A stretch of 64,000 nucleotides of DNA from Clostridia bacterium. Lineage in GTDB: Bacteria; Bacillota; Clostridia; Monoglobales; Monoglobaceae. How positions within the stretch are numbered: the first letter of the stretch is position 1; every line of letters begins with the position of its first letter. The notes beneath the pieces were generated by a model. That model ran no database searches. It worked only from the letters and a program-made list of their open reading frames with translations, and was not told the origin of the DNA. Below, piece after piece: positions 1-64,000 of this stretch. A program made the position numbers and the translations under genes. The stretch lies in NCBI GenBank assembly GCA_045586925.1, contig JAZNBG010000035.1, forward strand, positions 6,417 through 70,416, written 5' to 3'.

Positions 1-34
1 CGATTTTAAATAATGCGGAAACATCTATATCCAT
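1..34 (-). CDS. 5' end of an unidentified gene that runs off the window (about 11 codons visible)
   Basis: Minus-strand ATG at 34-32 with AAGGAG 9 nt upstream; no product can be assigned. Confidence 0.2.
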   Translation of the reverse strand, partial: MDIDVSALFKI

Positions 35-238
35 ACACTTGTTCTCCTTGTTTTGTAATTTAGGTTTTATTTTAATACCACTCCGAGATGGCATTGCCAA
101 CCAACTTTCCGGAAATCCTCCCACCGTCTGCGACGGTCCCCCCTCCTTTAGGCAAGGAGGGCTTTGCGGAATGGCGAATCGGGGAGGCAGGGTTAATTGC
201 ATATTGCTACAAAACTAGTATATGTAATTCCTTGAAAA

Positions 239-778
239 TTAAAACAGTTTTGGAGTTTTTTTCAAAGCCTTTGTTCTTGCAAGTGCTTTAACCAGAACAA
301 TCGCAATTATGTAGTCTACGATGTGATGTATGATTGTTCCCACACCGGTAACATAAAATGCGATATAAAACATATTTCCGTTTGACTCCGACCAACCAAC
401 GCTTAAGAAGAGCAATGAAACGAGTGCTTCAAAGATTGCGTGGAGTATCATAGTTGTTGCGCCAACAAGCACAATGCTGCAGTTTTTATTAATCATATAA
501 GCACCAACAACCGCAAAAATGATGTGGGATGCTGCGCGTGCAGTAACTGCGGGGTCAAGACCGGCAAAGATAAAACCTAAGGTTGTGCCCAAAGCGGTAA
601 AGATTGCTGAAATCGGCGAGATAAACATAGCAATAAAAACCGGAACATGTGCTGTCAAAGTAGCTGAAAATGGCGGAAGGTATACTCTAAGCCCACTGAA
701 CATTGTAGGAATGATTATTCCAAAAGCAATGAGCAATGCGGTAATGACCATATCTTTTGTGTTAAATGTCTTTTTCAT
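239..778 (-). CDS. polytopic membrane protein, ECF-transporter S-component-like
   Basis: 179 aa with several hydrophobic helices; size and composition resemble ECF substrate-specific components. Its own minus-strand promoter is at ~828-856. Confidence 0.45.
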   Translation of the reverse strand: MKKTFNTKDMVITALLIAFGIIIPTMFSGLRVYLPPFSATLTAHVPVFIAMFISPISAIFTALGTTLGFIFAGLDPAVTARAASHIIFAVVGAYMINKNCSIVLVGATTMILHAIFEALVSLLFLSVGWSESNGNMFYIAFYVTGVGTIIHHIVDYIIAIVLVKALARTKALKKTPKLF

Positions 779-894
779 CTTTAATTCTCCTTTGCATTTT
801 TGTTAACACTACCATTTTAAGACTTTTATCAAAATATGTCAAGTTTTTAGCACGAATAAACAGGTTTTTCTTTGAAATATAAAGACTTTTGTGG

Positions 895-923
895 TTGACA
901 GTATGCAAAAAAAAGAGTATAAT
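895..923 (+). promoter_or_regulatory. sigma-A type promoter upstream of metK (TTGACA-17-TATAAT)
   Basis: TTGACA at 895-900, a 17-nt spacer, TATAAT at 918-923. It is divergent from a minus-strand TTGACA/TAAAAT promoter at ~828-856. Confidence 0.5.
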
Positions 924-986
924 GTTATTTAGTAAAATAGGTGGATTGTGTAAGCTATTCGGCTTAAAATATAGGAGGAAGAAAAA

Positions 987-2147
987 ATGAGTTACAAGAA
1001 GTTGTTCACATCCGAGTCGGTTACAGAGGGGCATCCCGATAAAATTTCCGACTTGATTTCAGATGCGGTACTTGATGCGATTTATGCGAAGGACCCTCAG
1101 GCTCGTGTTGCTTGCGAGGTTACTGTGACAACAGGTTTGGTGGTTGTAGTTGGCGAAATCAGCACAAGTGCAAATATTGATGTACAGGAGATTGTAAGAG
1201 AAACTGTCCGCGAGGTAGGTTATGACCGTGCAAAATACGGTTTTGATTGCGACACCTGCGGTGTTATCTGTGCTCTTGACAAGCAGTCAAGCGATATTGC
1301 AATGGGCGTTGATGACAATGGCGAAGGCCACGGCGCAGGCGACCAGGGTATGATGTTTGGTTTTGCTTGTGACGAAACCGAAAGCTATATGCCTATGGCA
1401 ATTGACCTTGCACACAAGATGGCAAGACGCCTTACTGAAGTCAGAAAGAGCGGGCTTCTCCCATATCTCAGACCTGATGGAAAGACTCAGGTTACCGTCG
1501 AATACAACGAGGATGGAACGGTTAAGAGAATTGACGCCGTTGTTGTATCTAGCCAGCATGACGAAAAGGTTGAAATGGCTGACCTTCGTGCAGATATCGA
1601 AAAGTGGGTTATTCGTGCAACGATTCCTGCGGAGTTGATGGATGCAGATACGAAGATTTATATTAACCCCACGGGCAGATTTGTTATAGGCGGCCCTCAG
1701 GGTGATTCGGGACACACCGGCAGAAAGATTATTGTTGACACCTATGGCGGCTATGCGCGTCACGGCGGCGGTGCGTTCTCGGGCAAGGATCCCACAAAGG
1801 TTGACAGATCTGCGGCGTATGCGGCACGTTATGTTGCCAAGAACGTTGTTGCGGCAGGTCTTGCAAAATCCTGCGAGGTTCAGCTTGCTTATTCGATTGG
1901 TGTTGCAAAGCCTGTATCACTTAGAATTGATACCTTTGGAACAGGTAAAATCAGCGAAGAAAAAATTTCCGAACTGGTTAGCAAGGTGTTTGACCTGACA
2001 CCCAGCGGAATTATTAATACTCTTAATCTTAGAAGACCCATCTATAAACAGACAGCGGCTTATGGACATTTTGGACGCACAGACATTGACCTTCCGTGGG
2101 AGGCAACCGACAAGGCGGGCGTTCTTAAAGAAATGGCAGGGTTTTAA
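987..2147 (+). CDS. metK: S-adenosylmethionine synthetase
   Basis: 386 aa; N-terminal [12 protein letters not shown] and the [19 protein letters not shown] motif; RBS AGGAGG upstream. Confidence 0.97.
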
Positions 2148-2268
2148 AATTCTGCTGCTCTGCGGAGCAGAAAGAAAATGATAAAATATAAAAGATCTGT
2201 CATACTTTAGGCAGGTCTTTTGCTTTAAAGTGGTAAAGCACCGGATGCTTCCCAGAGAGGATTACAAA

Positions 2269-2868
2269 ATGGATTATTATGTTTCACCCCTTCAAAATCT
2301 TATAGACGAATTTCAAAAGCTTCCCGGAATCGGCAACAAAACCGCGCAACGTCTTGCGTATTATGTGCTTAATATGCCAGAGCAGTCGGCTAATCGTTTT
2401 GCAAATGCGATTGTTGATGCAAAGAAAAAGATTACCTATTGTAAGGTGTGTCAAAACTTTTCTGATCGTGAAGAATGTTCGGTTTGCAGCAATCCCGCCC
2501 GTGATAAGGGTGTTATTTGTGTTGTTGAAAATCCCCGTGATGTAATTCAGATGGAAAAAACGAACGAGTTCAAGGGCACATATCACGTTCTTCATGGCGC
2601 GATTTCGCCAATGGATAACGTAGGTCCCGAGGATATACGAATAAAAGAACTGATGGCAAGGATTACCTCTGGCGAGGTAAGAGAGGTTATTATGGCAACC
2701 AACCCCAATTTAGAGGGCGAAACAACGGCGATGTATATTTCAAAGCTGATAAAGCCTTTTGGAGTAAAGGTGACAAGAATTGCTCACGGCGTGCCTGTGG
2801 GCGGTGAGCTTGAATATGCCGACGAAATAACTTTGGCAAGGGCACTTCAATGGCGGATTGAGTTATGA
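2269..2868 (+). CDS. recR: recombination protein RecR
   Basis: HhH motif ([15 protein letters not shown]), C4 zinc finger (CKVCQNFSD...CSVCSN) and a Toprim region. Start set at MDYYVSPL, 8 nt after AGAGAGG. Confidence 0.9.
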
Positions 2869-3644
2869 TGAAGGAAAAGATTCGTGAATTTGCTAAGACG
2901 CTTGGACTGCAGAAGGTAGGCTTTTCGGATAATGCGGTGGTTGTATTGTTCCCTTATTTCGTTAAGGGCGAGGAAGGCAACATTTCAATGTACGCACGGG
3001 GGCTTGATTATCACCGCATTGCAGAGGCTAAACTGAAACGGCTGGAGAGCTTTTTGCAGACTTTAGGTGCCACAGAAACTCTTATTCACGCAGACAAGGG
3101 TACACTTGACGACCGTCGGGCGGCATATGATGCGGGGCTTGGCTTTTTTGGAGAAAACGGAATGTTGATTTGCCGCGAATATGGCTCGTATTTCTTTATC
3201 GGGCAGGTGGTGCACAATCTGCCGATTAAATGTGATACTCCACAGACTGAAAAATGTCTGGCGTGCGGAGCGTGCAAAAGGTTCTGCCCCGGTGGAGCTT
3301 TAGGCGAGGATGGGTTTAAAATTGATAAATGCCTATCACAGATTTCGCAGAAAAAGGGAGAGCTTTCTGCTTATGAACAGAAGCTTTTAAAGGAGAATGG
3401 TCTTTGCTGGGGCTGTGATGTATGTCAGGCGGTTTGTCCTCACAATAAGGATTTGCAAACCACGGCAATGCCCGAATTTTGTGAAAGACGAATAATCCGA
3501 CTTAAACCTGAAGATTTAGAGGGCTTAAGCAATCGTGAGTTTAAAGATAAATTTGGCGAATATGCGTTTTCGTGGCGTGGCAAAGGCGTGCTCGAAAGGA
3601 ATTTGAAGATATTGTTTTCTCAAATGGAGGGCATAAATGAATAA
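2865..3644 (+). CDS. 4Fe-4S dicluster protein, epoxyqueuosine-reductase (QueG)-like short form
   Basis: Two CxxCxxC...CP motifs ([24 protein letters not shown]); overlaps the recR stop by 4 nt. Confidence 0.55.
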
Positions 3645-4962
3645 AAATGACATTTTTGAAATAGAAATAACAGGAACAACCGATCAGGGCGATGGCGTAG
3701 GCCGGGCCGAAGGTATGGCGGTGTTTGTTCCTTATGCACTTATGGGCGAGGTTGTGCGAGTTATAATTGTCAAGGTAATGAAATCCTTTGCATACGGCAA
3801 GCTGATGGAGGTAATATCCCCGTCACAGCACAGAATCAAAGCCGAGTGCGAGTATTTTTATAAATGTGGCGGATGTCGGTTCTGGAATGTTGAATACTCT
3901 CAGGAACTTGAATACAAACGACAGAATGTTAAAGATTGTCTGGAGCGGATTGGCAAGATTTATATTGATGTTCCCGAAACATTGGGATGCCTGAACTGCA
4001 GGGGTTACCGCAATAAAGGGCAGTTCCCCGTCAGCAAGGATGGTATTGGTATTTATGCCCAAAACAGCCACAGGGTTATTGATGTTGACAGGTGCATTAT
4101 TCAGGGTGACGAAAACCCTCAGGTCTTGTCTGCTGTTCGTGAGTGGATGACCGAGTGCGGTGTGGAGCCATATAATGAGGAAAACCATTCAGGGTGTATT
4201 CGGCATATTTATACCAGATGTGCACAATCGGGTGTTATGGTGTGCATTGTCACAAGAACAGAGGCTATTCCTTGCCGTGAAAGGCTGGTTGAAATTCTTC
4301 GCCAAAAGGTTGAAGGACTTTCGGGTGTCATTCACAATATGAATGAAAAGCAAACAAATGTTGTTCTTGGCAGACGGTTCAGGACGCTCTGGGGAGAGGA
4401 TTATTTAATTGACAGCATCGGGCACTGCAAATTCAAGTTGTCACCGCTTTCTTTCTATCAGGTAAACAATGCCCAGACAAAGGTTTTATATGACAAGGTA
4501 GCAGAGTTTACACAACTGAACGGATGCGAGGTTGTGTGGGATTTATATTGCGGCATCGGTACAATCGGTCAGTATCTTGCAAAAGATGCAAAGAAAATCG
4601 TGGGTTGCGAGGTTGTTCCTCAGGCGATTGAAAATGCTAAAGAAAATGCAAGGCTCAACGGGATTGAAAATACCGAGTATTATTGTGGAACAGCAGAAGA
4701 GATTGCACCAAAGCTAAATGGCGAAAGACCGGATGTTGTTATTCTTGACCCGCCAAGAAAGGGATGTGAGGAAAGCCTGCTTAAAACTGTTGCAAAAACC
4801 GGTGCAAAGCGGATTGTATATGTTTCCTGCAAACCTTCAACTTTGGCAAGAGATTTGAAAATTCTTGAGGAGCTGGGCTATAAAGTCCAAAAGGTTCAAC
4901 CGGTTGATATGTTCCCCAGGACGCATCATGTTGAGTGCGTCGTGCGACTATATCGGGAATAA
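3637..4962 (+). CDS. rlmD: 23S rRNA (uracil-5-)-methyltransferase, RumA/RlmD family
   Basis: N-terminal TRAM domain, Fe-S cysteines (CGGCRF...) and a C-terminal SAM-MTase fold (DLYCGIGTIG, DPPRKG). Confidence 0.85.
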   Translation: MNKNDIFEIEITGTTDQGDGVGRAEGMAVFVPYALMGEVVRVIIVKVMKSFAYGKLMEVISPSQHRIKAECEYFYKCGGCRFWNVEYSQELEYKRQNVKDCLERIGKIYIDVPETLGCLNCRGYRNKGQFPVSKDGIGIYAQNSHRVIDVDRCIIQGDENPQVLSAVREWMTECGVEPYNEENHSGCIRHIYTRCAQSGVMVCIVTRTEAIPCRERLVEILRQKVEGLSGVIHNMNEKQTNVVLGRRFRTLWGEDYLIDSIGHCKFKLSPLSFYQVNNAQTKVLYDKVAEFTQLNGCEVVWDLYCGIGTIGQYLAKDAKKIVGCEVVPQAIENAKENARLNGIENTEYYCGTAEEIAPKLNGERPDVVILDPPRKGCEESLLKTVAKTGAKRIVYVSCKPSTLARDLKILEELGYKVQKVQPVDMFPRTHHVECVVRLYRE

Positions 4963-5001
4963 TTTTAGCTCACTTAAATAATCTATGCTTTGGAGGTAAT
5001 T

Positions 5002-6135
5002 ATGAAAGCAAATACAACACAATCAAATAATAAAAGAACCAGAAATAGTGCTATTGAGTTGTTGCGTATTTTTTCTATGTTCGCAATTGTTTTGTGCCAT
5101 TTTGCAACACATGGAAGCTTTAGGTTTTCATCACAAAGCATTACAATACCACGTCTTTGGTGGAGTTTTATTGAAATGGGCGGAAACTTCGGCGTTGATG
5201 TCTTTGTTCTGATTTCCGGATACTTTTTAATTGATAATAAAAACACATATTTTAGTTTTACAAAGACAATGAGAATTTGGGGGCAAATAGTTTTTTATTC
5301 CATTTTCCTTTTCGTGTTCTCATTTTTTATTGGGTATGGCAGGTTTAATCTGAGGAATATTATACAAACCTTCTTTCCGATTACTTTTTCTACATGGTGG
5401 TTTGCCAGCACATATTTTGTGTTGTTCCTCTTGCATCCATATATTAATAAATTACTGCATAATTTAGAGAAAAAACAGTATCAGAAACTTTTGATAATTC
5501 TTACAATTTGCTGGTGCATCATTCCAACATTAACGAATAAAAAATTTCAATTAAGTCCGTTGCTGGAATTTGTTTATTTATATTCAATAGCAGGGTACAT
5601 TAAAATATATGGAATTAATCATAAATTGAAAAGCAGTCACTGTTTAGGACTTTTTTGCATATTTACATTTATTACATATCTATCTTGTGTGTTCTTTATG
5701 GTTGCGGGAACAAAAATTGCATCTTTTTCGAACCACTCTCTATATTTTTATGAAAGAAATAAATTACCTACCCTTGCGATGGCGCTTTTCATTTTTATCT
5801 TCTTTATAAAAATGAAACCTTTTTGCAACAACGGGATAAATAAAGTTGCATCTGCAACATTTGGTGTGTATCTTTTGCATGATAGTCCTCTTCTTAGAAG
5901 GTTTTTCTGGATAGACATATTTAAAAATGCCTCATTTCAAAACTCCATTTGGATTATCTTTTATTCTATTGGTGTTTGCATTTTGATTTACAGCGTATGT
6001 ACGCTTATGGATTTAGCCAGACAAAAATTTATTGAAGGACCATATATGAATCTTTTAAGCAAGCATCAGTCAAAAATTATAAGACCAATTAGTTTTGTAT
6101 ATGATAAGGCAAGAAAAATTATCTTTGACGATTAA
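5002..6135 (+). CDS. acyltransferase-3 family membrane protein (OatA-like)
   Basis: Multi-TM protein with the N-terminal AIELLRIFSMFAIVLCHF signature; ATG at 5002 follows GGAGG. Confidence 0.65.
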   Translation: MKANTTQSNNKRTRNSAIELLRIFSMFAIVLCHFATHGSFRFSSQSITIPRLWWSFIEMGGNFGVDVFVLISGYFLIDNKNTYFSFTKTMRIWGQIVFYSIFLFVFSFFIGYGRFNLRNIIQTFFPITFSTWWFASTYFVLFLLHPYINKLLHNLEKKQYQKLLIILTICWCIIPTLTNKKFQLSPLLEFVYLYSIAGYIKIYGINHKLKSSHCLGLFCIFTFITYLSCVFFMVAGTKIASFSNHSLYFYERNKLPTLAMALFIFIFFIKMKPFCNNGINKVASATFGVYLLHDSPLLRRFFWIDIFKNASFQNSIWIIFYSIGVCILIYSVCTLMDLARQKFIEGPYMNLLSKHQSKIIRPISFVYDKARKIIFDD

Positions 6136-6234
6136 TGATATTATAGCAGACCTCAACAAGACACGTCGAAACTTTAGTGCAGGTCGTGAGAATTGATCAA
6201 GAACTGAAATATGACAGAAAAAGGAGGCGAAAAT

Positions 6235-6762
6235 ATGAACACAGTTGTAATTTACAAATCAAAATACGGCTCTACCAAGGCCTATGCCGAATGGATTGCC
6301 GAGGAGCTTGGATGCCCGGCAGTTGATGCCGAAGTTATCAACCCGACGGATTTTGATAAATACGATACAATAGTATATGGCGGAGGTCTGTATGCAGAAA
6401 TGATTGCAGGCATCAGCCTGATAACAAAAAATATGGATAAGCTGAAAAATAAAAAAATAGCTGTATTTTCAGCCGGACTGACACCTCTTGATTGTCGTGA
6501 ATATTATGACAAAATGGTAATAGAGAAGAACTTTAAGCAAGGTGTTCCTTCGAATATAAAGATTTTTAATTTTATGGGCAAGATGATAATTGATGAACTC
6601 AGCCTCCCGCATAAGGCGGCAATAAAAATGCTCAAAAAGGTGATGTCAGGCAAGAAAAACCCCACCGATATGGAACGCTTGCTGATTGATTTATGTGATG
6701 CAGATGGAGATTTTACAAACCGTGATGAAATTGTAGCACTTGTGGAATATATAAAGGGATAA
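6235..6762 (+). CDS. flavodoxin-domain protein
   Basis: VVIYKSKYGSTKAYAEWIAEEL flavodoxin-like FMN-binding start; AGGAGG 8 nt upstream of the ATG at 6235. Confidence 0.7.
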   Translation: MNTVVIYKSKYGSTKAYAEWIAEELGCPAVDAEVINPTDFDKYDTIVYGGGLYAEMIAGISLITKNMDKLKNKKIAVFSAGLTPLDCREYYDKMVIEKNFKQGVPSNIKIFNFMGKMIIDELSLPHKAAIKMLKKVMSGKKNPTDMERLLIDLCDADGDFTNRDEIVALVEYIKG

Positions 6763-6784
6763 ACACGAAGGATGCGGTAAGCGA

Positions 6785-7477
6785 ATGAACAAAAGAAAAT
6801 TCTTTACGGGAAATCAACTGAAAGTTATTGCTGCAATTGCTATGGTTATTGACCATATTGGTGCTTGCTTATTTCCCCAATTGACTGTTTTGCGAATAAT
6901 CGGACGGCTGGCATATCCTATATTTGCATTTATGATTGCAGAGGGCTTTGAACATACCAAAAACCGTAAAAAATATTTAATCAGAATGGTTGTTATGGCT
7001 GTGTTTTTACAGTTGGTTTATGCGGTGGTAGTGCGGTCGGCGTTTCAGTGCATATTTATAACGTTCTCGTTGTCAATAGTTCTTTGTATGCTTGCAGATA
7101 ACGCAATGAAAAGGAATAATACAATTAATTGGGCTTTGTTTGCGTTAGCGGTGATTGTGGTGTGCTTTTACACAACTGTCTTGCCGGATATTCTGGCAGG
7201 TACAGGATTTGCAGTGGATTACGGTTTCTTTGGCGTTATGCTGCCGGTGGCGGTGTTTATGGCTAGGACAAAAAACGCTAAGCTGATTATATTTACTGTT
7301 ATGCTATGCCTGCTATGGACGGTTTGTGGATATATACAGGGATTTGCACTTATGACAGTTCCGCTTATTGCGATGTACAATGGCGAAAGAGGAAGACGGA
7401 GATTAAAAAACTTCTTTTACATCTTTTATCCGGTGCATATGGCGGTCATTTATCTGATACAGCTTTTTATAAATTGA
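6785..7477 (+). CDS. TraX family membrane protein
   Basis: QLKVIAAIAMVIDHIG...RLAYPIFAFMIAEG is a TraX-family signature; multi-TM. Confidence 0.65.
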   Translation: MNKRKFFTGNQLKVIAAIAMVIDHIGACLFPQLTVLRIIGRLAYPIFAFMIAEGFEHTKNRKKYLIRMVVMAVFLQLVYAVVVRSAFQCIFITFSLSIVLCMLADNAMKRNNTINWALFALAVIVVCFYTTVLPDILAGTGFAVDYGFFGVMLPVAVFMARTKNAKLIIFTVMLCLLWTVCGYIQGFALMTVPLIAMYNGERGRRRLKNFFYIFYPVHMAVIYLIQLFIN

Positions 7478-7507
7478 ATACACATAGAATAATACGGAGG
7501 ATTAAAA

Positions 7508-8302
7508 ATGGAAACAGGAATAAATTTGTTTTGTTACGGAGACAAAAGTGTACTTGATATATCCGAACAGGTTAAACTGATGAAGGAAAATGATTTTACT
7601 CATACCTTTATAATGGCAGACCATCCGCACCTTGACGCTGCTGTGGTAGACAAGGTTAAGCGCGCCGGGATTACATTTGACACACTCCACGCACCATTTT
7701 ACGGAATTAATGATATGTGGAAGGAAGGTATCGACGGCGACGAAATGCTGCAAAGGCTTGTTGAATGTATCCGGAAATGTGCAGACTTTGATATCCCTGT
7801 TGCGATTGTACATTTGTCATCGGGCAAGCCTGCTCCGGTAATTAGCGATATAGGCAACAGCCGGTTTGCTCGGCTGATTGAAAAAGCGCGGGAGAAAAAT
7901 ATAACATTGGCGTTTGAAAATCAGCGTTTTGTTGCAAATCTTGCGTCTGTGATGGAACAACACGCAGATGCCGGTTTTTGCTGGGATGTTGGTCATGAGG
8001 GCTGTTTTACAAAAGGAATACATTTTATGAACCTGTTTGGCAATAGGCTGACGGCGGTTCATCTGCATGACAACCATCACTTGCCCGATGAGGATGAACA
8101 CCTTATACCATTTGACGGAATTTGCGACTATTCCCATATTGCAGAAACTTTGATTCACTATAATTTTAGTGGGACAGTAATGCTTGAGGTGTTCAGGTCA
8201 GAAAGCGATAAATATATAAATTTTACGGCAAAGGAATATTATAAACACGCAGGAGAGGCTGCAAAAAAGCTTGTCAGCCTGATAGAGAGCAAAAAACAAT
8301 GA
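7508..8302 (+). CDS. sugar phosphate isomerase/epimerase (xylose-isomerase-like TIM barrel)
   Basis: 264 aa with conserved His/Asp/Glu metal-ligand pattern (LHAPF..., VHLHDN...). Confidence 0.6.
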   Translation: METGINLFCYGDKSVLDISEQVKLMKENDFTHTFIMADHPHLDAAVVDKVKRAGITFDTLHAPFYGINDMWKEGIDGDEMLQRLVECIRKCADFDIPVAIVHLSSGKPAPVISDIGNSRFARLIEKAREKNITLAFENQRFVANLASVMEQHADAGFCWDVGHEGCFTKGIHFMNLFGNRLTAVHLHDNHHLPDEDEHLIPFDGICDYSHIAETLIHYNFSGTVMLEVFRSESDKYINFTAKEYYKHAGEAAKKLVSLIESKKQ

Positions 8303-8404
8303 TAAAGGGGCTGTCTGTTTAAACAGACAGCTATCTTTATGTGCATATATCTGTATTTAAATTCATATAATTAAACATCCTACTTGCGAGAAAGGAAATA
8401 CAGA

Positions 8405-9607
8405 ATGAAACGATACAGAGCCGTAATAATTGACGGAAAAAAGATTATAAGACGAGGGCTGCAAATTGGCATAATGATGGTTGTTGCAAGCCTTGCCCTT
8501 GTTAATATAAAAATTGCAGACATCCAATGGAATGTCCCTGACGGTCGGCAAATCATCAGCGAAAGCATACCGGCAATTCATGGGGGTAACGACGAAGGCG
8601 GGCTGGCGATTTCAGGCGTTCTTAAGAAGATATTCAGTTTTGTTATGACAATTGACCCAAATGACGAAAGAACGGTAATTTTTTCGGAGCTGCCTGTTGT
8701 CCGTGCGGTAAGCGGTGGTTATCTTGCAAGACTGGCAAATGAAGCTGTTGAGGGGGCATATAGCCACAAGAATACTGATAATAGTCAAGGAACGGCTGAA
8801 ACGCCAATTTCCCAAGAAAATCAATATCCGATAAAAGAGATTGATTCAAGTCAGGCAAAGGCGTTGGGTAAAAATTCAGGAAAGATACTTATTCGCAACG
8901 AAACAACATATAGCATAAATGTTGACGAAATGCTAAAAGCTCCTCTCACATTTGATATGAAGGGAAATGCCCCCAAAATTCTGATAGTACATACACATGG
9001 CACCGAATGCTATTCCCCTGAAGGCGCAGAAACCTATCAGGCAGATAAAAGCGACCGCAGCCTTGACAAATCCCAAAATGTGGTCAAGGTGGGTGAGGCG
9101 ATGAAACAAATCTTTGAGGAACAAGGCATTTCTGTCATTCATGACACCACGCTGCACGACCATCCTGACTTCAACGGCTCCTACGAGAATTCCCGCAAGA
9201 CGGTCGAAGGCTATTTATCAAAATACCCGAGCATATGTATGGTGCTTGATATTCACCGTGATGCCTTTGTATACGAGGATGGCAGCAAGGCAAAATTCAT
9301 TTCCGAAATAGATGGCAAAAAGGTTGCCCAGCTTATGTTTGTTGTGGGAAGCGACGCCGGTGGACTTGAGCATCCTAACTGGCGTGAAAATATGAAGCTG
9401 GCACTTAAACTGCAAAATCACATCAACGGCGACTACCCAACGCTGATGCGTGGTGTAAATCTGCGCACCGAAAGGTTTAACGGGCATACTACCTGCGGCA
9501 GTATGATAATTGAGGTGGGCAGCAGCGGTAATACCCTTTCTGAAGCCGTAGACGGAGCAAAATACGGAGCCTCAGCAATTGCCGAATATTTAAACACCCT
9601 AAAATAG
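8405..9607 (+). CDS. spoIIP: stage II sporulation protein P
   Basis: N-terminal TM, then the ILIVHTHGTECY...HRD amidase-like SpoIIP core; ATG at 8405. Confidence 0.8.
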   Translation: MKRYRAVIIDGKKIIRRGLQIGIMMVVASLALVNIKIADIQWNVPDGRQIISESIPAIHGGNDEGGLAISGVLKKIFSFVMTIDPNDERTVIFSELPVVRAVSGGYLARLANEAVEGAYSHKNTDNSQGTAETPISQENQYPIKEIDSSQAKALGKNSGKILIRNETTYSINVDEMLKAPLTFDMKGNAPKILIVHTHGTECYSPEGAETYQADKSDRSLDKSQNVVKVGEAMKQIFEEQGISVIHDTTLHDHPDFNGSYENSRKTVEGYLSKYPSICMVLDIHRDAFVYEDGSKAKFISEIDGKKVAQLMFVVGSDAGGLEHPNWRENMKLALKLQNHINGDYPTLMRGVNLRTERFNGHTTCGSMIIEVGSSGNTLSEAVDGAKYGASAIAEYLNTLK

Positions 9608-9610
9608 AAT

Positions 9611-9643
9611 AAAGGAGCTGTCGCAAAAAGCGGCAGCTCCTTT
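9611..9643. terminator. bidirectional intrinsic terminator between convergent spoIIP and the fumarase alpha gene
   Basis: GGAGCTGTCGC-AAAAA-GCGGCAGCTCC hairpin flanked by A/T runs. Confidence 0.6.
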
Positions 9644-9748
9644 GGGATGGACGCAAAATAGTGCAGATTGGAAAAACTTAGGTCTGAGACTGTATGTGGA
9701 TGCTGCGAGAGGCGAAGTTTTTTCAAAACGCAAAGCGTTTGCAATAAG

Positions 9749-10591
9749 TCATATCTCGTATGTCAGATGCCGTGTAACGTGGCAACTGATATTAACAGCC
9801 ACAGGCAGACCGGCAATGTGGGTAGGAAATGTTTCTACATTCACACCCAAAGCGGTGGTAATTCCGCCGTAGCCCTGAGGACCGATATCAAGTGCGTTAA
9901 TACGTTTAAGCAGCGTATCTTCAATATCTGCATAATATTTATCAGGATTGCTCTTTTGTATATCACGCAGCAATGCCTTTTTTGAAAGGATTGCTGCTTT
10001 TTCCATTGTACCGCCGATACCAACGCCTACAACAATGGGTGGGCAAGGATTACCGGATGCGTTCTTCACTGTTTCAACCACAAAGTCAAGAACACCGTCA
10101 AGCCCGTCTGATGGCTTTAACATTTTTATGGCACTCATATTTTCGCTGCCAAACCCCTTTGGAGCAATGGTAATTTTAAATCCGTTGCCGTCAACAATCT
10201 CGGTGTGAATTATTGCCGGTGTATTGTCCTCTGTATTTCCACGACGAATTGGGTCAGCGACCACCGATTTCCTAAGATAGCCGTCGCGATAGCCTTGCCT
10301 TACACCTTCGTTAATGGCATCATAAAGACCGCCACCGACAATATGTACGTCCTGTCCAAGCTCCAGAAAGAAAACAGCCATACCGGTGTCCTGACAAATG
10401 GGAACATCATTACGCCGCGCAATCTCGGCATTTTTGATAATATCACCTAAGATTTCTGCAGCAAGGGGATTATTTTCTGCATTCCTACCTTCTTTAAGAG
10501 CGTTTTCTATATCTTCGTTAAGATAACAGTTTGATTCTATACACATACGGGCAACAAGTGCCGTAATATCATTTGCATTGATTTCTCGCAT
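9749..10591 (-). CDS. Fe-S hydro-lyase, fumarate hydratase class I / tartrate dehydratase alpha subunit
   Basis: Alpha-subunit signature (CQDTGM, GGGxxN); start at MREIN with GGAGGAA RBS. No beta subunit is adjacent. Confidence 0.8.
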   Translation of the reverse strand: MREINANDITALVARMCIESNCYLNEDIENALKEGRNAENNPLAAEILGDIIKNAEIARRNDVPICQDTGMAVFFLELGQDVHIVGGGLYDAINEGVRQGYRDGYLRKSVVADPIRRGNTEDNTPAIIHTEIVDGNGFKITIAPKGFGSENMSAIKMLKPSDGLDGVLDFVVETVKNASGNPCPPIVVGVGIGGTMEKAAILSKKALLRDIQKSNPDKYYADIEDTLLKRINALDIGPQGYGGITTALGVNVETFPTHIAGLPVAVNISCHVTRHLTYEI

Positions 10592-10702
10592 AAAAATTCC
10601 TCCACAAACATCTTGTTCTAAGTATAACACCAACTTTCGCAAAAATCAAGGCAGTAATACTTTTAACATCTCATCATATATTAGTATGTAGAGGTGATAT
10701 AA

Positions 10703-11596
10703 ATGAAAAAATATAGTTTTGAAATGCTAAAAGCTGACATTGAAACACTTGTACAAAGATTTCCTCAGGTCGAGTGGGGCAGCATAGGGAAGTCTGTGTG
10801 GGGTAACGATTTGTATTACATAAAGCTGGGGCACGGAAAAAAGAAAATTTCATACAATGGTGCTCATCACGGTATGGAATGGATAACATCGGCGTTGCTG
10901 ATGGAATTTGCAAAGGTTTTTCTTGATGCACAGCGGGCAGACAAATGCCTTTGCGGATTTTCTGTTGGAGCATTATGCGAAAAAACTTCCTTATATATAA
11001 TACCAATGGTAAATCCTGACGGCGTAGAGCTATCGACAAAAGGCTTGTCTCGATGGCTAGCCAAAAACGAACGTGATTATCTTATAAAATGCAACGGCTC
11101 GGAAGATTTTACAAAATGGCAGGCAAATGCACACGGCGTTGACTTAAATCACAATTACGATGCAATGTGGCAACAATCCAAAGCTATGGAAAGGGAGTAT
11201 GGAATTTTTGGACCGGGGCCAACACGTTTTTCGGGAGATGCGCCCATATGCGAGCCGGAGAGCCGTGCCCTTGCAGAATTTACTGTCAAGCACGATTTTG
11301 AGATGGTGCTTGCTTTTCACAGTCAGGGCAAGGTGATTTATCAAGGCTTTCAGGGCAAAGAACCGCCCGTGTCAATCAAAATTGCAAACGCCTTTGAATT
11401 AATTTCTCCATATAAAGTCGATACCACCGAGGGAATAGCATCTTTTGGCGGATATAAAGATTGGTTTGTTGACAAATTCTGTCGTCCGGGCTTTACAATA
11501 GAGGTTGGCGAAGGCACAAATCCTCTGCCTTACGAAAATCTTCCTATAATATATAAGGAGACCCTTCCTTTATTGTTAGGCGCAATGACTGTATAA
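10703..11596 (+). CDS. M14 family zinc carboxypeptidase (gamma-D-glutamyl-diamino acid peptidase-like)
   Basis: HHGMEW zinc-binding motif with a downstream His and Glu, typical of M14 peptidases. Confidence 0.65.
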   Translation: MKKYSFEMLKADIETLVQRFPQVEWGSIGKSVWGNDLYYIKLGHGKKKISYNGAHHGMEWITSALLMEFAKVFLDAQRADKCLCGFSVGALCEKTSLYIIPMVNPDGVELSTKGLSRWLAKNERDYLIKCNGSEDFTKWQANAHGVDLNHNYDAMWQQSKAMEREYGIFGPGPTRFSGDAPICEPESRALAEFTVKHDFEMVLAFHSQGKVIYQGFQGKEPPVSIKIANAFELISPYKVDTTEGIASFGGYKDWFVDKFCRPGFTIEVGEGTNPLPYENLPIIYKETLPLLLGAMTV

Positions 11597-11662
11597 AGTC
11601 TTGCTAAACCGACAGATATGTGATATACTTACCAAAGAAAATAATCCGAAAGGAATGTTGAT

Positions 11663-12982
11663 ATGACACAGGGAAAAAGGATAAAAGTTATCGGCGCAGG
11701 TCTTGCGGGATGCGAGGCTGCGTGGCAGCTTGCAAACAGGGGCGTTTTTGTGGAACTTTATGAAATGAAACCGCAAAAATTTTCTCCGGCACATAAAAGC
11801 CCCGACTTTGCGGAGTTGGTTTGCAGCAACTCCTTTCGTGCAGACGGAATTTACAATGCAGTCGGTTTGCTTAAAGAGGAGATGCGTCGGCTTGGGTCAT
11901 TGATTATGGAATGTGCAGATAGCGTAAAGGTTCCGGCAGGGGGAGCTTTGGCTGTTGACCGTGATGCCTTTTCAAAAATGGTTACTGAAAAGATAAAAGC
12001 CCATCCCAATATAAATGTAATTGAAGAAGAAGTGACAAAAATCGATACTGATGAATATACTGTTATAGCGGCAGGACCTCTGGCTTCAGATGCCATTGCC
12101 GAGCAGATACTACAGCTAACAGGCAACACAGCTCTTCATTTCTATGATGCGGCAGCACCGATTGTTTCGTTTGAAAGTATTGATATGTCAAAAGCCTTCA
12201 AGGCGGCACGTTACGGAAAGGGCGGCGATGACTATATCAATTGCCCTATGAATAAAGAAGAATACATTGCCTTTCGTGAAGAATTGGTCAATGCCGAGGC
12301 GGCACAGCTCCACGATGGAGTGGAAAATCCAAAAGTGTTTGAAGGCTGTATGCCGATCGAGATTATGGCGGCACGTGGCACAGATACAATGCGTTATGGA
12401 CCGTTGAAACCTGTTGGACTTACCAATCCGCATGACAACAGCCGCCCTTATGCGGTGGTGCAGCTTCGTCAGGATAATGGCGCTGCAAGTATGTATAACA
12501 TAGTAGGCTTTCAAACCCATCTTAAATTCGGCGAACAAAAAAGGGTGTTTGGTATGATTCCGGGACTTGAAAATGCTGAATTTGTCAGATATGGTGTTAT
12601 GCATCGCAACACCTATATAAATTCTCCACAACTGCTAAGCAGTAATTATAGTATGAAGGAATTTCCCAAAGTGTACTTTGCGGGACAGATAACCGGTGTT
12701 GAAGGGTATATCGAATCTGCGTCCTCGGGTCTGTGGGCAGGATTGAGCGCGGCTTGTACGATTAGTGGCAAGGATGCGCCTGAAATTTCTGCAAAGACAG
12801 CAATGGGAGCTTTGGCAAAATATATATCCAACACCGCTGTTACGGACTTTCAGCCTATGAATGTGAATTTTGGCATTTTCGAGGATTTGGGTGAGCGGAT
12901 TAAGGACAAGCGTGAAAAAGCAGAACGATATGCTGCAAGGAGTTTTGAAGAGATAGATAGAATTGCCAAAGAGGTTAGTTAG
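11663..12982 (+). CDS. trmFO: methylenetetrahydrofolate--tRNA-(uracil-5-)-methyltransferase
   Basis: FAD-binding [12 protein letters not shown] start and the TrmFO/Gid family body. Confidence 0.92.
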
Positions 12983-13034
12983 CATAAAAAACACCTTTAT
13001 TTTCCAAAAGTTGCTTTTAAATTACAAAAAACAC

Positions 13035-13063
13035 TTGACATAATTGACAAAGAGTATTACAAT
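13035..13063 (+). promoter_or_regulatory. distal promoter of the S-layer gene (TTGACA-17-TACAAT)
   Basis: TTGACA at 13035-13040, 17-nt spacer, TACAAT. Confidence 0.4.
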
Positions 13064-13205
13064 ATATGACGTAGAAGTTTGTTTTTTAAAACAATATGTT
13101 GTTGTTTGAAAAAACAATAAAGAAAATATATAATATTTCTGAAATACCGAATTTGACAAAAGAATTTAAAATGTGTTACAATAATGTTACATTTTTAAAT
13201 TGGTG

Positions 13206-13235
13206 TTGACACATCCGGTGTTTTGGTGATATAAT
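13206..13235 (+). promoter_or_regulatory. proximal promoter of the S-layer gene (TTGACA-18-TATAAT), giving a ~170-nt leader
   Basis: TTGACA at 13206-13211, TATAAT at 13230-13235. The leader contains a CCTCCC/GGGAGG hairpin of the kind that stabilises S-layer mRNAs. Confidence 0.5.
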
Positions 13236-13405
13236 CAACCTAAGTTAATGGGAGTAGTACGCAATGATGTGTGTTTCCCGTTAACAAAGCCTCCCTTACC
13301 TAAATGGAGGGGGACCACACAAATCGTGGTGGTGGGTTTATTCTTATTTATTACTTTGTAAAAAAATTAATAAACATATATTTATTTTTAAAGGAGGATT
13401 TGAGA

Positions 13406-16309
13406 ATGTATAATCTCAAAAAAGTGATTGCTTCTATCTGCGTTATCGCTATGATGCTCACAACTGTTGCTTTTGGTGCAACATACAGTGACGTTGCAGA
13501 AGATAGTGCTTACTATGAAGCAGTTGAAACACTCAACAAACTCGAAATCGTTACAGGTTACGAAGACGGTACTTACAAGCCCGAAGAAGGCGTAACAAGA
13601 GCTGAAATGGCTGCTCTTATCGCTAGAATCCAGGGTTATGGCGACACTGCTGCCGGCAGTGCTAACACAGCTTTCGTTGACGTTCCCGCAAGCCACTGGG
13701 CATCTGGCTATGTTGCTAATGCTGCTGGTATGGGCATCATCAACGGCTATGGCGACGGCAACTTCGGTCCCGATGATCCCGTTCTTTACGAACAGGCTGT
13801 TAAGATGATCATGGCAACTCTTGGCTACACACCTTACGCTGAAAACAACGGTGGTTACCCTGGTGGTTACCTCGCTGCAGCACAGAGATATGATGTAGTT
13901 AACGGCGTTTCAAACGCTACAATGGGTACAAAGGCTAACCGTGGTACAATTGCACAGCTTCTTGTTAATGCAATTGACACACCTCTTATGGCTCAGAAGA
14001 CTTGGGCTACAGATGGTTCAGCTGAATACGTTATCTATGATGGCGAAGACAACCCTCTTAAGACTCTTATGAGTGTAAACCTTGGTTACGTTAAGATCCG
14101 TGGTATCGTTACAGAAAACGCATACACTGACCTTGATGCTGTTAAGTCAATTGACACATCAGTAGAAGAGACAGTTGAAATCGTTATTTCTGACGCATTT
14201 GACACAGCTAACAAAGACTTCCAGGATACAGACAGCACAACAGCTGGTATTCAGTATGAAGTAAGAGATTACCTCGTTGGCGCAACAGATGCTGCTGATT
14301 TCCTTGGTAAGTCAGTTCTTGCTTATGTAAAGAAGCTTGACAACAATGATTACGAAATCGTTTCTATTGCAATTGATACTGCAAGAAATGATGTTCTTGA
14401 AATCGACCTTACACAGTTCAACCAGATTAACGGTCAGGGTAAGTTTGAATACTTCAAGACAGAAGATGCTAAGTCTGCAACAGCTGTAGTTGTTGAAGAA
14501 GACGTAGTTGTATTGAATGGCGATGGTAATGAAACTCTTGCAAGCGTATTCGGTGTTGCAGTTGCTAATAATGGTGCAACAGAATTTGGTGGTAAGATTA
14601 CTCTTATCGACAACGATACAATAAATGGTTATGATGTAATCTTTGTTGAGATTGCTGAAACAGCAGTTGTTAAGAAGGCTGAAGAAGGTTATGTTACATT
14701 CAAGGCTAACACAGCTCTTAACACTCTCGGTGAACTTGTAATTGATGAAGAAGATGAAACTGTTATCATCAACATCACAAAGGATGGCGAAGCTATTGCT
14801 GCTGCTGACCTTAATGAATGGGATGTTCTTTCAATTATTACAAATGCAAATGGTTCATACATCAACGCTGAAGTAATTACTAACTCTGTTGTTGGTACAA
14901 TTAAGTCAGTTTCTAAGTCAACTCCTTCTGCAAATGATAATGCATACACAATTGAAGGTACAAAGTATGACGTAGCTCAGGGCGCTTATGGTTTGAGTGA
15001 CCTTGCTATCGGTGCTGGCGGTACATTCTACATTGATAAGTATGGCAAGATTGCCGCATTCAACGAAGACGCAGCTCTCGCTTCAGGTGTTGCTGCTAAC
15101 TATGCTTATGTAACAGCTACAGCTATTGACACAGATGTTCTTACTAATGCAAACACAGCTCTCATTCAGATGGTTACAGCTGATGGTGTTGTAGCTCTTA
15201 ACGTTAAGACTACAAATGCTAAGATCAACGGTGCTGTATTTGATGCAGATGCTGCTGGTGCAGCTGCTACATTGACAGCTCTTGAAAACACTGTTGTTAA
15301 GTACACAAAGAACTCAGCTAACCTTATTACAGCTATCACAGCTGCTGACGTTCCCGGCGAAGATTTCGTAAGTGTTGCTCAGTCTGGTACACAGACATAT
15401 GATGCTGAAAACGGCAAGTTCACAAACTTCTACCTTGATGCAGATGCACTTGTATTCTTTATCGATGGTACTGATGTTGAAGACAGCTTCCTTGGTTCAG
15501 TTGCTGACCTTGAAGACGAAACACCTTACACAGTTAATGCTCTTTATGCAGATGAAAAGGCTGAAGACAACAACATTCTTGTTGTAGCAGGTGGCGTTGG
15601 TACAGTTAGCCCCAAGACAAACATGGGTGTTCTTACAGCTGTTGGCACATCTGAAAACGAAGATGGCGAATCTATCTACGCTGTAGAAGTTATGGTTAAC
15701 GGTGAAACAATCGTTGCTAACACAACTTCAGACGTATACAACGATGTAAATGTTACTAACCTCACAGTTGGTGATATCGTTAAGGTTAAGGTTGGCAGTG
15801 ATGGTCTTATCTCTTCACTCGAAATCGTTTACAACTTCGCTGAAGGTGTAAGAACATTTGATGCTACTACACTTGCAAACAATGCTGTTACAGCTGCAGT
15901 TGGTACTCCTTCAACAGCTAAAGAAGCATACGTTGGTGGTAAGGTAACATTCTATAAGGATAGCTCAACACAGGCTGACGTTGATGTTGATGGTGATGAC
16001 ACTGCTGATGCAACAATCAAGCTTTCACAGGCTCAGAATGTTTACGTTATCGATGCTAACGGCAGAAATGTTAACATTAAGAAGAACGGTGCTTTCAAGG
16101 CATATGAGTCACTTTACAAGACAGGTCTTGTTGACGTAAAGGTTTCTATCGACCGCGGTGCTGATATCACAGCAACTCAGGCTGATGCTCAGAAAGCTGC
16201 TGACTACGTTTACGCAAGAGTTTATGACGGTAAGGTTGTAGACCTCGTAATTGTTAAGGGTATTGCTGACATGATCGTTCGTGACGGCGCTGCTGTTCCT
16301 GCAGTATAA
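13406..16309 (+). CDS. S-layer protein with three N-terminal SLH domains
   Basis: Signal peptide, three SLH repeats (FSDV.. / GYEDGTYKP / GYGDGNFGP), then ~800 aa of Thr/Ala/Val-rich low-complexity sequence. AAGGAGG RBS. Confidence 0.85.
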   Translation: MYNLKKVIASICVIAMMLTTVAFGATYSDVAEDSAYYEAVETLNKLEIVTGYEDGTYKPEEGVTRAEMAALIARIQGYGDTAAGSANTAFVDVPASHWASGYVANAAGMGIINGYGDGNFGPDDPVLYEQAVKMIMATLGYTPYAENNGGYPGGYLAAAQRYDVVNGVSNATMGTKANRGTIAQLLVNAIDTPLMAQKTWATDGSAEYVIYDGEDNPLKTLMSVNLGYVKIRGIVTENAYTDLDAVKSIDTSVEETVEIVISDAFDTANKDFQDTDSTTAGIQYEVRDYLVGATDAADFLGKSVLAYVKKLDNNDYEIVSIAIDTARNDVLEIDLTQFNQINGQGKFEYFKTEDAKSATAVVVEEDVVVLNGDGNETLASVFGVAVANNGATEFGGKITLIDNDTINGYDVIFVEIAETAVVKKAEEGYVTFKANTALNTLGELVIDEEDETVIINITKDGEAIAAADLNEWDVLSIITNANGSYINAEVITNSVVGTIKSVSKSTPSANDNAYTIEGTKYDVAQGAYGLSDLAIGAGGTFYIDKYGKIAAFNEDAALASGVAANYAYVTATAIDTDVLTNANTALIQMVTADGVVALNVKTTNAKINGAVFDADAAGAAATLTALENTVVKYTKNSANLITAITAADVPGEDFVSVAQSGTQTYDAENGKFTNFYLDADALVFFIDGTDVEDSFLGSVADLEDETPYTVNALYADEKAEDNNILVVAGGVGTVSPKTNMGVLTAVGTSENEDGESIYAVEVMVNGETIVANTTSDVYNDVNVTNLTVGDIVKVKVGSDGLISSLEIVYNFAEGVRTFDATTLANNAVTAAVGTPSTAKEAYVGGKVTFYKDSSTQADVDVDGDDTADATIKLSQAQNVYVIDANGRNVNIKKNGAFKAYESLYKTGLVDVKVSIDRGADITATQADAQKAADYVYARVYDGKVVDLVIVKGIADMIVRDGAAVPAV

Positions 16310-16331
16310 TATCACAATTAGCTTAATTTAA

Positions 16332-16361
16332 AGAGACGGCATTATGCCGTCTCTTTTTTTG
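16332..16361 (+). terminator. intrinsic terminator of the S-layer gene
   Basis: AGAGACGGC-ATTAT-GCCGTCTCT hairpin followed by TTTTTTTG. Confidence 0.85.
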
Positions 16362-16513
16362 TCCATTTTGAATGTCCATAGTAACTAAACTAAAAAGCTT
16401 TACCTTTATTTGTCGAGAAAGATGGAGTGAGAAGGCAAAATGGTGGTATTATTTGCCTGTTGCACAAACAGGAATATTATGATAAAATAAAATGTATAAT
16501 ATTAGAAATTACG

Positions 16514-17965
16514 ATGCAGGCGGAGGTTTTTGATTTGAAAAGAAAAAGTGGTGTTCTTATGCACATTTCATCATTGCCGGGGGATTATTCCTGCGGCAGT
16601 TTTGGAAAAGATGCAAAGAAATTTGTTGATTTTTTGGCAGACTGTGGGTTTTCATATTGGCAGGTTCTGCCGTTTTGCCCTGTGGATGAATATAATTCTC
16701 CGTACAAATCATATTCTACGTTTGCCGGTAATCCATATTTTATAGATCTTGAAATACTTTATGGCAAGGGCTTGATTACCCGTGCCGAGCTTGACGAAGC
16801 AAAACAAGGCTCTCCTTATTTGTGCGAGTTTGAACGACTTTCTACAGACCGTCTGTCTTTGTTGTTAAATGCATCAAAGCGTGTTAACAACAAAGAGGAA
16901 ATAAAACAGTTTATTTTGGAAAATTCGTACATAGAAAGTTTTTGTAGGTTTATGGCGTTAAAGACTGCTAACGATAATATTCAATGGCAGAATTGGGAAA
17001 ATGAAAGTTATGATGCCGATGTTCTTTTTATGTGGCAGTTTATTCAATATGAATTTTTTGCTCAATGGAAGGAAATAAAAAACTATGCCAACAAAAAGGG
17101 GATTGAAATTATTGGGGATATTCCCTTTTATGTATCTCCCGACAGTGCAGATGTATGGGCAAAAAAGGAGCTTTTCCAACTTGACGAAATCGGGTTTCCC
17201 ACATCTGTTGCGGGTGTACCTCCCGATTATTTTTCGGAGGATGGCCAGTTATGGGGAAATCCATTATACAACTGGGATAAGATGGAGTCAGATGGTTACA
17301 GGTGGTGGCTTGACCGTATAGAGTTTATGCTGAAGATTTTCGATGGACTAAGAATTGACCATTTTCGTGCCTTTGAGTCATATTGGGCAGTACCTGCAGA
17401 TGAAAAGACTGCAAAAAATGGAGAATGGATAAAGGGTCCGGGTATGGACCTGATTGCAAAAATCAATGAGATTGCCGGAGATAAACTTATTATTGCCGAA
17501 GATTTAGGGCATATCACCAAAGAGGTTGAGCAGCTTGTCGAAGATAGCGGATTTCCGGGCATGAGGGTCTTTCAATTTGGATTTTTTGGTGGCGAGTCAA
17601 CCCATATGCCACACAATTACAAAAACAACTGTATTGCATATGCCGGAACTCACGACAACAATACCCTTCTTGGCTATCTGTGGGAGCTTGATGCTGAAAA
17701 TCGTCGCAATATGCTTGAATACTGTGGATATACAGACAACGACTGGACACAGGGTCTTGCGGCAATGCAACGTACAATATGGGCAAGTTCGGCAGGGGTG
17801 GTTATGTTTATCATTCAGGATCTGTTAAAATTTGGTTCGGACACAAGACTTAACTTTCCCGGCAGGGCAGAAAACAACTGGCGTTTTCGTGTGACACAGG
17901 AACAGATTAATTCTATTAGTAAAGAAGAGTTTAGACGGCTGAATGAAATTTATTACAGAACATAA
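16514..17965 (+). CDS. malQ: 4-alpha-glucanotransferase (amylomaltase, GH77)
   Basis: GVLMHISSLPG...SFG start and the GH77 body. The start is ambiguous between ATG 16514 and TTG 16535. Confidence 0.88.
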   Translation: MQAEVFDLKRKSGVLMHISSLPGDYSCGSFGKDAKKFVDFLADCGFSYWQVLPFCPVDEYNSPYKSYSTFAGNPYFIDLEILYGKGLITRAELDEAKQGSPYLCEFERLSTDRLSLLLNASKRVNNKEEIKQFILENSYIESFCRFMALKTANDNIQWQNWENESYDADVLFMWQFIQYEFFAQWKEIKNYANKKGIEIIGDIPFYVSPDSADVWAKKELFQLDEIGFPTSVAGVPPDYFSEDGQLWGNPLYNWDKMESDGYRWWLDRIEFMLKIFDGLRIDHFRAFESYWAVPADEKTAKNGEWIKGPGMDLIAKINEIAGDKLIIAEDLGHITKEVEQLVEDSGFPGMRVFQFGFFGGESTHMPHNYKNNCIAYAGTHDNNTLLGYLWELDAENRRNMLEYCGYTDNDWTQGLAAMQRTIWASSAGVVMFIIQDLLKFGSDTRLNFPGRAENNWRFRVTQEQINSISKEEFRRLNEIYYRT

Positions 17966-17983
17966 AAACTTAATAACCTTAAA

Positions 17984-18010
17984 ATAACGCTGTAAAGCGT
18001 TATTTTTTTG
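17984..18010 (+). terminator. intrinsic terminator of malQ
   Basis: TAACGC-TGTAAA-GCGTTA hairpin followed by TTTTTTTG. Confidence 0.75.
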
Positions 18011-18066
18011 CATACAATCTTTTAAACTGCAAATAATACTAAAAATACTAAATCGGAGGAAAGTAT

Positions 18067-18516
18067 ATGGATTTTACTAAGCAGGACTATTCCAGTTATA
18101 TAGAACAAAAATCGCCAAACAGCAAGCTGTGGAAAAATATTTTATGTGCCTTTGTAATCGGTGGTATTATCTGCACAATAGGGCAGGCTATAGGCAACAT
18201 TTATAAAATCGTCTTTGGTCTTAATGAAGAAAGCGTAAAGACTGCAGTACCAATAACAATGGTGTTTTTGGGTGCTTTGCTTACGGGGTTTAATGTATAT
18301 AACAAAATTGCAAAAGTTGCAGGAGCAGGAACGTTAGTACCCATTACCGGTTTCGCAAATGCTGTAGTGTCACCTGCAATTGAATTTAAGCGCGAGGGGT
18401 ATGTGCTGGGGGTGGCTGCAAAAATGTTTACCATTGCAGGACCTGTGCTTGTATATGGAATAAATACCTCAATTGTATTGGGACTTTTATATTATCTTTT
18501 TGGGCTGGGGGTGTAG
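18067..18516 (+). CDS. spoVAC: stage V sporulation protein AC
   Basis: 149 aa, 4-TM SpoVAC signature (VPITGFANAVVSPAIEFKREG); GGAGG RBS. Confidence 0.9.
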   Translation: MDFTKQDYSSYIEQKSPNSKLWKNILCAFVIGGIICTIGQAIGNIYKIVFGLNEESVKTAVPITMVFLGALLTGFNVYNKIAKVAGAGTLVPITGFANAVVSPAIEFKREGYVLGVAAKMFTIAGPVLVYGINTSIVLGLLYYLFGLGV

Positions 18517-18518
18517 TT

Positions 18519-19166
18519 GTGGATAAAAGACTTGGCGTACAAACTGTAAAAATGGAGCATCCTGTCAATATTCTTTCTGTGGCAAGTGTGGCAGGACAAA
18601 AGGAGTCGCAAGGCCCTTTGGCACAGCATTTTGATATCATTATGGAAGATGCCGAATGGGGCGAGCAAACTTGGGAAAAAACCGAGAGTAAGATGCAAAA
18701 ATCAGCGGTTATACGTGCTGTTGAAAAGGCTAGGGTTGACATTAAGGATATAAACTATCTTTTTGCAGGAGACCTTCTTAATCAGTGTATCAGTTCAACC
18801 TTTGGGCTAATGGATTTTGATATTCCCTTTATGGGAGTTTACGGTGCTTGCTCTACAATGGCAGAGACAATCGGACTTTCGGCAATAGCTATTGACGGCG
18901 GTTTTGCTAGGCTTGCGGCAGCAGTGACGTCAAGTCACTTCTGTACGGCTGAACGGCAGTACAGAAACCCGTTGGAATATGGTGGTCAGCGAACGCCTAC
19001 AGCACAATGGACTGTTACAGGCTCTGGGGCGGCAGTGCTTTCCAAAGAGGGGAAAGGCCCATATGTGACACATTTTACCTCGGGAAAGATTGTTGATTAT
19101 GGCATAAAGGATGCCAATAATATGGGTGCAGCGATGGCACCTGTAAGTGTTAAACTAACACCATAA
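18519..19166 (+). CDS. spoVAD: stage V sporulation protein AD, 5' part, interrupted by the element
   Basis: 207 codons match the SpoVAD N-terminal two-thirds (GACSTMAE, SSHFCTAERQYR, GGQRTP). After ...MGAAMAP it runs into 7 foreign codons (VSVKLTP*) at the left element junction. Confidence 0.9.
   Translation: MDKRLGVQTVKMEHPVNILSVASVAGQKESQGPLAQHFDIIMEDAEWGEQTWEKTESKMQKSAVIRAVEKARVDIKDINYLFAGDLLNQCISSTFGLMDFDIPFMGVYGACSTMAETIGLSAIAIDGGFARLAAAVTSSHFCTAERQYRNPLEYGGQRTPTAQWTVTGSGAAVLSKEGKGPYVTHFTSGKIVDYGIKDANNMGAAMAPVSVKLTP
19140..19166. other. attL: CCTG core plus the element-side half-site ending in arm ACACCATAA
   Basis: The sequence after the last native spoVAD codon (cct) diverges from the 3' part of the gene. 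The 9-bp arm at 19158-19166 is the exact reverse complement of 55684-55692. Confidence 0.7.
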
Positions 19167-19271
19167 GGCGATGTGCTAAATCTCTACAAATTATGCGCTT
19201 TTAAGCCTGATTTTGCATTTTGAGAGGTGATGGTTTAACACTTTTTATTATGGGAAGACGGAGGGGTGAAA

Positions 19272-19625
19272 GTGAGAAAAATTTATACTTATGGGAATGT
19301 ACAAAATTTTATAGAAAGAAGTGATGAAAAACTTAAAAACAAATTTCAAAATATTCTTGCCTATATCTCAAATGAGAAAAACGAACTTCGTGAACCTTAT
19401 GTGAGACATATTTCTCAAAACCGATTTAAAGGACTTTATGAAATAAGACTAAAGGTATCGGGAGCTATGTCAAGAGTTGTCTTTTCAAAGCAAGACGAAA
19501 ATATCATCCTTTTATATGCTTTTTATAAGAATGACAAGAAAGACACCAAAAGAGCACTTGAGCATTCGCTCAGGTTGTTAAATGACACAAGAAAAAATAA
19601 TTACAAGGAGGTACTTATAGCATGA
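19272..19625 (+). CDS. RelE/HigB-type toxin-like protein (Gp49/DUF891 family)
   Basis: The EPYVRHI...GLYEIRLK...RVVF...ILLYAFYK pattern matches phage Gp49/HigB-like toxins. GTG 19272 sits 6 nt after GGAGGGG. Confidence 0.5.
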   Translation: MRKIYTYGNVQNFIERSDEKLKNKFQNILAYISNEKNELREPYVRHISQNRFKGLYEIRLKVSGAMSRVVFSKQDENIILLYAFYKNDKKDTKRALEHSLRLLNDTRKNNYKEVLIA

Positions 19626-20671
19626 GGAAAATATTTGCAGTTAGTATAGTTTTGATAATTCTGTTGCTCGGGAGCGAAGTTTTTGCAGCATATATTGTTT
19701 CAGGTCAGGATATTTATATCAACGGCTCAAAAGCAGAAATGTCAGCAATAAATTTTAATGATAATAATTATGTGAAACTTCGGGATATTACAAAAGCATT
19801 GAATATTGAGATTACATACAATGCAGAAACAAATACTGTTTCAATCAATACCAACAAGCCTTACACAGAGGAAAATCCGAAAGTTGATTACATAAACGGG
19901 AAATCGTATGCAAGAGAAGATTTCACGCAAAAAGCTAATTCCGGTATTTTTAATGATGTGTATACAAGAGATGCTTATAATGCAATCAGGCAATCTATTA
20001 TTGATATTGCAGAAATTACAAATAATACCGATGAGAATGGATATAATGCAAATTATGAGTATGCTCACTTTGTTGATGACACATCTGACGGAATGGGAGA
20101 AACAATAGAAGCAATGAAATCCGTAACAGCAACAATGTTTGGTTATTACAATTTCAGTTTCGGTTATGAGCCAACAATATCAAACTTCTATGAATATCCC
20201 GGATACCGAATTTGCAAACCACAGATACATAAATACTTTGAACCAGCAAACAATGCAACCGACAGCTTTGTTGCAGAGATATCCAATTTTGCTGACCGAG
20301 AAAAAGTCAAACGGATTGCTGATTATATCTGCGAAAGGGTTGCATATAAGAATGAGAATGTTGCAGGAATAAATAAAGTATTTACAGGCACACCTCCTGT
20401 CAATGGAGTATGCGGTACTTATGCAGATGCATTTGTTTATCTTTGCCAACGAGCAGAAATTCCTTGCATATCAGTTGTTGATGATATTCACGCATGGAAC
20501 GAAGTGTATGTTGACGGCAAATGGTACACTACAGATATAAGCTATTATGATGTAGCAAGAACAGATGAATACCTGTTCCCTAAAAACTATCCTCGCACTG
20601 ATATAAACAAACAGAAAACAAATTTTACAAAAGAATTACTTGTTCCTGGAAGTACAAAAAGTACCGATTAA
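19622..20671 (+). CDS. secreted protein: copper-amine-oxidase-N-like stalk domain plus transglutaminase-like Cys-protease core
   Basis: Signal peptide; YVKLRDITKALN stalk-domain motif; a Cys...His...Asp triad context (GVCGTYADAF ... HAWNEVYVDGKWYTTD). Confidence 0.55.
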   Translation: MRKIFAVSIVLIILLLGSEVFAAYIVSGQDIYINGSKAEMSAINFNDNNYVKLRDITKALNIEITYNAETNTVSINTNKPYTEENPKVDYINGKSYAREDFTQKANSGIFNDVYTRDAYNAIRQSIIDIAEITNNTDENGYNANYEYAHFVDDTSDGMGETIEAMKSVTATMFGYYNFSFGYEPTISNFYEYPGYRICKPQIHKYFEPANNATDSFVAEISNFADREKVKRIADYICERVAYKNENVAGINKVFTGTPPVNGVCGTYADAFVYLCQRAEIPCISVVDDIHAWNEVYVDGKWYTTDISYYDVARTDEYLFPKNYPRTDINKQKTNFTKELLVPGSTKSTD

Positions 20672-20809
20672 AAACAAATTTTTAATCATATAGGGGGTTG
20701 CAAAAAAATTATTTTTTGGCCAAATTTTTAAATGTGTAGATATTGAAAAAATTGCACACCCCCTAAATGTGCTAAAAACGCAGTAATACAGGCGTTTTCA
20801 GGATGTGCA

Positions 20810-21140
20810 GAATTGTGAATTTTCAGGAAGATTTTGCACTAGTAGGGAGGGTTGCAAAATAGTCTTGAAAATAAGCACTAAAAGTTGTATCAAAGAACAG
20901 AAGTCGCCAAAGCATTTTTGCAGGGACTGTAGTTAAACATTATAATGTAGTTTTGAGTAAAAAGCAGATAAAAGAATTAAAGTTATTGCAAGAGCCTTGA
21001 AGGAAATAAGGAGTATGAACTCTAGAAATAAACTTGCAAAAGACGGAGTATTAGAGTTAAAACACACAACGCTTTGAAGAAAAAAAGAAAAGCAATCCGG
21101 CACCTTTGAAAGAACAAATCTTTTAAGGGTGCTTTTCATT
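20810..21140 (+). repeat. copy 1 of a ~330-bp diverged direct repeat (promoter-like TTGCAG-17-TATAAT, conserved blocks, terminal intrinsic terminator)
   Basis: Shares ACTAGTAGGGAGGGTTG, AGTCGCCAAAGCATTTTTGCAGGGA, AAAAGACGGAG...AAACACACAACG.TTTGAAG and a terminal hairpin plus T-run with the copy at 27850-28170. Confidence 0.6.
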
Positions 21141-21256
21141 ACTAAGAAGTCGATATAACATTACAGATTATACTCAAACACAAATTAGTAAATCATACTT
21201 GACTAATTTATTTTTATATGCTATAATGTAGATAACCTAAAATGGAGGTCATGTAT

Positions 21257-22648
21257 ATGTTTATAGGCAGAGAAAGAGAGCTTGAAGCTCTGAATAAGCT
21301 TTATAAATCAAATAAATTTGAATTTGCGGTTATCTATGGCAGACGCCGCGTTGGTAAAACTGCGCTCATAAATGAGTTTATAGATAACAAAAAAGCCATA
21401 TATTTTATGGGTGTTGAAAGCAATGCAAAGCAGAATCTTGAAAACTTCTCAAAAAGCATTATGGAGTTTGCAAGTGGTATTGAAACGGAATCCTCTTTCC
21501 TTTCGTTCCAGGCGGCGTTAGAGTATGTATTCAAGCTTGCGGAAAACGAAAGAATCATTCTTGCTATTGATGAATACCCTTATGTGGCTCGTTCATCAAA
21601 AAGCCTTGCATCTACTTTACAACTTCTAATTGATAAATATAAAGATACATCAAAATTGATGCTTATTCTCTGTGGTTCTTCTATGTCCTATATAGAAGAC
21701 CATGTGCTTGCATATAAAGCGCCTCTTTATGGCAGAAGAACAGCACAAATGAAACTTTTGCCATTTGACTTTGAGGAAACATGCAGATATTTCAAAAATC
21801 TATCTGATGAAGATAAAGCACTTATTTATGGCGTTGCAGGTGGCACACCGCAGTACCTTTTGCAGATGGACGATAAATTAAGCGTTGAAGACAATATAAA
21901 AAACACATACTTAAATCCAATTTCATTCTTGTATGAGGAACCAACTAATCTTTTAAAACAAGAAGTGCGTGAACCGGCTATTTACACTGCGATCATTACA
22001 GCTATTGCAACTGGCTCATCAAGAATGTCAGAGATTTCAAGTAAAGTTGGCGAAGATACAAATGTATGTGCAACTTATATTAAAAACTTGATTAATCTTG
22101 GCATTGTTCAGAAAGAAACACCGTATGGTGAAAAGGCATCTCGTAAGTCAGTTTACTCCATTGAGGACAATATGTTCCGCTTCTGGTATCGCTTTGTTCT
22201 TGAAAACAACTCAATCATTGCACGTGGTGCTGCTGATTTGGTTTACAAAAGAATTGAACCACATTTTTCTAACTATATGGGTAAGGTTTTTGAAGAAATT
22301 TGTAAACAGTATCTTTGGAAACAACTTCTTTCCGGTAACTGCCCTGTAGAGTTTACCTCTCTCGGCCGCTGGTGGGGTAATGATCCGAAAGAAAAGAGCC
22401 AAACTGAAATTGATATTATGGGAGAACAGGATAAAAACACAGCTCTCTTTGCAGAATGTAAGTGGACTAACGAAAAGGTTGACCTCGGTGTTTTAGAAAC
22501 ACTTATAAAACGAGGTAATTTGTTCTCATATAAAACAAAGCATTATTACCTGTTCTCAAAATCAGGATTTACAAAAGGTTGTATTGATAAGGCTAACGAG
22601 ATGAGTAATGTAAGTTTGATAGAGTTTGCGGATATGATGGAGGTATAG
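21257..22648 (+). CDS. AAA+ ATPase with a DUF234-type C-terminal region
   Basis: Walker A GRRRVGKT and Walker B ILAIDEYPY; ATG 21257 follows GGAGG. Confidence 0.7.
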   Translation: MFIGRERELEALNKLYKSNKFEFAVIYGRRRVGKTALINEFIDNKKAIYFMGVESNAKQNLENFSKSIMEFASGIETESSFLSFQAALEYVFKLAENERIILAIDEYPYVARSSKSLASTLQLLIDKYKDTSKLMLILCGSSMSYIEDHVLAYKAPLYGRRTAQMKLLPFDFEETCRYFKNLSDEDKALIYGVAGGTPQYLLQMDDKLSVEDNIKNTYLNPISFLYEEPTNLLKQEVREPAIYTAIITAIATGSSRMSEISSKVGEDTNVCATYIKNLINLGIVQKETPYGEKASRKSVYSIEDNMFRFWYRFVLENNSIIARGAADLVYKRIEPHFSNYMGKVFEEICKQYLWKQLLSGNCPVEFTSLGRWWGNDPKEKSQTEIDIMGEQDKNTALFAECKWTNEKVDLGVLETLIKRGNLFSYKTKHYYLFSKSGFTKGCIDKANEMSNVSLIEFADMMEV

Positions 22649-22649
22649 T

Positions 22650-24737
22650 ATGGCTAAGAAAAAGAATAAACATGAAGCATTGTCTGTTGGAAGATTAATT
22701 AACGAAGTTTTAGTCGATCAGCTAGGAATCCCATTTCGAAACATAGTTAATGATACAACTTTTTCAGATTTTACAGGTTCTAAAAGACCAGATATTTTAA
22801 TAGGAAATTTTGAATATACTGGATCAAACAATGAACAATATATAAAAAATCTTGTTGCATATGCAGAAGCAAAAGACATTACATGCAAAGTGGATGATAC
22901 TGAGTGGAAAGATGCGGTAAATCAAGGTAAAGAAAAGGCTGCAAAATTAGGATTACCATTTTTCGGTGTAACAAATTGTAAAACAACATATTTTTACAAT
23001 TTAAAAACCGGAAATAGAATTTCTTTAAACGGTAATGTCATCTATGAATTTCAGACATTGGATGTTTTTAGAATAATAAAAAAGCAATTAACCGAAAAAC
23101 CAAATGTTGATGATATAAAAATAGGTATAGATTCACTATCCTCTGTTTCAGAAGCTGTTTTCAACAAAAAACTTTGGGAGCTAAAAGAAGAATATCGTGC
23201 GATAGATTTCGAAAATAATACACAAAAAATAGATTTTACTGTAGGAATGATTGCGTTAGAATATTATGAAGAAAAAGCTGAGATAGATGGAACTAAAGAT
23301 AATTCTATGCAGTATTGGTCTACATGTAAGGCGATGATTCCCAATCCATATACATATGAAAACTCAAACACAATAACAACGATTTTAGTAACATATATAG
23401 ATAGACTTACTGGCGAAGAGTCGGAGTTTAAAGAATTTTCTCCGCTTTTAAAGAAGGTAAAGGAATTAATAAGCGGTCAGAAACCTATGATTAATTCTAA
23501 ACGTTTGCAATCTATATATTTTATTATTGATTCTATGCGACCTCTGCATGGTACGGGCTTTGACTTGTTCGGTGCAGTGTATGAAAATTTTGCAAACACA
23601 AAAGAGAAGAAGGATTTTGGTGAGTATTTTACAAGGCGACATTATGCACATGTTTTTGCGGAGTTATTGTTGCAGAAAGAAGATATTTTTAATTCCGAAT
23701 ATAAATTTTCTATTTTAGACCCAGCTTGTGGAACTGGCGGAATGCTTACAGAAAGTTTTAAGGTTTTGAAAAACAACTATGAATCTTCGGGTACATTTGA
23801 TCAAGAAGCACAAACTTTTTTGTCCGAAGAGTGCTTTTATGGAATAGATGTAAGAGGAGAAAATATTTCAAGAACCCGTTTAAATATGTTTTTGGTTGGT
23901 GATGGGCACACAAACATGCACTCTGATGACTCATTAAACCCAACAACAAAAACTGGGAAGAAATTTTTGAATAAAAAATATAAATATATCATAACAAACC
24001 CTCCTTATGGACCGGGTACAGAATTAGCAAACACAGATAGTATAAACTCTTATAGGTTCGAAATAGCGTTTATCTGTAGAATTATAGATCTCCTAGAAAG
24101 AAATGGTCAAGCGTGTATAATCACCCCTGATGGCATTTTGGAAAACCCTTCTTTGAAAAAGTTTCGAAATGAGATTTTGCAAACATGTGAAATATATGCA
24201 ATAGTTTCTTTACCCAAGTTTGCTTTTGCACCTTATACAAAAGAAAAAACATACGCATTATTCATTAGAAAACTACATGATAGAGCGTCCTCGGAGCAAA
24301 CCAATAAAAAATTGCCTACTGGGAAATTCCAATCAACTCCAATTTGGATGTATATCATTGATAACGATGGCTTTGCTAATTCTGATAAGAGATTCCCTAC
24401 TAGACTTAGAGATTCAAGTCAAAGATGGCAGCATGATGAGGTTTCGGGTTATGCTGATAGCGAAGGTATAGAAAGAAAAAGTATTCTTGAACAGCGATGG
24501 TTAAATTTTGACGATACAGCTACGGGTGGAACATTGTGGATTGATGAAGATGGCATTGAAGTAAAAATGAGAAAAGGTGGCTTTGTACAAATTGACTCTA
24601 TTCGAAATAATGATTTTTTGACTTTACTTCCAGAATATTATCTAAGACCATATGAACCTAAGTTTATAACAGAGGAACAATTTAATGAAAGTATGGATAA
24701 TATTGAACGTGAGATAAAAGAGTTTTTTGGACTGTAG
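22650..24737 (+). CDS. fused restriction endonuclease / N6-adenine DNA methyltransferase (type IIB BcgI-A-like or type IIG)
   Basis: N-terminal PD-(D/E)xK (RPDILI ... AYAEAKD), MTase motif I ILDPACGTGGML and motif IV IITNPPYG. Confidence 0.7.
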   Translation: MAKKKNKHEALSVGRLINEVLVDQLGIPFRNIVNDTTFSDFTGSKRPDILIGNFEYTGSNNEQYIKNLVAYAEAKDITCKVDDTEWKDAVNQGKEKAAKLGLPFFGVTNCKTTYFYNLKTGNRISLNGNVIYEFQTLDVFRIIKKQLTEKPNVDDIKIGIDSLSSVSEAVFNKKLWELKEEYRAIDFENNTQKIDFTVGMIALEYYEEKAEIDGTKDNSMQYWSTCKAMIPNPYTYENSNTITTILVTYIDRLTGEESEFKEFSPLLKKVKELISGQKPMINSKRLQSIYFIIDSMRPLHGTGFDLFGAVYENFANTKEKKDFGEYFTRRHYAHVFAELLLQKEDIFNSEYKFSILDPACGTGGMLTESFKVLKNNYESSGTFDQEAQTFLSEECFYGIDVRGENISRTRLNMFLVGDGHTNMHSDDSLNPTTKTGKKFLNKKYKYIITNPPYGPGTELANTDSINSYRFEIAFICRIIDLLERNGQACIITPDGILENPSLKKFRNEILQTCEIYAIVSLPKFAFAPYTKEKTYALFIRKLHDRASSEQTNKKLPTGKFQSTPIWMYIIDNDGFANSDKRFPTRLRDSSQRWQHDEVSGYADSEGIERKSILEQRWLNFDDTATGGTLWIDEDGIEVKMRKGGFVQIDSIRNNDFLTLLPEYYLRPYEPKFITEEQFNESMDNIEREIKEFFGL

Positions 24738-24746
24738 GAGGAATAA

Positions 24747-25901
24747 ATGAAATATCAAGTAAAAGATTATCCTATTTGTGATGCTATCTCTTGCATGAGT
24801 GGAAATTCTGGTTTAACAGAGGAATTTATATATAGTACGACACAGATAAAGGGTAAAAGGTATATAGTTTTATCCAGTGCTTTAGAAGAGGAAACAATGA
24901 TGGGCGAAGTTCCGATGTGTACTTTAAACGATAAACCAATTAAAGTCTTTGAAAATAAGGAAGGGCTACTGGTTGCCAGAAATGGCAGAGCCGGGACAAC
25001 AAGATATTTAACCCCAGGGCGATATACAATTAATGATCATGCATATATCCTTTCGGTTAAAAAAGGTTGTCCATATAAAATTGATCTGAGATGGTTGGCT
25101 ATTCAATATAAAACTGAATTTCTTTCATATTCATCAGCTTCAGATAATGGCACATGGAACAAAACTGGCTTTTTTAAAAATGTTACAATAGACGTTCCTG
25201 ATATTGATGAGCAGATACGAATCGTTAATATGGTAGAAAAGGCACAACAAACTATAGAAAAGATAAAAATAATTAAGAAGGATTTGCTTAAAGCATTTGA
25301 ACGCATAATTTCTGTCGAATATTCTAAATATGTTAAACGTAATATACCAATTAATGATGTTTTAGATTGTATGAGTGGCAATTCGGGATTAACATCCGAA
25401 TTCATATATAGCACTTTACATAAGCCAGGTAAAAGATTCAAAGTTTTGTCTGGAGCAACACAAGAAGAGAATTTATTAGGAGAAATCCCCAAATGTGCAA
25501 TAGACGATAAAATGATTAAAACTTTTGAAGATAAAGAAGGTCTCCTAGTTGTTAGAAAAGGGAAAGCAGGTGCTACAAAGTTTCTGCCAAAGGGTAACTA
25601 TACAATAAATGATGATGCATATATCTTGTCTGTAAAGCCGGACTTTGAAAAGTTGGTTGATATTAGGTGGATAAAGATTCATTGTAAAACAGACTTTATG
25701 AATTATTCATCATCTTCGGACAATGGTACATGGAACAAAACAGGCTTTTTTAAAAATGTTACAATAGACATTCCAGCGTTGGAAGAACAAAAACGTGTTG
25801 CAGCAACATATGAGAAGGCCGAAAAGTATTTTGAAAAAATACAAAAAATCGAAAAGCAACTAACAGAATTGTTGGATAAAAGGCTCTGTTCAGAATTGTA
25901 A
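24747..25901 (+). CDS. R-M specificity (S) subunit with two target-recognition domains
   Basis: Two internally repeated halves, each ending in an HsdS-type conserved helix (NVTIDVPDIDEQIRIV / NVTIDIPALEEQKRVA). Confidence 0.8.
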   Translation: MKYQVKDYPICDAISCMSGNSGLTEEFIYSTTQIKGKRYIVLSSALEEETMMGEVPMCTLNDKPIKVFENKEGLLVARNGRAGTTRYLTPGRYTINDHAYILSVKKGCPYKIDLRWLAIQYKTEFLSYSSASDNGTWNKTGFFKNVTIDVPDIDEQIRIVNMVEKAQQTIEKIKIIKKDLLKAFERIISVEYSKYVKRNIPINDVLDCMSGNSGLTSEFIYSTLHKPGKRFKVLSGATQEENLLGEIPKCAIDDKMIKTFEDKEGLLVVRKGKAGATKFLPKGNYTINDDAYILSVKPDFEKLVDIRWIKIHCKTDFMNYSSSSDNGTWNKTGFFKNVTIDIPALEEQKRVAATYEKAEKYFEKIQKIEKQLTELLDKRLCSEL

Positions 25902-26018
25902 TGATAGTCAGATGTGTGAAGTTTTTTGATTTGCATATACCAAGAGCTCAAAAAAACATAGACTTTAGATAAGATTGATGTTTAAGTGATTGAACTCTTC
26001 TTACAGGAGGGAATATAA

Positions 26019-26660
26019 ATGTGGAGAAAGTTCCGTTGGGATATGTTTGTTACATCATTTATCCCATTATGGTTTTCTATTATTGTTTTTAATCTATGGA
26101 AAGTAGTAGAAATTTCAATTGATGTTTGGGATAAGAAAAGCAAGTACATTGATAACATAGTAAATTGCATTGAAAAAAGCTATGTTGAACTCGGTGTTAT
26201 GCTTGTTGTTATTTTACTTGTTTGGATTAGTATTAGTGGAATTAGCTCTTTTATAAAGGAACGTAAGTCTACAGAAAATAATCCTAAAGGGAAAATAATA
26301 CGAGCAACTAAAGCTAACAAACTTTCTTCTGAGTTTTTGTTAGCATACATACTTCCTATGATAGCTTTTGACTTTGGAGAAATAAAGGATATAGTTTTGT
26401 TTGTTATATACTTTTCTGTATTGGCCTTTTTGTGCATAAGAAACAATAATATTTATACAAATATTCTTTTGGAATTTAAGGGTTATAAAATGTACAACTG
26501 CGATATTGAGTGTTCGGTGCTTGAAAAGAAAAAGATTTATCACGACAGCTTGATAATAAGTGAAGTAGACTTAACTCAGATGGAAGAAAATGAGATACCA
26601 TATTGGGATTTTGACAAATATATTTATATAGCAATAAACGAGGTGGAAGATAGTGAGTAA
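26019..26660 (+). CDS. hypothetical 4-TM membrane protein (first gene of a two-gene module)
   Basis: 213 aa with four predicted TM helices; GGAGGG RBS. Confidence 0.5.
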   Translation: MWRKFRWDMFVTSFIPLWFSIIVFNLWKVVEISIDVWDKKSKYIDNIVNCIEKSYVELGVMLVVILLVWISISGISSFIKERKSTENNPKGKIIRATKANKLSSEFLLAYILPMIAFDFGEIKDIVLFVIYFSVLAFLCIRNNNIYTNILLEFKGYKMYNCDIECSVLEKKKIYHDSLIISEVDLTQMEENEIPYWDFDKYIYIAINEVEDSE

Positions 26661-27585
26661 AACCGTACTAAAGACAATATGTGAATGTGGAAAAAATGGT
26701 CAATATTCATGGAGTTTGTTTTTCTTCAAAACAGACAAAAGAAATAAACAGCCTTATAAAATGTTTAAGGTTCGTTTTAAAAACGCTAATTATCTTACTA
26801 CATATGCAGCAAACTTAATTGAGACTGTTGATAAGTTTCAAATTGAACCTATAAGCGATGTCCAGGATTACGATGGTGAGAATTCAAAAGTATCATGTGA
26901 TAAGATTGAATTGTCTAATCAACTAATTAGCGAACAGTGGACCTTATTCACCGAAGCTGTTGCAAGTGCCGCTGATGGTAAAGCCGACGGAAGAATTAAT
27001 GGTTATATATTGTACGGACAATCTTTAAAAGAAGATGACAAGCCTATTACACTTGTTAAAGTGGCAAATCCGATAACAAAGCTTACAAACAAAAAAAGTG
27101 TAATATTCACGACTACTGCAGATGATGAACTGGAATTAATGTCTGATGATGTATGTAGGCTTTATCTTACTACTGACTTTATTGTTTTTGATGGAACCAT
27201 GTATACATTCAACCATACATTTGAAACAATCTTTAATCTTGAGAAAACAATGGCTAAGGTGAAGAATGATGCTATAGAAGAGATATTAAGTACAAATGCT
27301 TTTTCTAATCCTGAAGAATTTAAAGCATTGGCAGGAAAATACAAATCATCACGCACCTTTATAACTCTTAAAAAAGAACGTGTAAATAGAATTAAAGATA
27401 AACGCAGTAGGAAGAAAGTCGCAGAAATGCTCAAACTTCCACTTGGTAGTGATGGAGAGTTTAATATAACAAAACCAGAAGATGCGTCTCTTTTATTGCG
27501 ATATCTGTGTTTTAAAATATTCCAGGATAATGAGACAATGGATGTGCTTGAGGCTAATACTGTAAACAAATTAAATCTTGCATAA
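26653..27585 (+). CDS. hypothetical soluble protein (second gene of the two-gene module)
   Basis: 310 aa; overlaps the upstream gene by 8 nt, so the two are translationally coupled. Confidence 0.5.
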   Translation: MSKTVLKTICECGKNGQYSWSLFFFKTDKRNKQPYKMFKVRFKNANYLTTYAANLIETVDKFQIEPISDVQDYDGENSKVSCDKIELSNQLISEQWTLFTEAVASAADGKADGRINGYILYGQSLKEDDKPITLVKVANPITKLTNKKSVIFTTTADDELELMSDDVCRLYLTTDFIVFDGTMYTFNHTFETIFNLEKTMAKVKNDAIEEILSTNAFSNPEEFKALAGKYKSSRTFITLKKERVNRIKDKRSRKKVAEMLKLPLGSDGEFNITKPEDASLLLRYLCFKIFQDNETMDVLEANTVNKLNLA

Positions 27586-27849
27586 GGTTCAATAAAAAGA
27601 CATGGAGAAATCAAACTCCACAGCTTTGCAGGAATATATGTTTTCTGAAACAAAATGAATATAAAATATACATTCATTTTAGGTGAGAAATATACAAATT
27701 TTACTCCCGAGGGGGTTGGGAAAAACGGAAATTTTAGCGTTTTTTGAAAAGTAGTCAAAAAAGCATAACAACTCCACATATCAAATGCCGCTTATCCCTA
27801 GTAAAATAGCCACATTCAGGACTTGTAAAAATTTAATTTTCAGACCACT

Positions 27850-28170
27850 TTTCCCACTAGTAGGGAGGGTTGGGGAAAACGCTTTTTGGTGTAATATTAA
27901 AAACGGTAAAAAATACACAAGTCGCCAAAGCATTTTTGCAGGGAATGTAGTTAGACGTAACGAGGTAATTTTGAGTGAAAACCAGTTAAACGTACAAAAG
28001 TAGTTACAAGAGCTTTGGAGGAAATAGCGAGAACAAAACTTGCGGATATAGTTAGCAAAAGACGGAGCAATAAAGTTGAAACACACAACGATTTGAAGGA
28101 ATAAAACATAAATAAATTCAGCACCGTTGAAAGATTTAAAATCTTTTGAGGGTGCTTTTTCTATAAACAA
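27850..28170 (+). repeat. copy 2 of the ~330-bp diverged direct repeat, ending in an intrinsic terminator
   Basis: Same conserved blocks as 20810-21140. It ends in a GCACCGTTGAAAGATTT...AAATCTTTTGAGGGTGC hairpin followed by TTTTTC. Confidence 0.6.
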
Positions 28171-28233
28171 AATAATAACACCTGTCCGGTGATATAATAT
28201 CATAAAAAGCCATTATGGTTTGGAGGTGTTGTT

Positions 28234-28908
28234 ATGACATATGGATATGTTAGAGTGTCCTCAAGTGATCAAAATGTAGACAGACAATTAATTGAAATGG
28301 AAGGATTAACAATCCCCGTACAAAATATTTTTATAGATAAACAATCGGGTAAAGACTTTAAGCGCCCACAATATATTAAATTGCTTGAGGTTCTTAAAAA
28401 AGGTGATTTATTATATGTAAAGTCAATAGACCGTTTGGGGCGAAACTATAAAGAAATACTGGAACAATGGCAAATGCTGACTAAAGAAATGGAAGTTGAT
28501 GTTGTTGTAATAGATATGCCACTTTTAGATACACGAACTGCTAAAGATTTGCTCGGTACATTCATAGCGGACTTGGTTTTACAAGTGCTTTCTTTTGTGG
28601 CTCAAAGCGAGCGTGAAAACATAAAGAAACGCCAAGAAGAAGGCATAAAAGCTGCCAGACTTCGTGGCGTTAAATTTGGACGACCTGTTATTCCCGTGCC
28701 GGATAATTTTGAGTTTCTTGTTGAACAATGGGAACATGGGGAAATATCCGCCGATTATGTGGCTCAGAAAAGCGAAATGAGTGAATCAACCTTTTATAGA
28801 AGATTAAAAGAATTAAGGAAAAACACAAAACAAAAATCACTGTCAAATGGTACACTTTTTGACAGTGATTATTTTTTGTTGATATATACTGTTAAAAACA
28901 GATTTTAA
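28234..28908 (+). CDS. small serine recombinase (resolvase/invertase family)
   Basis: YGYVRVSSSDQNVDRQ catalytic-Ser N-terminus and a C-terminal HTH; GGAGGTG RBS. Confidence 0.85.
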   Translation: MTYGYVRVSSSDQNVDRQLIEMEGLTIPVQNIFIDKQSGKDFKRPQYIKLLEVLKKGDLLYVKSIDRLGRNYKEILEQWQMLTKEMEVDVVVIDMPLLDTRTAKDLLGTFIADLVLQVLSFVAQSERENIKKRQEEGIKAARLRGVKFGRPVIPVPDNFEFLVEQWEHGEISADYVAQKSEMSESTFYRRLKELRKNTKQKSLSNGTLFDSDYFLLIYTVKNRF

Positions 28909-29051
28909 CACAAAAATTATACTATATTCCCCTTGAAAAGTCAATTAAATGATTTTATTTCTTACCAATCTCCAGTTGAACTGCCTTTGTCAAAAAGTGT
29001 ACTTTTTGGTAAAGCTATCAAGTTATTAGCTAATGGAGGTGTTCGACAAGA

Positions 29052-29552
29052 ATGGAAAACAACAGAGAACAGGAACTGAGGAAGCATAGATGCTGTTTTA
29101 CAGGTCATAGACCTGATAAAATGATACAAGGCGAAAAAGAGATTAAACCGCTACTTGAGGCGGCTATAGATAAGGCAATAGCTGAAGGTTATGTAACTTT
29201 TTTAACGGGCATGGCAATGGGGACAGATATATGGGCTGCTGAAATAATTTTAGATAGAAAGAAAAAGAACAAAAATTTACATCTTATTTGCGCACTGCCG
29301 CATCCTGGCTTCGATAGCAAAAGAAGTGTTGCAGAGAAAATACGGTTTGCAAAAATACTAAAGAAAGCAGATATAGTAAGAGAAATAAGCAATCACTTCT
29401 TCAAGTCATGTTACCAAAAACGAAATGAATGGATGGTTGACAGATCAAATTTGGTTATAGCGGTATTCAACGGAGAACCAAGTGGGACTAAAAATACGGT
29501 CATTTACGCTCAAAGGAAGGGCGTAGAAATCAATAATGTTTTAAAAAACTAA
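29052..29552 (+). CDS. SLOG-superfamily protein (DUF1273/YpsA-like)
   Basis: CCFTGHRP motif near the N-terminus and a Rossmann-like body. Confidence 0.5.
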   Translation: MENNREQELRKHRCCFTGHRPDKMIQGEKEIKPLLEAAIDKAIAEGYVTFLTGMAMGTDIWAAEIILDRKKKNKNLHLICALPHPGFDSKRSVAEKIRFAKILKKADIVREISNHFFKSCYQKRNEWMVDRSNLVIAVFNGEPSGTKNTVIYAQRKGVEINNVLKN

Positions 29553-29637
29553 ATATACAAATACAACAAATCATTGACAACTTCATTATATTATTTTAAA
29601 GCAGTGGTAGAATATATACATAAAGGAGTTGTCGAAT

Positions 29638-30477
29638 ATGAAAAGAATTACAAACGAATTAATTAAGAAATTCAGAGAATATCTGTTAAGTGAAGAAAAG
29701 GCAGTAGCAACGATAGAAAAGTATATCCACGATGTTCTTGTGTTTATGACTTGGCTTGCAGGAGCAGAGGTTACCAAAATGGCAGTTCTTGAATATAAAC
29801 AGGAACTAACTGAGAAGTATGCTCCCACAAGTGTTAATGCCGCGCTTTCTTCGTTGAATAGTTTCTTTGTTTTCAATGAATGGTACGATTGTAAAGCGAA
29901 AGCTGTGAAAATTCAAAAGCAGATTTTTGCCAATAAAGAGAAGGAATTATCAAAGGCTGAATACGAAAGACTGCTTTTAGCGGCAAAACAAAAGAAAAAT
30001 CAAAGACTTTACTTTCTTATGCAGACGATATGCAGCACCGGGATACGTGTATCTGAGTTGAGATTTATAACAGTTGAAGCTGTTTTAAGAGGACAGGCAC
30101 ATATTAACTGTAAAGGTAAGATGCGGGTTGTTATTCTCACAAATCAACTCTGTAAAATGCTGAAGAACTATATAAAAGATAATAAAATAATAAGTGGCTC
30201 GGTTTTTGTTACTAAAACAGGTAAGCCACTTGATCGTTCTAATATATGGTCGGATTTGAAAAAACTCTGTGAATGTGCGGGAGTAGATAAAGAAAAAGTT
30301 TTTCCACATAATTTTAGGCATTTGTTTGCGCGCACTTATTATACTTTGCAAAAAGATATAGTTCGTCTTGCTGATATCCTCGGTCATTCCAATGTAAACA
30401 CTACAAGGATTTACACAATGGAAAGCGGAGAGATGCATCGCAAGCAATTGCAAAAACTTGGATTACTGATATGTTAA
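29638..30477 (+). CDS. tyrosine site-specific recombinase (XerC/D-like integrase family)
   Basis: Core-binding domain plus the catalytic R...HxxR...Y pattern (GIRVSEL, HNFRHLFA, RIYTM). Confidence 0.85.
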   Translation: MKRITNELIKKFREYLLSEEKAVATIEKYIHDVLVFMTWLAGAEVTKMAVLEYKQELTEKYAPTSVNAALSSLNSFFVFNEWYDCKAKAVKIQKQIFANKEKELSKAEYERLLLAAKQKKNQRLYFLMQTICSTGIRVSELRFITVEAVLRGQAHINCKGKMRVVILTNQLCKMLKNYIKDNKIISGSVFVTKTGKPLDRSNIWSDLKKLCECAGVDKEKVFPHNFRHLFARTYYTLQKDIVRLADILGHSNVNTTRIYTMESGEMHRKQLQKLGLLIC

Positions 30478-30584
30478 ATTAAAAAACCACATAATTTCTC
30501 TTATGTGGTAAAACTGAATGAAGAGTTCCCCAATTTGTGTGTTATGAAATATGCATAACGGCTATTTTAACCCGAAAAAAGAAC

Positions 30585-30645
30585 GCCAATAAGACCAATG
30601 TATTGTGGTATTTTTGCATTGGTCTTATTGGCATTTATTTTTTTG
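30585..30645 (+). terminator. strong intrinsic terminator
   Basis: GCCAATAAGACCAATG ... CATTGGTCTTATTGGC 16-bp stem followed by a T9 run. Confidence 0.85.
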
Positions 30646-30847
30646 TAGAGTTTCGATGAAATTTTACAAAATTCTCTCAAATCATTGACATTTCGATAAT
30701 AATATGTTACCATATTAAAGTATAATTATGTATAGAGCAGTTGTGCGTACCACATAAGAGAAATTATGTTGTAAGTGGAGTTTATTTTTTTTGAGTAAAA
30801 TTATGACCGACTGGTCGGTATAGTGTAAACAAAAAGAGGTGTTACTA

Positions 30848-31417
30848 GTGCTTAGCGATGAACAGAGAGAACAGAAAAAGCAAGAATTGCTGGAAAAATG
30901 CTTTGAACTTTTCGTAAAACAAGGATTAGAGAATACCAGTCTGAACGAGTTGGTGGCATACTGCAATGTTCACAAATCAACTATGTATAGCTACTTGGCG
31001 TCAAAAGATGAGATTGTAATCGAATGTGCAAAAATGCATATGCTTGAACTTGATAAGATGTTCAGCAATGTATTTAAAAATCCACCAAATACACTTAAAG
31101 AAGTATTGCAACATGGTTTTGAAAAGATTGTAGAGGAAAAAAGTAAACTAAGGTTTGTATATCAGGTTATATCAAGTCCATTGTACGGAGAACAGGCACA
31201 AAAAGAGTTATCTTCAATTTATATGAAATATGTAGATTATTCTGAACCTATTGCAAAGATGTATAAGGTTGATGAAGCAGAATTTAGGACATGCTTTGTT
31301 TTATTTTTAAGTACAATGCATGACTATTGTATGTGGGGGAATGAATTCCTTGCTAGAGAAAAGTTGGTATACATATATAACAAGGTAACGGAATTAGACA
31401 AAAATAAAGCAAATTAA
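30848..31417 (+). CDS. TetR/AcrR family transcriptional regulator
   Basis: N-terminal HTH (KQGLENTSLNELVAYCNVHKSTMYSY); GTG 30848 is 9 nt after AAAGAGG. Confidence 0.65.
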   Translation: MLSDEQREQKKQELLEKCFELFVKQGLENTSLNELVAYCNVHKSTMYSYLASKDEIVIECAKMHMLELDKMFSNVFKNPPNTLKEVLQHGFEKIVEEKSKLRFVYQVISSPLYGEQAQKELSSIYMKYVDYSEPIAKMYKVDEAEFRTCFVLFLSTMHDYCMWGNEFLAREKLVYIYNKVTELDKNKAN

Positions 31418-31432
31418 GGAGTTGTTTTTAAA

Positions 31433-32569
31433 ATGGCTATAATTGATAGAATAAAATATGATGGTCCACAAGATGCTTCGCCATGGTTGATTCACAAATA
31501 TCCAAGTGAAGAATTTGTTTTAGGTTCGCAGTTGATTGTAAATCAGGGACAAGAGGCTTTGTTCTTCAAAGGTGGAGAAGCACTCGATTTATTTGGTGCG
31601 GGAACTCACACTTTACATACGGGAAATCTACCCTTACTGAAAAAAATAGTTAATTTACCGTTTGGTGGAGAAACACCGTTCTCAGCAGAAATTTATTATA
31701 TTAATAAAACTTCAAAATTAGATATGAATTGGGGTACTGCAAACCCATTTCAGCTTGAAGATCCCAAATATGGTCTTATATTATCTATAAGATCACACGG
31801 CAAGTATGGATTGCGTATTACGGATTCAAGAATGTTTGTTAATGAGCTTGTTGGCGCTATTCCTAATGGTGCAACAGTAAACTATCCGTTTGTTGCAAGT
31901 TATTTTAGTGGTTTGTTAACTACATATGTAAAAACTGTTATTTCTAATTTTATGATAAAACAAAAGATTTCTTTTCTTGAGGTAACGGCGTACTTAAGGG
32001 AATTATCGGAAGAATGCCAAAAAGAGATTTCAAACGAGTTCGATAAATATGGTGTTGAAATACAAAATTTCTTTATTGAAGCTATTTCACCTCCAAAAGA
32101 AGAATTTGAAAAGCTTCGCACATATAAAGAAGAGTTGTCTTTGGGAAATGATTTCTATAAACAACGTCGTTCTTTTGATGTATTAGAAAAATTGGCAGAT
32201 AACCCCAATGCAGGTGGAATGGCTAATGCAGGAATCGGATTGGGTATGGGCTTAGGGGTCGCTCCTAATATGGGAAATATTTTTGGTGGAATTGGTGAAA
32301 ATACCATGAATATCAATGGTCAGACAGGCGCGCAAGGAAAAGTATGCCCTAAATGTTCTGCCCAGGTTGCTGAAGGATTAAAGTTCTGTGGTAATTGTGG
32401 GGAGAGGATTAGCAATTCGTTGATATGTCCATCATGCAATCATGAAAATCCTGAAAATACTAAGTTCTGTGGCAACTGTGGTCAAAAACTTGTAAACAAA
32501 TGCAGCGAATGTGGAACAGAGAACGATTTAGGTCAAAAATTCTGCGGTAATTGTGGAAATAAACTGTAA
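31433..32569 (+). CDS. SPFH/band-7-like protein with three C-terminal zinc ribbons
   Basis: N-terminal SPFH-like region (DGPQDASPWLIHKYP...) and three CxxC...CGNCG ribbons at the C-terminus. Confidence 0.65.
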   Translation: MAIIDRIKYDGPQDASPWLIHKYPSEEFVLGSQLIVNQGQEALFFKGGEALDLFGAGTHTLHTGNLPLLKKIVNLPFGGETPFSAEIYYINKTSKLDMNWGTANPFQLEDPKYGLILSIRSHGKYGLRITDSRMFVNELVGAIPNGATVNYPFVASYFSGLLTTYVKTVISNFMIKQKISFLEVTAYLRELSEECQKEISNEFDKYGVEIQNFFIEAISPPKEEFEKLRTYKEELSLGNDFYKQRRSFDVLEKLADNPNAGGMANAGIGLGMGLGVAPNMGNIFGGIGENTMNINGQTGAQGKVCPKCSAQVAEGLKFCGNCGERISNSLICPSCNHENPENTKFCGNCGQKLVNKCSECGTENDLGQKFCGNCGNKL

Positions 32570-32589
32570 AAGAGGTGAAAAGACAGAAT

Positions 32590-35500
32590 ATGGGCAAATA
32601 TATAGCATATTTTTACATAGACAATCAATTAATGCAATTTGATCTCGACTTGTTGCTAAATAATTGTGTTGATAATTATTTAGGTGAATCAATTCTTCCG
32701 GTAGGAAGTAAGCAACTATTTCCCATTAAAACAGAGAATAAAAAATATTACCTTTATGGGAATTTTAGCAATTGGAAAATTGTTTGTAACGGAAGTGAAG
32801 TCGGAGAAAAAGTTGAAATATCACATGGAAGTTACATCAATTTTTCATCTAAGAAAAGCTCCTATTCTGTTTTGATATCAGAAACAGCTAACTTTAGTAT
32901 ATATAATAATTGTTTGGAAATTCAAAAAAATCAGAATATCTTTATAGGTAGGGCTCCGGAGAGCAACATTGTAATAGATATTAACGATAGTGTATCAAGA
33001 AAACATGCAGCAATAAGATTAGATGCATCAGGCAATGGCTTTGTTGAGGATTTGTCACGTAAAACAGGTGTTTTCCTAAATGGAAAAAGAATTGTTTCAA
33101 GCGAAATAAAATGTGGGGACATTATTCATATAATGGGTGTGTCTATATGTTTTATGGGGACATTTCTTGTTGTTCCTAAAAATATTGTTACAAACGGGAT
33201 GAAAGAGGTCAAGTCTTTTAATGTTGCGCAGCCAACAGATAAAGAGCTTGAAGATACTTATGCAAGGACACCAAGAATATTAAAGTCATTGGATAGAAAC
33301 AAAATAATTATAGATGCACCTACACAGCCTCAAAAATCCAAACAACAACCTTTTATTCTGGTTGCGGGACCTTCTGCGACAATGGCATTAGGTATGATGG
33401 CTAGTTTTGGAGTAACTTTAGCTAATGCACTGAATGGTGGAAACATATCTTCAACTATTACCGGTGGTGTAATGGTTATAAGTATGTTGTTGGGTTCTTT
33501 AATGTGGCCTTCTTTACTTAGAAATTACACTAAAAGACAAGAAATCGCAAATGAAAAGTATAGAGTAGAGAAATATAAATACTATTTGTCGGAAAAAGAA
33601 GCAGAAATAAGAAAATCCTACGAAAGAAATTGCAGAATATGGAATGAAAATCTTTTGCCAGCACCCGATAAATTGTCTCAAATTGTTTTTGAACGAGGTA
33701 TAAATCTTTGGGAAAGAACATTTACAGATGAGGACTTTCTGCAGGTTAGACTTGGAATAGGTGCCAAATTATTTGAAACAGAAATCCAACATCCAAATAA
33801 AGGCTTTACATTGCATGATGACGCATTGATAGATGAAGCAATAAACTTAGCAAACAAATATAAAATGTTAGAAAATGTTCCAATTAGCGTATCATTAATA
33901 AACCAAAGAACAGTTGGAATAGTTGGAGAAAGTGAAAAAATACATAATACACTTAGATGTATGATTCTAAACACGGTTGCACTTCACTCACCTGAGGATG
34001 TAAAGATTTGTGTTATTTGTAATGAACTTCAAATTGAGCAGGTAGAGTGGATAAAAGATTTGCCTCATTGTTGGGATTCTGCTAAAACAACACGATATTT
34101 TGCAACTAATAATATGGAAGCACAAAGACTGCTCAATGATATGGATGAGAAAATTCAAGAAAGAGAAGAATTGATTGACAAAGATGCAATCAGAACCCCT
34201 CATACCATAGTTGTTGTTTTGGATGAAAAAGTAGTTGAAAATATACCTTTTTATAGATACTTAATTGATTCCAAAAACAATGTAGGCATATCCTCTATTT
34301 TTATTGCAGAACACTTTAATAGAATACCTAAAGAGTGTACTGCAATAATTCAAAACGAAAAAGATATATGCGGAATTTATACAAAGAATGAAAACGATAA
34401 TAGATTTGTTTGTTTCAAATCTGATGAGTTTAAACTGACGGATGCTAAAAAAATCAGTCAGAGTATGTCTGAGATTCCGGTTAAGGTTGAGAAAACAAAA
34501 CTTAGTGTTCCTAACCGTGTATCATTTTTGGATATGTATAAGGTGGGAAATATTGAGAATCTTTCAATTGAACAAAAATGGGCAAATAATATGTCAGACA
34601 AAACGCTTGCTGTTCCTATTGGAATAAAAGCAGGCGGAGAATTGTTCTGTTTGGATATACACGAAAAACACCATGGTTGTCACGGATTAGTTGCCGGAAT
34701 GACAGGCTCGGGTAAAAGTGAATTTTTACAGGCATTTATATTATCAGCATTAATTAATTTTAGTCCTAATGAAATTGCATTTGTACTGGTGGACTTTAAA
34801 GGTGGAGATATGGCTCGACCATTTTTGAAGGTTCCGCATCTTTCTGCAACTATATCAAATCTATCCGAAAATATTTTGTATAGAGCATTGATTTCTTTGG
34901 AGGCAGAAGTAAAATCAAGACAAAAAATATTTAATGAAGCCGCATCATTGTTGGGCATTGATAAAATTGATATTAATTCATACCATAAATATTTTAAGGA
35001 AGGTAGATTAACATTACCATTACCACACTTAGTAATTGTAATAGATGAGTTTGCACAATTGAAATCTCAACAACCTGAATTCATGGCTAAACTTGTTGAA
35101 ATAGCTCAGGTCGGAAGAAGTTTAGGAATTCATCTGATATTAGCAACGCAAAAACCGAGCGGTGTTGTTGATCCGCAAATATGGAGCAACTCAAGATTTA
35201 AAGTATGTTTGAAAGTGTTGGATAAGCAGGATAGTACGGAAATGATAAACAGACCGGATGCTGCTTTAATTAAATCTCCTGGACGTGCTTATGTTCAGGT
35301 CGGCTATGATGAAATTTTCGAACAGTTACAGTCAGGTTATAGCGGTGCTGATTATGTTGAACAAAAAGAGTATACAGATGATGAAGATGTAACAATAAAA
35401 CTTATAGATTCTGCTGCTATGCCAATTAGAAGCGCTCGTAGTATATCAGGAAATCTTAAGAGTGGTAAGACACAGTTAGAAGAAACTATAAATAAGATTG

Positions 35501-37239
35501 TTGAAATCGCTGATGAAAAGGGATTAAGTGTAAAGCCTTTGTGGTTGGAGCCACTAAAGGAAACAATATATCTTACAGAATGTGTTGATAAGTTATACAC
35601 AGATTCTTTCGAAATTTGTTGGGATCAAGATTTAGATATCTCAACTACATTGGGAATCATCGATATAATTGAAACACAGAAACAGATACCTTTAAATATT
35701 TCATTGCCGCAGAGCGGACATATTGCTATTTATGGTTCTTCTGGAACTGGAAAGACTACATTGTTACAAACAATTATTTTCTCGCTGGCAACAAAATATT
35801 CACCGGAACTGTTAAACATTTTTGCTTTTGATTTTGGCGGACGCAATTTAGGGAATTTATCGCTTCTTCCGCATTGCGTTAACGTAGCTTTTGGCGATGA
35901 AGAGGACAAAATTTCATATATGTTTGAGCAGATACTTGAATGTATCGAATCAAGAAAAGTTTTGTTTGCAAAAAATAACTGCGCTACATATGAATCGTAT
36001 TTAGCAACAACAAAAAATAAACTTCCTGCAGTTCTTTTGGTGCTGGATAACTATGCTATATTCAGAGAAAAAATGTTCAAGAATGAAGATGATTTAGTTA
36101 GAATTGTTGCTAATGCAAAGGCGTACGGAATATATTTGATCGTTACAGGAAATAGCAAGAATGCAATTTATTACAAAGTTTCTGAACACATATCAAATAA
36201 TATTACTTTGCGTATGAATGATAAAATGAATTACCGTGATATATTAAATGTTTCTATACCTATTGAACCTGATAATATCAAAGGAAGAGGGTTGACAGTC
36301 TTTAATAAAAAAGCGGTAGAAATTCAGGCAGCACTTCCGTTGGAAGCAGAGAACGAGGCTGACAGAGCTGAAAAGCTGAACAAAATATACACTGCTATGT
36401 CACAGGCATATAACGGAACCAATGTGGCTAGTGTTTACTCTTCTTCAACTGAAAATAGTAAATCTAATATTTCAGAAGAAAATAGTACAATTAAAACATC
36501 TGTTATTTCAACAAGGAAAGTTCCGTCAACACTTCCTATTGTTAATGCTGATGATCATACAATTGTTTGTGGTTCTTCTGTTGTAAGCGGTCAGCTTCAA
36601 GGGTTTGAAATGCGTAATACTACAAATGTATTTATAGGTGTTAATGGTTCTGAATATCCAAATCGATTGCTTGAAAGAATTATTAATTTAAACAATGCTG
36701 CATTTTACGATATTTGCTCCTCATCATCGTTAGAAGGTGAATTTATTACATCGGTAAATACGGAATCTGAAATTCATGAAATGCTTCAAAATCTCGTTTA
36801 TGAAGTTAATGATCGAGAGAGTGAACTTCAAATGTTGCAGGCTGCGAATGTCGATGATTCTGAAGTATACGGATATATGCAAAAATATAAGAGGATTTTC
36901 TTGTTGATAAGAAGTTTCTCTAAGTTCTATGATGAGATAAGTGATGATGATTTAAAATTGTTGTTGACAATGTTGAAGAAGCAACGTCATCTAGGTATAT
37001 ATATTCTCACCATAGATGATATTGAAAGTATAGAACCATATTGTGATACAGCTTTATACATTGAATTAATAAAAACCGAAAAAGGCGTTGTTCTTGGTGG
37101 CAATATTAGTGATAAACAGGCGGCTCGATTGTGTAAACAATTCTCTGAAATACCTGTTGCAGAAAGAAACAAGAAACTGTCTGATAACAATGCATTTATG
37201 TATAATGATGCAAAATGGTCAGTAATTGAAATCAATTAA
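32590..37239 (+). CDS. essC: type VII secretion (T7SSb) FtsK/SpoIIIE-family ATPase EssC/YukB-like with an N-terminal FHA domain
   Basis: FHA signature (GR...SRKHA...NG), TM helices, then three FtsK-like domains with Walker A GMTGSGKSEF and GSSGTGKTTL. Start may be GTG 32575 or ATG 32590. Confidence 0.85.
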   Translation: MGKYIAYFYIDNQLMQFDLDLLLNNCVDNYLGESILPVGSKQLFPIKTENKKYYLYGNFSNWKIVCNGSEVGEKVEISHGSYINFSSKKSSYSVLISETANFSIYNNCLEIQKNQNIFIGRAPESNIVIDINDSVSRKHAAIRLDASGNGFVEDLSRKTGVFLNGKRIVSSEIKCGDIIHIMGVSICFMGTFLVVPKNIVTNGMKEVKSFNVAQPTDKELEDTYARTPRILKSLDRNKIIIDAPTQPQKSKQQPFILVAGPSATMALGMMASFGVTLANALNGGNISSTITGGVMVISMLLGSLMWPSLLRNYTKRQEIANEKYRVEKYKYYLSEKEAEIRKSYERNCRIWNENLLPAPDKLSQIVFERGINLWERTFTDEDFLQVRLGIGAKLFETEIQHPNKGFTLHDDALIDEAINLANKYKMLENVPISVSLINQRTVGIVGESEKIHNTLRCMILNTVALHSPEDVKICVICNELQIEQVEWIKDLPHCWDSAKTTRYFATNNMEAQRLLNDMDEKIQEREELIDKDAIRTPHTIVVVLDEKVVENIPFYRYLIDSKNNVGISSIFIAEHFNRIPKECTAIIQNEKDICGIYTKNENDNRFVCFKSDEFKLTDAKKISQSMSEIPVKVEKTKLSVPNRVSFLDMYKVGNIENLSIEQKWANNMSDKTLAVPIGIKAGGELFCLDIHEKHHGCHGLVAGMTGSGKSEFLQAFILSALINFSPNEIAFVLVDFKGGDMARPFLKVPHLSATISNLSENILYRALISLEAEVKSRQKIFNEAASLLGIDKIDINSYHKYFKEGRLTLPLPHLVIVIDEFAQLKSQQPEFMAKLVEIAQVGRSLGIHLILATQKPSGVVDPQIWSNSRFKVCLKVLDKQDSTEMINRPDAALIKSPGRAYVQVGYDEIFEQLQSGYSGADYVEQKEYTDDEDVTIKLIDSAAMPIRSARSISGNLKSGKTQLEETINKIVEIADEKGLSVKPLWLEPLKETIYLTECVDKLYTDSFEICWDQDLDISTTLGIIDIIETQKQIPLNISLPQSGHIAIYGSSGTGKTTLLQTIIFSLATKYSPELLNIFAFDFGGRNLGNLSLLPHCVNVAFGDEEDKISYMFEQILECIESRKVLFAKNNCATYESYLATTKNKLPAVLLVLDNYAIFREKMFKNEDDLVRIVANAKAYGIYLIVTGNSKNAIYYKVSEHISNNITLRMNDKMNYRDILNVSIPIEPDNIKGRGLTVFNKKAVEIQAALPLEAENEADRAEKLNKIYTAMSQAYNGTNVASVYSSSTENSKSNISEENSTIKTSVISTRKVPSTLPIVNADDHTIVCGSSVVSGQLQGFEMRNTTNVFIGVNGSEYPNRLLERIINLNNAAFYDICSSSSLEGEFITSVNTESEIHEMLQNLVYEVNDRESELQMLQAANVDDSEVYGYMQKYKRIFLLIRSFSKFYDEISDDDLKLLLTMLKKQRHLGIYILTIDDIESIEPYCDTALYIELIKTEKGVVLGGNISDKQAARLCKQFSEIPVAERNKKLSDNNAFMYNDAKWSVIEIN

Positions 37240-37255
37240 ATAGGAGGTGTATAAT

Positions 37256-38044
37256 ATGAATTTTTCTGACAAATCTTTACATTTAACATATGATGAGTTT
37301 TATGCATTAATGTGTTTGTTAGGTGCAAAAAGTGTTCAAGGAACTTTTGTTGAAAATCATAATAATATATCTCCAAATGATTTCGAGAATATATGGGCAG
37401 TCTGCGAAAAATCACTGATTTCTAAAGGATATATGACATTAGACGGTGAGGATTTGCAGCTGGATATTAGTTTATATAGCATTATAACAGCATGTGTGAA
37501 TGCCGAAAGAAAATATAGTGTACAATTGTCAAAAGATAAATCCAATATTATTGATACAGTTTTTTATGATGGAAATAAGGCAATGGTATGTATCAATAAT
37601 TGTGATGAAAAGAAAGAGGTTTATTTAAGTTATTGCAATAAAAAGAAATCTTTTGATAATGTGGTTAAGGAAATTCCGGATATTACACAAAATATGCTTA
37701 ACGAAAAATCTGCTGAAATTACCCTTTCACAGCAGGAATATTTCACACTCATGTCTAGTGCTAATTTGGGGGACTATACCAAGGCTCGAAATCTATTCCC
37801 TGATGATATGGAAGAAGAATATTTAATGGATTTGATAAACACATTAAAAAATTCTTATGGGTTACTATCGGTTAATGAATTTGAAGATGAGGAAATTAGC
37901 ACTTACAGCATTTTATTTGGAAAAGAATCTTTATGGGCTATTTATGCACAGGATGAAGAAACAATATCCTTTAAATTGGTATCCAAAACTGATTTAGAAG
38001 ATAGCCTCGCGCAAACTTTTGGTTATGACGGAGGTGGCAAATAA
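37256..38044 (+). CDS. hypothetical cytoplasmic protein in the T7SS locus
   Basis: 263 aa, acidic, no TM; ATG 37256 is 8 nt after AGGAGG; overlaps the esaB start. Confidence 0.45.
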   Translation: MNFSDKSLHLTYDEFYALMCLLGAKSVQGTFVENHNNISPNDFENIWAVCEKSLISKGYMTLDGEDLQLDISLYSIITACVNAERKYSVQLSKDKSNIIDTVFYDGNKAMVCINNCDEKKEVYLSYCNKKKSFDNVVKEIPDITQNMLNEKSAEITLSQQEYFTLMSSANLGDYTKARNLFPDDMEEEYLMDLINTLKNSYGLLSVNEFEDEEISTYSILFGKESLWAIYAQDEETISFKLVSKTDLEDSLAQTFGYDGGGK

Positions 38045-38045
38045 A

Positions 38046-38303
38046 ATGACTGAAAAAATTACGTTATCGGTATGTGTACTAGGAATTAATAAAAATTGTG
38101 ATTTTTCTGTTCCGACAAATATGTCAGTTAGAGAAGCAATTAAGTTAATGAAAAAGGTGATAACCGAAGAATATTGGGGTAACTCACCTATGCCAAAGAG
38201 CAGAATGAATTTGATGAAGTTGTCTGATCTTGAGGTATTAAATGATTCATTGAGTTTTGCCCAACTCGGTATTTCAAGTGGAGAAAGATTGATTTTTGTT
38301 TAA
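38046..38303 (+). CDS. esaB: EsaB/YukD-like ubiquitin-fold T7SS protein
   Basis: ~85 aa; a beta-grasp-type pattern ending in ...LGISSGERLIFV, as in YukD (...GDRLEIL); lies directly after essC. Confidence 0.65.
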   Translation: MTEKITLSVCVLGINKNCDFSVPTNMSVREAIKLMKKVITEEYWGNSPMPKSRMNLMKLSDLEVLNDSLSFAQLGISSGERLIFV

Positions 38304-38317
38304 GGAGTGTAAAAAAT

Positions 38318-38614
38318 ATGGCAACGTTTAGAATTAACTATTCAAGAGTTATTTCGCAAGCTAACTCTATGAATAATTTAAGTGGCGATCTTTCTTCTGA
38401 AATACGTAGGTTAGAAAATATGTTAAGCGAAGCTCGAAGTAATTGGAAAGGTCCAGCATCAGAAACATTTCAAAGACAATTAAGTAATTTAATAGGAGAT
38501 ATGAAGAACACAAAAAGTAAAATGTCAAGTGTTTCAAGTACAATTAAGAGTGTCGCAAGAAGGATACAAGCAGAAGATGAGCGAGCTGCTGAAAGAGCAA
38601 AAAAACTGAAATAA
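38318..38614 (+). CDS. WXG100 family protein (EsxA-like)
   Basis: 98 aa helical hairpin with a central W-x-G (NWKGPASETF). Confidence 0.8.
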   Translation: MATFRINYSRVISQANSMNNLSGDLSSEIRRLENMLSEARSNWKGPASETFQRQLSNLIGDMKNTKSKMSSVSSTIKSVARRIQAEDERAAERAKKLK

Positions 38615-38632
38615 GAATTTGGAGGTGGAAAT

Positions 38633-38743
38633 ATGGAAGCTGCGGCTGCAACACCGATTAATTCAGTAGCAAGTACAGTGGTACCTATAGCGGTTGCTGT
38701 GCTTGTTGGAGTGGCAATTTTCGCTTTTTTAAGGCGAAAGTAA
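38633..38743 (+). CDS. unannotated 36-aa single-TM micropeptide
   Basis: GGAGGTGG 6 nt upstream of the ATG; MEAAAATPINSVASTVVPIAVAVLVGVAIFAFLRRK has an Ala/Val-rich TM helix and a basic tail. Confidence 0.4.
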   Translation: MEAAAATPINSVASTVVPIAVAVLVGVAIFAFLRRK

Positions 38744-38809
38744 AGATTAACTTAGGGTTATAAAATAATTATTATAACAAAATTATTTTTCGAAAGGAGC
38801 AAATTTATT

Positions 38810-39121
38810 ATGGCAAACGCATGGTCAGTAACCACAGAAAGACTTACATCTTCTGCAAACATTTTGGAGGAAAAAGTCGCAACGTACAATTCAGAATGGG
38901 GCAAACTTTACACAGAGGTTCAGAATTTAAAATCCTCACAGTGGCAGGGTATCGCAAGTGATGCATTCAACGCAAAACTTGAGTCCTACAAAAATGATTT
39001 TGAAGAATTAGCAAAAGTATTGAACAGCTATAAAGATTTCTTGAAATCAGCAGCAGAAAGATATGAGAAAACAGAAGAAGCAGTAAAAGATGCAGCTGGA
39101 AATCTTAATGCCGGAATATAA
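38810..39121 (+). CDS. WXG100 family protein
   Basis: 103 aa; W-x-G at SQWQGIASDAF. Confidence 0.8.
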   Translation: MANAWSVTTERLTSSANILEEKVATYNSEWGKLYTEVQNLKSSQWQGIASDAFNAKLESYKNDFEELAKVLNSYKDFLKSAAERYEKTEEAVKDAAGNLNAGI

Positions 39122-39145
39122 ATAAAATTTTAGGAGGATTTTAAA

Positions 39146-39445
39146 ATGGCTACAATTAAAGTTGATTCAACAGTAATGAGAGACAAAGCAGGCACATTTA
39201 AGAATGTTGCTAACACAATAAAAAATTTAACAGATGAAATGACTCAGGAGATAGAAAGTTTACGTTCAGCATGGGAAGGCGAATCCGCTGAAGCAACTGT
39301 ATCAAAATTTAAAAGTTTAGCTTCAACATTTGAAGAAAAGTTCAATACAATTAACCAGTATGCATCTTTCCTTGAGGAAGCAGCTAATGCTTATGACGAT
39401 GCAGAAAAGGCTGTCGCTCAGGGAGCAGAAGGCACACAGGCTTAA
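39146..39445 (+). CDS. WXG100 family protein
   Basis: 99 aa; W-x-G at SAWEGESAEA; AGGAGG RBS. Confidence 0.8.
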   Translation: MATIKVDSTVMRDKAGTFKNVANTIKNLTDEMTQEIESLRSAWEGESAEATVSKFKSLASTFEEKFNTINQYASFLEEAANAYDDAEKAVAQGAEGTQA

Positions 39446-39531
39446 TTTGAAGTTTGATAAACACAGAGGCATATAAAATGCATATCTGAAATTATATGTC
39501 TCTGTGAAGTTTGAATTAAGGAGGTGTAAAG

Positions 39532-40791
39532 GTGCCTTACATAAAAGTTGACACAAGGAGATTATCCAACTTTGGAAATGTTGCATCTTCTACAAGAGGT
39601 AGAGTTGGTAATATAAAATCTTCATTTTCCTCTATTGGGAGTTCTCTTGATTGGGATGTAAAGGCTTGTTCTGGTATCAATAGGACAATAAGCCAAATTA
39701 ACAACGAACTTTCAGCAGAGATGTCGAGTTTAAGGAGAATTGAAACTTTTTTTGATTTGGCAGTTAGGAAATATAATGACGCCGAAAAATCCAAAGAAAA
39801 ACTATCAAAAATTCCTCAAACGAGAAGGGTAGCTACTCTTGGTCCAGGAGGTAGAATGAATAATACAACTAAAAATGTTGCATTATTATCTGTTTATAAA
39901 AATAACAAAGCCAGTATAACATCCCAGGTAAAAGTGAAAGAAAATTCCGAATGGACAAAACTTCTCAAGAAAATAGCAAAAAAAGCAGGTTTCGCTGGCT
40001 CCATTTACGGAATTTTAAGTGGAGAATCTGAAACCATTCAACATATAAAAGATGGAGAATATGCAAAAGCGATGCAGAGCTTTGCTGGAGTGGCGAAAGG
40101 TGTAATTAAAACTGTTCCAAAGATATTTGATAAATATGGAAAGATGAAAAAAGCATCCCATTTATTGACCCCTATGCAGAAATTAAAAAATTGGGGGAAA
40201 TCAATAGTTGGATTAGATGATATGATAAAAGCACCTTCAAAAGCTTCAAAAGTAACATCAAGAATCTATAATAATATGCAAAAGTTAGATATAAAAAAAC
40301 TTGGCAAGGTTACGAAGTGTGATGTTATTATAAGTAGCATTGTAAGTATTATTGGTAATGCCTCTGAATATATGGAAGGCAAGATAAGCGCTGCGAGAGC
40401 GGCAGCTGAAACCATTGGAGAAACTGTAATAGAAATTGGAAAAACCGCACTACTGTATAAAGTAGTTGGTGTTGCTGCAACTGCTGTAGCAAGTGCTGCA
40501 GGCATAGCTGCTGTTCCTGCAATTGCAGTAGCCGGTGCTGTAGTTGTGATTAGTTGGGGCATTGATAAGTTGACAGAAAAACTAACAGGAAAAAATTTCA
40601 CTGAATGGTTATCTGATGGAATAATTGATGTTGCTTCATACGTCGGCAAGTCAGTGAAACAGGTTGCAAATACTGTAGTTCCAGCAATTCGTAATACCTG
40701 TACCAATGTTATAAACAAGGCTGGTGAATTCTTCGGAAACGTAAAAAATGGCGTGAATAATTTCTTTGGAAAATTAAGATTTGCATTTTAA
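39532..40791 (+). CDS. putative T7SS-secreted effector: WXG-like N-terminal helical domain plus C-terminal glycine-zipper membrane-active region
   Basis: N-terminal ~90-aa helical hairpin ending in a YNDAEK-type C-terminal helix like Esx proteins. The C-terminus has VVGVAATAVASAAGIAAVPAIAVAGAVVVISWGI (AxxxG/GxxxA zipper). Confidence 0.45.
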   Translation: MPYIKVDTRRLSNFGNVASSTRGRVGNIKSSFSSIGSSLDWDVKACSGINRTISQINNELSAEMSSLRRIETFFDLAVRKYNDAEKSKEKLSKIPQTRRVATLGPGGRMNNTTKNVALLSVYKNNKASITSQVKVKENSEWTKLLKKIAKKAGFAGSIYGILSGESETIQHIKDGEYAKAMQSFAGVAKGVIKTVPKIFDKYGKMKKASHLLTPMQKLKNWGKSIVGLDDMIKAPSKASKVTSRIYNNMQKLDIKKLGKVTKCDVIISSIVSIIGNASEYMEGKISAARAAAETIGETVIEIGKTALLYKVVGVAATAVASAAGIAAVPAIAVAGAVVVISWGIDKLTEKLTGKNFTEWLSDGIIDVASYVGKSVKQVANTVVPAIRNTCTNVINKAGEFFGNVKNGVNNFFGKLRFAF

Positions 40792-40809
40792 AAAAAGGAG
40801 TGAATTTAA

Positions 40810-41079
40810 ATGATTAAAGATTTATTGCCGGTTGGTAGTGTAGTTTTACTTAAAGGTGGCATAAAAAAGTTAGTTATTATGGGGATTAAGCAGGCTAACG
40901 CTGAAGAACCTGATGTTGAATATGACTATGCAGGAGTAATGTATCCAGAAGGATATTTGGGAAATGATACCCTTTACCTTTTTAACCACGCTGATATAAA
41001 TGATATTATTTTTACTGGATATACCAATCCTGAACGTGATGAGTTTTTATTAGAAGTAGAAAAATTATACAATGATTAA
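40810..41079 (+). CDS. small DUF4176-like protein (candidate immunity or chaperone partner of the upstream effector)
   Basis: 89 aa, MIKDLLPVGSVVLLKGG...; this is a family I recall as recurrent in T7SSb islands; assigned from memory. Confidence 0.4.
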   Translation: MIKDLLPVGSVVLLKGGIKKLVIMGIKQANAEEPDVEYDYAGVMYPEGYLGNDTLYLFNHADINDIIFTGYTNPERDEFLLEVEKLYND

Positions 41080-41863
41080 TGCAGTTGCTTTTTCAAATGT
41101 TGGGAATATCAGGAGTAACCACGAAGACAATTATTTACTTGGCGTTGGCAACCACATTGACGAAGTGATACAGAGGCAAATGAGAAATAATCTCTACATG
41201 CAGAAATCCACCTATACGGGTGATGCAGGTGTATTTGCAGTTTGTGATGGTATGGGTGGACATGCTTCTGGAGAGGTTGCAAGTTATGCAGCTATTTGCT
41301 GGTTAAACAATAAAGCTAATTTATTGCTGAATTCTCAACCTACAGAAATAATCAGTTGCATAACAGAATTGAATTCACATATATGTAATGAAGCTGATAA
41401 ATCCTCATGTTGTAACAACATGGGAAGTACTTTAAGTGCAATGATAATCAATGGCAGAAGTATTCATACCATTAATGCCGGAGATAGCCGTATATATTCC
41501 TTTAAAAATGATAAATTATCACAGATAACTACAGACCACACTGAGGGACAGCGATTATTGGACCTTGGATTACTTACAATGAATGAGTTGCCAGAATTTT
41601 CGTCACGAAAATCGTTATATAAGTACTTGGGACGAAAGGGAGAATTGATAGCTGATGTAGTAGATATTAGTGGTAGTGATGGGTTGTATATGATCTGCAG
41701 TGACGGCCTTACGGATGCACTTAATGATTGCGAAATTGAGGGAATATTTTTAAAACGTGATTCAATTTCGGATATCGGACAAGAGCTAATGGATTCTGCT
41801 TTAGCGAAAGGAAATTTATGTGCTGATAATGTGACGTTATTATTAGTTGAAATATCTTACTGA
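41072..41863 (+). CDS. PP2C-family Ser/Thr protein phosphatase
   Basis: FAVCDGMGGHASGEVAS and downstream Asp motifs (GDSR, DGL); overlaps neighbours on both sides. Confidence 0.85.
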   Translation: MINAVAFSNVGNIRSNHEDNYLLGVGNHIDEVIQRQMRNNLYMQKSTYTGDAGVFAVCDGMGGHASGEVASYAAICWLNNKANLLLNSQPTEIISCITELNSHICNEADKSSCCNNMGSTLSAMIINGRSIHTINAGDSRIYSFKNDKLSQITTDHTEGQRLLDLGLLTMNELPEFSSRKSLYKYLGRKGELIADVVDISGSDGLYMICSDGLTDALNDCEIEGIFLKRDSISDIGQELMDSALAKGNLCADNVTLLLVEISY

Positions 41864-43653
41864 TGAAAGAAGGGATAAATTTGATAGGAAAAACCATTTT
41901 AGGTTATACCATTGAGGAAGAAATTGGTTCGGGTGGTTTTGGAACAGTTTATAAGGCTTATAAAAGGGACGAATCCGGAACATTTATTAGAGCAATTAAA
42001 CATATATCCCTTCCTACAAAAAAACAATACAACGATGTACTAAATTCAATGGGTGGAGATTATGCTAAGGCAGATAACTATTTCAATGATATATTGAACG
42101 ATCTCGTCAGCGAAATAAAGATATTATATAATCTTACAGAGCAAGGAGTTCTAAACGTTGTAAGATATACTGATCACCACATTGAGAAACAACAGAACCC
42201 TATCAAATATGATATATACCTTTCTATGGAATATCTAACACCATTTGACGAATATATCCAAACAAGCAAACTTGCGGTTAGGGATGTTATAAAATTAGGA
42301 AAGGATATTTCAGCTGCACTTATCGCTTGCCATAAGAATACCATTATGCATCGAGATATTAAAGATGAAAACATCTTTGTATCTAACGATGGCACATATA
42401 AATTAGGAGATTTTGGGGTTTCAAAAAAAATGCAAGACAGCTCAAGGGCTGAAAGTATGAAAGGTACACCTAATTATATCGCACCTGAAGTGTATTTAGG
42501 AAAAGGCAAATATGATTGCACTGTCGATATATACTCATTGGGGATTGTATTATACAAGCTTCTCAACTATAATCGTAATCCGTTTTTGCCTGAATATCCG
42601 TTGGAATACAATAGTGTAGATGAAGATAAAGCTTTTGAAATGCGTATGAAAGGAGATACGCCTCCTGCTCCGCTTAATGCAAACAATAAACTTGGCGAAG
42701 TAATTTTGAAAGCTATAAGCATTAGAGAAAATCGCTATAACGATGCAGCCGAGCTATATGAATGCTTAAATGAAATCGAAAAAAGCTTAACAAACGAGGA
42801 ACTTAATAAGGTTGTTATATCTCCAATAAAGAATATTGTTGATAAAAAGCCTGAACCTACACCACAGATTCAGAGTGACAAAAATTTAAAAGAAACTATT
42901 GGTGAAGATTATAATGTAACCAATCAGGAAGAAAAAGAGACAGGAAATGGCGCTCTTTTTGAAACTCATGGAGATGATTATACTCCTCCGGTAATAAAAA
43001 GAGAAGAGTCCCAAACAGAATCTATAGTAACAAAGGACGAAGAAGCAGAAGATTGCATAGAAGATGTTGAACAGGAAAAGCCATTAGTGAAAACAAAAAC
43101 AAGAAAGAAAACTTTGCTATATGTCGGCATGGTTTTGGCTGTATTTGTAGCATTGCTTGGATTTAAAATAGCAAACAATATAATGTCAAAAGATAATTGG
43201 ACCGGATTTAGTCATGTATATAATGTTACTGCTGAAGGAAAATATGCAGACGGAAAAAGCGAAGATGAAACAGGAGAAAAATTTGAAATAGATTCAGAGA
43301 CAATTAAAATGGCTTTGGAAGATAATATTCCTAAAAAATTGCCATTAGATCAAGAATATAACTTTGAATTTACAATATATTCACCTGATATGCCAGAGAG
43401 CATAATGGTTTTAGCCGGTAAAGGTGGCGGATATGTTAATTTCGAATATATATCTTGTGCAGAGGAAACAAGCAAGGCATATATAAAATTTCCGTGGGAG
43501 TTTCAAAGTAACCTTAATGGAGAAACTCTGTATTCCCCAGGAGAGAAAATTAGATTTAGAATTGTGGTAGAATACAGAACGAAAAACGATGATGGTTCTA
43601 CTCGTTATGAGAAAATCTATCTTGATAAAACAGCTTTAACATTAACAAAATAA
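41863..43653 (+). CDS. Hanks-type Ser/Thr protein kinase, membrane-anchored with a C-terminal extracytoplasmic domain
   Basis: GSGGFGTVYKA, AIKHI (Lys), HRDIKDEN, DFG, GTPNYIAPE; one TM helix (LLYVGMVLAVFVALLGF). Confidence 0.9.
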   Translation: MKEGINLIGKTILGYTIEEEIGSGGFGTVYKAYKRDESGTFIRAIKHISLPTKKQYNDVLNSMGGDYAKADNYFNDILNDLVSEIKILYNLTEQGVLNVVRYTDHHIEKQQNPIKYDIYLSMEYLTPFDEYIQTSKLAVRDVIKLGKDISAALIACHKNTIMHRDIKDENIFVSNDGTYKLGDFGVSKKMQDSSRAESMKGTPNYIAPEVYLGKGKYDCTVDIYSLGIVLYKLLNYNRNPFLPEYPLEYNSVDEDKAFEMRMKGDTPPAPLNANNKLGEVILKAISIRENRYNDAAELYECLNEIEKSLTNEELNKVVISPIKNIVDKKPEPTPQIQSDKNLKETIGEDYNVTNQEEKETGNGALFETHGDDYTPPVIKREESQTESIVTKDEEAEDCIEDVEQEKPLVKTKTRKKTLLYVGMVLAVFVALLGFKIANNIMSKDNWTGFSHVYNVTAEGKYADGKSEDETGEKFEIDSETIKMALEDNIPKKLPLDQEYNFEFTIYSPDMPESIMVLAGKGGGYVNFEYISCAEETSKAYIKFPWEFQSNLNGETLYSPGEKIRFRIVVEYRTKNDDGSTRYEKIYLDKTALTLTK

Positions 43654-43698
43654 AAGCAATATGTTGATAATTTTGAAATTAAGAAAGAAGGGATAAAG

Positions 43699-45585
43699 TT
43701 GATAGGACAAACAATTTTGGGATATACAATCGAAGAAGAAATAGGTTCAGGTGGCTTTGGCACAGTATATAAAGCGAGAAAAAGTAACCAATCAGGAACT
43801 TATGTGCGTGCAATTAAACATATATCCCTTCCTACAAAAAAACAATACAATGATGTTTTGAACTCAATGGGTGGAGATTATTCGAAGGCGGACGATTATT
43901 TTTCGGATATCCTAAAAGATATTGTTGGAGAAATTCAAATATTAAATAACCTTACTGAACAAGGTGTTCGTAACGTTGTTTGGTATTATGAAAATCAAAT
44001 AGATGAGTGCCAATCTCCACTAAGGTATGACATATATATTTTAATGGAATATCTAACCCCGTTTGATGAATACATACAAGTAAATGAATTTACGGTGAGA
44101 GATGTAATAAAACTAGGTAAAGATATTGCAACAGCACTTGTTGCTTGTCATAAAAATAATGTTATACATCGTGATATTAAAGATGAAAATATATTTGTTG
44201 CAAACGACGGAACATATAAATTAGGTGATTTTGGAGTATCAAAGAAACTTCAAGACCGTTCCCGGGCTGAAAGTATGAAAGGTACACCAAATTACATTGC
44301 ACCAGAGGTATATTTGGGTAGAGGAACCTACGATAATACTGTAGATATATATTCACTTGGGATAGTGTTATATAAATTACTTAATTATAATCGTAATCCA
44401 TTTATGCCTAAATATCCTGAACCATTCAACAGCAATGATGAAGATGTTGCCTTTGAAAACAGAATGAAGGAATTAACACCAGAACTTCCTCAAAATGCTG
44501 AAAACAGTCTTGGTAACATCATTTTGAAGGCTATTGGAAAGCGTGATGAACGTTATGATTCAGCAACAGATTTTTTAGATATTCTTATGGAAACTGAAAA
44601 AAGCTTAACAAACGAGGAATTGAACAAGGTTATAATCACACCTGTAGCAAACGATAAACAGCAAACAGCAGGAACAGTGAATAAAGAAAGTAATATTCCT
44701 CTGAAAGAAACAATTGGTGAGAATTATGAGGTTACGTCAAATGTTGTTAAGGGACAAGGAAATGGGAATCTTTTTGAAACTCAAGGCGAAAAATATGTTC
44801 CACCAGTATTGCCGGATGAGCCAAAAAGGATAATTCATGAAGCAAAAGCGGAGCCTCCTAAAATAGAAACACCCAAAGAAGAAAAATATGAATATGATTA
44901 TGCTCCAAAAGGTCCTCGTACTGCACCACCAGAAGAACCGCATGTTGAACCTATTCAAAAAGGAAGTTTTGATTGGTTATTATATGCTACACCTTTTGTG
45001 ATTTTATTGGTATATATCGTATTGTTTTTCGTGTTACTACCAAAAGCTTATGATAACACAGTATCATTTATAGATTGGGCAATTAAAAATCCGCAGGATT
45101 TGCTTGAAGCGATGAAATCGTCTGATAATGTATTGCCGCCAATATATAAGGTTATTTTCCTTAAATTATTAAATATAGCGTTGTTTTCAGGGTTGGTTAT
45201 ATCGTTATATTTCATCGGAAGAAAACTTCATTTTTCTAAACCAAATTATGCATCCAATGCAACATTGATAGACAAAGAAGCTTACTATTTGTCCTTGGAA
45301 ATATACGAAGAATTAAAGGCTGAATCTATACCCAATACGTCAGATATTATATCTTCTGTAAAAGTAGTACATGACAGATTGAAAAATGATAGCTCTTTTG
45401 GTATAGGAAATCAAAGTGTGATTCGTTGCGAACAGGAAATTGAGTCACTATTAAGAGTTGTTCAGTCAAATATTGCAGGTTTGAAAAATGATAGTACATT
45501 TTCTGGCTCAAAACAGACTATACTAACTTCCTGCAACAGAATAATGGCAAAAATCAAAATGAGAACAGAGTTAAAAAAGAGATAA
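43699..45585 (+). CDS. Hanks-type Ser/Thr protein kinase, tandem paralog with a two-TM C-terminal region
   Basis: Kinase domain ~75% identical to 41863-43653 with all catalytic motifs intact; TTG start; C-terminal region diverged. Confidence 0.9.
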   Translation: MIGQTILGYTIEEEIGSGGFGTVYKARKSNQSGTYVRAIKHISLPTKKQYNDVLNSMGGDYSKADDYFSDILKDIVGEIQILNNLTEQGVRNVVWYYENQIDECQSPLRYDIYILMEYLTPFDEYIQVNEFTVRDVIKLGKDIATALVACHKNNVIHRDIKDENIFVANDGTYKLGDFGVSKKLQDRSRAESMKGTPNYIAPEVYLGRGTYDNTVDIYSLGIVLYKLLNYNRNPFMPKYPEPFNSNDEDVAFENRMKELTPELPQNAENSLGNIILKAIGKRDERYDSATDFLDILMETEKSLTNEELNKVIITPVANDKQQTAGTVNKESNIPLKETIGENYEVTSNVVKGQGNGNLFETQGEKYVPPVLPDEPKRIIHEAKAEPPKIETPKEEKYEYDYAPKGPRTAPPEEPHVEPIQKGSFDWLLYATPFVILLVYIVLFFVLLPKAYDNTVSFIDWAIKNPQDLLEAMKSSDNVLPPIYKVIFLKLLNIALFSGLVISLYFIGRKLHFSKPNYASNATLIDKEAYYLSLEIYEELKAESIPNTSDIISSVKVVHDRLKNDSSFGIGNQSVIRCEQEIESLLRVVQSNIAGLKNDSTFSGSKQTILTSCNRIMAKIKMRTELKKR

Positions 45586-45602
45586 AAAGGAGCGAATAAA
45601 TA

Positions 45603-46196
45603 ATGGCACATCAAGTAGTTGAACTGGAATGTCCAGGCTGTGGAAAACCCATAACAACAAGTACAAAACAATGCCCACAATGTTTTAGGGAGATTGTAAT
45701 CACCACCTTTAATAGTGTAGCATCTATGTCACCGTTGGATATAAACAAATATGCAAGTGCATATAGAAAAGCTTTAGCTGGAAATCCGGATAATAAAGAT
45801 TTGAACACATCAATAGCATTTTGTTACTTGAAATTAAAACTGTATGATAAAGCGTTACCTTGCTTTGAAAAAGCTATTGAAGACAATTTTGATAATTCAG
45901 AAACATATTTTTATGCGGCTATATGCCTGCTGAAAGGTAAAAAAGCATTTCTTACTCTTAGAACTGATATTGATAAGATTGAAGAGTACATACAAGCTGC
46001 AATCATGATAGAGCCTAAAGCTATCTATTATTACTTTTGGGCATATATAAGATACGATCATCATTTTAGAAAGGCGTATAATATGAGTCCAAATTATAGG
46101 GAGTTATTATCACAAGCTACACAAATAGGATTATCACAAACTGATGTACAGGAATTGTATAGTACTTTAGGAATTGACCGTCCTGCACAGTTATAA
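45603..46196 (+). CDS. zinc-ribbon plus TPR-like repeat protein
   Basis: N-terminal CPGCG...CPQCF ribbon followed by TPR-like helical repeats. Confidence 0.5.
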   Translation: MAHQVVELECPGCGKPITTSTKQCPQCFREIVITTFNSVASMSPLDINKYASAYRKALAGNPDNKDLNTSIAFCYLKLKLYDKALPCFEKAIEDNFDNSETYFYAAICLLKGKKAFLTLRTDIDKIEEYIQAAIMIEPKAIYYYFWAYIRYDHHFRKAYNMSPNYRELLSQATQIGLSQTDVQELYSTLGIDRPAQL

Positions 46197-46228
46197 AAAG
46201 TACAATTTAAGAAGGGAGTTGTTTATTT

Positions 46229-47422
46229 TTGATCTGTAAAAAATGTGGAATACGATTAGAAGAAGATGCATTGTTTTGTGGCAATTGCGGAAGCAAAGTA
46301 GAACCTGATTCTGCTAAAACCGCGGTTGAGGATTCAAGTCATGAGTTTGTTTACCCAGAGATACCTATGCCTTCAAAAACAACAACGGTAAAGAGGAAAA
46401 ATAACATGTTGATTCCAATAATATCAATTTCTGTTGTTGCTATTGTTCTAATTGTAGCTTTGATATTATTTTTACTACCAAAATTTTTGAATACTAGTGA
46501 AGATGTGGGCACAGATGTTACAACACAGGATGTTATAACAAAAACAGAAGATTTATCTGATTCCTCTTCAAGTACTGAAAGAACAGAAATAGAAGATAGT
46601 GAAATCAGAAATATTATAAATCAATATTCAAACTACACCGATTTTGGTATATATGTTCATAATTTAAACAATGATTATGAATATGGTTTTAATGATGATT
46701 CTGTGTTTTTAGCTTCTGCTATGTGTCAGGTTGTAATATTAGATACCTTATCAAGAACTGTAGAAGATAACAATATAGATATTAATCAGGAGGAACTATA
46801 TTTTAGCTATATACCTAATGGTAAAGAAGCTCCTACGAGCAAAAATGAATCTGACACATATATAAATTTAAAAAAATGCATAGAAGATGTTGCAGTCTAT
46901 GGAGATAATAACAAATCTAATCATATCGTCGATTATATTGGACAAGTCAATAATGTTAACAATGGATTTGACGTAATAAACAATATGCTTAGACGTAACG
47001 GATATACAGATACACATATTAACAGGAAAACTTTTATTAATCCGGATTATATTGATAATAGCGTACCTGCTAATACGACTACTCCAAGCGAAATAGCAGA
47101 TATATTTGAAAATCTAATCAACAACGGCGGATTTGGAAATAAAAATTATATGATGAACATATTCAAATCTGTTGCACTTGATGGACAACCTATAGGCTTG
47201 AAAAAATGTGTGCCTGCGTATTACGATATTTGCAATGTAAATGCTTTGAACTCGCAATCCACTAACAATGTTGCTATTATTAGCGATGGTAATACGGAAT
47301 TAGCTATTGCAATACTATCAACAACCGATGAATCAAAAACTGATGTAGAAAATAACGAAGATCGTGAAATTGTTATAGCAGAATTAATGAAATACATATT
47401 AGATACACAGTTTGAAAATTAG
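46229..47422 (+). CDS. zinc-ribbon / TM / beta-lactamase-like ectodomain protein with degenerate catalytic motifs
   Basis: CKKCG...CGNCG ribbon, one TM, then a domain similar to 47432-48445 but lacking SxxK (ASAMCQV) and a clear KTG. Confidence 0.45.
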   Translation: MICKKCGIRLEEDALFCGNCGSKVEPDSAKTAVEDSSHEFVYPEIPMPSKTTTVKRKNNMLIPIISISVVAIVLIVALILFLLPKFLNTSEDVGTDVTTQDVITKTEDLSDSSSSTERTEIEDSEIRNIINQYSNYTDFGIYVHNLNNDYEYGFNDDSVFLASAMCQVVILDTLSRTVEDNNIDINQEELYFSYIPNGKEAPTSKNESDTYINLKKCIEDVAVYGDNNKSNHIVDYIGQVNNVNNGFDVINNMLRRNGYTDTHINRKTFINPDYIDNSVPANTTTPSEIADIFENLINNGGFGNKNYMMNIFKSVALDGQPIGLKKCVPAYYDICNVNALNSQSTNNVAIISDGNTELAIAILSTTDESKTDVENNEDREIVIAELMKYILDTQFEN

Positions 47423-47431
47423 AGGTGTGGA

Positions 47432-48445
47432 ATGAATAACGAAAGATTAGACCGAAAACAAAGAAAAGTACGAAAAAAGAGATTGTTTATGGTTAAGGTA
47501 ATTGCATTCATTCTTTTTATCGTTATAGTTTTTATTGCAGGATTTTACTTTGGTAAAACATATAGCTCTAAAAGCATTCCAGTAGCAAATTTTGACAATG
47601 AATATTCTGAGGAAAAGAGCAAATTAACTGATAATTCCGATGAATTTGATAAATTAAACATTTTAAAGACGGATTTAGTTAGTATTATGAATAACAAATA
47701 TCCTACTGTAGATTTGTCCTTTGCAATCAAAAATCTTGATACGGGTGCTATGGTAGTACATAATAACAAAAAAATGAATAGTGCAAGCATAATTAAATTA
47801 TTCATTTTAGAAACTGTATATAATGAAATTATTCAAGGTAAGTATGTGCTTTCCGAGGAACGAGAAAAAGAATTGGAAAAAATGATTACGGAAAGTGATA
47901 ATAACGCTGCCAACAACTTTATAGATGACTTTGGTGGACAAAATGAAAAGCGTAAGGTTGATGAAACTAATTTAATTAATAAAACAATAAAAGAAAAAGG
48001 ATATTTGTTTACTGAATTAAATCGAAAAATGCATGATAAAACACCACCAGAAGGTCCGTCGGGATATCAGAATTATACCTGTGTCGAAGATGTATGTAAA
48101 TTCTTAGAAGGAATATACAACAAAACTCTTTTTGAAGAACCATACAATACATATGCTTTAAATTTAATGAAAAATCAAAAAAGAAGAGCCAAAATCCCTG
48201 CTATGATAACAGACGAATATAACGATGTTATAGTTGCAAATAAAACTGGTGAGTTGTCCCAGGTGGAAAATGATGCAGCAATAATAATGAGTGATGATTT
48301 TAACATTATATTTGTGGTATTAACTGATAACATACCATTCAAGGCGGATGGTACAACTGATTATGATTTAAAAGAAGAAGTTCAAAAAACCATTTCTAAA
48401 CTAGGGTTAAAGGTTGTTGAATTTTATAATGCAAATCAGTTTTAA
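47432..48445 (+). CDS. membrane-anchored class-A-beta-lactamase-fold serine hydrolase
   Basis: One N-terminal TM; SxxK (SASIIK), SDN (ESDNNAANN) and KTG (NKTGE) motifs. Confidence 0.6.
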   Translation: MNNERLDRKQRKVRKKRLFMVKVIAFILFIVIVFIAGFYFGKTYSSKSIPVANFDNEYSEEKSKLTDNSDEFDKLNILKTDLVSIMNNKYPTVDLSFAIKNLDTGAMVVHNNKKMNSASIIKLFILETVYNEIIQGKYVLSEEREKELEKMITESDNNAANNFIDDFGGQNEKRKVDETNLINKTIKEKGYLFTELNRKMHDKTPPEGPSGYQNYTCVEDVCKFLEGIYNKTLFEEPYNTYALNLMKNQKRRAKIPAMITDEYNDVIVANKTGELSQVENDAAIIMSDDFNIIFVVLTDNIPFKADGTTDYDLKEEVQKTISKLGLKVVEFYNANQF

Positions 48446-48518
48446 GCTTAAAACGCAACTTGACAAAAAATTAGTTCTGACAACAAAACAAAATATATAA
48501 AACAAAGGAGAATAAATT

Positions 48519-49976
48519 ATGCAATGTCCAAAATGTGGAAAAGAGAATGCAGACAAAATGAAATTTTGTAGTCAATGCGGAAGCCCATTGGCTGACAATG
48601 AACAAAGAAAAGATGAAAGTACAGTGGTAGCTGGTGAAACAATATCGTCAAATGCATCATATACAAAACCTAAAAATTCAGTTGATGAAAATGTTAAAAG
48701 ATCAAAAATTTATTCATACTTCTATGGTTCAAACACTGTTTTTCAGCAGTTTATAATCATATTAGGTGTTTTCTGTCTTATGATGATTAATGTTGCTAAT
48801 GTAGCACAATATGCAAAGTACAACTCTATGCAAGAGAAGTATTATGAGTTGCGAGAAGAAGTATCAATGGCTGAAAGCGAGTATGAAGAGCTCTACTATG
48901 AATATAGATATGACTTTGATGTTGACCGATATGAGGCTGTTTCAGTTACAAAAGACGAAAAAGATTATGATGAAAAAGTTGAATATAATAAAGCTTTAGA
49001 AAAATATGAAAAAGCTAATGAAAAATGTGAACAGTATTCAGAAAAAATGAACAATGCACATTCTTCAACACCGTTTATGGAAACTGTTTTCAAATTTCTA
49101 GGATATATAGCAATTTTAGTTGGTGTTATTTGGTTTATTTATAAAAAAATCACTTTTGATAAAAGTGGAGAATATGTATATGATCAAGAATTGAAAGATA
49201 AAATTGAAGAAGCAAAACAAAAAGGAATGGACAAGCTTAACATTATTTCTGAGCAAATTGAGAAGGTAGAACCGGTTGTACTTAACGGTATTGCTCATGT
49301 TGATAATGATTTAGTGTCAGCAATATCCATAGGTAAGCTCGGCGCGTTATTCCAAACTTTGTTCAAGTTTATTTTGTCCTTTGATAAGATAATTATAGGA
49401 TTAATAGGTTCGTCTATTTTAACTACAATAAGTACATTTTTAGTTTCTAAAAATGTGCCGTTTATAATTGTATTTTTGCTGGTATTTGGCGGTATAGGAT
49501 ATTTAGGATGTCTCGTATATAAAAAGTATGAAATTGATTCCTACATAAAGCCTAAAACCATTGAAAGATTAAATAAATTTGCACCGCACTACATTGAAAG
49601 AGTAGGTAGTGATGACAGATTAAGAGTATCCCTTCCTGCTATTACGGTTTATATGTTTGGTGACGACCAGTTGTATATGTACTATCAGTATTTGGATATT
49701 GTAACTGGTAAAATATTCTGCGAAGGTGTTCATGAATACTTCTATGAGGATATCGTGGGTGTTACCTCTGCTCAGGAAACTAAAAAGACATATAAACGCT
49801 ATGGATTTATGAATCTCTTCTTGAGAAGCATTGATTATCTTAAAGAACATATTACAGTGGTTTCAAGCGGATGCATGCATAAGGAATCATATGTTGTTGA
49901 TATCGGACATTCTCTTCTCGACACACAATTTGTTGGTATGAGAAATCTTATTCGTCAGAAGAAAATGGAAAAGTGA
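48519..49976 (+). CDS. zinc-ribbon membrane protein with a coiled-coil, acidic region
   Basis: N-terminal CPKCG...CSQCG ribbon, several TM helices and an E/Y-rich repeat segment. Confidence 0.5.
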   Translation: MQCPKCGKENADKMKFCSQCGSPLADNEQRKDESTVVAGETISSNASYTKPKNSVDENVKRSKIYSYFYGSNTVFQQFIIILGVFCLMMINVANVAQYAKYNSMQEKYYELREEVSMAESEYEELYYEYRYDFDVDRYEAVSVTKDEKDYDEKVEYNKALEKYEKANEKCEQYSEKMNNAHSSTPFMETVFKFLGYIAILVGVIWFIYKKITFDKSGEYVYDQELKDKIEEAKQKGMDKLNIISEQIEKVEPVVLNGIAHVDNDLVSAISIGKLGALFQTLFKFILSFDKIIIGLIGSSILTTISTFLVSKNVPFIIVFLLVFGGIGYLGCLVYKKYEIDSYIKPKTIERLNKFAPHYIERVGSDDRLRVSLPAITVYMFGDDQLYMYYQYLDIVTGKIFCEGVHEYFYEDIVGVTSAQETKKTYKRYGFMNLFLRSIDYLKEHITVVSSGCMHKESYVVDIGHSLLDTQFVGMRNLIRQKKMEK

Positions 49977-50060
49977 TAAAGAATTATTTTAATGTTAACT
50001 ACTGTGTAATGCCACTACATAGATGTTATATACAAACAACACAAAAGGAGATGTTTAAAC

Positions 50061-50720
50061 ATGGGACTTATTGATGGCGCAGCAGCTGCAGCTGAATTCG
50101 CACAATGGCAAGCACAAAGAAAGAACCTGATGAAAGCGGCTAATCCCACTCAGAAAAAGGCAATTAAATACTTTATTCCTGAACCAGGATGCAAAGGTCT
50201 TTTTGACAAAGTATCAGACGAAGAATATGATGAAATCGTAAAGGGTATGGTTAAGTCAAGCAATTCTTATCAGAGAGCTCTTGACAAAATCGGTCTTGAT
50301 GAAAGCGAACTTAAAGAGATTCCTCCGGTTACATTATACGGATACGAAGAAGGCAAGAATAGCTTTTCAAAAACAAATATAGATGGAACATACAGAACTA
50401 ACCTTTACTCCATCACACACTTGTTCTTCTCTGCTACACAGGTTTATATGTATCAGCTCGTTTTAAATACAATGAAGAATGACCGCAAGGAAAGAACTGA
50501 AGAATATTTCTATAAGGATATTACAAACTTCTCAACTCTTTCCGATACTGTTGAGTCTATTACTTTCAAGGGCTGTCAGAATACAGTGCAGAAAGTATCT
50601 GTTGAAGTACAGAAATTCTCTCTTATCGTACCTGGCGACAAATTCACTTGTGCTACATACGGTGATATCGATCAGCAGGTAAGAGCAATGAAAAATAAGC
50701 TTAGAGAAAAGAAACAATAA
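50061..50720 (+). CDS. hypothetical soluble protein
   Basis: 219 aa, good RBS, no recognisable motif. Confidence 0.45.
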   Translation: MGLIDGAAAAAEFAQWQAQRKNLMKAANPTQKKAIKYFIPEPGCKGLFDKVSDEEYDEIVKGMVKSSNSYQRALDKIGLDESELKEIPPVTLYGYEEGKNSFSKTNIDGTYRTNLYSITHLFFSATQVYMYQLVLNTMKNDRKERTEEYFYKDITNFSTLSDTVESITFKGCQNTVQKVSVEVQKFSLIVPGDKFTCATYGDIDQQVRAMKNKLREKKQ

Positions 50721-50763
50721 TTAGTTATAGCGTGCACGCTAAAGGTAATTATAGGTGATATAG

Positions 50764-58463: not shown

Positions 58464-61082
58464 ATGGCAGAATTTACGCCAATGATGCGTCAGTATTTTG
58501 AAATAAAGGAGCAGTATAAGGACAGCATCCTTATGTACCGTCTCGGTGATTTTTACGAGATGTTTTTTGACGATGCTCTGACGGCGTCAAAGGTTCTTGA
58601 AATAACCCTTACCGGCAGAGATTGCGGTCAGGAGGAGCGTGCTCCTATGTGCGGTGTGCCTTTTCACTCGGTGGACAGCTATATTGCCAAGCTGGTTGAA
58701 AATGGTTATACCGTTGCCATTTGCGAACAGACTGAAGACCCAAGCACAGCAAAAGGTATTGTCAAGCGTGATGTTGTTCGTGTTATTACCCCCGGTACGA
58801 TTATGGATTCTGCAGCTTTAGATGAATCTAAGAATAATTATCTGGCAGCCGTGTATATTGAAGGACAGGGTGCAGGTATTTCATTCGTGGATATTACCAC
58901 GGGTGAAATATCGGTAAATGAGTTTGAGGGCGAGGACTTAGAAATTCAAATTCTTAATGAAATCAGCAGATTTTCACCTGCTGAAATTATTCTTAACCTT
59001 GAGGCGTATGAAAAAGAACAACTCCTTGGTATGATTGCCGAAAGATTCGGGTGCCCTATACGAAATTATTACAACTGGGCATTTGAACGAGATGCGGCAA
59101 AAAAGAGTGTTGCAGAAAAATTCGGCGAAGTACAGCAGGAACTGTTTGAAAAGGGTTTTGCTATATGCAGTCTTGGGGCACTTTTAATGTTCCTGGGAGA
59201 GACCCAGAAAACTGAACTTGCCAACCTGCGTGAAGTTCAGGTTATTGAATCTCAGGAATATATGGAGCTTGACCTTTACAGCATTCGTAACCTTGAACTT
59301 TTAGAGACTATGCGTGATAAAAAAGCAAAGGGTAGCCTTCTTGCGGTGCTTAACAAAACCAAGACATCAATGGGTGGAAGACTTTTAAGAAAATGGATTA
59401 CAATGCCCCTTGCCAATTGTGCAAAAATCCAAAACAGACATCGTGCGGTGGCAGAACTGGTTGCAAACCCCATTCTGCGTGAAGAGATTATCGAAGCGCT
59501 GAAGTCAATTCAGGATATTGAACGATTGATAGCTAAGGCGGCATATAAAACTGCCAACTGTCGTGATTTGCTTGCAATAGCAGATTCTCTTGAAAAGCTG
59601 CCGCAAATAAAAAATCTTTTGGGCAAATGCACATCAGGCGTCTTGCAGAGACTTTACGAGCAGATGGATGAGCTTGCAGATGTAAGAGATGTAATCCGTG
59701 ATGCGATTAATCCTGACCCACCGATTTCGTTGAGAGAGGGTAATCTTATCCGTGATGGTTTCAGTCACGAGGTTGACTCCAGACGTGAGCTTATGCAAAA
59801 TGGCGTAAGCTGGATAAAGAATTTTGCCGAGGAAGAAAAGGAAAAGACAGGAATTAAAAATATCAAAGTGGGGTACAACCGTGTCTTCGGCTATTATCTT
59901 GAAGTAAGCAAGCAAAGCACAGGGGATGTTCCTGAATATTTTGTAAGAAAGCAGACTCTTTCAAACTGCGAAAGATACATAACACCACAGATTAAAGAGG
60001 TTGAAGAAAAGATTGTCGAGGCAGAAAGCCAGATTGTCAATATGGAATATGAGATGTTCTGCAAGGTTCGTGACCTTGTGGCAGATCAGGTGGCAAGAAT
60101 TCAGCTTACGGCGCACGCTGTTGCCACAACCGATGTTTTGTGCTCTTTTGCCTTTGTTGCCGAGAAAAATCGGTACGTTATGCCTGATATGAATATTTCG
60201 GATAAAATTATAATTAAAGACGGCAGGCATCCTGTTGTTGAATCTTTGTCGGCTATGTTTATTCCCAACGACACTCAGCTTGATGGTGCAGACAGTCAGA
60301 TTGCAATTATTACAGGTCCTAACATGGCGGGCAAGTCAACCTATATGCGACAGACGGCGCTTATTGTTCTTATGGCGCAGCTGGGATCGTTTGTTCCTGC
60401 AAGCTCTGCGGAGATAGGGGTTGTAGATAAAATCTTCACTCGTGTCGGCGCATCAGATGATTTATCTGCAGGACAAAGTACATTTATGGTTGAAATGAGT
60501 GAGGTGGCATATATTCTTGACAATGCTACAAAGAAAAGTCTTGTAATATTTGATGAAATCGGCCGTGGAACAAGTACTTTTGATGGACTGGCAATTGCAT
60601 GGTCGGTGGTTGAATATATGGCAAACAAAAATAAATGCGGGGCAAAAACTCTGTTTGCAACTCATTATCACGAGCTTACCGAGCTTGAGGACAGGCTGGG
60701 TGGTGTAAAGAATTATTGCATTGCAGTTAAAAAGCATGGTGATGACATCACCTTCCTGAGAAAGATAATCCGTGGCGGTGCTGACGGCAGTTATGGTGTT
60801 GAGGTTGCGGCTTTGGCAGGGGTCAAAAAGGAAGTTACCAAACGCGCCAAGGAAATCCTTAAGGAACTTGAAATTCGTGACGGCAACGGCGCATCAAATG
60901 TTACGGTAAAAAATACTCAGAAGAAAAAAACTGAAGATACCAGCCTTGACCAACTGAGCTTGGGCGGATTTGAGGAAAACGAAATCGTTAGTGAAATCAA
61001 GAGCCTTACGCTTGATAATATGTCGCCTATGGAGGCACTGACAAAGCTTTATGCATTAAAGGCAAAAGCAGAAAATTTATAA
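58464..61082 (+). CDS. mutS: DNA mismatch repair protein MutS
   Basis: 872 aa; the mismatch-binding N-terminus contains GDFYEMFFDDA, whose Phe-x-Glu is the mismatch-contacting motif; Walker A GPNMAGKST. Confidence 0.97.
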   Translation: MAEFTPMMRQYFEIKEQYKDSILMYRLGDFYEMFFDDALTASKVLEITLTGRDCGQEERAPMCGVPFHSVDSYIAKLVENGYTVAICEQTEDPSTAKGIVKRDVVRVITPGTIMDSAALDESKNNYLAAVYIEGQGAGISFVDITTGEISVNEFEGEDLEIQILNEISRFSPAEIILNLEAYEKEQLLGMIAERFGCPIRNYYNWAFERDAAKKSVAEKFGEVQQELFEKGFAICSLGALLMFLGETQKTELANLREVQVIESQEYMELDLYSIRNLELLETMRDKKAKGSLLAVLNKTKTSMGGRLLRKWITMPLANCAKIQNRHRAVAELVANPILREEIIEALKSIQDIERLIAKAAYKTANCRDLLAIADSLEKLPQIKNLLGKCTSGVLQRLYEQMDELADVRDVIRDAINPDPPISLREGNLIRDGFSHEVDSRRELMQNGVSWIKNFAEEEKEKTGIKNIKVGYNRVFGYYLEVSKQSTGDVPEYFVRKQTLSNCERYITPQIKEVEEKIVEAESQIVNMEYEMFCKVRDLVADQVARIQLTAHAVATTDVLCSFAFVAEKNRYVMPDMNISDKIIIKDGRHPVVESLSAMFIPNDTQLDGADSQIAIITGPNMAGKSTYMRQTALIVLMAQLGSFVPASSAEIGVVDKIFTRVGASDDLSAGQSTFMVEMSEVAYILDNATKKSLVIFDEIGRGTSTFDGLAIAWSVVEYMANKNKCGAKTLFATHYHELTELEDRLGGVKNYCIAVKKHGDDITFLRKIIRGGADGSYGVEVAALAGVKKEVTKRAKEILKELEIRDGNGASNVTVKNTQKKKTEDTSLDQLSLGGFEENEIVSEIKSLTLDNMSPMEALTKLYALKAKAENL

Positions 61083-61126
61083 ACAATATACGGTGTACCG
61101 TGAATTAGTTAAAAGAGGAAAAAGTT

Positions 61127-63058
61127 ATGGCACAAATCAAAGTATTGTCGCAGGCTGTTGCTGACAAAATTGCTGCAGGCGAGGTTGCTGAAAGACCTTC
61201 GGCTGTGGTTAAGGAGCTTGTTGAAAACTCAATAGATGCAGGGGCTGACAGGATTACTGTTGAAATAAAAAAGGGCGGCATCACATACATATCCGTTGAG
61301 GATAATGGAAAGGGAATTCCATATGACGAGGTGGAATTTGCCTTTCTTCGTCACGCAACAAGCAAGCTGAGAGATATAGACGATTTGTTTGAGATACAGA
61401 CAATGGGATTTCGTGGCGAGGCACTGGCAAGTATTTGTGCGGTGTCGGATGTGACGGCAATCACTAAGGAAAAAGGTGCGGTAGAGGGTGCCCACGTGAC
61501 AGTAAACCACGGCAAAGCATCACAAAAGGAGACTGTGGCTTGCAATGAAGGTACAATTATGATAGTTGAAAACCTTTTTGCATCTGTGCCTGCCAGAATG
61601 AAATTTTTAAAGAAGGATTCTACCGAGTCGGGTTATGTGGCAGATGTGCTGAGCCGTATTGCTCTGTCAAAACCTGATATTGCTTTCAGATATATCTGTG
61701 ACGGAAAGGAACAGTTTTCAACTTCCGGTGACGGAAATCTTAAAAATGCAATTCTTAACATTTATGGCATAGACCACGCCAAAGGCGTGCTGGAGGTAGA
61801 ACATACCGAGCAAGGCGTAACGGTTTCGGGTATGGTCGGCAAGGCAGAGCTTGCTCGTGGCAATCGTTCTCGGCAAACCTTGTTTGTAAACGGCAGATAC
61901 ATTAAAAATCATGTTATTTCAAAGATTGTTGAGGAAGCCTATCGTAATGTTCTTATGACAGGGAAGTTCCCGTTTTTTGTGCTGAACATTAAGCTTGCAC
62001 CAAGCTTGGTTGATGTAAATGTTCATCCTGCAAAAACCGAGATTAAGTTTGCAAACGAAAAGGAAATATACGATATAGTTTATCACGGTGTTAAAAATGC
62101 TATATACCGACGCCCCGAAATTCCGGTAAAAGAGCCGGAAGCGGCAACGGAAAAGGTGATATATGAAGCAAAGCCGATTTCATCACCAACAGTAGTAAGC
62201 AAAGAACCGGAAAGGATTGACAGACAAACAGTTAGCGAATTTCTTAAAAACACAGTTCCAAGCAACTTGGGCAGAAGGTTTAATTCTCCAAGGCCTGAAA
62301 ATGTTTTTGAAAGCAAAAGTGAACAGTTGATTCAGGAAACTGCAAAGAGTGATATTGCAACATTCCCTGTTCTCGAAATGGAGGATATTCCGCATAAGAT
62401 AGATGTGGTTGTTCCGCAAAGCAATGAAAATACAGTACAATTGCCATTGTTTGAGGAAGGCAGTATTGATGCGGCCGAGCCTTCGGTGATTGTTGGTCAG
62501 GTTTTTGGGACTTATGTAATAGTGCAAAAGGGCGACAAGATGTTTTTGATAGACCAGCATGCCGCCCACGAGAGAAAGCGATTTGAGACCTTAAAAAAGG
62601 ACTACAGCGAACGTGGCGTTTCTGGTCAAATGCTGCTTGCACCCATTGTTATGGATGTGGACAACCGTGAGGTTCAGGTGGTTAAGGAAAATAAAGAAAC
62701 TCTTGAAAATATGGGATTTGACATTGAAGAATTTGGCCGAAATTCGGTAATTATCCGCCAGACCCCGCTTATTTCGGATGAGGAGGATATAAAAGACCTT
62801 GCAACAGAGGTAATATCCATATTAGGTGATGGCAGACCGTCGGGGCTTCTGAGCTTTGAAGAAAGGCTTCTTGACACCATATCCTGCAAATATGCCATTA
62901 AGGCAAATAAGAAACTCAGCACTCTTGAGATGGAGGTGCTTGTGCGGGACGTTGAGGAACTTGAAAATTCGGGTATTACAACCTGTCCTCATGGCAGACC
63001 TATCAGGATAGAGTTTACAAAGCGTGAAATTGAAAAAATGTTTAAGAGGATTGTTTAG
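61127..63058 (+). CDS. mutL: DNA mismatch repair protein MutL
   Basis: GHKL ATPase N-terminus (AVVKELVENSIDAGA) and a C-terminal dimerisation domain. Confidence 0.97.
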   Translation: MAQIKVLSQAVADKIAAGEVAERPSAVVKELVENSIDAGADRITVEIKKGGITYISVEDNGKGIPYDEVEFAFLRHATSKLRDIDDLFEIQTMGFRGEALASICAVSDVTAITKEKGAVEGAHVTVNHGKASQKETVACNEGTIMIVENLFASVPARMKFLKKDSTESGYVADVLSRIALSKPDIAFRYICDGKEQFSTSGDGNLKNAILNIYGIDHAKGVLEVEHTEQGVTVSGMVGKAELARGNRSRQTLFVNGRYIKNHVISKIVEEAYRNVLMTGKFPFFVLNIKLAPSLVDVNVHPAKTEIKFANEKEIYDIVYHGVKNAIYRRPEIPVKEPEAATEKVIYEAKPISSPTVVSKEPERIDRQTVSEFLKNTVPSNLGRRFNSPRPENVFESKSEQLIQETAKSDIATFPVLEMEDIPHKIDVVVPQSNENTVQLPLFEEGSIDAAEPSVIVGQVFGTYVIVQKGDKMFLIDQHAAHERKRFETLKKDYSERGVSGQMLLAPIVMDVDNREVQVVKENKETLENMGFDIEEFGRNSVIIRQTPLISDEEDIKDLATEVISILGDGRPSGLLSFEERLLDTISCKYAIKANKKLSTLEMEVLVRDVEELENSGITTCPHGRPIRIEFTKREIEKMFKRIV

Positions 63059-63061
63059 CTT

Positions 63062-63988
63062 ATGCTGAAAAAGATTATAGCAGTTGCAGGACCTACAGCC
63101 TCGGGCAAGACGTCTTTAGCGATAGAAATTGCCCGTAAATTTGACGGCGAGGTGGTTTCCTGTGATTCTATGCAGATTTACAGGTTTATGGATATTGGCA
63201 CGGCAAAGCCCGACAAGAGCGAGCAGGAGGCAGTGCGACATCATATGATTGATATATTGAACCCAACAGAGCGATGCAGTGTGGCAGACTTTGTGAGGTT
63301 GGCAAGAGAGTGTATTGATGATATTATCCGGCGAGGTAAATTGCCTATTCTTGCCGGTGGAACAGGTCTTTATATGGACAGCGTGCTTGAAAATATTGTG
63401 TTTGAGGATTTTGGCAGTGACCCGAAGTTCCGTGCCGAAATGCAGCAATTGGCAGATACAGAGGGTGTGGATGTGCTCCACAGCATACTTGCCAAAAGAG
63501 ATCCTGAAGCGGCAGAAAAAATTCATCCCAATAATGTAAGACGTGTTATTCGTGCATTGGAGGTGTGCCATCTTACAGGCAAAACCTTTACACAGGTAAA
63601 TCTTGAGTCAAGGCGGGAGCCTGTGTATGATGCATTGATACTGGGAATTGATGCCGATCGTGAAATTCTTTATGAAAGAATAAATATGCGTGTTGACAAA
63701 ATGATGGATGGTGGCTTGCTTGAAGAGGTTCGTACTCTCTGTGATATGGGGATAGACCGTGATACAACCGCTATGCAGGCAATCGGCTATAAGGAAATTC
63801 TGGAGTTTTTAGAGGGGAATGTCACCATTGATGAGGCGGTAGAAAAAATCAAAATGGAAAGCCGCCGATATGCAAAAAGACAGATGACCTGGTTCAGACG
63901 CAACGACAAAATACAATGGATCAGCGCCGAGTCACCAGAATATGTGGCGATTGTTACAGAGAAATGCAAAGAGTTTTTACAAATCTAG
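63062..63988 (+). CDS. miaA: tRNA dimethylallyltransferase
   Basis: P-loop GPTASGKT and the MiaA body; follows mutL as in many Firmicutes. Confidence 0.95.
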   Translation: MLKKIIAVAGPTASGKTSLAIEIARKFDGEVVSCDSMQIYRFMDIGTAKPDKSEQEAVRHHMIDILNPTERCSVADFVRLARECIDDIIRRGKLPILAGGTGLYMDSVLENIVFEDFGSDPKFRAEMQQLADTEGVDVLHSILAKRDPEAAEKIHPNNVRRVIRALEVCHLTGKTFTQVNLESRREPVYDALILGIDADREILYERINMRVDKMMDGGLLEEVRTLCDMGIDRDTTAMQAIGYKEILEFLEGNVTIDEAVEKIKMESRRYAKRQMTWFRRNDKIQWISAESPEYVAIVTEKCKEFLQI

Positions 63989-64000
63989 CGAAATGGAGCT

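Follow-up and report, generated by a model that had tools for sequence, protein, structure and literature searches.

What is the role of two diverged direct repeats that bracket a set of anti-phage defence genes, the second of them adjoining a resolvase gene? A first-pass annotation of the window (the whole 64-kb stretch of DNA analyzed) had raised the possibility that the genes between the repeats form a resolvase-excisable or exchangeable cassette, and had favoured a structured small RNA or a protein-binding site as the nature of the repeats.

The repeats are real, with a similarity far above chance. A repeat search returned co-linear families of direct repeats spaced 7018-7023 nt apart; they are 122, 51, 23 and 21 nt long, with identities of 80%, 86%, 91% and 95%, respectively. 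When copy 2 was compared with the window by BLASTN, 348 nt aligned at 73.9% identity (E=1.3e-48). Within the 64 kb, the 26-mer AAGTCGCCAAAGCATTTTTGCAGGGA and the 18-mer CACTAGTAGGGAGGGTTG are present in just two places each, with chance expectations of 0.00 and 0.03, respectively; GGRGGGTTGSNRAAA occurs four times, confined to the two copies, where 0.15 occurrences are expected. The paired direct repeats noted at first pass were thus borne out. Their length, given there as about 330 bp, had to be revised: similarity begins about 120-140 nt farther upstream, at a second G-rich motif (20692/27710), so that each copy is about 450 nt long. Over this whole length, copies 1 and 2 are 64% identical by global alignment. 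No Rfam, phage or plasmid matches were obtained for the repeats. The features of the locus are collected in Table 1.

Table 1. Features of the repeat-flanked locus (window positions) and cargo sets of the window and of related elements (L numbers).
Feature	Position	Strand	Remarks
Transglutaminase-like secreted protein gene	19622-20671	+	left backbone flank of the hotspot
Copy 1 (c1-type module)	20688-21140	+	non-coding, between transglutaminase-like gene and ATPase gene; nhmmer range 20670-21248
Motif A of copy 1	20692-20706	+	AGGGGGTTGCAAAAA, G-rich
Block B of copy 1	20832-20859	+	hairpin/inverted repeat TTTTGCAC-TAGTAGGGAGG-GTTGCAAAA; 18-mer at 20837-20854
Block C of copy 1	20901-20946	+	promoter-like TTGCAG (20918-20923), 17-nt spacer, TATAAT (20941-20946)
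Putative untranslated transcript of copy 1	20952-21138	+	about 185 nt, from conserved TTTGAGT to terminator; predicted from sequence
Block D of copy 1	21037-21079	+	40-nt conserved block within the putative transcript
Intrinsic terminator of copy 1	21099-21138	+	hairpin plus T-run at 21099-21133, 15 pairs
ATPase_2/DUF234 gene (PADLOC PDC-S27)	21242-22648	+	own promoter 21199-21227
Variable cargo	22650-27585	+	N6-methylase (695 aa), specificity subunit, KwaA, KwaB (Kiwa)
Copy 2 (c2-type module)	27706-28160	+	non-coding, directly 5' of resolvase promoter
Block B of copy 2	27849-27879	+	hairpin TTTTCCCAC-TAGTAGGGAGG-GTTGGGGAAAA; 18-mer at 27855-27872
Block C of copy 2	27919-27950	+	-35-like TTGCAG kept; AACGAG where -10 expected
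Block D of copy 2	28056-28098	+	conserved block
Intrinsic terminator of copy 2	28120-28161	+	hairpin plus T-run at 28120-28156
Small serine resolvase gene	28234-28908	+	Pfam Resolvase 6e-28; palindrome GGTGATATAATATCA at promoter (28188-28202)
Cargo, window			PDC-S27 ATPase, methylase, S subunit, Kiwa
Cargo, L031 and L002			ATPase, GmrSD, methylase, two more genes
Cargo, L050			ATPase, GAPS4
Cargo, L033			PDC-S01, two more genes
Cargo, L057			NACHT, PDC-S01, 442-aa gene
Cargo, L059			DndE, helicase, Fic

An element of 36.6 kb, which interrupts the sporulation gene spoVAD, contains both repeats. SpoVAD profile positions 1-207 were matched at 18519-19166 and positions 201-328 at 55697-56104; joining 19143 to 55713 yields a 338-aa protein that matches SpoVAD 1-328/329 in one stretch. 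The gene of a large serine recombinase (560 aa, 53898-55580, with Resolvase, Recombinase and Zn_ribbon_recom domains) is located at the element edge, 117 nt before the spoVAD 3' fragment. A split gene that precise removal would restore, together with an edge recombinase, identifies a probable sporulation gene-intervening element. Expression of the spoVA operon in model spore-formers takes place in the forespore and not in the mother cell.

Within this element the repeats mark a defence hotspot, in which varied defence systems occupy the same position between conserved flanks. The slot, from the transglutaminase-like gene to the resolvase gene, holds at least six defence gene sets across the window and related elements, and in the related elements these sets are separated by full or partial copies of the module, all co-oriented. 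The variable cargo of the window is swapped for other defence genes in L031, L050, L033, L057 and L059. The search for the same repeat beside other cargo, proposed at first pass, was productive, and the idea of an exchangeable module stands to the extent that one repeat type flanks all of these sets. The claim that the 7-kb interval between the repeats is the exchanged unit does not stand: the homology breakpoints (20659-20690, 20870-20881, 20972, 22617-22639, 27624-27674 and 27865) are found at repeat edges and where the ATPase gene ends, and do not match the two repeats as a pair. The ATPase gene is retained at 94-97% amino acid identity in three relatives, in which only the genes after it differ, and in some other relatives the cargo lies 5' of a c1-type copy.

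Breakpoints at the module edges may be partly explicable, as any conserved DNA beside variable DNA resembles a boundary.

Comparison of about 14 copies, from a narrow clade, distinguished two lineages, each conserved across several genomes. The c2-type copy always lies directly before the resolvase gene; it was found 5' of the 224-aa resolvase in L031-33 and L047-61, among loci with the upstream region available (a contig end cuts L047 and L048). The position of the c1-type copy varies; copy 1 has orthologues in L002 (90%) and L031. Across loci, 76 diagnostic columns split the two lineages; the two copies are old paralogues and not the product of a fresh insertion duplication. The module appears independent of its neighbour genes, since it accompanies neither the ATPase homologues of Tn916-like elements nor the close resolvase homologues of conjugative elements. 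Conservation in blocks, as first described, was evident: mean pairwise identity was 0.82-0.91 in blocks B, C, D and T and 0.4-0.7 between them. The non-coding nature of the repeats was likewise upheld, with reading frames that differ between the copies, frequent 1-2-nt indels and gene callers' ORFs that are inconsistent and on either strand; no conserved peptide was found across the module copies. The module is an undescribed non-coding family under visible constraint.

The reading that we prefer, with a probability of about 0.5, is that each repeat is a conserved boundary, insulator and regulatory module of the defence hotspot in the spoVAD-interrupting element. On the + strand, the module consists of the G-rich motifs A and B, followed by block C, an untranslated stretch of about 185 nt with block D, and a strong intrinsic terminator. 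The hairpin and T-run that the first-pass annotation placed at the end of each copy were found in both, on the transcribed strand and with G+C in the hairpin. Ten copies retain the terminator, with changes of compensatory (G-C to A-U) and wobble type, and in L003 an unrelated terminator is substituted at the same place. The terminators sit 3' of co-oriented preceding genes, a separate promoter-like site for the next gene (ATPase or resolvase) follows closely, and the cargo units carry promoter-like sites of their own. The module may act as a transcriptional insulator between cargo units.

The promoter-like sequence reported for copy 1 was also present, and a good -10 is kept by c1-type copies only. 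Preceded by TTGCAG and a 17-nt spacer, it makes a good sigma-A-type match in the window (TATAAT) and in L031 and L057 (TACAAT); the match is weakened in L002, and no c2-type copy has one. A truncated c1-type copy in L057 stops 80 nt past the -10, right at the ribosome binding site of the 442-aa gene. The c1-type module could be a promoter, which would give a short RNA in the window and drive a cargo gene in L057. The invariant core of block B, an 18-mer identical in nine full copies, may be a recognition site for some factor of the element. In the B hairpin, 96.7% of cells are paired and three pairs are changed on both sides, which 0/500 shuffles reach (slid controls, 32-74%); these are compensatory changes between c1-type and c2-type arms. 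Cargo turnover would proceed by general recombination, homologous and illegitimate, of one related element with another, for which conserved modules and backbone genes would be the homology anchors, and not by the resolvase acting on the two copies. In L059 and L060 the resolvase genes are 99.7% identical and the c2 copies only 87.5%, a mismatch that points to recombination within the region.

Several points count against the boundary module. The c2-type copies have no recognisable -10, so that it is not evident what single function the two copies could share; the 18-nt core of block B, the most constrained piece, is also left unexplained by a role as insulator or promoter. The whole-length identity of the c1 copies of the window and L031 (0.757) is no higher than that of the 4-fold sites of the ATPase gene (0.751), and among the about 14 copies the compensatory changes in block B amount to one or two evolutionary events (c1-type against c2-type).

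It is possible, although unlikely, that the repeats are primarily regulatory RNA genes, encoding a trans-acting sRNA of about 185 nt, driven by the c1-type promoter, or a structured 3'-UTR that includes the B hairpin, their boundary position being secondary. The c1-type copies do contain a candidate promoter, some 185 nt and a terminator, with TTTGAGT and block D conserved inside the putative transcript, and the predicted c1 fold has z = -2.6 to -3.1. In the B hairpin, G-U pairs occur on the + strand only (one invariant U-G, plus the series U-A, U-G, C-G). Against an RNA gene, copies 1 and 2 have different predicted folds, that of copy 2 reaching only z = -1.4 to -1.5; c2-type copies lack the -10; and block B, some 60 nt 5' of the -35, is outside the promoter-driven transcript. 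For the structured small RNA proposed at first pass, covariation support was limited to the terminator and to the block B hairpin, the latter upstream of the putative promoter; outside the terminator the RNAalifold covariation term was about zero (+0.07 and -0.51 kcal/mol). No Rfam covariance model matched at gathering score anywhere in the window, the best sub-threshold scores being 27.8 bits in the terminator region, where the threshold is 48, and 23.4 bits in one copy only, with a threshold of 52.6; block D has no complementary target within the window.

Less probable still is a functionless relic of an old intergenic segmental duplication, kept only for its terminator. The low whole-length identity of copies 1 and 2 would fit, as would the A region, much of which is drifted or replaced among the copies, and the truncated, fused or shortened copies seen in several relatives. 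However, conservation in blocks B, C and D is well in excess of that at 4-fold sites nearby; the c2 copies are 79-87% identical, whereas the 4-fold sites of the adjoining resolvase gene are 60-72% identical. The invariant 18-nt core, the compensatory changes in the block B arms and the retention of both lineages in several genomes also speak against a relic. In L059 and L060 the resolvase genes are 99.7% identical and the c2 copies only 87.5%, a mismatch that points to recombination within the region.

We found no support for a link of the small resolvase to the repeats or to cassette excision, and it is doubtful, slightly more so than a relic, that the repeats are recombination sites at which this enzyme or a tyrosine recombinase integrates and excises defence cassettes, with the two copies as junctions of an inserted cassette. 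The resolvase gene itself was correctly assigned, and several features are suggestive: the direct orientation of the repeats; full or A-B-only copies between cargo units in every relative; and block B, an imperfect palindrome of 28-31 bp whose centre does not vary among the copies. Conserved beside c2 is a trio of resolvase, YpsA and tyrosine-recombinase genes, the last (282 aa, Xer-like) two genes downstream. In L033, L059, L060 and L061 a c1-type A-B is directly fused to a full c2, which could be a deletion scar, but the junction lies at non-homologous positions. There was no left-c1/right-c2 hybrid among the 14 copies, and no empty site was found in the relatives. Nor was a resolvase-type site common to the copies: in place of two or three inverted pairs of ~12-bp half-sites, block B is the sole palindrome, its arms differ between copies, and motif A is not an inverted pair of its half-site. 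Within any one copy the left arm of block B always matches the right, an argument against crossover at the centre of the block. Copy 2 does adjoin the resolvase gene, ending about 70 nt 5' of its start codon, but the resolvase-promoter palindrome is outside the repeated part, and copy 1 adjoins no recombinase gene. This palindrome is unique in the window, with no partner near copy 1. The occurrence of resolvase homologues in conjugative elements without such a site, the ATPase gene end among the exchange boundaries and the promoters of the cargo units themselves point the same way. The tyrosine recombinase, for its part, has an obvious other substrate, the invertible segment 30486-30772 beside it.

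More speculative, and improbable on present evidence, is a cassette-acquisition system with the modules as landing and exit sites and the invariant B palindrome as crossover site, in which defence cassettes would be stacked and swapped by the resolvase/YpsA/tyrosine-recombinase trio. Such a system would amount to an integron-like device with a mechanism of a new type, residing in a sporulation-gene-interrupting element.

A small peptide (leader or micro-protein) can be set aside as very improbable: a TTG-initiated 29-codon ORF (MEEIAR..KVETHNALKE) is open in most c2-type copies and one of 20-26 codons in copy 1, where the short ORF (20 codons, 21015-21077) is indeed confined to that copy, as first described, but c1-type and c2-type frames differ, L002 and L031_c2 carry frameshifts, most c2-type substitutions are non-synonymous, the TTG has no Shine-Dalgarno sequence at a usable spacing before it, and the copy 1 ATG is missing in the orthologous copies of L002 and L031.

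Defence hotspots in mobile elements are a productive source of new anti-phage systems, and this locus adds one in a little-studied setting, an element that interrupts spoVAD in gut and rumen Clostridia. The modules, especially the invariant 18-mer, provide a sequence handle for finding more cargo variants in metagenomes, and could show how elements keep neighbouring, often-replaced gene sets transcriptionally apart, or how they regulate them. Site-specific cassette exchange, if true, would be a new gene-capture mechanism.

Among known systems, 3'-UTR-derived sRNAs and orphan 'promoter to terminator' sRNA genes resemble the module as predicted, with a putative internal promoter in an operon tail, the intrinsic terminator of the operon and a putative transcript (here of ~185 nt); they differ in that the module shows neither covariation nor a predicted target and its second copy has no -10. 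The res sites of Tn3/gamma-delta, Sin and beta share the placement of one copy directly 5' of a resolvase gene with a partner in direct orientation, whereas the modules lack two or three dyad subsites of a common half-site, have palindrome arms that differ between copies, are absent beside homologous resolvases elsewhere and adjoin a resolvase-promoter palindrome that is single-copy. Integron attC arrays and tandem SCC-type arrays with repeated att sites (PMC11470126) likewise have co-oriented repeats between cargo units near recombinase genes, and one block of the module is an imperfect palindrome. By contrast, the locus lacks an IntI-type integrase, attI and a common Pc promoter, and the nearby recombinase is Xer-like; the modules run to ~450 nt, include a terminator and a promoter-like block, and are palindromic over 28-31 nt only; the cargo units carry their own promoters, unlike promoterless integron cassettes; and hybrid junctions and empty sites are missing and exchange breakpoints are not confined to the repeats.

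The host element, as distinct from the repeat, resembles the skin and gin elements (PMC5595907; bioRxiv 10.1101/2022.02.25.481979) in splitting a sporulation gene and in carrying a large serine recombinase gene at its edge, next to the 3' fragment; with gin it also shares non-phage content and several recombinases. It differs in its target, spoVAD, for which we found no literature report as the target of such an element. The closest parallels to the slot are the hotspots of P2 and P4 (Rousset et al., PMC9122126) and of integrative conjugative elements, in which a fixed slot with conserved flanks receives alternative anti-phage systems. Here, by comparison, the host element interrupts spoVAD in gut or rumen Clostridia, its landmarks are not core genes only but also non-coding modules that are repeated and conserved, and at least two adjacent slots are present, separated by the module.

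A repeat search of the window detected co-linear direct repeat families lying 7018-7023 nt apart (122 nt at 80% identity, 51 nt at 86%, 23 nt at 91% and 21 nt at 95%), and BLASTN of one copy against the window recovered the other at 73.9% identity over 348 nt (E=1.3e-48). The two direct repeats proposed in the first-pass annotation to flank the defence cassette thus exist beyond chance. The near-identical blocks quoted for them were exact: AAGTCGCCAAAGCATTTTTGCAGGGA and CACTAGTAGGGAGGGTTG occur twice each in 64 kb, with an expectation of about zero, and the pattern GGRGGGTTGSNRAAA was found four times, always within the copies (expected 0.15). The estimate of approximately 330 bp was too short: each copy spans about 450 nt, because similarity continues upstream to a second G-rich motif (20692 and 27710), which is its limit. 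Global identity between the copies is 64%. Both end in a hairpin and T-run, as annotated, and the good predicted promoter attributed to copy 1 was confirmed as a TTGCAG-17-TATAAT match whose -10 element is missing from copy 2.

Open reading frames differ between the two copies, and gene callers placed spurious ORFs on both strands in the relatives. These frame differences, together with indels of 1-2 nt and predominantly non-synonymous changes, led us to reject protein coding on either strand and bear out the claim that conservation is at the nucleotide and not the frame level; by these sequence criteria the repeat regions are non-coding. The candidate tandem sub-repeats of about 150 nt were rejected, as self-alignment of the copies scored no higher than shuffles and the sole recurring piece was a motif of about 15 nt shared by blocks A and B.

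No usable Rfam match was obtained for the repeat at the gathering score or at E values up to 10, and a known RNA family was rejected on this basis. BLASTN gave no match in phage and plasmid collections, so that an origin from either was rejected, and none in viral contigs except for one 16-mer in a giant-virus contig (L001), taken for chance. The block C 20-mer was present in only two of 185,579 species genomes searched: a goat Oscillospiraceae MAG (L002), whose copy is orthologous to copy 1 and 90% identical to it, and a Clostridia MAG (L003), with a shortened copy. As the 27 JGI metagenome matches spanned just 20-37 nt around the 19-mer used as query, a wide distribution was also rejected. 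Further copies were obtained from contigs reached via resolvase homologues.

A search for the same repeat around other cargo, suggested by the first-pass annotation, was positive in related elements: the stretch between the transglutaminase-like (TG) and resolvase (Res) genes forms a hotspot, in which at least six sets of defence cargo were counted. Module copies, all in one orientation, separate the cargo units. In the window, a Gp49-like gene and the TG gene, whose product is secreted, lie upstream. The cassette consists of an ATPase_2/DUF234 gene (PADLOC candidate PDC-S27), a 695-aa N6-methylase, a specificity subunit (S) and KwaA and KwaB (Kiwa). The small resolvase, a YpsA/SLOG gene and a Xer-like tyrosine recombinase follow. 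Contig L003 carries the Fic cargo of L059 (96% aa identity) and, after it, a c1-like copy whose terminator is unrelated. U0 (GGAGG...CACCTCCAGCCTTAAA), an additional conserved stretch of non-coding DNA that encloses a hairpin, lies 5' of the module and immediately 3' of the last cargo gene in L031, L049/L050, L059 and L003; the window retains a remnant alone.

Gene order in the hotspot of the window and of related contigs (module blocks in parentheses: A; B, hairpin; C, promoter-like; D; T, terminator)
Locus	Order
Window	TG, (A B C D T), ATPase, methylase, S, Kiwa, (A B C D T), Res
L031 (and L002)	TG, (A B C D T), ATPase, GmrSD, methylase, two genes, (U0 A B C D T), Res
L050	ATPase, 226-aa gene, GAPS4, 360-aa gene, (U0, fused A/B, C D T), Res
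L033	TG, PDC-S01, two genes, (A B)(A B C D T), Res
L057	TG, NACHT (opposite strand), PDC-S01, (A B C), 442-aa gene, (A B C D T), Res
L059	DndE, helicase, further genes, Fic, (U0 A B)(A B C D T), Res

The copies fall into two lineages 76 diagnostic columns apart; the c2-type invariably precedes the resolvase, and the position of the c1-type varies. The depth of this split indicates that the pair in the window is an old paralogous one and not the product of a recent insertion duplication. For most pairs, c2 copies are 79-87% identical, against 60-72% at four-fold sites of the resolvase gene. Identity by block was 0.87-0.88 for B, 0.88-0.91 for C, about 0.80 for TTTGAGT, 0.82-0.89 for D and 0.91 for the terminator, versus 0.4-0.7 for the intervening stretches. 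In the nine full copies, an 18-mer in B is the sole long invariant run. Block B, about 60 nt 5' of the -35, reads TTTTGCAC-N11-GTTGCAAAA in c1-type and TTTTCCCAC-N11-GTTGGGGAAAA in c2-type copies, the arms differing by G:C to C:G and U:A to C:G changes. Pairing was found in 96.7% of cells, a value reached by none of 500 shuffles, with 32-74% for slid controls. Because the variation tracks the two lineages, these compensatory changes amount to only one or two evolutionary events. The alignments thus show block conservation, a conserved terminator and a predicted hairpin in B; A and B were rejected as equivalent hairpins, since B alone forms one consistently.

The G-U pairs in B are confined to the + strand, a hint of an RNA, although B lies 5' of the -35. 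Regarding the structured small RNA proposed for the repeats, RNAalifold returned a D stem-loop and the terminator for the putative transcript, but covariation was almost absent. Antisense targets of block D were searched for within the window and rejected, none being found. In the c1-type copies of the window, L031 and L057, TATAAT or TACAAT lies 17 nt 3' of TTGCAG; the -10 region of L002 has a 1-nt deletion, and nothing like it was found in c2-type copies. In L057, a shortened c1-type copy stops 80 nt past the -10, right at the ribosome binding site of the 442-aa gene. Indirectly, this arrangement gives the strongest sign that block C may work as a promoter.

The direct orientation of the repeats and the adjacent resolvase had led to the proposal that the 7-kb cassette may be an excisable or exchangeable module. 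Exchange of cargo is supported, but the interval between the repeats is not its unit, since the ATPase 3' of copy 1 is retained at 94-97% aa identity in three relatives while the following genes differ. The resolvase genes of L059 and L060 are 99.7% identical and their c2 copies just 87.5%, which points to recombination within the region. Gene conversion between the c1 and c2 lineages, and hybrids of the two, were rejected, as only a 2-column c1-like patch (L031_c2) was seen.

Site-specific excision or integration of the cassette could account for the A-B segment joined to a c2 copy in L033 and L059-61, which could be a deletion scar. However, this junction lies at non-homologous positions, B arms within any one copy always match, and neither a left-c1/right-c2 hybrid among the copies compared nor an empty site among the relatives compared was found. 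Furthermore, the palindrome GGTGATATAATATCA at the resolvase promoter occurs once in the window, and resolvase homologues with 79-83% identity, located in conjugation gene clusters, lack the repeat and have an upstream spacer of 138 nt. Excision by the resolvase was hence not borne out, and a site-specific event of any kind is improbable.

The same homologues led to rejection of the idea that the repeat goes with the resolvase family. The repeat was likewise rejected as the 5' region of the ATPase gene, because an ATPase of 89% identity occurs in Tn916-like elements with the same promoter and without the repeat. The module therefore belongs to this element family and to neither neighbour gene. 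A DGR template/variable repeat pair, a retron and an IS110 bridge RNA were dismissed, with no reverse transcriptase or matching recombinase nearby and mismatches that are not adenine-specific.

We thus read the repeats as copies of a boundary module of a defence hotspot that is non-coding, under constraint and so far undescribed. The module would serve as an insulator between cargo units and as a promoter, c1-type copies would yield a short RNA, and the B core would be recognised by some factor. Cargo would turn over by general recombination, with the conserved modules as anchors.

Coordinates of features (window positions unless a contig is named)
Feature	Position	Remark
spoVAD 5' part	18519-19166	profile positions 1-207
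Element inserted in spoVAD	19144-55712	36,569 bp
Gp49/HigB-like toxin-family gene	19266-19625	
Window/relative homology break	20659-20690	5' edge of copy 1
Copy 1	20688-21140	c1-type
Window/relative homology break	20870-20881	just 3' of B hairpin
TTGCAG-17-TATAAT	20918-20946	copy 1
Window/relative homology break	20972	3' of conserved TTTGAGT
ATPase_2/DUF234 gene	21242-22648	PDC-S27-like
Window/relative homology break	22617-22639	ATPase gene end
U0 remnant	~27600-27640	
Window/relative homology break	27624-27674	5' edge of copy 2
Copy 2	27706-28160	c2-type
Window/relative homology break	27865	within B of copy 2
Small serine resolvase gene	28234-28908	224 aa; 3' end with inverted repeat, 28828-28908
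Terminator-like inverted repeat	28828-28847/28858-28877	
Tyrosine recombinase gene	29629-30477	
Invertible segment	30486-30772	287 bp
Its inverted repeats	30486-30510, 30748-30772	25 nt, 96% complementary
TTGACA-17-TACCAT	30685-30713	promoter-like
Type VII secretion-like and signalling cargo	31433-45585	
Stretch without convincing ORFs	51560-52670	~1.1 kb
Diverged direct repeats	51619-51722, 51929-52016	~90-100 nt
43-codon ORF	52381-52512	
Second tyrosine recombinase gene	52675-53535	
Large serine recombinase gene	53898-55580	560 aa; directly before spoVAD 3' part
spoVAD 3' part	55697-56104	profile positions 201-328
U0, L031	9290-9400	
U0, L049	2760-2930	
U0, L059	6170-6330	
U0, L003	5560-5760	minus strand

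Several other features of the region were observed. The Gp49/HigB-like gene overlaps the start of the TG gene by 4 nt, and no HTH antitoxin gene was found beside it. The PDC-S27-like ATPase, with more than 120 database clusters at 89% identity or above, is also found at the edges of Tn916-like elements (L062-L070 set), by a type I restriction system and with the same promoter; it seems to be a module of one gene that has spread very widely. The last 24 codons of the resolvase ORF traverse a terminator-like inverted repeat; homologues in conjugative elements have 200 aa, and the extra C-terminal residues may stem from reading through an earlier terminator.

A tyrosine recombinase gene immediately precedes the invertible segment, whose promoter-like sequence is aimed at TetR, SPFH and EssC-like genes. 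The segment is reversed relative to the window in L033, L049 and L050 and looks like a phase-variable promoter switch. Further on, an SPFH/zinc-ribbon protein, a PP2C phosphatase, two Ser/Thr kinases and a 1554-aa FHA and FtsK/SpoIIIE (EssC-like) ATPase are encoded, the last beside small ORFs whose L033 counterparts carry WXG100; by gene content this is type VII secretion-like and signalling cargo. The stretch without convincing ORFs, which holds two direct repeats, lies 5' of the second tyrosine recombinase gene; this gene and the 43-codon ORF have close counterparts in L003.

The whole region is housed in an insertion in spoVAD with non-phage content. In-silico excision at the common CCTG, joining 19143 to 55713, restored a SpoVAD of 338 aa, which matches the Pfam model over its full length. 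An identical-type insertion is present in L033, whose SpoVAD 5' part is 57% identical to that of the window. No report of an element interrupting spoVAD was found in the literature. In model spore-formers, expression of spoVA takes place in the forespore, so that developmental excision would be heritable. As in skin elements, the large serine recombinase lies at the element edge beside the 3' fragment (bioRxiv 10.1101/2022.02.25.481979), and in its non-phage content and several recombinases the element resembles the gin element (PMC5595907).

What the first reader, a model, noticed from the sequence alone, without database searches (positions are those of the whole stretch)
26019..27585. Translationally coupled 4-TM and 310-aa gene pair next to the R-M system, a candidate Kiwa-like or novel antiphage module
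The genes overlap by 8 nt, lie in a defense context, have no housekeeping similarity and are flanked by the diverged repeats. The size and topology (a ~210-aa four-helix membrane protein plus a ~310-aa soluble partner) match the KwaA/KwaB (Kiwa) layout. Without a profile search this is only an architectural guess, and it could be an undescribed two-gene system.
Basis: inference. Interest (0 to 1): 0.55.

Follow-up and report, generated by a model that had tools for sequence, protein, structure and literature searches.

The report
Divergent Kiwa antiphage gene pair

Summary
ORFs 26019-26660 (213 aa) and 26653-27585 (310 aa) exist, overlap by 8 nt, and each has a Shine-Dalgarno site.

The "Kiwa-like" interpretation is supported; "undescribed two-gene system" is not.
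- **KwaA:** the first protein matches 13 PADLOC KwaA models (best 2e-20) and the solved KwaA sequence. Its AlphaFold model hits only KwaA structures (TM 0.70-0.78).
- **KwaB:** the second protein passes Pfam KwaB/DUF4868 (57.7 bits, cutoff 26.3). Its model hits only KwaB structures (E 1e-9, about 15% identity).
- **Synteny:** every locus with a full-length KwaB homologue has a KwaA homologue (split in two loci) directly upstream, spaced -8 to +20 nt.
- **Mobility and selection:** nucleotide homology to the closest relatives covers exactly the two genes. dN/dS is 0.06-0.12.

The pair is a diverged clostridial clade. It scores below NCBIfam equivalog cutoffs, matches PADLOC KwaB models only weakly, and keeps 2 of 6 E. 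coli DNA-contact residues.

The mechanism is inferred from E. coli Kiwa: membrane sensing of phage attachment, then KwaB binding incoming DNA.

Context: a 36.6-kb element splitting spoVAD, next to a type IIB-like R-M system.

Verdict: new member of a known kind, low interest.

The parts
26019..26660 (+). kwaA: 213-aa membrane protein with four TM helices and a cytoplasmic beta-rich C-terminal domain
   Evidence: PADLOC KwaA, 13 models, best PDLC00208 at 2e-20. NCBIfam KwaA 66 bits, below the 100-bit equivalog cutoff. PDB sequence hits to KwaA 9o0i_G (5e-6) and 9mrg_A (1e-5). AF2 model pLDDT 78.8 hits only KwaA structures, TM 0.70/0.75 to 9mrx_A. All homologues carry PF28043 KwaA. dN/dS 0.06-0.08.
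26653..27585 (+). kwaB: 310-aa soluble protein with an N-terminal alpha/beta domain and a DUF4868 (KwaB) domain; very basic stretch at residues 225-260
   Evidence: Pfam PF16162 KwaB 2e-15, 57.7 bits against cutoff 26.3, residues 125-256. PADLOC KwaB is weak, 4.3e-5. NCBIfam KwaB 29 bits, cutoff 200. AF2 model pLDDT 81.7 hits only KwaB structures 9mrx_D, 9mtn and 9nyu at E about 1e-9, TM 0.58. dN/dS 0.09-0.12. 13 K/R against 3 D/E in residues 225-260.
26005..26011 (+). Shine-Dalgarno AGGAGGG of kwaA; also the left limit of nucleotide homology to the closest relatives
   Evidence: Sequence read. blastn homology to L036, L003 and L002 begins at 26005-26007.
26640..26646 (+). Shine-Dalgarno GAGGTGG of kwaB, inside the 3' end of kwaA (translational coupling, 8-nt overlap 26653-26660)
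   Evidence: Sequence read. The GTG start and the N-terminus VSK(A/T)VLKTIC are conserved in L036, L002 and L003. kwaA-kwaB spacing is -8 to +20 nt in all related loci.
21199..21227 (+). Possible promoter of a five-gene transcription unit (ATPase, MTase, S, kwaA, kwaB). Context only, not shown to drive kwaAB.
   Evidence: This is the best + strand sigma-70-like site in 20600-29100 (TTGACT-17-TATAAT with TG, 11/12). No site of at least 9/12 lies in the 117-nt spacer 25902-26018, and no + strand terminator lies between 21722 and 27585. Consensus scan only.
20818..21136 (+). Left copy of the ~327-nt diverged direct repeat, ending in a terminator-like hairpin (21099-21133). Context, function unknown.
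   Evidence: for the repeat; for the hairpin; no Rfam match.
27835..28159 (+). Right copy of the diverged direct repeat, 250 nt downstream of kwaB, ending in the same hairpin (28120-28156) followed by a T-run. It may terminate the kwaAB transcript.

Best explanation
The pair is a Kiwa antiphage defence system: kwaA at 26019-26660 and kwaB at 26653-27585. It belongs to a diverged clade that circulates as a minimal two-gene cassette among gut and rumen Clostridia.

Shown here:
- Both proteins belong to the KwaA and KwaB families by sequence profile and by predicted fold.
- The gene order and tight coupling are conserved.
- Both genes are under purifying selection.
- The cassette sits in a defence cluster on a mobile element.

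Inferred from the E. coli system (PMC11785009):
- KwaA assembles as tetramers in the cytoplasmic membrane.
- KwaB dimers dock on its cytoplasmic beta-barrel and bridge tetramers into a membrane supercomplex.
- Phage attachment or DNA ejection (or conjugation) perturbs the membrane and activates the complex at the entry site.
- KwaB then binds the incoming DNA through its DUF4868 domain, stalls replication and so blocks late gene expression. This happens without killing the cell.

Here the basic stretch at residues 225-260 and the conserved R169 and R234 are the likely DNA-binding surface. Expression is probably by read-through from the upstream R-M/ATPase genes, with translational coupling of kwaB to kwaA.
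For: KwaA family:
- 13 PADLOC KwaA models match, best 2e-20.
- phmmer hits the solved KwaA chains 9o0i_G (5e-6) and 9mrg_A (1e-5).
- 120 listed homologues all carry Pfam PF28043 KwaA.
- The AF2 model has four TM helices and a C-terminal beta domain. Foldseek finds only KwaA entries, at prob 1.00 and TM 0.56-0.78; the next hit is at E = 2.

KwaB family:
- Pfam PF16162 scores 57.7 bits against a 26.3-bit cutoff.
- Homologues are annotated 'Kiwa anti-phage protein KwaB-like domain-containing protein'.
- The AF2 model (pLDDT 81.7) matches only KwaB structures over the full length, at E 1e-9 to 2e-8 and TM 0.55-0.60; the next hit is at E = 0.4.
- The motif xRLxxxxD(F/L)x7YxxNH(K)TxET is shared with E. 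coli KwaB. E. coli R167 aligns with R169 and R233 with R234.

Operon:
- All loci with a full-length KwaB in the 34 species-representative loci have a KwaA homologue (split into two ORFs in L015 and L016) immediately upstream on the same strand, spaced -8 to +20 nt.
- The C. frigidicarnis, L036 and L039 neighbours are called PF28043:KwaA.

Module autonomy: 88-92% nucleotide homology to the nearest relatives spans 26005-27585 only.

Selection: dN/dS is 0.06-0.12.

Defence context holds here and in relatives, which sit next to Lamassu-like, Z1/AIPR/Dcm-Vsr and MTase-S genes.

Mechanism and activity come from the literature: PMC11785009, and Kiwa from S. thermophilus protecting against lactococcal phages (PMC11514479).
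Against: - Both proteins score below the NCBIfam equivalog cutoffs: KwaA 66 against 100 bits, KwaB 29 against 200.
- The PADLOC KwaB match is weak: 21 bits, covering 92 of 380 profile positions.
- KwaB has no PDB hit by sequence, even with a clade profile.
- hhalign against the pMUT2 KwaB gives only 14.8% probability.
- Identity to solved KwaB is about 15% and to solved KwaA about 18-20%.
- In a weak alignment (17.5 bits), only 2 of 6 DNA-contact residues mutated in E. coli KwaB are identical. The mutated KwaA-KwaB interface residues are mostly different: KwaB P100/N101/Q103/Y157 and KwaA H156/F183 differ, and only KwaA Y181 aligns with Y195.
- No promoter of its own was detected.
- No experiment exists for this clade. 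The envelope of a monoderm anaerobe differs from E. coli, so the trigger may differ.
Confidence: 0.9

Rival explanations
1. The pair is a Kiwa-derived module whose main role is to serve the mobile element, not to protect the cell from phages. KwaA would sense incoming conjugative or competing elements and KwaB would bind their DNA, giving entry exclusion or anti-plasmid activity for the 36.6-kb element.
For: The pair lies inside an integrated element bounded by a large serine recombinase. E. coli-tested Kiwa systems also lowered conjugation efficiency more than twofold (PMC11785009). Relatives sit next to integrases.
Against: The same cassette is found in quite different contexts, including apparently chromosomal defence clusters next to housekeeping genes. 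Its neighbours are classic antiphage genes. All tested Kiwa systems protect against phages. This is a shift of emphasis, not a different mechanism.
Confidence: 0.06
2. KwaAB here is not autonomous. It would work only as part of the five-gene unit (DUF234 ATPase, type IIB-like RM and S, KwaA, KwaB) bracketed by the 327-nt repeats, for example with the R-M enzyme cutting DNA that KwaB holds.
For: There is no recognisable promoter in the 117-nt spacer before kwaA and no + strand terminator between 21722 and 27585. A strong promoter-like site lies at 21199-21227. Repeats bracket exactly these five genes.
Against: Nucleotide homology to the closest relatives covers only the two Kiwa genes. In relatives the upstream neighbours are unrelated: ArsC-like, MTase-S fusion and LmuB-like genes. 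In E. coli and S. thermophilus the two genes alone confer defence. Co-transcription does not imply functional dependence.
Confidence: 0.03
3. The pair is a decaying or non-functional remnant of Kiwa.
For: It scores below equivalog cutoffs. Several relatives do carry broken copies: kwaA is split in L015 and L016, kwaB is fragmented in L025, and only fragments remain in L027 and L031-L035.
Against: Both ORFs are full length with intact start, SD and stop. The window sequence carries all 53 invariant KwaA-clade and 53 invariant KwaB-clade residues. dN/dS is 0.06-0.12 at dS 0.3-0.7. Both AF2 models are confident.
Confidence: 0.01

Closest known systems
Kiwa of Escherichia coli O55:H7 RM12579 / ECOR strains (KwaA 195 aa, KwaB 315 aa; PDB 9mrg, 9mrr, 9mrx, 9mtn, 9nyu, 9o0i; PMC11785009)
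   Same: - It is a two-gene kwaA-kwaB operon with nearly identical protein sizes (213/310 here, 195/315 there).
- KwaA has four TM helices plus a cytoplasmic beta domain, TM-score 0.70-0.78.
- KwaB has the two-domain fold with DUF4868, TM-score about 0.58 over the full length.
- The core DUF4868 motif and two DNA-contact arginines are shared.
- Both are located in defence islands or mobile elements.
   Different: - Identity is only about 15% for KwaB and 18-20% for KwaA.
- KwaB is not detectable by plain sequence search against the PDB.
- Four of six DNA-contact residues and most mutated interface residues are not conserved in the (weak) alignment.
- The C-terminal basic stretch at 225-260 is much more basic.
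- The host is a monoderm, spore-forming-lineage anaerobe, presumably with AddAB instead of RecBCD (general knowledge, not tested), so the Gam/RecBCD interplay may not apply.
Kiwa of Streptococcus thermophilus 90730 (PMC11514479)
   Same: It is a Kiwa pair in a Bacillota host of about 1.55 kb, located in a defence island with R-M systems. [quoted passage not shown]
   Different: That system is listed as kwaB, kwaA at ORFs 0688 and 0689.
Kiwa of E. coli Nissle 1917 plasmid pMUT2 (kwaA plus a 380-aa KwaB-like protein; NZ_CP023342.1)
   Same: It is an annotated kwaA-kwaB pair on a mobile replicon. The central DUF4868 stretch aligns with the window's clade profile (hmmsearch 23 bits). The best PADLOC KwaB model for the window protein, PDLC00226, is also 380 positions long.
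   Different: Its KwaB is 70 residues longer. hhalign probability is only 14.8%. The host is proteobacterial.
Clostridial homologues, e.g. Clostridium frigidicarnis DSM 12271 (FOKI01000011; KwaB-like 313 aa, 61% identical) and rumen/gut MAGs (Ruminococcus sp. RUG12844, 91%)
   Same: They belong to the same clade: same lengths, same gene order and coupling, with Pfam KwaA and KwaB calls on both genes.
   Different: The flanking genes are entirely different, and homology stops at the ends of the two genes. NCBI names the KwaA partner only 'hypothetical protein'.

Membership tests
Kiwa (KwaA/KwaB) | First gene product belongs to the KwaA family by sequence profile | tested here: met
   13 PADLOC KwaA models match, best 2e-20 over residues 4-184. 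phmmer hits the solved KwaA chains at 5e-6 and 1e-5. Exact and related sequences carry Pfam PF28043 KwaA.
Kiwa (KwaA/KwaB) | [quoted passage not shown] | tested here: met
   The AF2 model has helices 15-36, 55-83, 104-116 and 122-141, and strands 90-98, 157-167, 170-181, 192-199 and 202-205. Hydropathy agrees. Foldseek finds only KwaA structures, TM 0.70/0.75 to 9mrx_A. This is a predicted, not a solved, structure.
Kiwa (KwaA/KwaB) | Second gene product carries the DUF4868/KwaB domain (Pfam PF16162) above the curated threshold | tested here: met
   57.7 bits against a gathering cutoff of 26.3, E 2e-15, residues 125-256.
Kiwa (KwaA/KwaB) | KwaB full-length fold: N-terminal alpha/beta domain plus DUF4868 domain, as in the solved KwaB | tested here: met
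   The AF2 model (pLDDT 81.7, pTM 0.77) matches 9mrx_D, 9mtn and 9nyu at E 1e-9 to 2e-8, prob 1.00, TM 0.55-0.60 over 331-342 columns. No other PDB fold scores below E = 0.4. RMSD is high (7-8 A), consistent with a different domain orientation or model error.
Kiwa (KwaA/KwaB) | kwaA and kwaB adjacent, co-oriented and conserved as a pair | tested here: met
   About 30 species-representative loci have a KwaA ORF directly upstream of KwaB at -8 to +20 nt. Homology to the nearest relatives is limited to the two genes.
Kiwa (KwaA/KwaB) | Equivalog-level identity with the reference Kiwa proteins (NCBIfam NF041622 KwaA, NF041623 KwaB cutoffs) | tested here: not met
   KwaA scores 66.1 bits against cutoff 100; KwaB scores 29.2 bits against cutoff 200. 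The pair is therefore a diverged subfamily rather than a close equivalent of the reference. Family-level (Pfam) membership still holds.
Kiwa (KwaA/KwaB) | KwaB DNA-contact residues of E. coli KwaB (N134, R142, R167, D169, K187, R233) | tested here: inconclusive
   Alignment through a broad clade profile (17.5 bits, collinear over about 200 residues) gives R167 to R169 and R233 to R234, both conserved. N134 aligns with V137, R142 with T145 (K147 and K148 are adjacent), D169 with Y171, and K187 falls in an insertion next to H188. The alignment is too weak for residue-level certainty.
Kiwa (KwaA/KwaB) | KwaA-KwaB interface residues shown by mutation to be needed in E. coli (KwaA Y181/F183/K194; KwaB P100/N101/Q103, R21/R35/Y157) | tested here: inconclusive
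   KwaA Y181 aligns with Y195 (conserved), F183 with D197 and H156 with E. KwaB P100/N101/Q103 align with A107/D108/K110, and Y157 with E159. Co-evolving interfaces are expected to drift, and no multimer prediction tool was available.
Kiwa (KwaA/KwaB) | Formation of a KwaA tetramer-KwaB dimer membrane supercomplex, DNA binding by KwaB, and protection against phages | not testable with these tools
   These are known only for E. coli-tested systems and for S. thermophilus (PMC11785009, PMC11514479).
MADS (methylation-associated defence system), considered for the neighbourhood | Equivalog match to MAD2 methyltransferase and the other mad genes in one locus | tested here: not met
   PADLOC mad2, mad5, mad6 and mad8 models hit the MTase, the S subunit, two kinases and the FtsK-like protein. 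NCBIfam MADS2 scores 93.7 bits against cutoff 720. The hits are to generic domains, spread over 23 kb, with recombinase genes in between.

The most novel reading that the evidence does not exclude
The clostridial clade could be a mechanistically shifted Kiwa. Most E. coli DNA-contact and interface residues are not conserved, there is a much more basic C-terminal stretch, and the host is monoderm. So the trigger (what KwaA senses in a thick-walled, outer-membrane-free cell) or the target of KwaB could differ from the E. coli paradigm. PADLOC-based censuses may also systematically miss the clade. In addition, the cassette rides on a 36.6-kb element that splits the spore gene spoVAD, which would tie carriage of defence genes to sporulation-linked excision.
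Probability: 0.12. Interest if true: 0.5.

Novelty: new member of a known kind. Interest (0 to 1): 0.18.

Why it matters
Practically, this closes the finding. The pair needs no new name: it is Kiwa, and Pfam (PF28043 and PF16162) already recognises both halves.

Two modest points of value remain.

First, it documents a diverged Kiwa clade that is widespread in gut and rumen Clostridia. The clade comprises about 317 clusters at 50% identity. Its KwaB is almost invisible to the PADLOC 2.0.0 and NCBIfam equivalog models, so published censuses of Kiwa built on those models may undercount it.

Second, the clade moves as a bare two-gene cassette whose homology ends at the SD site and the stop codon. 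That makes it a clean unit to clone for testing how Kiwa senses infection in a monoderm envelope.

Tried and rejected
- **PDB sequence search for KwaB.** Neither the single sequence nor a 35-sequence clade profile gave a KwaB hit. Only the fold search made the link.
- **hhalign of the clade profile against the pMUT2 KwaB.** Probability was only 14.8%. Direct phmmer of the E. coli KwaB fragment against 150 clade representatives gave no hits.
- **Exact look-up of the window's KwaB contig.** Not on record. Cluster look-up gave no names or accessions.
- **Rfam.** The whole window at gathering threshold and the left repeat at E <= 1 gave nothing meaningful.
- **The 327-nt repeat elsewhere.**
  - It is absent from all fetched loci.
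  - A 26-mer gave no metagenome hit.
  - An 18-mer gave four metagenome hits without extended homology, so they are chance matches.
  - There were no viral hits.
  - The repeat does not encode a conserved protein on the minus strand.
- **MADS membership of the neighbourhood.** Considered and rejected.
- **Antisense ORFs 27162-27779 and 27781-28203.** Treated as spurious. The first overlaps the selected kwaB frame and runs beyond the point where homology to relatives stops. The second lies in the non-coding repeat.
- **Literature search for an intervening element in spoVAD.** No paper found.
Full report
**1. Observation**

The window contains ORF A at 26019-26660 (+, ATG, 213 aa) and ORF B at 26653-27585 (+, GTG, 310 aa). 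They overlap by 8 nt: the GTG lies at 26653-55 and the TAA at 26658-60.

Each has a Shine-Dalgarno sequence, read. AGGAGGG at 26005-11 lies 7 nt before the ATG. GAGGTGG at 26640-46 lies 6 nt before the GTG.

ORF A has hydrophobic stretches at about 8-32, 47-81, 104-130 and 119-145. ORF B has none.

The region lies in a low-GC block (0.30-0.36) running from about 19 to 56 kb. The flanks are at 0.41-0.44.

**2. Identity of the two proteins**

ORF A:
- It matches 13 PADLOC KwaA models, best PDLC00208 at 2e-20 over residues 4-184.
- It matches the NCBIfam KwaA model at 66 bits, below the 100-bit equivalog cutoff.
- By plain phmmer it matches the solved Kiwa KwaA chains: 9o0i_G at 5e-6 and 9mrg_A at 1e-5.

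ORF B:
- It passes Pfam PF16162 (KwaB, formerly DUF4868) at 57.7 bits against a gathering cutoff of 26.3.
- It matches PADLOC KwaB models only weakly (4.3e-5, 92 of 380 profile positions).
- It matches NCBIfam KwaB at 29 bits against a 200-bit cutoff.
- It has no PDB hit by sequence, alone or as a clade profile.

Fold evidence fills that gap:
- An AlphaFold2 model of ORF B from a 35-sequence alignment (pLDDT 81.7, pTM 0.77) matches only KwaB structures in the PDB.
  - The matches are 9mrx_D, 9mtn and 9nyu, at E 1e-9 to 2e-8, probability 1.00, TM 0.55-0.60 over the full length and about 15% identity.
  - The next hit is at E = 0.4.
- A model of ORF A (pLDDT 78.8) shows four long helices followed by a beta-rich C-terminal domain.
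  - It matches only KwaA structures, with TM 0.70/0.75 to 9mrx_A.
  - The next hit is at E = 2.

**3. Comparative evidence**

The 120 best homologues listed for each protein all carry PF16162 (KwaB side) or PF28043, Pfam's KwaA family (KwaA side). The only source names are 'DUF4868 domain-containing protein' and 'Kiwa anti-phage protein KwaB-like domain-containing protein' for KwaB. The KwaA partner is named 'hypothetical protein'.

A scan of one genome per species returned 34 loci, mostly Clostridia. The taxa include Ruminococcus, Oscillospiraceae, Lachnospiraceae, Christensenellaceae, Clostridium frigidicarnis, Sedimentibacter and Neglectibacter.

In every locus with a full-length KwaB there is a KwaA homologue directly upstream on the same strand. 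Spacing ranges from an 8-nt overlap to a 20-nt gap. Several loci carry broken copies: kwaA is split in L015 and L016, kwaB is fragmented in L025, and only remnants are left in L027 and L031-L035.

Nucleotide homology between the window and its closest relatives (88-92% identity; L036, L002/L039, L003) begins at 26005, the SD site of kwaA. It ends exactly at 27585, the stop of kwaB. The flanking genes differ in each relative:
- Lamassu-like genes in C. frigidicarnis
- a Z1/DUF4420/AIPR/Dcm-Vsr cluster plus an integrase in L036
- an MTase-S fusion in L039

The pair therefore moves as a minimal self-contained cassette between defence clusters.

Both genes are under purifying selection. dN/dS is 0.06-0.08 for kwaA and 0.09-0.12 for kwaB, at dS 0.3-0.7.

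A clade profile finds 317 clusters at 50% identity in 1.84 billion representatives. Of these, 55 score at E <= 1e-30, and nearly all are about 310 aa long.

**4. How far it is from the reference Kiwa**

I recovered residues 39-312 of the solved E. coli KwaB from an alignment with the pMUT2 KwaB. The numbering was checked against residues named in the paper.

A broad profile of the clostridial clade aligns collinearly to E. coli residues 87-302, but weakly, at 17.5 bits. The alignment shows:
- a shared core motif, (I/V)xRLxxxxD(F/L)-x7-YxxNH(K)TxET
- conservation of E. coli R167 (window R169) and R233 (window R234)
- no conservation of N134, R142 or D169, and K187 falling in an insertion

The interface residues mutated in the paper are mostly different. 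Only KwaA Y181 is conserved, aligning with window Y195.

Residues 225-260 of the window KwaB hold 13 K/R against 3 D/E. This is a plausible DNA-binding surface, by inference.

The pair is thus a true family member at the Pfam and fold level, but a diverged subfamily. It is not an equivalog of the reference.

**5. Mechanism**

What is shown here is family membership, architecture, operon conservation, selection and context. The rest is transferred from PMC11785009:
- KwaA tetramers and KwaB dimers build a membrane supercomplex.
- The complex localises to phage attachment sites and appears to sense the membrane disturbance of attachment or DNA ejection.
- KwaB binds DNA non-specifically through DUF4868 without cleaving it, stalls replication and so prevents late transcription.
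- Protection is not abortive.
- Conjugation is also reduced.
- Phage Gam inhibits KwaB.

Kiwa also works in a Gram-positive background: the S. thermophilus 90730 pair gave 4-5 log protection against lactococcal phages (PMC11514479).

For the window's pair I consider this mechanism likely but untested. The trigger in a monoderm cell and any interplay with the host's end-processing nuclease are open questions.

Expression is probably by read-through from upstream. No promoter-like site of at least 9/12 lies in the 117-nt spacer before kwaA, and no + strand terminator lies between 21722 and 27585. The best promoter-like site sits at 21199-21227, before the ATPase gene. In relatives kwaA starts about 10-50 nt after the upstream gene.

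**6. Context**

Upstream genes:
- 21242-22648 encodes an ATPase_2+DUF234 protein, PADLOC candidate PDC-S27 at 3.9e-66.
- 22650-24737 encodes a 695-aa fusion. Its N-terminal domain carries a PD48...E73-A-K75 motif (read) and gives a weak HSDR_N_2 hit. It is joined to an N6-adenine methyltransferase. The best PDB relatives are EcoKI M and the type IIB enzyme RM.BsaXI.
- 24747-25901 encodes an S subunit with two similar halves.

This looks like a BcgI/BsaXI-type (type IIB) R-M system.

The 'diverged repeats' of the finding are a roughly 327-nt direct repeat (74% identity with gaps) at 20818-21136 and 27835-28159. Each copy ends in a conserved terminator-like hairpin. The repeat brackets all five genes, not just the Kiwa pair. 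I found no relative of the repeat anywhere and no conserved ORF in it. Its role is unexplained.

**7. Larger context (side finding)**

The low-GC block is an integrated element that splits spoVAD.
- The N-terminal part of spoVAD (18519-19166) matches Pfam SpoVAD positions 1-207 of 329.
- The C-terminal part is at 55697-56104, followed by a SpoVAC/SpoVAEB-family membrane-protein gene (spoVAE by its position after spoVAD).
- A large serine recombinase (53898-55580) sits at the right end.
- Removing 36,569 bp between the shared CCTG cores (19140-43 and 55709-12) restores a SpoVAD that matches the profile over positions 1-328 of 329, at 485 bits.

The host is an uncultured Clostridia bacterium. 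Its MalQ is at best 86% identical to proteins from unnamed, 'Clostridia bacterium' and 'Ruminococcaceae' MAGs.

**8. Verdict**

This is a Kiwa system, a new and diverged member of a known kind. It is already covered by Pfam models and present, unnamed, in public assemblies.

Interest is low, at about 0.18. The small residual value is twofold. The clade may be undercounted by PADLOC- and NCBIfam-based surveys. This is my inference from the weak scores; the actual pipeline thresholds were not run. The cassette is also a compact test case for Kiwa sensing in monoderm bacteria.

Noticed in passing
window 19144-55712 (junctions at 19140-19143 and 55709-55712); spoVAD parts 18519-19166 and 55697-56104; recombinase 53898-55580: The low-GC block is a 36,569-bp element inserted in the sporulation gene spoVAD, with a large serine recombinase (Resolvase+Recombinase+Zn_ribbon_recom+DUF4368) at its right end. 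Deleting it in silico between shared CCTG cores restores a full-length SpoVAD (Pfam 1-328/329, 485 bits). Gene-intervening elements in sporulation genes are known (PMC5595907, PMC4191935). I found no paper naming spoVAD as a target. The spoVA operon is forespore-expressed (general knowledge), which would make developmental excision unusual. The Kiwa pair and the R-M genes are cargo of this element.
   Followed up: partly
window 20818-21136 and 27835-28159: A roughly 327-nt diverged direct repeat (74% identity gapped, blocks of 80-95%) brackets a 7-kb block of five defence genes. Each copy ends in a conserved hairpin plus T-run. The right copy sits just upstream of a small resolvase-type recombinase gene (28234-28908). 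There is no Rfam family, no conserved ORF, and no relative in fetched loci, metagenome or viral collections. It could be a recombination site or cassette boundary, or a conserved 3' UTR/terminator. Unexplained.
   Followed up: partly
window 22650-24737 and 24747-25901: A 695-aa fusion of an N-terminal PD48...E73-A-K75 nuclease-like domain with an N6-adenine methyltransferase, followed by an S subunit whose two halves are 77-84% identical at the DNA level (25023-25219 and 25599-25795). No separate HsdR is present. The best solved relatives are EcoKI M and the type IIB enzyme RM.BsaXI. This looks like a BcgI/BsaXI-type (type IIB) R-M system with a near-symmetric target.
   Followed up: partly
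window 21242-22648: A 468-aa ATPase_2 + DUF234 protein with a weak Mrr_cat-like C-terminus matches the PADLOC candidate single-gene system PDC-S27 (3.9e-66). It is preceded by the best promoter-like site of the region (21199-21227).
   Followed up: no
window 30839-45585: A gene run of TetR, SPFH/band-7 with three zinc ribbons, a 1554-aa FHA+FtsK/SpoIIIE (EssC-like) ATPase, two proteins without Pfam hits, PP2C phosphatase and two Ser/Thr kinases. Zinc-ribbon/beta-lactamase-like proteins follow at 46229-49976. The FtsK-like protein and the kinases hit PADLOC mad8, SspH and mad6/PD-T4-6 models, but through generic domains. Whether this is a secretion-type module or a defence or signalling module of the element is open.
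   Followed up: no
window 30486-30510 and 30748-30772 (also 30575-30642): Two copies of a 25-nt self-palindromic hairpin (96% complementary, 237 nt apart) and a further hairpin lie between the tyrosine recombinase gene (29629-30477) and the TetR gene. They could be terminators or a recombinase target or invertible segment. Not examined.
   Followed up: no
P0025 (Logan contig, 5,476 bp): A 492-aa protein that is a read-through fusion of KwaA (lacking TM1) and full-length KwaB, with junction ...YIAIDGGQKV-MSKEIL.... It is a single occurrence. It may be a real fusion, which would fit a physical KwaA-KwaB interaction, or an assembly or sequencing error.
   Followed up: partly
L001 696-2396 and L039 4957-6405 (relatives' loci): In Clostridium frigidicarnis and in Ruminococcus sp. 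RUG12844, the defence cluster containing Kiwa starts right after a TRAM/tRNA(U5)-methyltransferase-family gene, although the intervening defence genes differ. This may be a conserved integration hotspot for defence islands in Clostridia.
   Followed up: no
L015, L016, L025, L027, L031-L035: Several species carry degraded copies of this Kiwa clade. kwaA is split into two ORFs in L015 and L016, kwaB is broken into three ORFs in L025, and only C-terminal KwaB fragments remain in L027 and L031-L035. This indicates frequent loss as well as transfer.
   Followed up: no
window 19266-19625: A Gp49/RelE-like toxin-family gene (PF05973, 5e-11) lies at the left end of the element. Its stop overlaps the start of a secreted transglutaminase-like protein gene (19622-20671) rather than a recognisable HTH antitoxin gene.
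   Followed up: no

Follow-up and report, generated by a model that had tools for sequence, protein, structure and literature searches.

Is a Firmicute type VII secretion system (T7SS) locus that lacks the membrane components EssA, EssB and EsaA a stripped-down version of the familiar T7SSb, or is it a complete system of another kind? The question is raised by a stretch of 64 kb (the window) from a clostridial genome, in which an earlier note had recognised a 'reduced' T7SSb. To our knowledge, research on the T7SSs of Firmicutes has been concerned almost entirely with the T7SSb that contain EssA, EssB and EsaA; other sets of components have been known only since 2024, and we know of none that has been studied experimentally. 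We consider it probable that the locus determines a complete T7SS of an alternative, apparently unnamed subtype.

The locus is a tightly packed array of 20 genes on the + strand (30839-51294). The intergenic gaps of −8 to 86 nt amount to operon-like packing, all 20 ORFs are intact, and ribosome-binding sites are present in the DNA inspected for them (37200-41100). Every gene that the earlier note had listed is present there, intact and correctly placed, and its proposed span (32575-41079) proved too narrow, as the conserved unit extends from a gene for an SPFH protein (31433) to 51294. For comparison, we used 11 related loci (L001, L002 and L004-L012) in which EssC identity ranges from 97% down to 42%; most span about 10 kb each side of EssC (some are shorter), and they include 437-kb and 222-kb contigs. 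All 11 have this core, with some gaps; their hosts range from Bacilli to gut Clostridia and include Cytobacillus firmus and Paenibacillus aurantiacus. The first gene of the array, preceding the conserved unit, encodes a TetR-family regulator (30839..31417, +; Pfam TetR_N, 1.9e-8), copies of which are 97% identical in L001 and 91% in L004; in relatives this position is filled by an HTH_3 regulator (HTH genes in L002 and L012).

The ATPase EssC/TsxC (32575..37239, +) is of Firmicute type, scoring 1019.8 bits against NCBIfam TIGR03928 (T7_EssCb_Firm; cutoff 778.4), and has Pfam matches to FtsK_SpoIIIE (5e-61) and FHA (1.4e-15). Its description as an FHA-domain protein with two canonical P-loops was confirmed by Pfam and by motif reading, which found strict Walker A motifs at 708 (GMTGSGKS) and at 1054 (GSSGTGKT); there are two transmembrane (TM) helices at about 258-315. 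The FHA domain, which is the sole Pfam FHA match in the 64-kb window, has a complete phosphothreonine pocket (G125-R126; S141-R-K-H144, i.e. SxxH; N169-G170). The GR and S of this pocket are kept across 17 sampled members of the EssC clade, and the histidine of SxxH is substituted in one subclade (the P0027 group) that retains PP2C and a kinase-like gene. Among T7SSb EssC proteins the frequencies of GR and SxxH are both 0%, as against 98-100% in kinase-linked subtypes (Garrett et al., 2024, Table S1; PMC11217815).

Following essC is a series of small genes. The first, the '263-aa unknown' of the earlier note (262 aa from its ATG; 37256..38044, +), has no Pfam or NCBIfam match. It encodes an EspG-fold chaperone, comparable to the EspG-like TsxG of T7SSc, T7SSh and T7SSi, with about 10% sequence identity to EspG. 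The second (38046..38303, +) encodes an 85-aa protein, putatively YukD/EsaB-like and ubiquitin-like and the equivalent of TsxB. The identification is tentative: the position is conserved, a 77-96-aa gene being found there in all gene-called relatives, but the PF08817 score is weak (22.3 bits, E 2e-4, under the cutoff of 27), and the family profile gave weak matches to ubiquilin UBL domains in the PDB (E about 0.4). Three distinct WXG100 paralogues, as had been proposed, score 47-54 bits each against PF06013 (cutoff 27.3). Paralogue 1 (38318..38614, +; 47 bits, and TIGR03930; W43-K-G) has a conserved C-terminal RIQxEDE..AAERA, with orthologues in eight other loci, and is a candidate EsxA-like core substrate. 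Paralogue 2 (38810..39121, +; 52.5 bits; W45-Q-G) has an export-type motif, Y85-E-K-T-E, and orthologues showing 54-99% identity in the loci compared. Paralogue 3 (39146..39445, +; 53.8 bits; W43-E-G, Y83-D-D-A-E), orthologues of which were also found in other loci, in addition passes the PPE model (PF00823, 32.2 bits vs a cutoff of 26). The three proteins are anciently diverged, and their orthologue groups are each conserved in eight or more loci. Between the genes for paralogues 1 and 2, the previously noted 36-aa peptide ending RRK (38633..38743, +) is present, with a single TM segment by hydrophobicity; ORFs of like design occur in L001, L002, L004 and L005, and none in L006-L012, so that the peptide is limited to the lineage in which EssC is at least 73% identical. 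Paralogue 3 is separated from the next gene by a sequence specifying a stable RNA hairpin (39441..39520, +; −27.3 kcal/mol, z −4.2, with none of 200 shuffles as stable) that has no U tract.

The next gene (39532..40791, +) encodes a 419-aa protein that, by its sequence and hydrophobicity, resembles a substrate. It has a WXG-like N-terminal helix-turn-helix (turn LDWD at 39-42, followed by Y81-N-D-A-E), a hydrophobic hairpin of small residues, rich in Ala, Gly and Val (312-343), and, at the C-terminus, an NFFGK tail. It has no Pfam match, PF04740 (LXG) giving none even at E up to 5, and its AlphaFold2 model (mean pLDDT 37) has moderate confidence for the hairpin and pLDDT <50 for the remainder, with a poor helical middle. 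Of the earlier description, a WXG-like protein with a glycine-zipper C-terminus, the WXG-like N-terminus is seen in the sequence, and the C-terminal half is hydrophobic; an LXG or glycine-zipper character is suggested by sequence pattern and by weak matches of a few family members to Gly-zipper and WXG100 models. Beginning 18 nt further downstream is the gene for a DUF4176 (Ltc-type) small chaperone (40810..41079, +), whose assignment was borne out by PF13780 (86.3 bits) and by PDB 9dcs (9.8e-9). DUF4176 proteins have been shown experimentally to be toxin chaperones (PMC12478183).

Do these proteins serve interbacterial competition, as the earlier note took three WXG100 paralogues and a putative toxin to suggest? 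The argument is weak: all four are orthologues that keep their positions in every relative. An antibacterial role is unproven, because the 419-aa protein and the three WXG100 proteins belong to the conserved core and in none of the 11 related loci is there an obvious immunity-type gene next to that for the 419-aa protein (there are unannotated 226-272-aa genes beside its homologue in L007, L008 and L009, and the gene directly after that for DUF4176 here encodes PP2C). It might be supposed instead that the 419-aa protein is a membrane component, conserved and either structural or self-acting, such as part of an export conduit or a pore serving the producer. Its design is kept in at least eight loci, with conserved position and C-terminal tail, unlike polymorphic toxins with their swapped C-terminal domains, and the machine is otherwise without an EsaA-like membrane partner. 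Against this, identity drops fast across these loci, and much faster than in the neighbouring genes (59% in L001, where flanking genes show 97-100%), a pattern characteristic of effectors that are subject to diversifying selection; small helical partners flank the gene and a DUF4176 chaperone gene follows it; and the DUF4176 genes of T7SSb loci are found grouped with those for LXG toxins, Lap partners and immunity proteins. On balance we regard this reading as rather unlikely. That a conserved candidate membrane-active substrate should lack an obvious immunity gene does raise the question of whether the subtype serves antagonism at all.

Returning to the machine itself, the reported absence of EsaA, EssA and EssB was corroborated by Pfam and NCBIfam searches, in which models for YukC/EssB, EsaA and EssA found no match on substantial ORFs of the 64-kb window: no such ORF matched EssB (PF10140), EsaA was found by neither database (and EssC is the only protein of >700 aa in the surrounding island), and EssA had no Pfam match in a scan of the window that took in not every ORF of <80 aa. 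No EsaA- or TsxI-like envelope-spanning conduit was identified. The locus may properly be called a T7SS locus with a T7SSb-type EssC; to call it reduced is wrong, because a different, conserved set of partners stands in for the missing parts, comprising the EspG-fold chaperone, a PP2C phosphatase and a Ser/Thr kinase encoded downstream, an SPFH-zinc-ribbon protein encoded upstream, and the phosphothreonine-competent FHA domain of EssC. Members of this set had previously been omitted or termed unknown.

The core kinase, STK2 (43699..45585, +; Pkinase 5.9e-43), is equivalent to TsxD. With its AIK, HRD, DFG and APE catalytic motifs all intact and two TM segments, it is predicted to be an active membrane Ser/Thr kinase, its C-terminal domain being predicted to be cytoplasmic. 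In an otherwise variable linker, two Thr motifs (T338 and T361) are conserved in L002, L008, L009, L010 and L012. A paralogue encoded just upstream, STK1 (41863..43653, +; Pkinase 5.6e-42), is 66% identical to STK2 over residues 1-416 but has one TM segment and a different C-terminal domain; it has no counterpart in L001 or L002, and so lies outside the conserved core. The PP2C/PPM phosphatase (41072..41863, +; Pfam PP2C 4e-11, DGMGG at residue 59), equivalent to TsxF, is encoded by a gene that overlaps that for DUF4176 by 8 nt, and is present in L001, L002, L004, L006-L010 and L012. The SPFH (Band_7_1) protein (31433..32569, +; Band_7_1 3e-44, Zn_Ribbon_1 1e-17) carries three zinc ribbons in its C-terminal part and lacks TM segments. 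Its gene is 5 nt upstream of essC, and is in or adjoining the cluster in L001, L002, L004, L005, L007, L008, L009, L010 and L012 (62-99% identity where measured). We propose that it may be a membrane scaffold or a partner in membrane protection; scaffolding of the Staphylococcus aureus T7SS by flotillin has been published (PMC5718613). SPFH is missing from L006, and both SPFH and PP2C from L011 (L005 is cut short), so these two may be accessory rather than core.

Further downstream are more variable genes. A 197-aa zinc-ribbon and TPR protein (45603..46196, +; Pfam TPR, DZR) is a recurrent accessory, with homologues in L001, L002, L004 and L008 and, adjoining SPFH in L009 and L012, genes comparable to it in length (196 and 153 aa). 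Three lineage-specific accessories, identified by Pfam and TM scan, are all shared only with L001, apart from weak partial matches to two of them in L004: a zinc-ribbon, beta-lactamase2-like protein with one TM segment (46229-47422, +), a TM-beta-lactamase2-like protein (47432-48445, +) and a zinc-ribbon multi-TM protein (48519-49976, +). The array ends with two more recurrent accessories, a 219-aa protein without Pfam or PDB match (from 50061, +; homologues in L002, L004 and L008) and a TM-YidD fusion (50764-51294, +; YidD 5.9e-18; homologues in L002 and L008).

How might such a machine operate? In T7SSb, the EssB pseudokinase binds the FHA domains of EssC (Garrett et al., 2024; PMC11217815), which makes the exchange of a kinase for a pseudokinase plausible. 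In our scheme the membrane kinase STK2 would take the place of EssB and, by phosphorylating its own linker or a partner, modify conserved linker threonines (in STK2, T338 and T361); the FHA domain of EssC, through its GR/SxxH/NG pocket, would dock on the phosphothreonine, so that the EssC machine is assembled or activated; and PP2C would reset the switch. WXG100 paralogue 1 would be the EsxA-like core substrate, while paralogues 2 and 3 (both with YxxxE, and one passing the PPE model) may form a bundle with the 419-aa protein, through the N-terminal hairpin of the latter (which has YxxxE as well), and so provide an export signal. The EspG-like and DUF4176 chaperones might hold this hydrophobic cargo soluble before export, after which it could enter a membrane by way of its glycine/alanine-rich hairpin, and the SPFH protein would scaffold the machine or shield the membrane of the producer. 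We infer each of these steps (phosphorylation, FHA docking, secretion and membrane activity) from sequence.

That a T7SS should lack EssB, EsaA and EssA is no novelty by itself, as eight subtypes without them, T7SSc-j, have been published (Garrett, Higginson and Palmer, 2024; PMC11217815). The locus could conceivably be one of the kinase-linked subtypes, T7SSe or T7SSj, seen through truncation or differences of annotation. It shares with them a phosphothreonine-competent FHA-EssC, a membrane Ser/Thr kinase and a PPM phosphatase, as well as a putative YukD-like protein, more than one WXG100 protein, small single-TM and zinc-ribbon proteins and TPR; moreover, T7SSj is clostridial (PMC11217815). 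However, TsxI (secreted, large and Ig-like, with a TM segment at the C-terminus) and TsxJ (DUF6382 plus FHA) of these subtypes (PMC11217815) are lacking: no such ORF or Ig-like Pfam match was found for TsxI in the island or the gene-called related loci, and there was no DUF6382 match in the window or any relative, even at E up to 5 for proteins of no known family. Zinc-ribbon proteins that may correspond to TsxK (zinc-ribbon, one TM segment; PMC11217815) are present, for example that encoded at 46229-47422, which has one TM segment. The EspG-fold, SPFH-zinc-ribbon, DUF4176 and 419-aa components are all outside T7SSe and T7SSj, and the kinase differs from theirs in having two TM segments and a predicted cytoplasmic C-terminal domain. 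SPFH, DUF4176, YidD and Cytobacillus are mentioned neither in Garrett et al. (2024; PMC11217815) nor in the searched part of its flanking-gene annotation. Identity with T7SSe or T7SSj therefore seems improbable. Further candidates were rejected: T7SSf, which has the TsfV AAA+/TadZ-like ATPase, TsfJ and no kinase, since the operon is without such an ATPase and has two kinases, and T7SSc/T7SSh, whose EssC lacks the FHA domain that is evident here (1.4e-15); nor was there a Pfam match in the window to vWA (TscE of T7SSc). Judged by its genes, the set matches none of T7SSc-j.

With T7SSb itself (the Ess/Yuk systems of S. aureus and Bacillus subtilis), the locus has in common an EssC that belongs to the same HMM family and has its FHA region at the N-terminus, a WXG100 protein of EsxA type, a putative YukD/EsaB-like protein, and a hydrophobic substrate surrounded by helical partners and a DUF4176 chaperone; it departs from T7SSb in its kinase and PP2C instead of a pseudokinase, its EspG-fold chaperone, its three core WXG100 proteins and, here, an SPFH gene in the operon. 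Could it be an ordinary T7SSb after all, a partial and dependent module on an island, with EssB, EsaA and EssA encoded elsewhere in the genome? EssC does pass the Firmicute T7SSb model, and a view of the host limited to 64 kb leaves room for partners in trans, but the 11 related loci share the same alternative partners in neighbourhoods free of EssB, EsaA and EssA (none of which has a match in the Pfam lists of the gene-called relatives), the FHA pocket that is absent from T7SSb EssC is conserved, and a predicted active kinase fills the EssB-like role. We think dependence on such partners distinctly unlikely.

There are also partial resemblances to more distant systems. As in the mycobacterial ESX systems (T7SSa), a gene for an EspG-fold chaperone accompanies those for substrates with helical hairpins, one of them scoring above the PPE cutoff, with YxxxD/E motifs at the ends of the hairpins, but EccB, EccD, EccE and MycP are all absent, and EssC is of Firmicute type. 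The LXG/Lap/Ltc modules (TelA, TelE, TspA) likewise have two small helical genes, then one whose larger product is helical at its N-terminus, and a small DUF4176 gene in the toxin cluster, as found here with PF13780; the C-terminus of the 419-aa protein may, by sequence pattern, be likened to the membrane-active glycine-zipper C-termini of TelE and TspA. Unlike those modules, the present genes include no LXG match and true WXG100 partners, show no obvious immunity gene, and are a constant part of the system's core, not an accessory that varies. Finally, the threonine-phosphorylation pathway of T6SS (PpkA/PppA/Fha) also has a membrane kinase, PP2C and an FHA reader encoded with a secretion machine, although the machine is unrelated and the FHA reader is here fused to the motor ATPase.

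The locus defines a further coherent set of components, with features of T7SSb (EssC type, DUF4176) and T7SSa (EspG fold, PPE-like WXG), and carries, by its genes, a complete circuit of kinase, phosphatase and FHA reader. The subtype appears to be named in no paper that we found. It is perhaps a little short of an even chance that all of this adds up to a previously unnamed and widely distributed subtype ('T7SSk'), with carriers that include Paenibacillus, Cytobacillus and uncultured but abundant Clostridia, in which an active kinase replaces EssB, assembly is gated by FHA-phosphothreonine binding of EssC, an ESX-like EspG chaperone and three WXG100 proteins handle a membrane-inserting substrate that has no obvious immunity partner, an SPFH protein acts as scaffold, and the whole is borne on islands. 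The named carriers, Cytobacillus firmus and Paenibacillus aurantiacus, are culturable and are annotated merely as having 'EssC'; the hypothesis that an active kinase stands in for the EssB pseudokinase can therefore be put to a direct test.

The carriage of the locus as cargo of a sporulation-gene element was also borne out. A low-GC island of about 36.6 kb (19140..55712; GC 0.33 vs 0.43) splits spoVAD, the halves of which match NF006160 positions 2-212 and 206-335, and its ends share the CCTG at which spoVAD is cut (19140-19143 and 55709-55712). A large serine recombinase (53898..55580, +; Pfam Resolvase, Recombinase, Zn_ribbon_recom) is encoded at the right end. The whole T7SS module is horizontally mobile, here on this recombinase-bearing island, and since it is carried on mobile islands in uncultured Clostridia, including gut MAGs, the subtype could spread horizontally. 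That the cluster is decaying, non-functional cargo, as the composite nature of the island (four recombinases, foreign GC content) might suggest, is very improbable in view of its 20 intact ORFs, its ribosome-binding sites (in 37200-41100), its preserved catalytic motifs and the conservation of orthologues at the protein level across distant taxa. Known intervening elements of sporulation genes (skin in sigK, SPbeta in spsM, gin in gerE) are targeted to mother-cell genes. The island resembles them in splitting a sporulation gene precisely, in having a large serine recombinase at one end, and in the rejoining of the two halves in frame over a short shared core. It differs in its cargo, which consists of a secretion system and defence genes instead of a prophage remnant, and in its target: spoVA is a forespore operon in B. 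subtilis, which argues against the classic scheme of excision in the mother cell.

The locus is a genuine, intact T7SS. It lies within a low-GC island (19140-55712; GC 0.33 against 0.43), and the genes listed for it in the earlier note are all present on the plus strand, closely spaced and preceded by ribosome-binding sites. EssC (32575-37239) passed the NCBIfam model TIGR03928 at 1019.8 bits (cutoff 778) and carries an FHA domain and two strict Walker A motifs; the three WXG100 genes scored 47-54 bits, enough to pass the model of that family, and the DUF4176 gene matched its own at 86 bits. The YukD-like gene scored 22 bits, below the threshold of 27, and its position is kept in every relative; the 36-aa transmembrane (TM) ORF has counterparts of like design in four close relatives. 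As the note had also stated, EsaA, EssA and EssB are absent from the locus, and their models matched no substantial ORF in the 64-kb window. This had been its central surprise, and it is a known phenomenon, since many Gram-positive T7SSs lacking EssB, EsaA and EssA were described in 2024 (Garrett, Higginson & Palmer, 2024; PMC11217815).

The conserved unit extends beyond the stretch to which it had been confined (32575-41079). It is an array of 20 plus-strand genes that begins with a TetR gene (30839), ends with a YidD fusion (51294) and leaves -8 to 86 nt between neighbouring genes. Immediately before essC, at a distance of 5 nt, lies the gene for an SPFH/Band_7_1 protein that carries three zinc ribbons (SPFH-ZnR); a PP2C phosphatase is encoded directly downstream of the DUF4176 gene, which it overlaps by 8 nt. 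Next come two Ser/Thr kinases (41863-43653 and 43699-45585), both with their AIK, HRD, DFG and APE motifs intact, and after them a zinc-ribbon-TPR protein, two membrane-anchored beta-lactamase2-like proteins (46229-48445), one with an N-terminal zinc ribbon, a 485-aa zinc-ribbon multi-TM protein (48519-49976), a 219-aa accessory protein (50061-50720) without Pfam or PDB match, and the TM-YidD fusion that ends the array. Promoter and terminator scans gave the same counts as shuffled controls. A strong RNA hairpin without a U tract (39441-39520; -27.3 kcal/mol, z -4.2) separates the third WXG100 gene from that for a 419-aa protein (39532-40791), and may make transcript levels differ between the small and large genes. 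Directly 3' of the YidD fusion is an unannotated 79-aa ORF (51317-51556) with several hydrophobic segments and no Pfam match.

How widely is this arrangement shared? A scan of a genome collection with EssC as single query found just two MAGs (L004, L005) and was too strict for mapping distribution; the context of graded EssC homologues, traced to their contigs, worked better (L001, L002/L003, L006, L007, L008, L009 from Cytobacillus firmus, L010, L011 and L012 from Paenibacillus aurantiacus). Across the related loci EssC identity falls from 97% to 42%, and wherever the contig extends far enough there are an FHA-EssC, a small YukD-like gene, three WXG100 genes, a DUF4176 gene, a kinase and a 324-502-aa protein of the 419-aa design. 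PP2C and SPFH-ZnR are found in nearly all of them, and the EspG-like gene (discussed below), the TPR protein, the 219-aa homologue and the YidD fusion in many; the precomputed Pfam lists of the gene-called relatives include no EssB, EsaA or EssA family. The three WXG100 genes, listed as paralogues in the note, each belong to a distinct orthologue group with conserved motifs of its own, and their products are core parts rather than variable accessories. The description as a "reduced T7SSb" is only partly right: a genuine T7SS without EssB, EsaA and EssA remains, but not the reduction, as this is a 20-gene unit with a conserved kinase, PP2C, SPFH and EspG set.

Subtypes T7SSc-j have been defined, several of them with kinases, PPM phosphatases and FHA proteins (Garrett et al., 2024; PMC11217815). 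Compared by gene content, the present set belongs to none of the eight. In contrast to T7SSe and T7SSj, it has neither the Ig-like TsxI nor the DUF6382-FHA protein TsxJ; it lacks the AAA+ protein TsfV of T7SSf and the vWA protein of T7SSc, whose EssC is FHA-less whereas the EssC here has an FHA domain. It has in addition SPFH-ZnR, three WXG100 proteins, the 419-aa protein and DUF4176, as well as an EspG fold together with an FHA-EssC. SPFH, DUF4176, YidD and Cytobacillus are not mentioned in that paper or in the portion of its flanking-gene annotations covered, and our literature searches turned up no other named subtype, neither one with SPFH nor a T7SSk. The locus is best described, from its predicted proteins, as a widespread, kinase/FHA-gated, EspG- and SPFH-equipped T7SS subtype which, as far as we have checked, is so far unnamed.

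The proposed gating draws on the FHA domain of EssC, which has G125-R126, S141-R-K-H144 and N169-G170. The GR and SxxH signatures occur in 0% of T7SSb EssC proteins and in 98-100% of those of the kinase-linked subtypes d, e and j (Garrett et al., 2024; PMC11217815), and GR and the Ser are retained in all 17 sampled members of the present EssC clade; the domain is probably able to read phosphothreonine. Two Thr-containing motifs of the core kinase (43699-45585), KE-T-IGE and LFE-T-xG, can be recognised even in the distant loci of Cytobacillus and Paenibacillus, within a linker that cannot otherwise be aligned, and are candidate docking sites. The other kinase (41863-43653) is an extra paralogue that shares 66% identity with the core kinase across residues 1-416; it has one TM segment and differs in its C-terminal domain, which is probably extracellular. 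It has no counterpart in L001 or L002. The beta-lactamase2-like pair, found only here and in L001 (with a weak partial match to one member in L004), could be envelope sensors for the kinases.

For the 262-aa EspG-like protein (37256-38044), fold comparison was informative and sequence searches were not: one yielded only 11 unannotated clusters, and the sequence family is evidently rare, as an exhaustive HMM search found 26 representatives. Part of the 485-aa membrane protein seems to be related to the 219-aa accessory protein: its weak matches lie within the L004 and L008 genes for the 219-aa homologue. This domain, which has no recognised fold, also occurs beside SPFH and TPR genes of distant loci.

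The 419-aa protein has no family match, none in a profile search of PDB sequences, and an AlphaFold2 model (pLDDT 37) too low in confidence for a fold search. Its N-terminus is a helix-turn-helix with LDWD at the turn, and residues 312-343 form a hydrophobic hairpin rich in Ala, Gly and Val. It was first read as a polymorphic toxin because of its fast divergence (59% identity in L001, against 97-100% for neighbouring genes). The strong form of this, a classic polymorphic toxin, was dropped: the N-terminal hairpin (D40, W41 and Y81 invariant; YxxxD/E in six of the eight aligned loci), the hydrophobic hairpin and a C-terminal W-F-G-K-type tail are found in most of the eight, and no obvious immunity-type gene follows in any locus examined. 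The note's reading as a competition toxin is therefore only partly right: a membrane-inserting exported protein is likely, and an antibacterial toxin possible. Its gene stands after those of two small helical partners and before that of the DUF4176 chaperone, a family that stabilises T7SSb toxins (PMC12478183); the closest functional precedent is offered by glycine-zipper LXG toxins such as TelE.

That the locus is cargo of an element in a sporulation gene was borne out. spoVAD is split (model positions 2-212 at 18519-19166 and 206-335 at 55697-56104), the island junctions share CCTG (19140-19143 and 55709-55712), across which the halves rejoin in frame (...MAP|AAADT...), and a large serine recombinase (53898-55580) lies just inside the right end. 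In Bacillus subtilis, spoVAD belongs to a forespore-expressed (sigma-G) operon, and the known classic intervening elements all interrupt mother-cell genes. If the island were excised in the forespore it would be lost from the germ line, which leaves two readings, a spoVAD that is simply inactivated in this genome or an unusual mode of regulation; a literature search found no published spoVAD-intervening element. The island is composite. A small resolvase and two tyrosine integrases bring its recombinases to four (28234-30477, 52675-53535 and 53898-55580), which suggests a nested or composite element, and the resolvase-YpsA-integrase block also lies upstream of the T7SS in L001, with a related block in L007. 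The left third holds a defence block (21242-27585) comprising a PDC-S27-like ATPase (ATPase_2/DUF234), type I RM methylase (M) and specificity (S) subunits, with no restriction subunit seen in the block, and a Kiwa pair (KwaA, 26019-26660; KwaB-like, 26653-27585). A Gp49/RelE-like toxin-family gene (19266-19625) occupies the far left of the island, immediately within the attachment site.

Follow-up and report, generated by a model that had tools for sequence, protein, structure and literature searches.

[quoted passage not shown] The question was raised by a preliminary description of this locus, which lies in a window of 64,000 nucleotides (the whole stretch of DNA analysed here). Both open reading frames were found where they had been placed, the 419-aa frame at 39532-40791 and the 89-aa frame at 40810-41079 on the + strand, and the spacer between them measures 18 nt, not the 19 nt given earlier. 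We lean towards the view that the larger protein is the cargo of a non-canonical T7SS of an uncultured Clostridia lineage from the gut, with a dedicated DUF4176 chaperone, and that it inserts into a target membrane.

The locus and its operon

The cargo (effector) gene (39532..40791, + strand) begins with GTG located 6 nt 3' of the ribosome-binding site AAGGAGG (39519-39525), a start that is backed by 151 relatives, about 90% of which begin with 'MP(Y)IKV'. It belongs to a cluster of the order SPFH-Zn-ribbon, EssC, 265-aa protein, YukD-like, three WXG100, cargo, DUF4176, PP2C, kinases and TPR. The gene of the SPFH/double-Zn-ribbon protein is always found 5' of the EssC gene, which encodes the T7SS motor, an EssC-type FtsK/SpoIIIE ATPase with an N-terminal FHA domain (32575..37239, +; Pfam FtsK_SpoIIIE 5e-61, FHA 1.4e-15). 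Between this gene and that of a YukD/EsaB-like ubiquitin-fold protein (38019..38303, +; Pfam YukD E 3e-4, below the cut-off) the gene of the 265-aa protein is situated. Orthologs of the YukD-like protein of 84-86 aa are present in related loci, two of them marked YukD, and its true start is probably at 38046, which gives 85 aa and matches these homologs. A 238-aa gene 3' of the cargo gene in the related locus L008 was considered as a displaced copy of the 265-aa gene and rejected, as BLASTP found no similarity.

Three WXG100 genes precede the cargo. WXG100-A (98 aa, 38318..38614, +; Pfam WXG100 E 2e-12) stands directly 3' of the YukD-like gene, a position kept in related loci, and is probably the core EsxA/TsxA equivalent. 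WXG100-B (103 aa, 38810..39121, +; E 6e-14) is kept directly 5' of the effector in those related loci that extend upstream of it, and is a candidate Lap-like co-secretion partner. WXG100-C (99 aa, 39146..39445, +; E 2e-14), which starts with MATIKVD and has the motif AYDDAE, is the closest paralog of the effector N-domain by hhalign and HMM comparison, and is likewise a candidate partner.

On the 3' side, the start of a PP2C phosphatase gene (41072..41863, +) overlaps the stop of the DUF4176 gene, therefore the operon is taken to continue into the genes of two transmembrane (TM) Ser/Thr kinases (41863-43653 and 43699-45585) and a TPR protein (45603-46196). A matching PP2C/kinase/TPR gene order was observed in loci L001, L005, L006, L009 and L011-L015. 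No terminator was predicted on the + strand from 30.5 to 46.5 kb, and together with the tight or overlapping spacing this suggests that the cluster would be transcribed as one operon. A tRNA scan for island borders found none. The Pfam search detected no EsaA/EssA/EssB-type membrane components in the operon, so some membrane parts of the machine are unaccounted for.

The N-terminal targeting domain

The preliminary description had named the protein a candidate T7SS effector and noted an Esx-like N-terminal hairpin, and both the hairpin and the assignment gained support. Residues 1-90 (39532..39801, +) form a WXG100-type helix-turn-helix targeting domain according to AlphaFold2 (AF2), hhalign and HMM results; with 60 homologs AF2 predicts helices at 8-38 and 49-90 with pLDDT of 85-97. 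In hhalign residues 1-93 align with residues 1-95 of WXG100-C of the same locus (96.5% probability, E 1e-9), and an HMM of the domain run against the six-frame translation of the window finds, apart from the domain itself, WXG100-C (1.2e-5) and WXG100-B (3.9e-4) and nothing more. The top Foldseek matches in the PDB are EsxB, EsxA and GBS1074, with target-normalised TM scores of 0.6-0.8 that are not significant (E above 2), and a profile search of the PDB with the domain returned chance coiled-coil matches alone. The Pfam PF06013 threshold is missed by the 419-aa protein and weakly reached by 2 of 112 relatives. In the turn (LDWDV, aa 39-43, 39646-39660, +) a literal W-x-G is absent (L39-D-W41-D-V): the Trp is present in 91% of sequences and the Gly is replaced.

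At the end of helix 2 there is an export-signal-like YxxxD/E motif, Y81-N-D-A-E85 (39772..39786, +); Y81 occurs in all 151 family N-domains, and D or E at position 85 in 131 of them. The conserved domain stops at about residue 90. Neither the 419-aa protein (at E 1 or better) nor any of 112 relatives matches LXG (Pfam PF04740), and the N-domain is of WXG100 type, not an LXG domain. By analogy with the EsxA/EsxB and LXG-Lap complexes, and given the observed WXG100 homology and motif conservation, the hairpin with Y81xxxE85 would pair with WXG100-B and/or WXG100-C, and the resulting helical bundle would be recognised by EssC.

The cargo family

Searches of Pfam, NCBIfam and PDB sequences with the 419-aa protein gave no meaningful matches. 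Fourteen close homologs were found, and the wider family, hitherto without annotation, counts at least 411 clusters (representatives) at 50% identity, nearly all of which have the N-domain at or near residue 1. What follows this domain may differ. In locus L009 the N-domain in the operon slot is fused to a 1611-aa RHS protein, and the gene of a 3-TM DUF6560 protein comes next. In L004, a T7SS cluster of Ruminococcus with another gene order, the N-domain is joined to a Gly-rich hydrophobic region and a TNT NADase, with a DUF4176 gene after it, and one family member carries a lipase-like Mbeg1 domain. Because the same domain bears an RHS toxin in the L009 slot and a TNT NADase in L004, it is an effector-targeting handle. 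The effector claim is further strengthened by the position of the gene 3' of EssC, YukD-like and three WXG100 genes with no + strand terminator, and by the homology of its N-terminus to the neighbouring WXG100 proteins.

The cargo is also the most divergent gene of the operon, with 51% identity between the window and L001 versus 80-96% for its neighbours (a range that excludes an extra kinase paralog). By region, the N-domain is 84% identical and the remainder 40-45%; judged from these comparisons the cargo is hypervariable.

These data bear on an alternative which we consider unlikely, namely that the protein is a non-toxin, T7SS-dependent membrane accessory, either a translocon or channel or a part of the producer's own membrane or surface that serves other cargo, with DUF4176 as its insertion chaperone. 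Every related locus has one copy of it, always in the same operon slot, a hairpin architecture (an equivalent segment of about 40 residues) dominates the family with 89 of 121 full-length members, and such an accessory could belong to the membrane parts that the lack of EsaA/EssA/EssB-type components leaves unaccounted for. Against this, the slot in L009 is taken by the RHS toxin and the part of that cluster which was read encodes no hairpin-type protein, whereas one would not expect a toxin to take the place of a core component; the TNT toxin of L004 bears the same N-domain, and divergence far above that of the other operon genes is unlike machine parts. The fixed single-copy slot and the frequency of the hairpin architecture (about 74%) do count against a toxin, and they fit a conserved machine or accessory component too.

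The middle region

The middle of the protein was correctly described as Lys-rich: Lys accounts for 16% of residues 96-290, which carry a net charge of about +32. It comprises a helical domain (aa 140-228, 39949..40215, +; helices at 140-226, AF2 pLDDT 64-82), in which a canonical extended glycine zipper, A152xxxG156xxxG160xxxG164 (39985-40023, +), is located. With a strict zipper defined as (G/A/S)xxxGxxxG or GxxxGxxx(G/S/T) after PMC12744356, the whole protein has such motifs at 152, 156 and 160 (span 152-168) and at 186 only. A low-confidence amphipathic stretch follows (aa 229-261, 40216..40314, +), with a hydrophobic moment above 0.5 at 227-253 and pLDDT below 50 at residues 230-264. Its SKASKxxxRIYNNxQK motif is kept in the homologs P0002-P0008, and the stretch is a possible second contact for the chaperone.

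The C-terminal module

The alignment and a module profile delimit a putative membrane-insertion module at aa 262-419 (40315..40788, +), composed in order of an acidic helix (AETxxET), a hydrophobic hairpin, a TExxSD helix and an amphipathic tail ending in FFGKLRFAF. In an alignment of 23 sequences N276, E293, E297 and P329 are invariant, and P329 is at least 90% conserved among 60 sequences. The profile matches 48 of 121 full-length family representatives, always near the C-terminus. The predicted helical hairpin, rich in Ala, Gly and Val, takes up 44 residues (aa 305-348, 40444..40575, +) around the central Pro329 (40516-40518), and Kyte-Doolittle hydropathy is above 1.6 across 307-348.

An Ala/Gly/Val zipper had been claimed for this segment. 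The composition stands, as Ala, Gly and Val make up 69% of residues 311-346, and the zipper does not: no strict glycine zipper is found in 311-346 or in 300-350. Four small-xxx-small triplets occur in 311-346, a count equalled in 1996 of 5000 shuffles, so it is accounted for by composition. Canonical GxxxGxxxG runs are present inside the equivalent hydrophobic segments of the distant relatives P0009, P0011, P0013 and P0014. The amphipathic tail that had been noticed was confirmed, with a helical hydrophobic moment exceeding 0.5 over about 360-390. Tails of relatives weakly match the lipid-surface helix families ApoC-I, Phasin_2, YtxH and CsmC.

AF2 confidence for the module is very low (pLDDT 24-44 with 60 sequences), as one would expect if the folding of this segment requires a partner or a membrane. 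The module has no Pfam or PDB match, its profile search of the PDB gave chance coiled-coil matches, and Colicin A and S4, which appeared in the PDB profile searches with E 3-4.5, were not taken as evidence. A word-indexed homology search with the C-terminal region returned nothing for the single sequence and two already known proteins for the profile, and structure searches yielded little more than generic helical hairpins. Among PDB chains, neither the 419-aa protein nor the module profile showed homology to TspA, TelE, EsxX or any solved toxin.

In the preferred reading, that of a chaperoned cargo which enters a target membrane, the Pro-kinked Ala/Gly/Val hairpin would insert into that membrane while the flanking acidic helices and the amphipathic tail may lie at the interface, and the cargo would permeabilise or depolarise the membrane. 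Membrane activity is favoured by the hairpin with its conserved Pro, by the weak matches of relatives' tails to lipid-surface helix families, by a match of the P0007 hairpin to the glycine-zipper membrane domain DUF6861 and by the low AF2 confidence of the module. The pore formation proposed earlier is kept as our inference and not as an established property, given the lack of toxin homology, of a strict zipper in the segment and of an adjacent polytopic immunity gene. The conserved acidic residues that flank the hairpin suggest a specific structure rather than a generic lytic peptide, which is in favour of the membrane accessory.

The DUF4176 protein

The second gene (40810..41079, +; ATG start with AGGAG upstream) encodes an 89-aa DUF4176 protein, the predicted cognate chaperone (Ltc/Lcp). 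The family assignment is firm: the protein scores 86.3 bits (E 1.5e-24) with Pfam PF13780, whose cut-off is 25, and the match spans 73 of 74 profile positions. Residues 4-76 are similar to PDB 9DCS (E 9.8e-9). The protein had been described as either an immunity or a chaperone candidate, with the reservation that it might belong to an unrelated housekeeping family; DUF4176 is instead a family of T7SS chaperones. In experiments its members stabilise T7SS toxins of the LXG type ahead of export (PMC12478183, PMC12482557), and the protein is therefore a chaperone candidate, the immunity part of the claim being abandoned. Small DUF4176 proteins, a class defined as 70-130 aa, are needed for the membrane-depolarising TelD and have been proposed to bind membrane-inserting helices (PMC12478183); each DUF4176 group goes with one toxin C-terminal type (PMC12482557), and in the case of TelE, a pore-former, the C-terminal region is stabilised by LcpE (bioRxiv 10.64898/2026.03.12.711312).

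In 10 loci the gene of a DUF4176 protein comes after that of the hairpin-type cargo. In a Mantel test based on only these 10 related loci and on a heuristic division of the cargo into regions, DUF4176 identity correlates with that of the cargo C-module (rho 0.83, p 0.0006), versus 0.16 for the N-domain and 0.47 for the middle domain; plain Spearman values for the flanking genes are 0.22 (PP2C), 0.25 (WXG100-C) and 0.05 (WXG100-B). These correlations indicate that DUF4176 co-evolves with the C-module and not with the handle or the flanking genes. It can be proposed that in the cytoplasm DUF4176 would bind the aggregation-prone hairpin of the C-module, perhaps also residues 229-261, and would keep the module soluble and out of the producer's membrane, after which the cargo may be exported without its chaperone. 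Experiments on TelA/TelB, TelD, TelE and S. suis LXG1-CT3 point to such binding, while the present data show family membership and co-evolution with the C-module. As DUF4176 proteins are so far known only as toxin chaperones, their presence argues against the membrane accessory.

That the 89-aa protein does more than stabilise the toxin and neutralises it as an immunity protein is very unlikely in our opinion. It is the sole cargo-specific gene and co-evolves with the payload, and EsxX is neutralised by the soluble cytoplasmic ExiAB, which sequester its zipper, so a hairpin-binding chaperone would mask toxicity in the producer too. In studied systems, on the other hand, deletion of DUF4176 abolishes toxin accumulation and export with no self-intoxication, separate immunity proteins exist, and a cytoplasmic protein cannot protect against a toxin arriving from outside.

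Immunity genes and possible targets

The known T7SS membrane toxins TspA, EsxX, TelE and TelD have polytopic and/or DUF5085 immunity proteins nearby. Here no polytopic immunity gene is found beside the cargo, where the DUF4176 stop overlaps the PP2C start, and PP2C directly follows DUF4176 in L001, L005, L006 and L011-L015 too. DUF443, DUF5079/5080 and DUF5085 immunity genes are absent from the locus. A 36-aa ORF with a TM segment was considered as an immunity protein, which is of low probability: the peptide type is shared by L005 and L015, whose cargo types differ. A membrane immunity gene is missing from 9 of 10 hairpin-type loci; in L010 an immunity-like 2-TM protein is encoded between cargo and DUF4176.

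The want of an adjacent immunity gene fits the membrane accessory. It also fits a membrane-active effector directed at non-kin targets (host epithelial or protist membranes, or bacteria with another envelope), a reading we regard as quite unlikely, in which DUF4176 in the cytoplasm would suffice to protect the producers and a membrane immunity protein would be superfluous. The related proteins originate from gut material (Hadza human gut, roe deer rectum, a Ruminococcus MAG), which agrees with such targets, and EsxX demonstrates that cytoplasmic and extracellular protection are separable. Yet the protein has no eukaryote-targeting domain, RHS and TNT as related slot occupants are typical antibacterial polymorphic toxins, and the 2-TM protein of L010 speaks for immunity.

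Comparison with known systems

Among known systems the nearest are the membrane-permeabilising LXG toxins of T7SSb: TelE (S. gallolyticus), EsxX and TspA (S. aureus), TelD (S. intermedius) and LXG1-CT3 (S. suis). Like them, the cargo begins with a helical targeting domain, has a short hydrophobic segment rich in small residues near its C-terminal end and is preceded by two small genes for WXG100-like helical proteins; TelD, TelE and LXG1-CT3 depend on a DUF4176 chaperone, and a DUF4176 gene lies 3' of the cargo here. In contrast to the LXG domain of roughly 200 residues, the handle is a 90-residue WXG100-type hairpin with YxxxD/E, the candidate partners B and C score as plain WXG100 and not as DUF3130/DUF3958 or DUF5344/DUF5082, and the secretion system does not appear to be a T7SSb. 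Unlike TspA, TelE and EsxX, the hairpin is devoid of a strict glycine zipper. As for the small DUF4176/Ltc (Lcp) chaperones (PDB 9DCS, MQE10_09270), the 89 aa fit the 70-130 aa class, and the gene adjoins a T7SS cargo and is matched to its C-terminal type; it differs in standing directly 3' of a non-LXG cargo without an immunity gene, and in belonging to a kinase/phosphatase-linked Clostridia T7SS variant instead of a streptococcal or staphylococcal T7SSb.

With WXG100/ESAT-6 proteins and mycobacterial-type YxxxD/E substrates the handle shares a helix-turn-helix of some 90 residues whose turn has a conserved Trp, the YxxxD/E directly after helix 2 and the genetic linkage to EssC/EccC. Its turn is LDWD(V/I) and not WxG, and unlike stand-alone WXG100 proteins it is fused to a 330-residue payload. 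In gene content the cluster resembles T7SSe/j among the subtypes c-j of Garrett, Higginson and Palmer 2024 (PMC11217815), which share an FHA-EssC, a YukD-like protein, multiple WXG100 proteins, a membrane Ser/Thr kinase, a PPM/PP2C phosphatase and TPR repeats. It differs from them in having no large Ig-like TsxI and no DUF6382-FHA TsxJ (by Pfam) and in the SPFH/double-Zn-ribbon protein that is always encoded 5' of EssC. SPFH and DUF4176 go unmentioned in PMC11217815.

DUF6861 is a glycine-zipper membrane domain located N-terminal to Ntox15, TNT, EndoU and CdiA-tRNase toxin domains, and like the hairpin it is a Gly/Ala-rich membrane segment in a polymorphic-toxin context. It precedes an enzymatic toxin domain, whereas the module described here is the C-terminal end of its protein. 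The 419-aa protein does not match DUF6861 at E 1 or better, and 2 of 112 family members do so at E 0.001 or better; P0007 (43% identical to the 419-aa protein) has a hairpin that just exceeds the cut-off of 28 with 29.3 bits, and P0014 reaches 17.5. The 'MSE-ExT' effectors of S. suis (PMC12558993) were compared and set aside as a different system of YeeF-derived NADase fragments.

Significance

We tentatively propose that the protein is the first described member of an unannotated class of T7SS cargo (at least 411 clusters), with a WXG100 handle, a new payload and an undescribed T7SS subtype, a combined claim that is possible rather than probable. If it is true, a WXG100 hairpin with a mycobacterial-style YxxxD/E replaces LXG as the modular toxin handle, and most often the payload is a new membrane-insertion domain, about 135 residues long, which co-evolves with a small DUF4176 and lacks an immunity gene of its own. 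The undescribed subtype would then be composed of SPFH, FHA-EssC, YukD, three WXG100, cargo, DUF4176, PP2C, kinase and TPR. The missing immunity gene could mean that DUF4176 is the only self-protection required, or instead that a translocon or a host-directed pore is delivered and not an antibacterial toxin.

Nearly all that is known of T7SS toxins comes from LXG proteins of streptococci, staphylococci and bacilli. The pair of cargo and DUF4176 is compact enough for testing whether small DUF4176 proteins shield membrane-inserting helices (PMC12478183), and it is also a test case for whether a membrane-active T7SS cargo can do without an immunity protein. The family also offers a handle for annotating gut-metagenome proteins, of which more than 400 dark clusters belong to it. 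The chaperone principle of DUF4176 would reach beyond LXG toxins and T7SSb, and the locus suggests that abundant, as yet uncultured gut Clostridia load interchangeable payloads (a membrane module, RHS, TNT or a lipase-like domain) by means of a shorter WXG100/YxxxD/E handle into a T7SS which appears to be regulated by kinases and a phosphatase.

Cargo protein and its gene pair

Both open reading frames that the preliminary description had placed here were found. The putative T7SS effector of 419 aa (the cargo) is encoded at 39532-40791 (+), with a GTG start 6 nt 3' of an AAGGAGG ribosome-binding site, and this start is confirmed by a conservation comparison, since the relatives keep MP(Y)IKV at residue 1. 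The small ORF of 89 aa (40810-41079, +) begins 18 nt beyond the cargo stop, with an ATG start after an AGGAG site. As described earlier, the cargo has a helical N-terminus, a Lys-rich middle (16% lysine and a net charge of about +32 over residues 96-290) and an amphipathic tail (helical hydrophobic moment >0.5 at about 360-390). The claim of an Ala/Gly/Val zipper was correct in composition only: residues 311-346 are 69% Ala/Gly/Val, and Kyte-Doolittle hydropathy exceeds 1.6 over residues 307-348, but a motif scan found no strict glycine zipper in this segment. Its four small-xxx-small triplets are a chance expectation from composition, as that count was equalled in 1996 of 5000 shuffles. The zipper argument as it was worded does not hold for this cargo. 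Canonical GxxxGxxxG runs lie inside the equivalent hydrophobic segments of more distant relatives. A canonical extended glycine zipper, A152xxxG156xxxG160xxxG164 (AGFAGSIYGILSG), is located in the Lys-rich middle domain (aa 152-164; 39985-40023, +), and strict zipper motifs at the matching position are also present in some close homologs (P0005 and P0007).

N-terminal handle

The whole cargo gave no sequence match in Pfam, NCBIfam or PDB. Its first 95 residues (the N-domain) are almost invariant across 14 close homologs, with divergence after that point, and a search with their profile reached 411 cluster representatives at E <=0.001, of which 156 passed E <=1e-10; the matches nearly always begin at or near residue 1. 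Conservation covers the initial MP(Y)IKV, the LDWD(V/I) turn, whose Trp is kept in 91% of sequences, and the positions F73, A77 and Y81; Y81 is invariant and, with the Asp or Glu found at position 85 in 131 of 151 sequences, makes up a YxxxD/E motif. In profile-profile comparison the N-domain aligned over its full length with the proteins of the neighbouring WXG100-C gene (96.5% probability), its Trp being paired with the WXG Trp and the motifs being paired as well. A six-frame search of the window with the N-domain HMM returned only the domain itself, WXG100-C (1.2e-5) and WXG100-B (3.9e-4). A helix-turn-helix was predicted by AlphaFold2 from 60 homologs (pLDDT 85-97), and its best Foldseek PDB matches were EsxB, EsxA and GBS1074, none of them significant. 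No LXG match was obtained for the cargo or for 112 relatives. On the basis of the WXG100-C and WXG100-B similarity and the modelled hairpin, we conclude that the N-domain is a predicted WXG100-type hairpin with a putative YxxxD/E signal and, given the lack of LXG matches, not an LXG domain. The Esx-like N-terminal hairpin proposed at first is supported by both profile and model.

Payload module

Cargo residues 262-419 form a conserved module, in which a helix bearing N276 and an AETxxET motif (in which E293 and E297 never vary), a hydrophobic hairpin of 44 residues with a central Pro329 conserved in at least 90%, a TExxSD helix located after the hairpin and then an amphipathic tail ending in aromatic residues can be recognised. 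Among 121 full-length family representatives, the module profile finds a match in 48, in every case close to the C-terminus, and 89 have a hydrophobic stretch some 40 residues long, in most cases with a Pro kink. AlphaFold confidence for the module is very low (24-44), and no homology to solved toxins was found. The tails of cargo relatives weakly match lipid-surface helix families, and the hairpin of one homolog scores narrowly above the threshold of Pfam DUF6861, described as a glycine-zipper membrane domain preceding toxin domains. Judged by its sequence, membrane insertion of the module is well supported; by analogy, we infer that the cargo may form pores or depolarise membranes, and the label "pore-forming" can reasonably be applied to it in this putative sense.

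DUF4176 protein as a chaperone candidate

The 89-aa protein is unambiguously assigned by sequence to DUF4176 (Pfam PF13780, 86.3 bits against a cut-off of 25) and aligns with 9DCS, a small DUF4176 protein of solved structure (E 1e-8); another DUF4176 structure, 9MNO, shows a groove. DUF4176 is a recently characterised family of toxin-specific T7SS chaperones (Ltc/Lcp). LXG toxins depend on DUF4176 proteins for intracellular stability and export, and the membrane-depolarising toxin TelD requires the small one crystallised as 9DCS; binding of small DUF4176 proteins to the membrane-inserting helices of toxin domains was put forward as speculation by the same authors (PMC12478183). In S. suis there is one toxin C-terminal type per DUF4176 group, and a pore-forming LXG toxin is stabilised (PMC12482557). 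In S. gallolyticus the pore-former TelE is stabilised in its middle and C-terminal regions by LcpE, also a DUF4176 protein (bioRxiv 10.64898/2026.03.12.711312). Because of this membership and these published roles, the 89-aa gene is regarded as a chaperone candidate. The preliminary description had offered immunity or chaperone functions for the small cognate protein and had considered an unrelated housekeeping family as evidence against its proposal; the chaperone option is favoured, the immunity option is disfavoured by precedent, and the family found, DUF4176, is not a housekeeping one.

The DUF4176 gene is found 3' of a hairpin-type cargo in 10 loci, in one of them (L010) with a 2-TM gene between. 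The L005-type DUF4176 protein is 40% identical to that of the window. Across ten related loci only, and with the cargo regions split heuristically, pairwise identity of DUF4176 followed that of the payload module (Mantel rho 0.83, p 0.0006), with lower values for the cargo middle region (rho 0.47, p 0.03) and the N-domain (rho 0.16, p 0.26), and with Spearman rho of 0.22 for PP2C, 0.25 for WXG100-C and 0.05 for WXG100-B. These correlations fit a chaperone recognising the payload rather than the handle.

Effector slot and the question of immunity

In the related locus L009, genes for SPFH, EssC, YukD-like and three WXG100 proteins are kept in window order, and the slot before PP2C is occupied by a 1611-aa protein, the N-domain being fused to RHS repeats; the next gene encodes a DUF6560 protein with 3 TM segments. 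L004, from a Ruminococcus MAG, has a T7SS gene order differing from that of the window; there a 475-aa protein joins the N-domain to a hydrophobic, Gly-rich region and a TNT NADase domain. A lipase-like Mbeg1 domain occurs in one N-domain family member. Apart from an extra kinase paralog, operon genes of the window and L001 are 80-96% identical, whereas the cargo shows 51% identity overall (84% in the N-domain, 40-45% in the rest). Such payload swaps, together with cargo divergence against conserved operon neighbours, are the mark of a secreted effector that is modular and diversifying, as opposed to a part of the machine.

The gene 3' of the cargo differs among loci. In L004 the TNT toxin is followed by a DUF4176 protein of 183 aa (11393-11944), about 80 residues of which form an additional N-terminal domain. 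In L009 the DUF6560 protein (12849-13379) comes after the RHS toxin, and the 2-TM protein of L010 (8336-8836) has 166 aa; the proteins of L009 and L010 resemble immunity proteins.

No immunity gene was found adjoining the cargo/DUF4176 pair of the window, in contrast to TspA, EsxX, TelE and TelD, which have adjacent immunity genes. This keeps three other readings alive, each of them consistent with the missing neighbour: the cargo may be a non-toxic membrane-inserted accessory or translocon, it may be aimed at a non-kin or host target, or DUF4176 may double as its neutraliser. Under the effector reading, immunity candidates in the window are an unannotated 36-aa single-TM ORF between WXG100-A and WXG100-B (38633-38743, +; MEAAAATPINSVASTVVPIAVAVLVGVAIFAFLRRK), a polytopic Zn-ribbon protein (48519-49976, +) and a YidD fusion (50764-51294, +). 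The 36-aa ORF has counterparts in the same gap of five related loci, namely peptides of 36-40 aa (L001, L005, L015), a 58-aa 2-TM protein (L014) and membrane proteins of 77 and 145 aa (L013), and L006 and L009-L011 lack it. Its role could be that of a TsxH/K-like part of the machine, or one in immunity.

Operon context

The pair sits within a long co-directional cluster in the order SPFH/double-zinc-ribbon protein, FHA-domain EssC-type ATPase, 265-aa protein, YukD-like protein, WXG100-A/B/C, cargo and DUF4176, followed by a PP2C phosphatase (its start overlapping the DUF4176 stop), two membrane Ser/Thr kinases, a TPR protein and further genes. From 30.5 to 46.5 kb of the window, no terminator was predicted on the + strand. 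The cluster has features in common with the kinase/phosphatase-linked T7SS variants of Garrett et al. 2024 (PMC11217815), but compared by gene content it matches none of the gene sets in that paper, which mentions neither the SPFH protein nor DUF4176; TsxI- or TsxJ-type genes were not found in the cluster.

The SPFH/Band-7 protein with C-terminal double zinc ribbons (31433-32569, +), directly 5' of EssC, is outside every T7SS gene set described in PMC11217815, and its gene keeps this position in L001, L005, L006, L009 and L010. The phosphatase, kinase and TPR genes (41072-46196, +) lie 3' of the cargo and DUF4176 genes; along with the FHA domain in EssC, they suggest that secretion is controlled by phosphorylation. 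L001 has a single kinase; the second kinase of the window is 88% identical to it, and the first (41863-43653), which is the extra paralog, only 50%. The soluble 265-aa protein (37247-38044, +), located between EssC and the YukD-like gene and without a family match, is confined to the window, L001, L005 and L013-L015, does not occur in L006 and L009-L011, and is on this account a lineage-specific accessory. The YukD-like ORF as listed (38019-38303, +) has a TTG start overlapping the 265-aa gene; since its homologs are 84-86 aa long, the true start is probably the ATG at 38046. Compared with L005 and apparently L001, the window carries an insertion of three genes (46229-49976, +), placed between the TPR gene and a 219-aa gene. 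Two of them code for Beta-lactamase2-like proteins with a membrane anchor, one of which bears a zinc ribbon at its N-terminus, and the third codes for a polytopic zinc-ribbon protein of 485 aa. L004 and L009 also have membrane proteins with zinc ribbons. At 50764-51294 (+) a gene encodes a YidD domain (a membrane-protein insertion efficiency factor) preceded by an N-terminal stretch of some 110 residues that contains two TM segments; in L005, L006 and L007, too, the cluster ends with YidD genes.

Genomic neighbourhood

Upstream of the T7SS locus lies a defence-gene cluster (21242-27585, +) with an ATPase_2/DUF234 protein matching PADLOC candidate PDC-S27 (21242-22648, +), an N6 DNA methylase with its specificity subunit (22650-25901, +) and the Kiwa pair KwaA/KwaB (26019-27585, +). 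This defence cluster and the T7SS cluster in its entirety fall within a low-GC block (about 20000-56000) of 30-38% GC, for the most part 31-35%, whereas most of the flanking DNA is at 40-44%. A resolvase (28234-28908) and tyrosine recombinases (29629-30477 and 52675-53535) are encoded there as well, and the block is possibly a mobile island. There is no tRNA gene in the 64-kb window. The T7SS clusters of L006 and L007 are also preceded by an integrase.

Significance

The original proposal, in which a T7SS effector is paired with a small cognate protein, was supported and sharpened to a DUF4176 chaperone candidate and a WXG100-type YxxxD/E handle, not LXG. The cargo with its DUF4176 protein would work like the TelE, TelD and LXG1-CT3 plus DUF4176 paradigm, although in membership tests the system belonged neither to the LXG toxins nor to the strict glycine-zipper toxins. 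Its main added value lies in the apparent absence of immunity, the size of a family so far unannotated, and DUF4176 chaperoning that would extend beyond LXG toxins and T7SSb.
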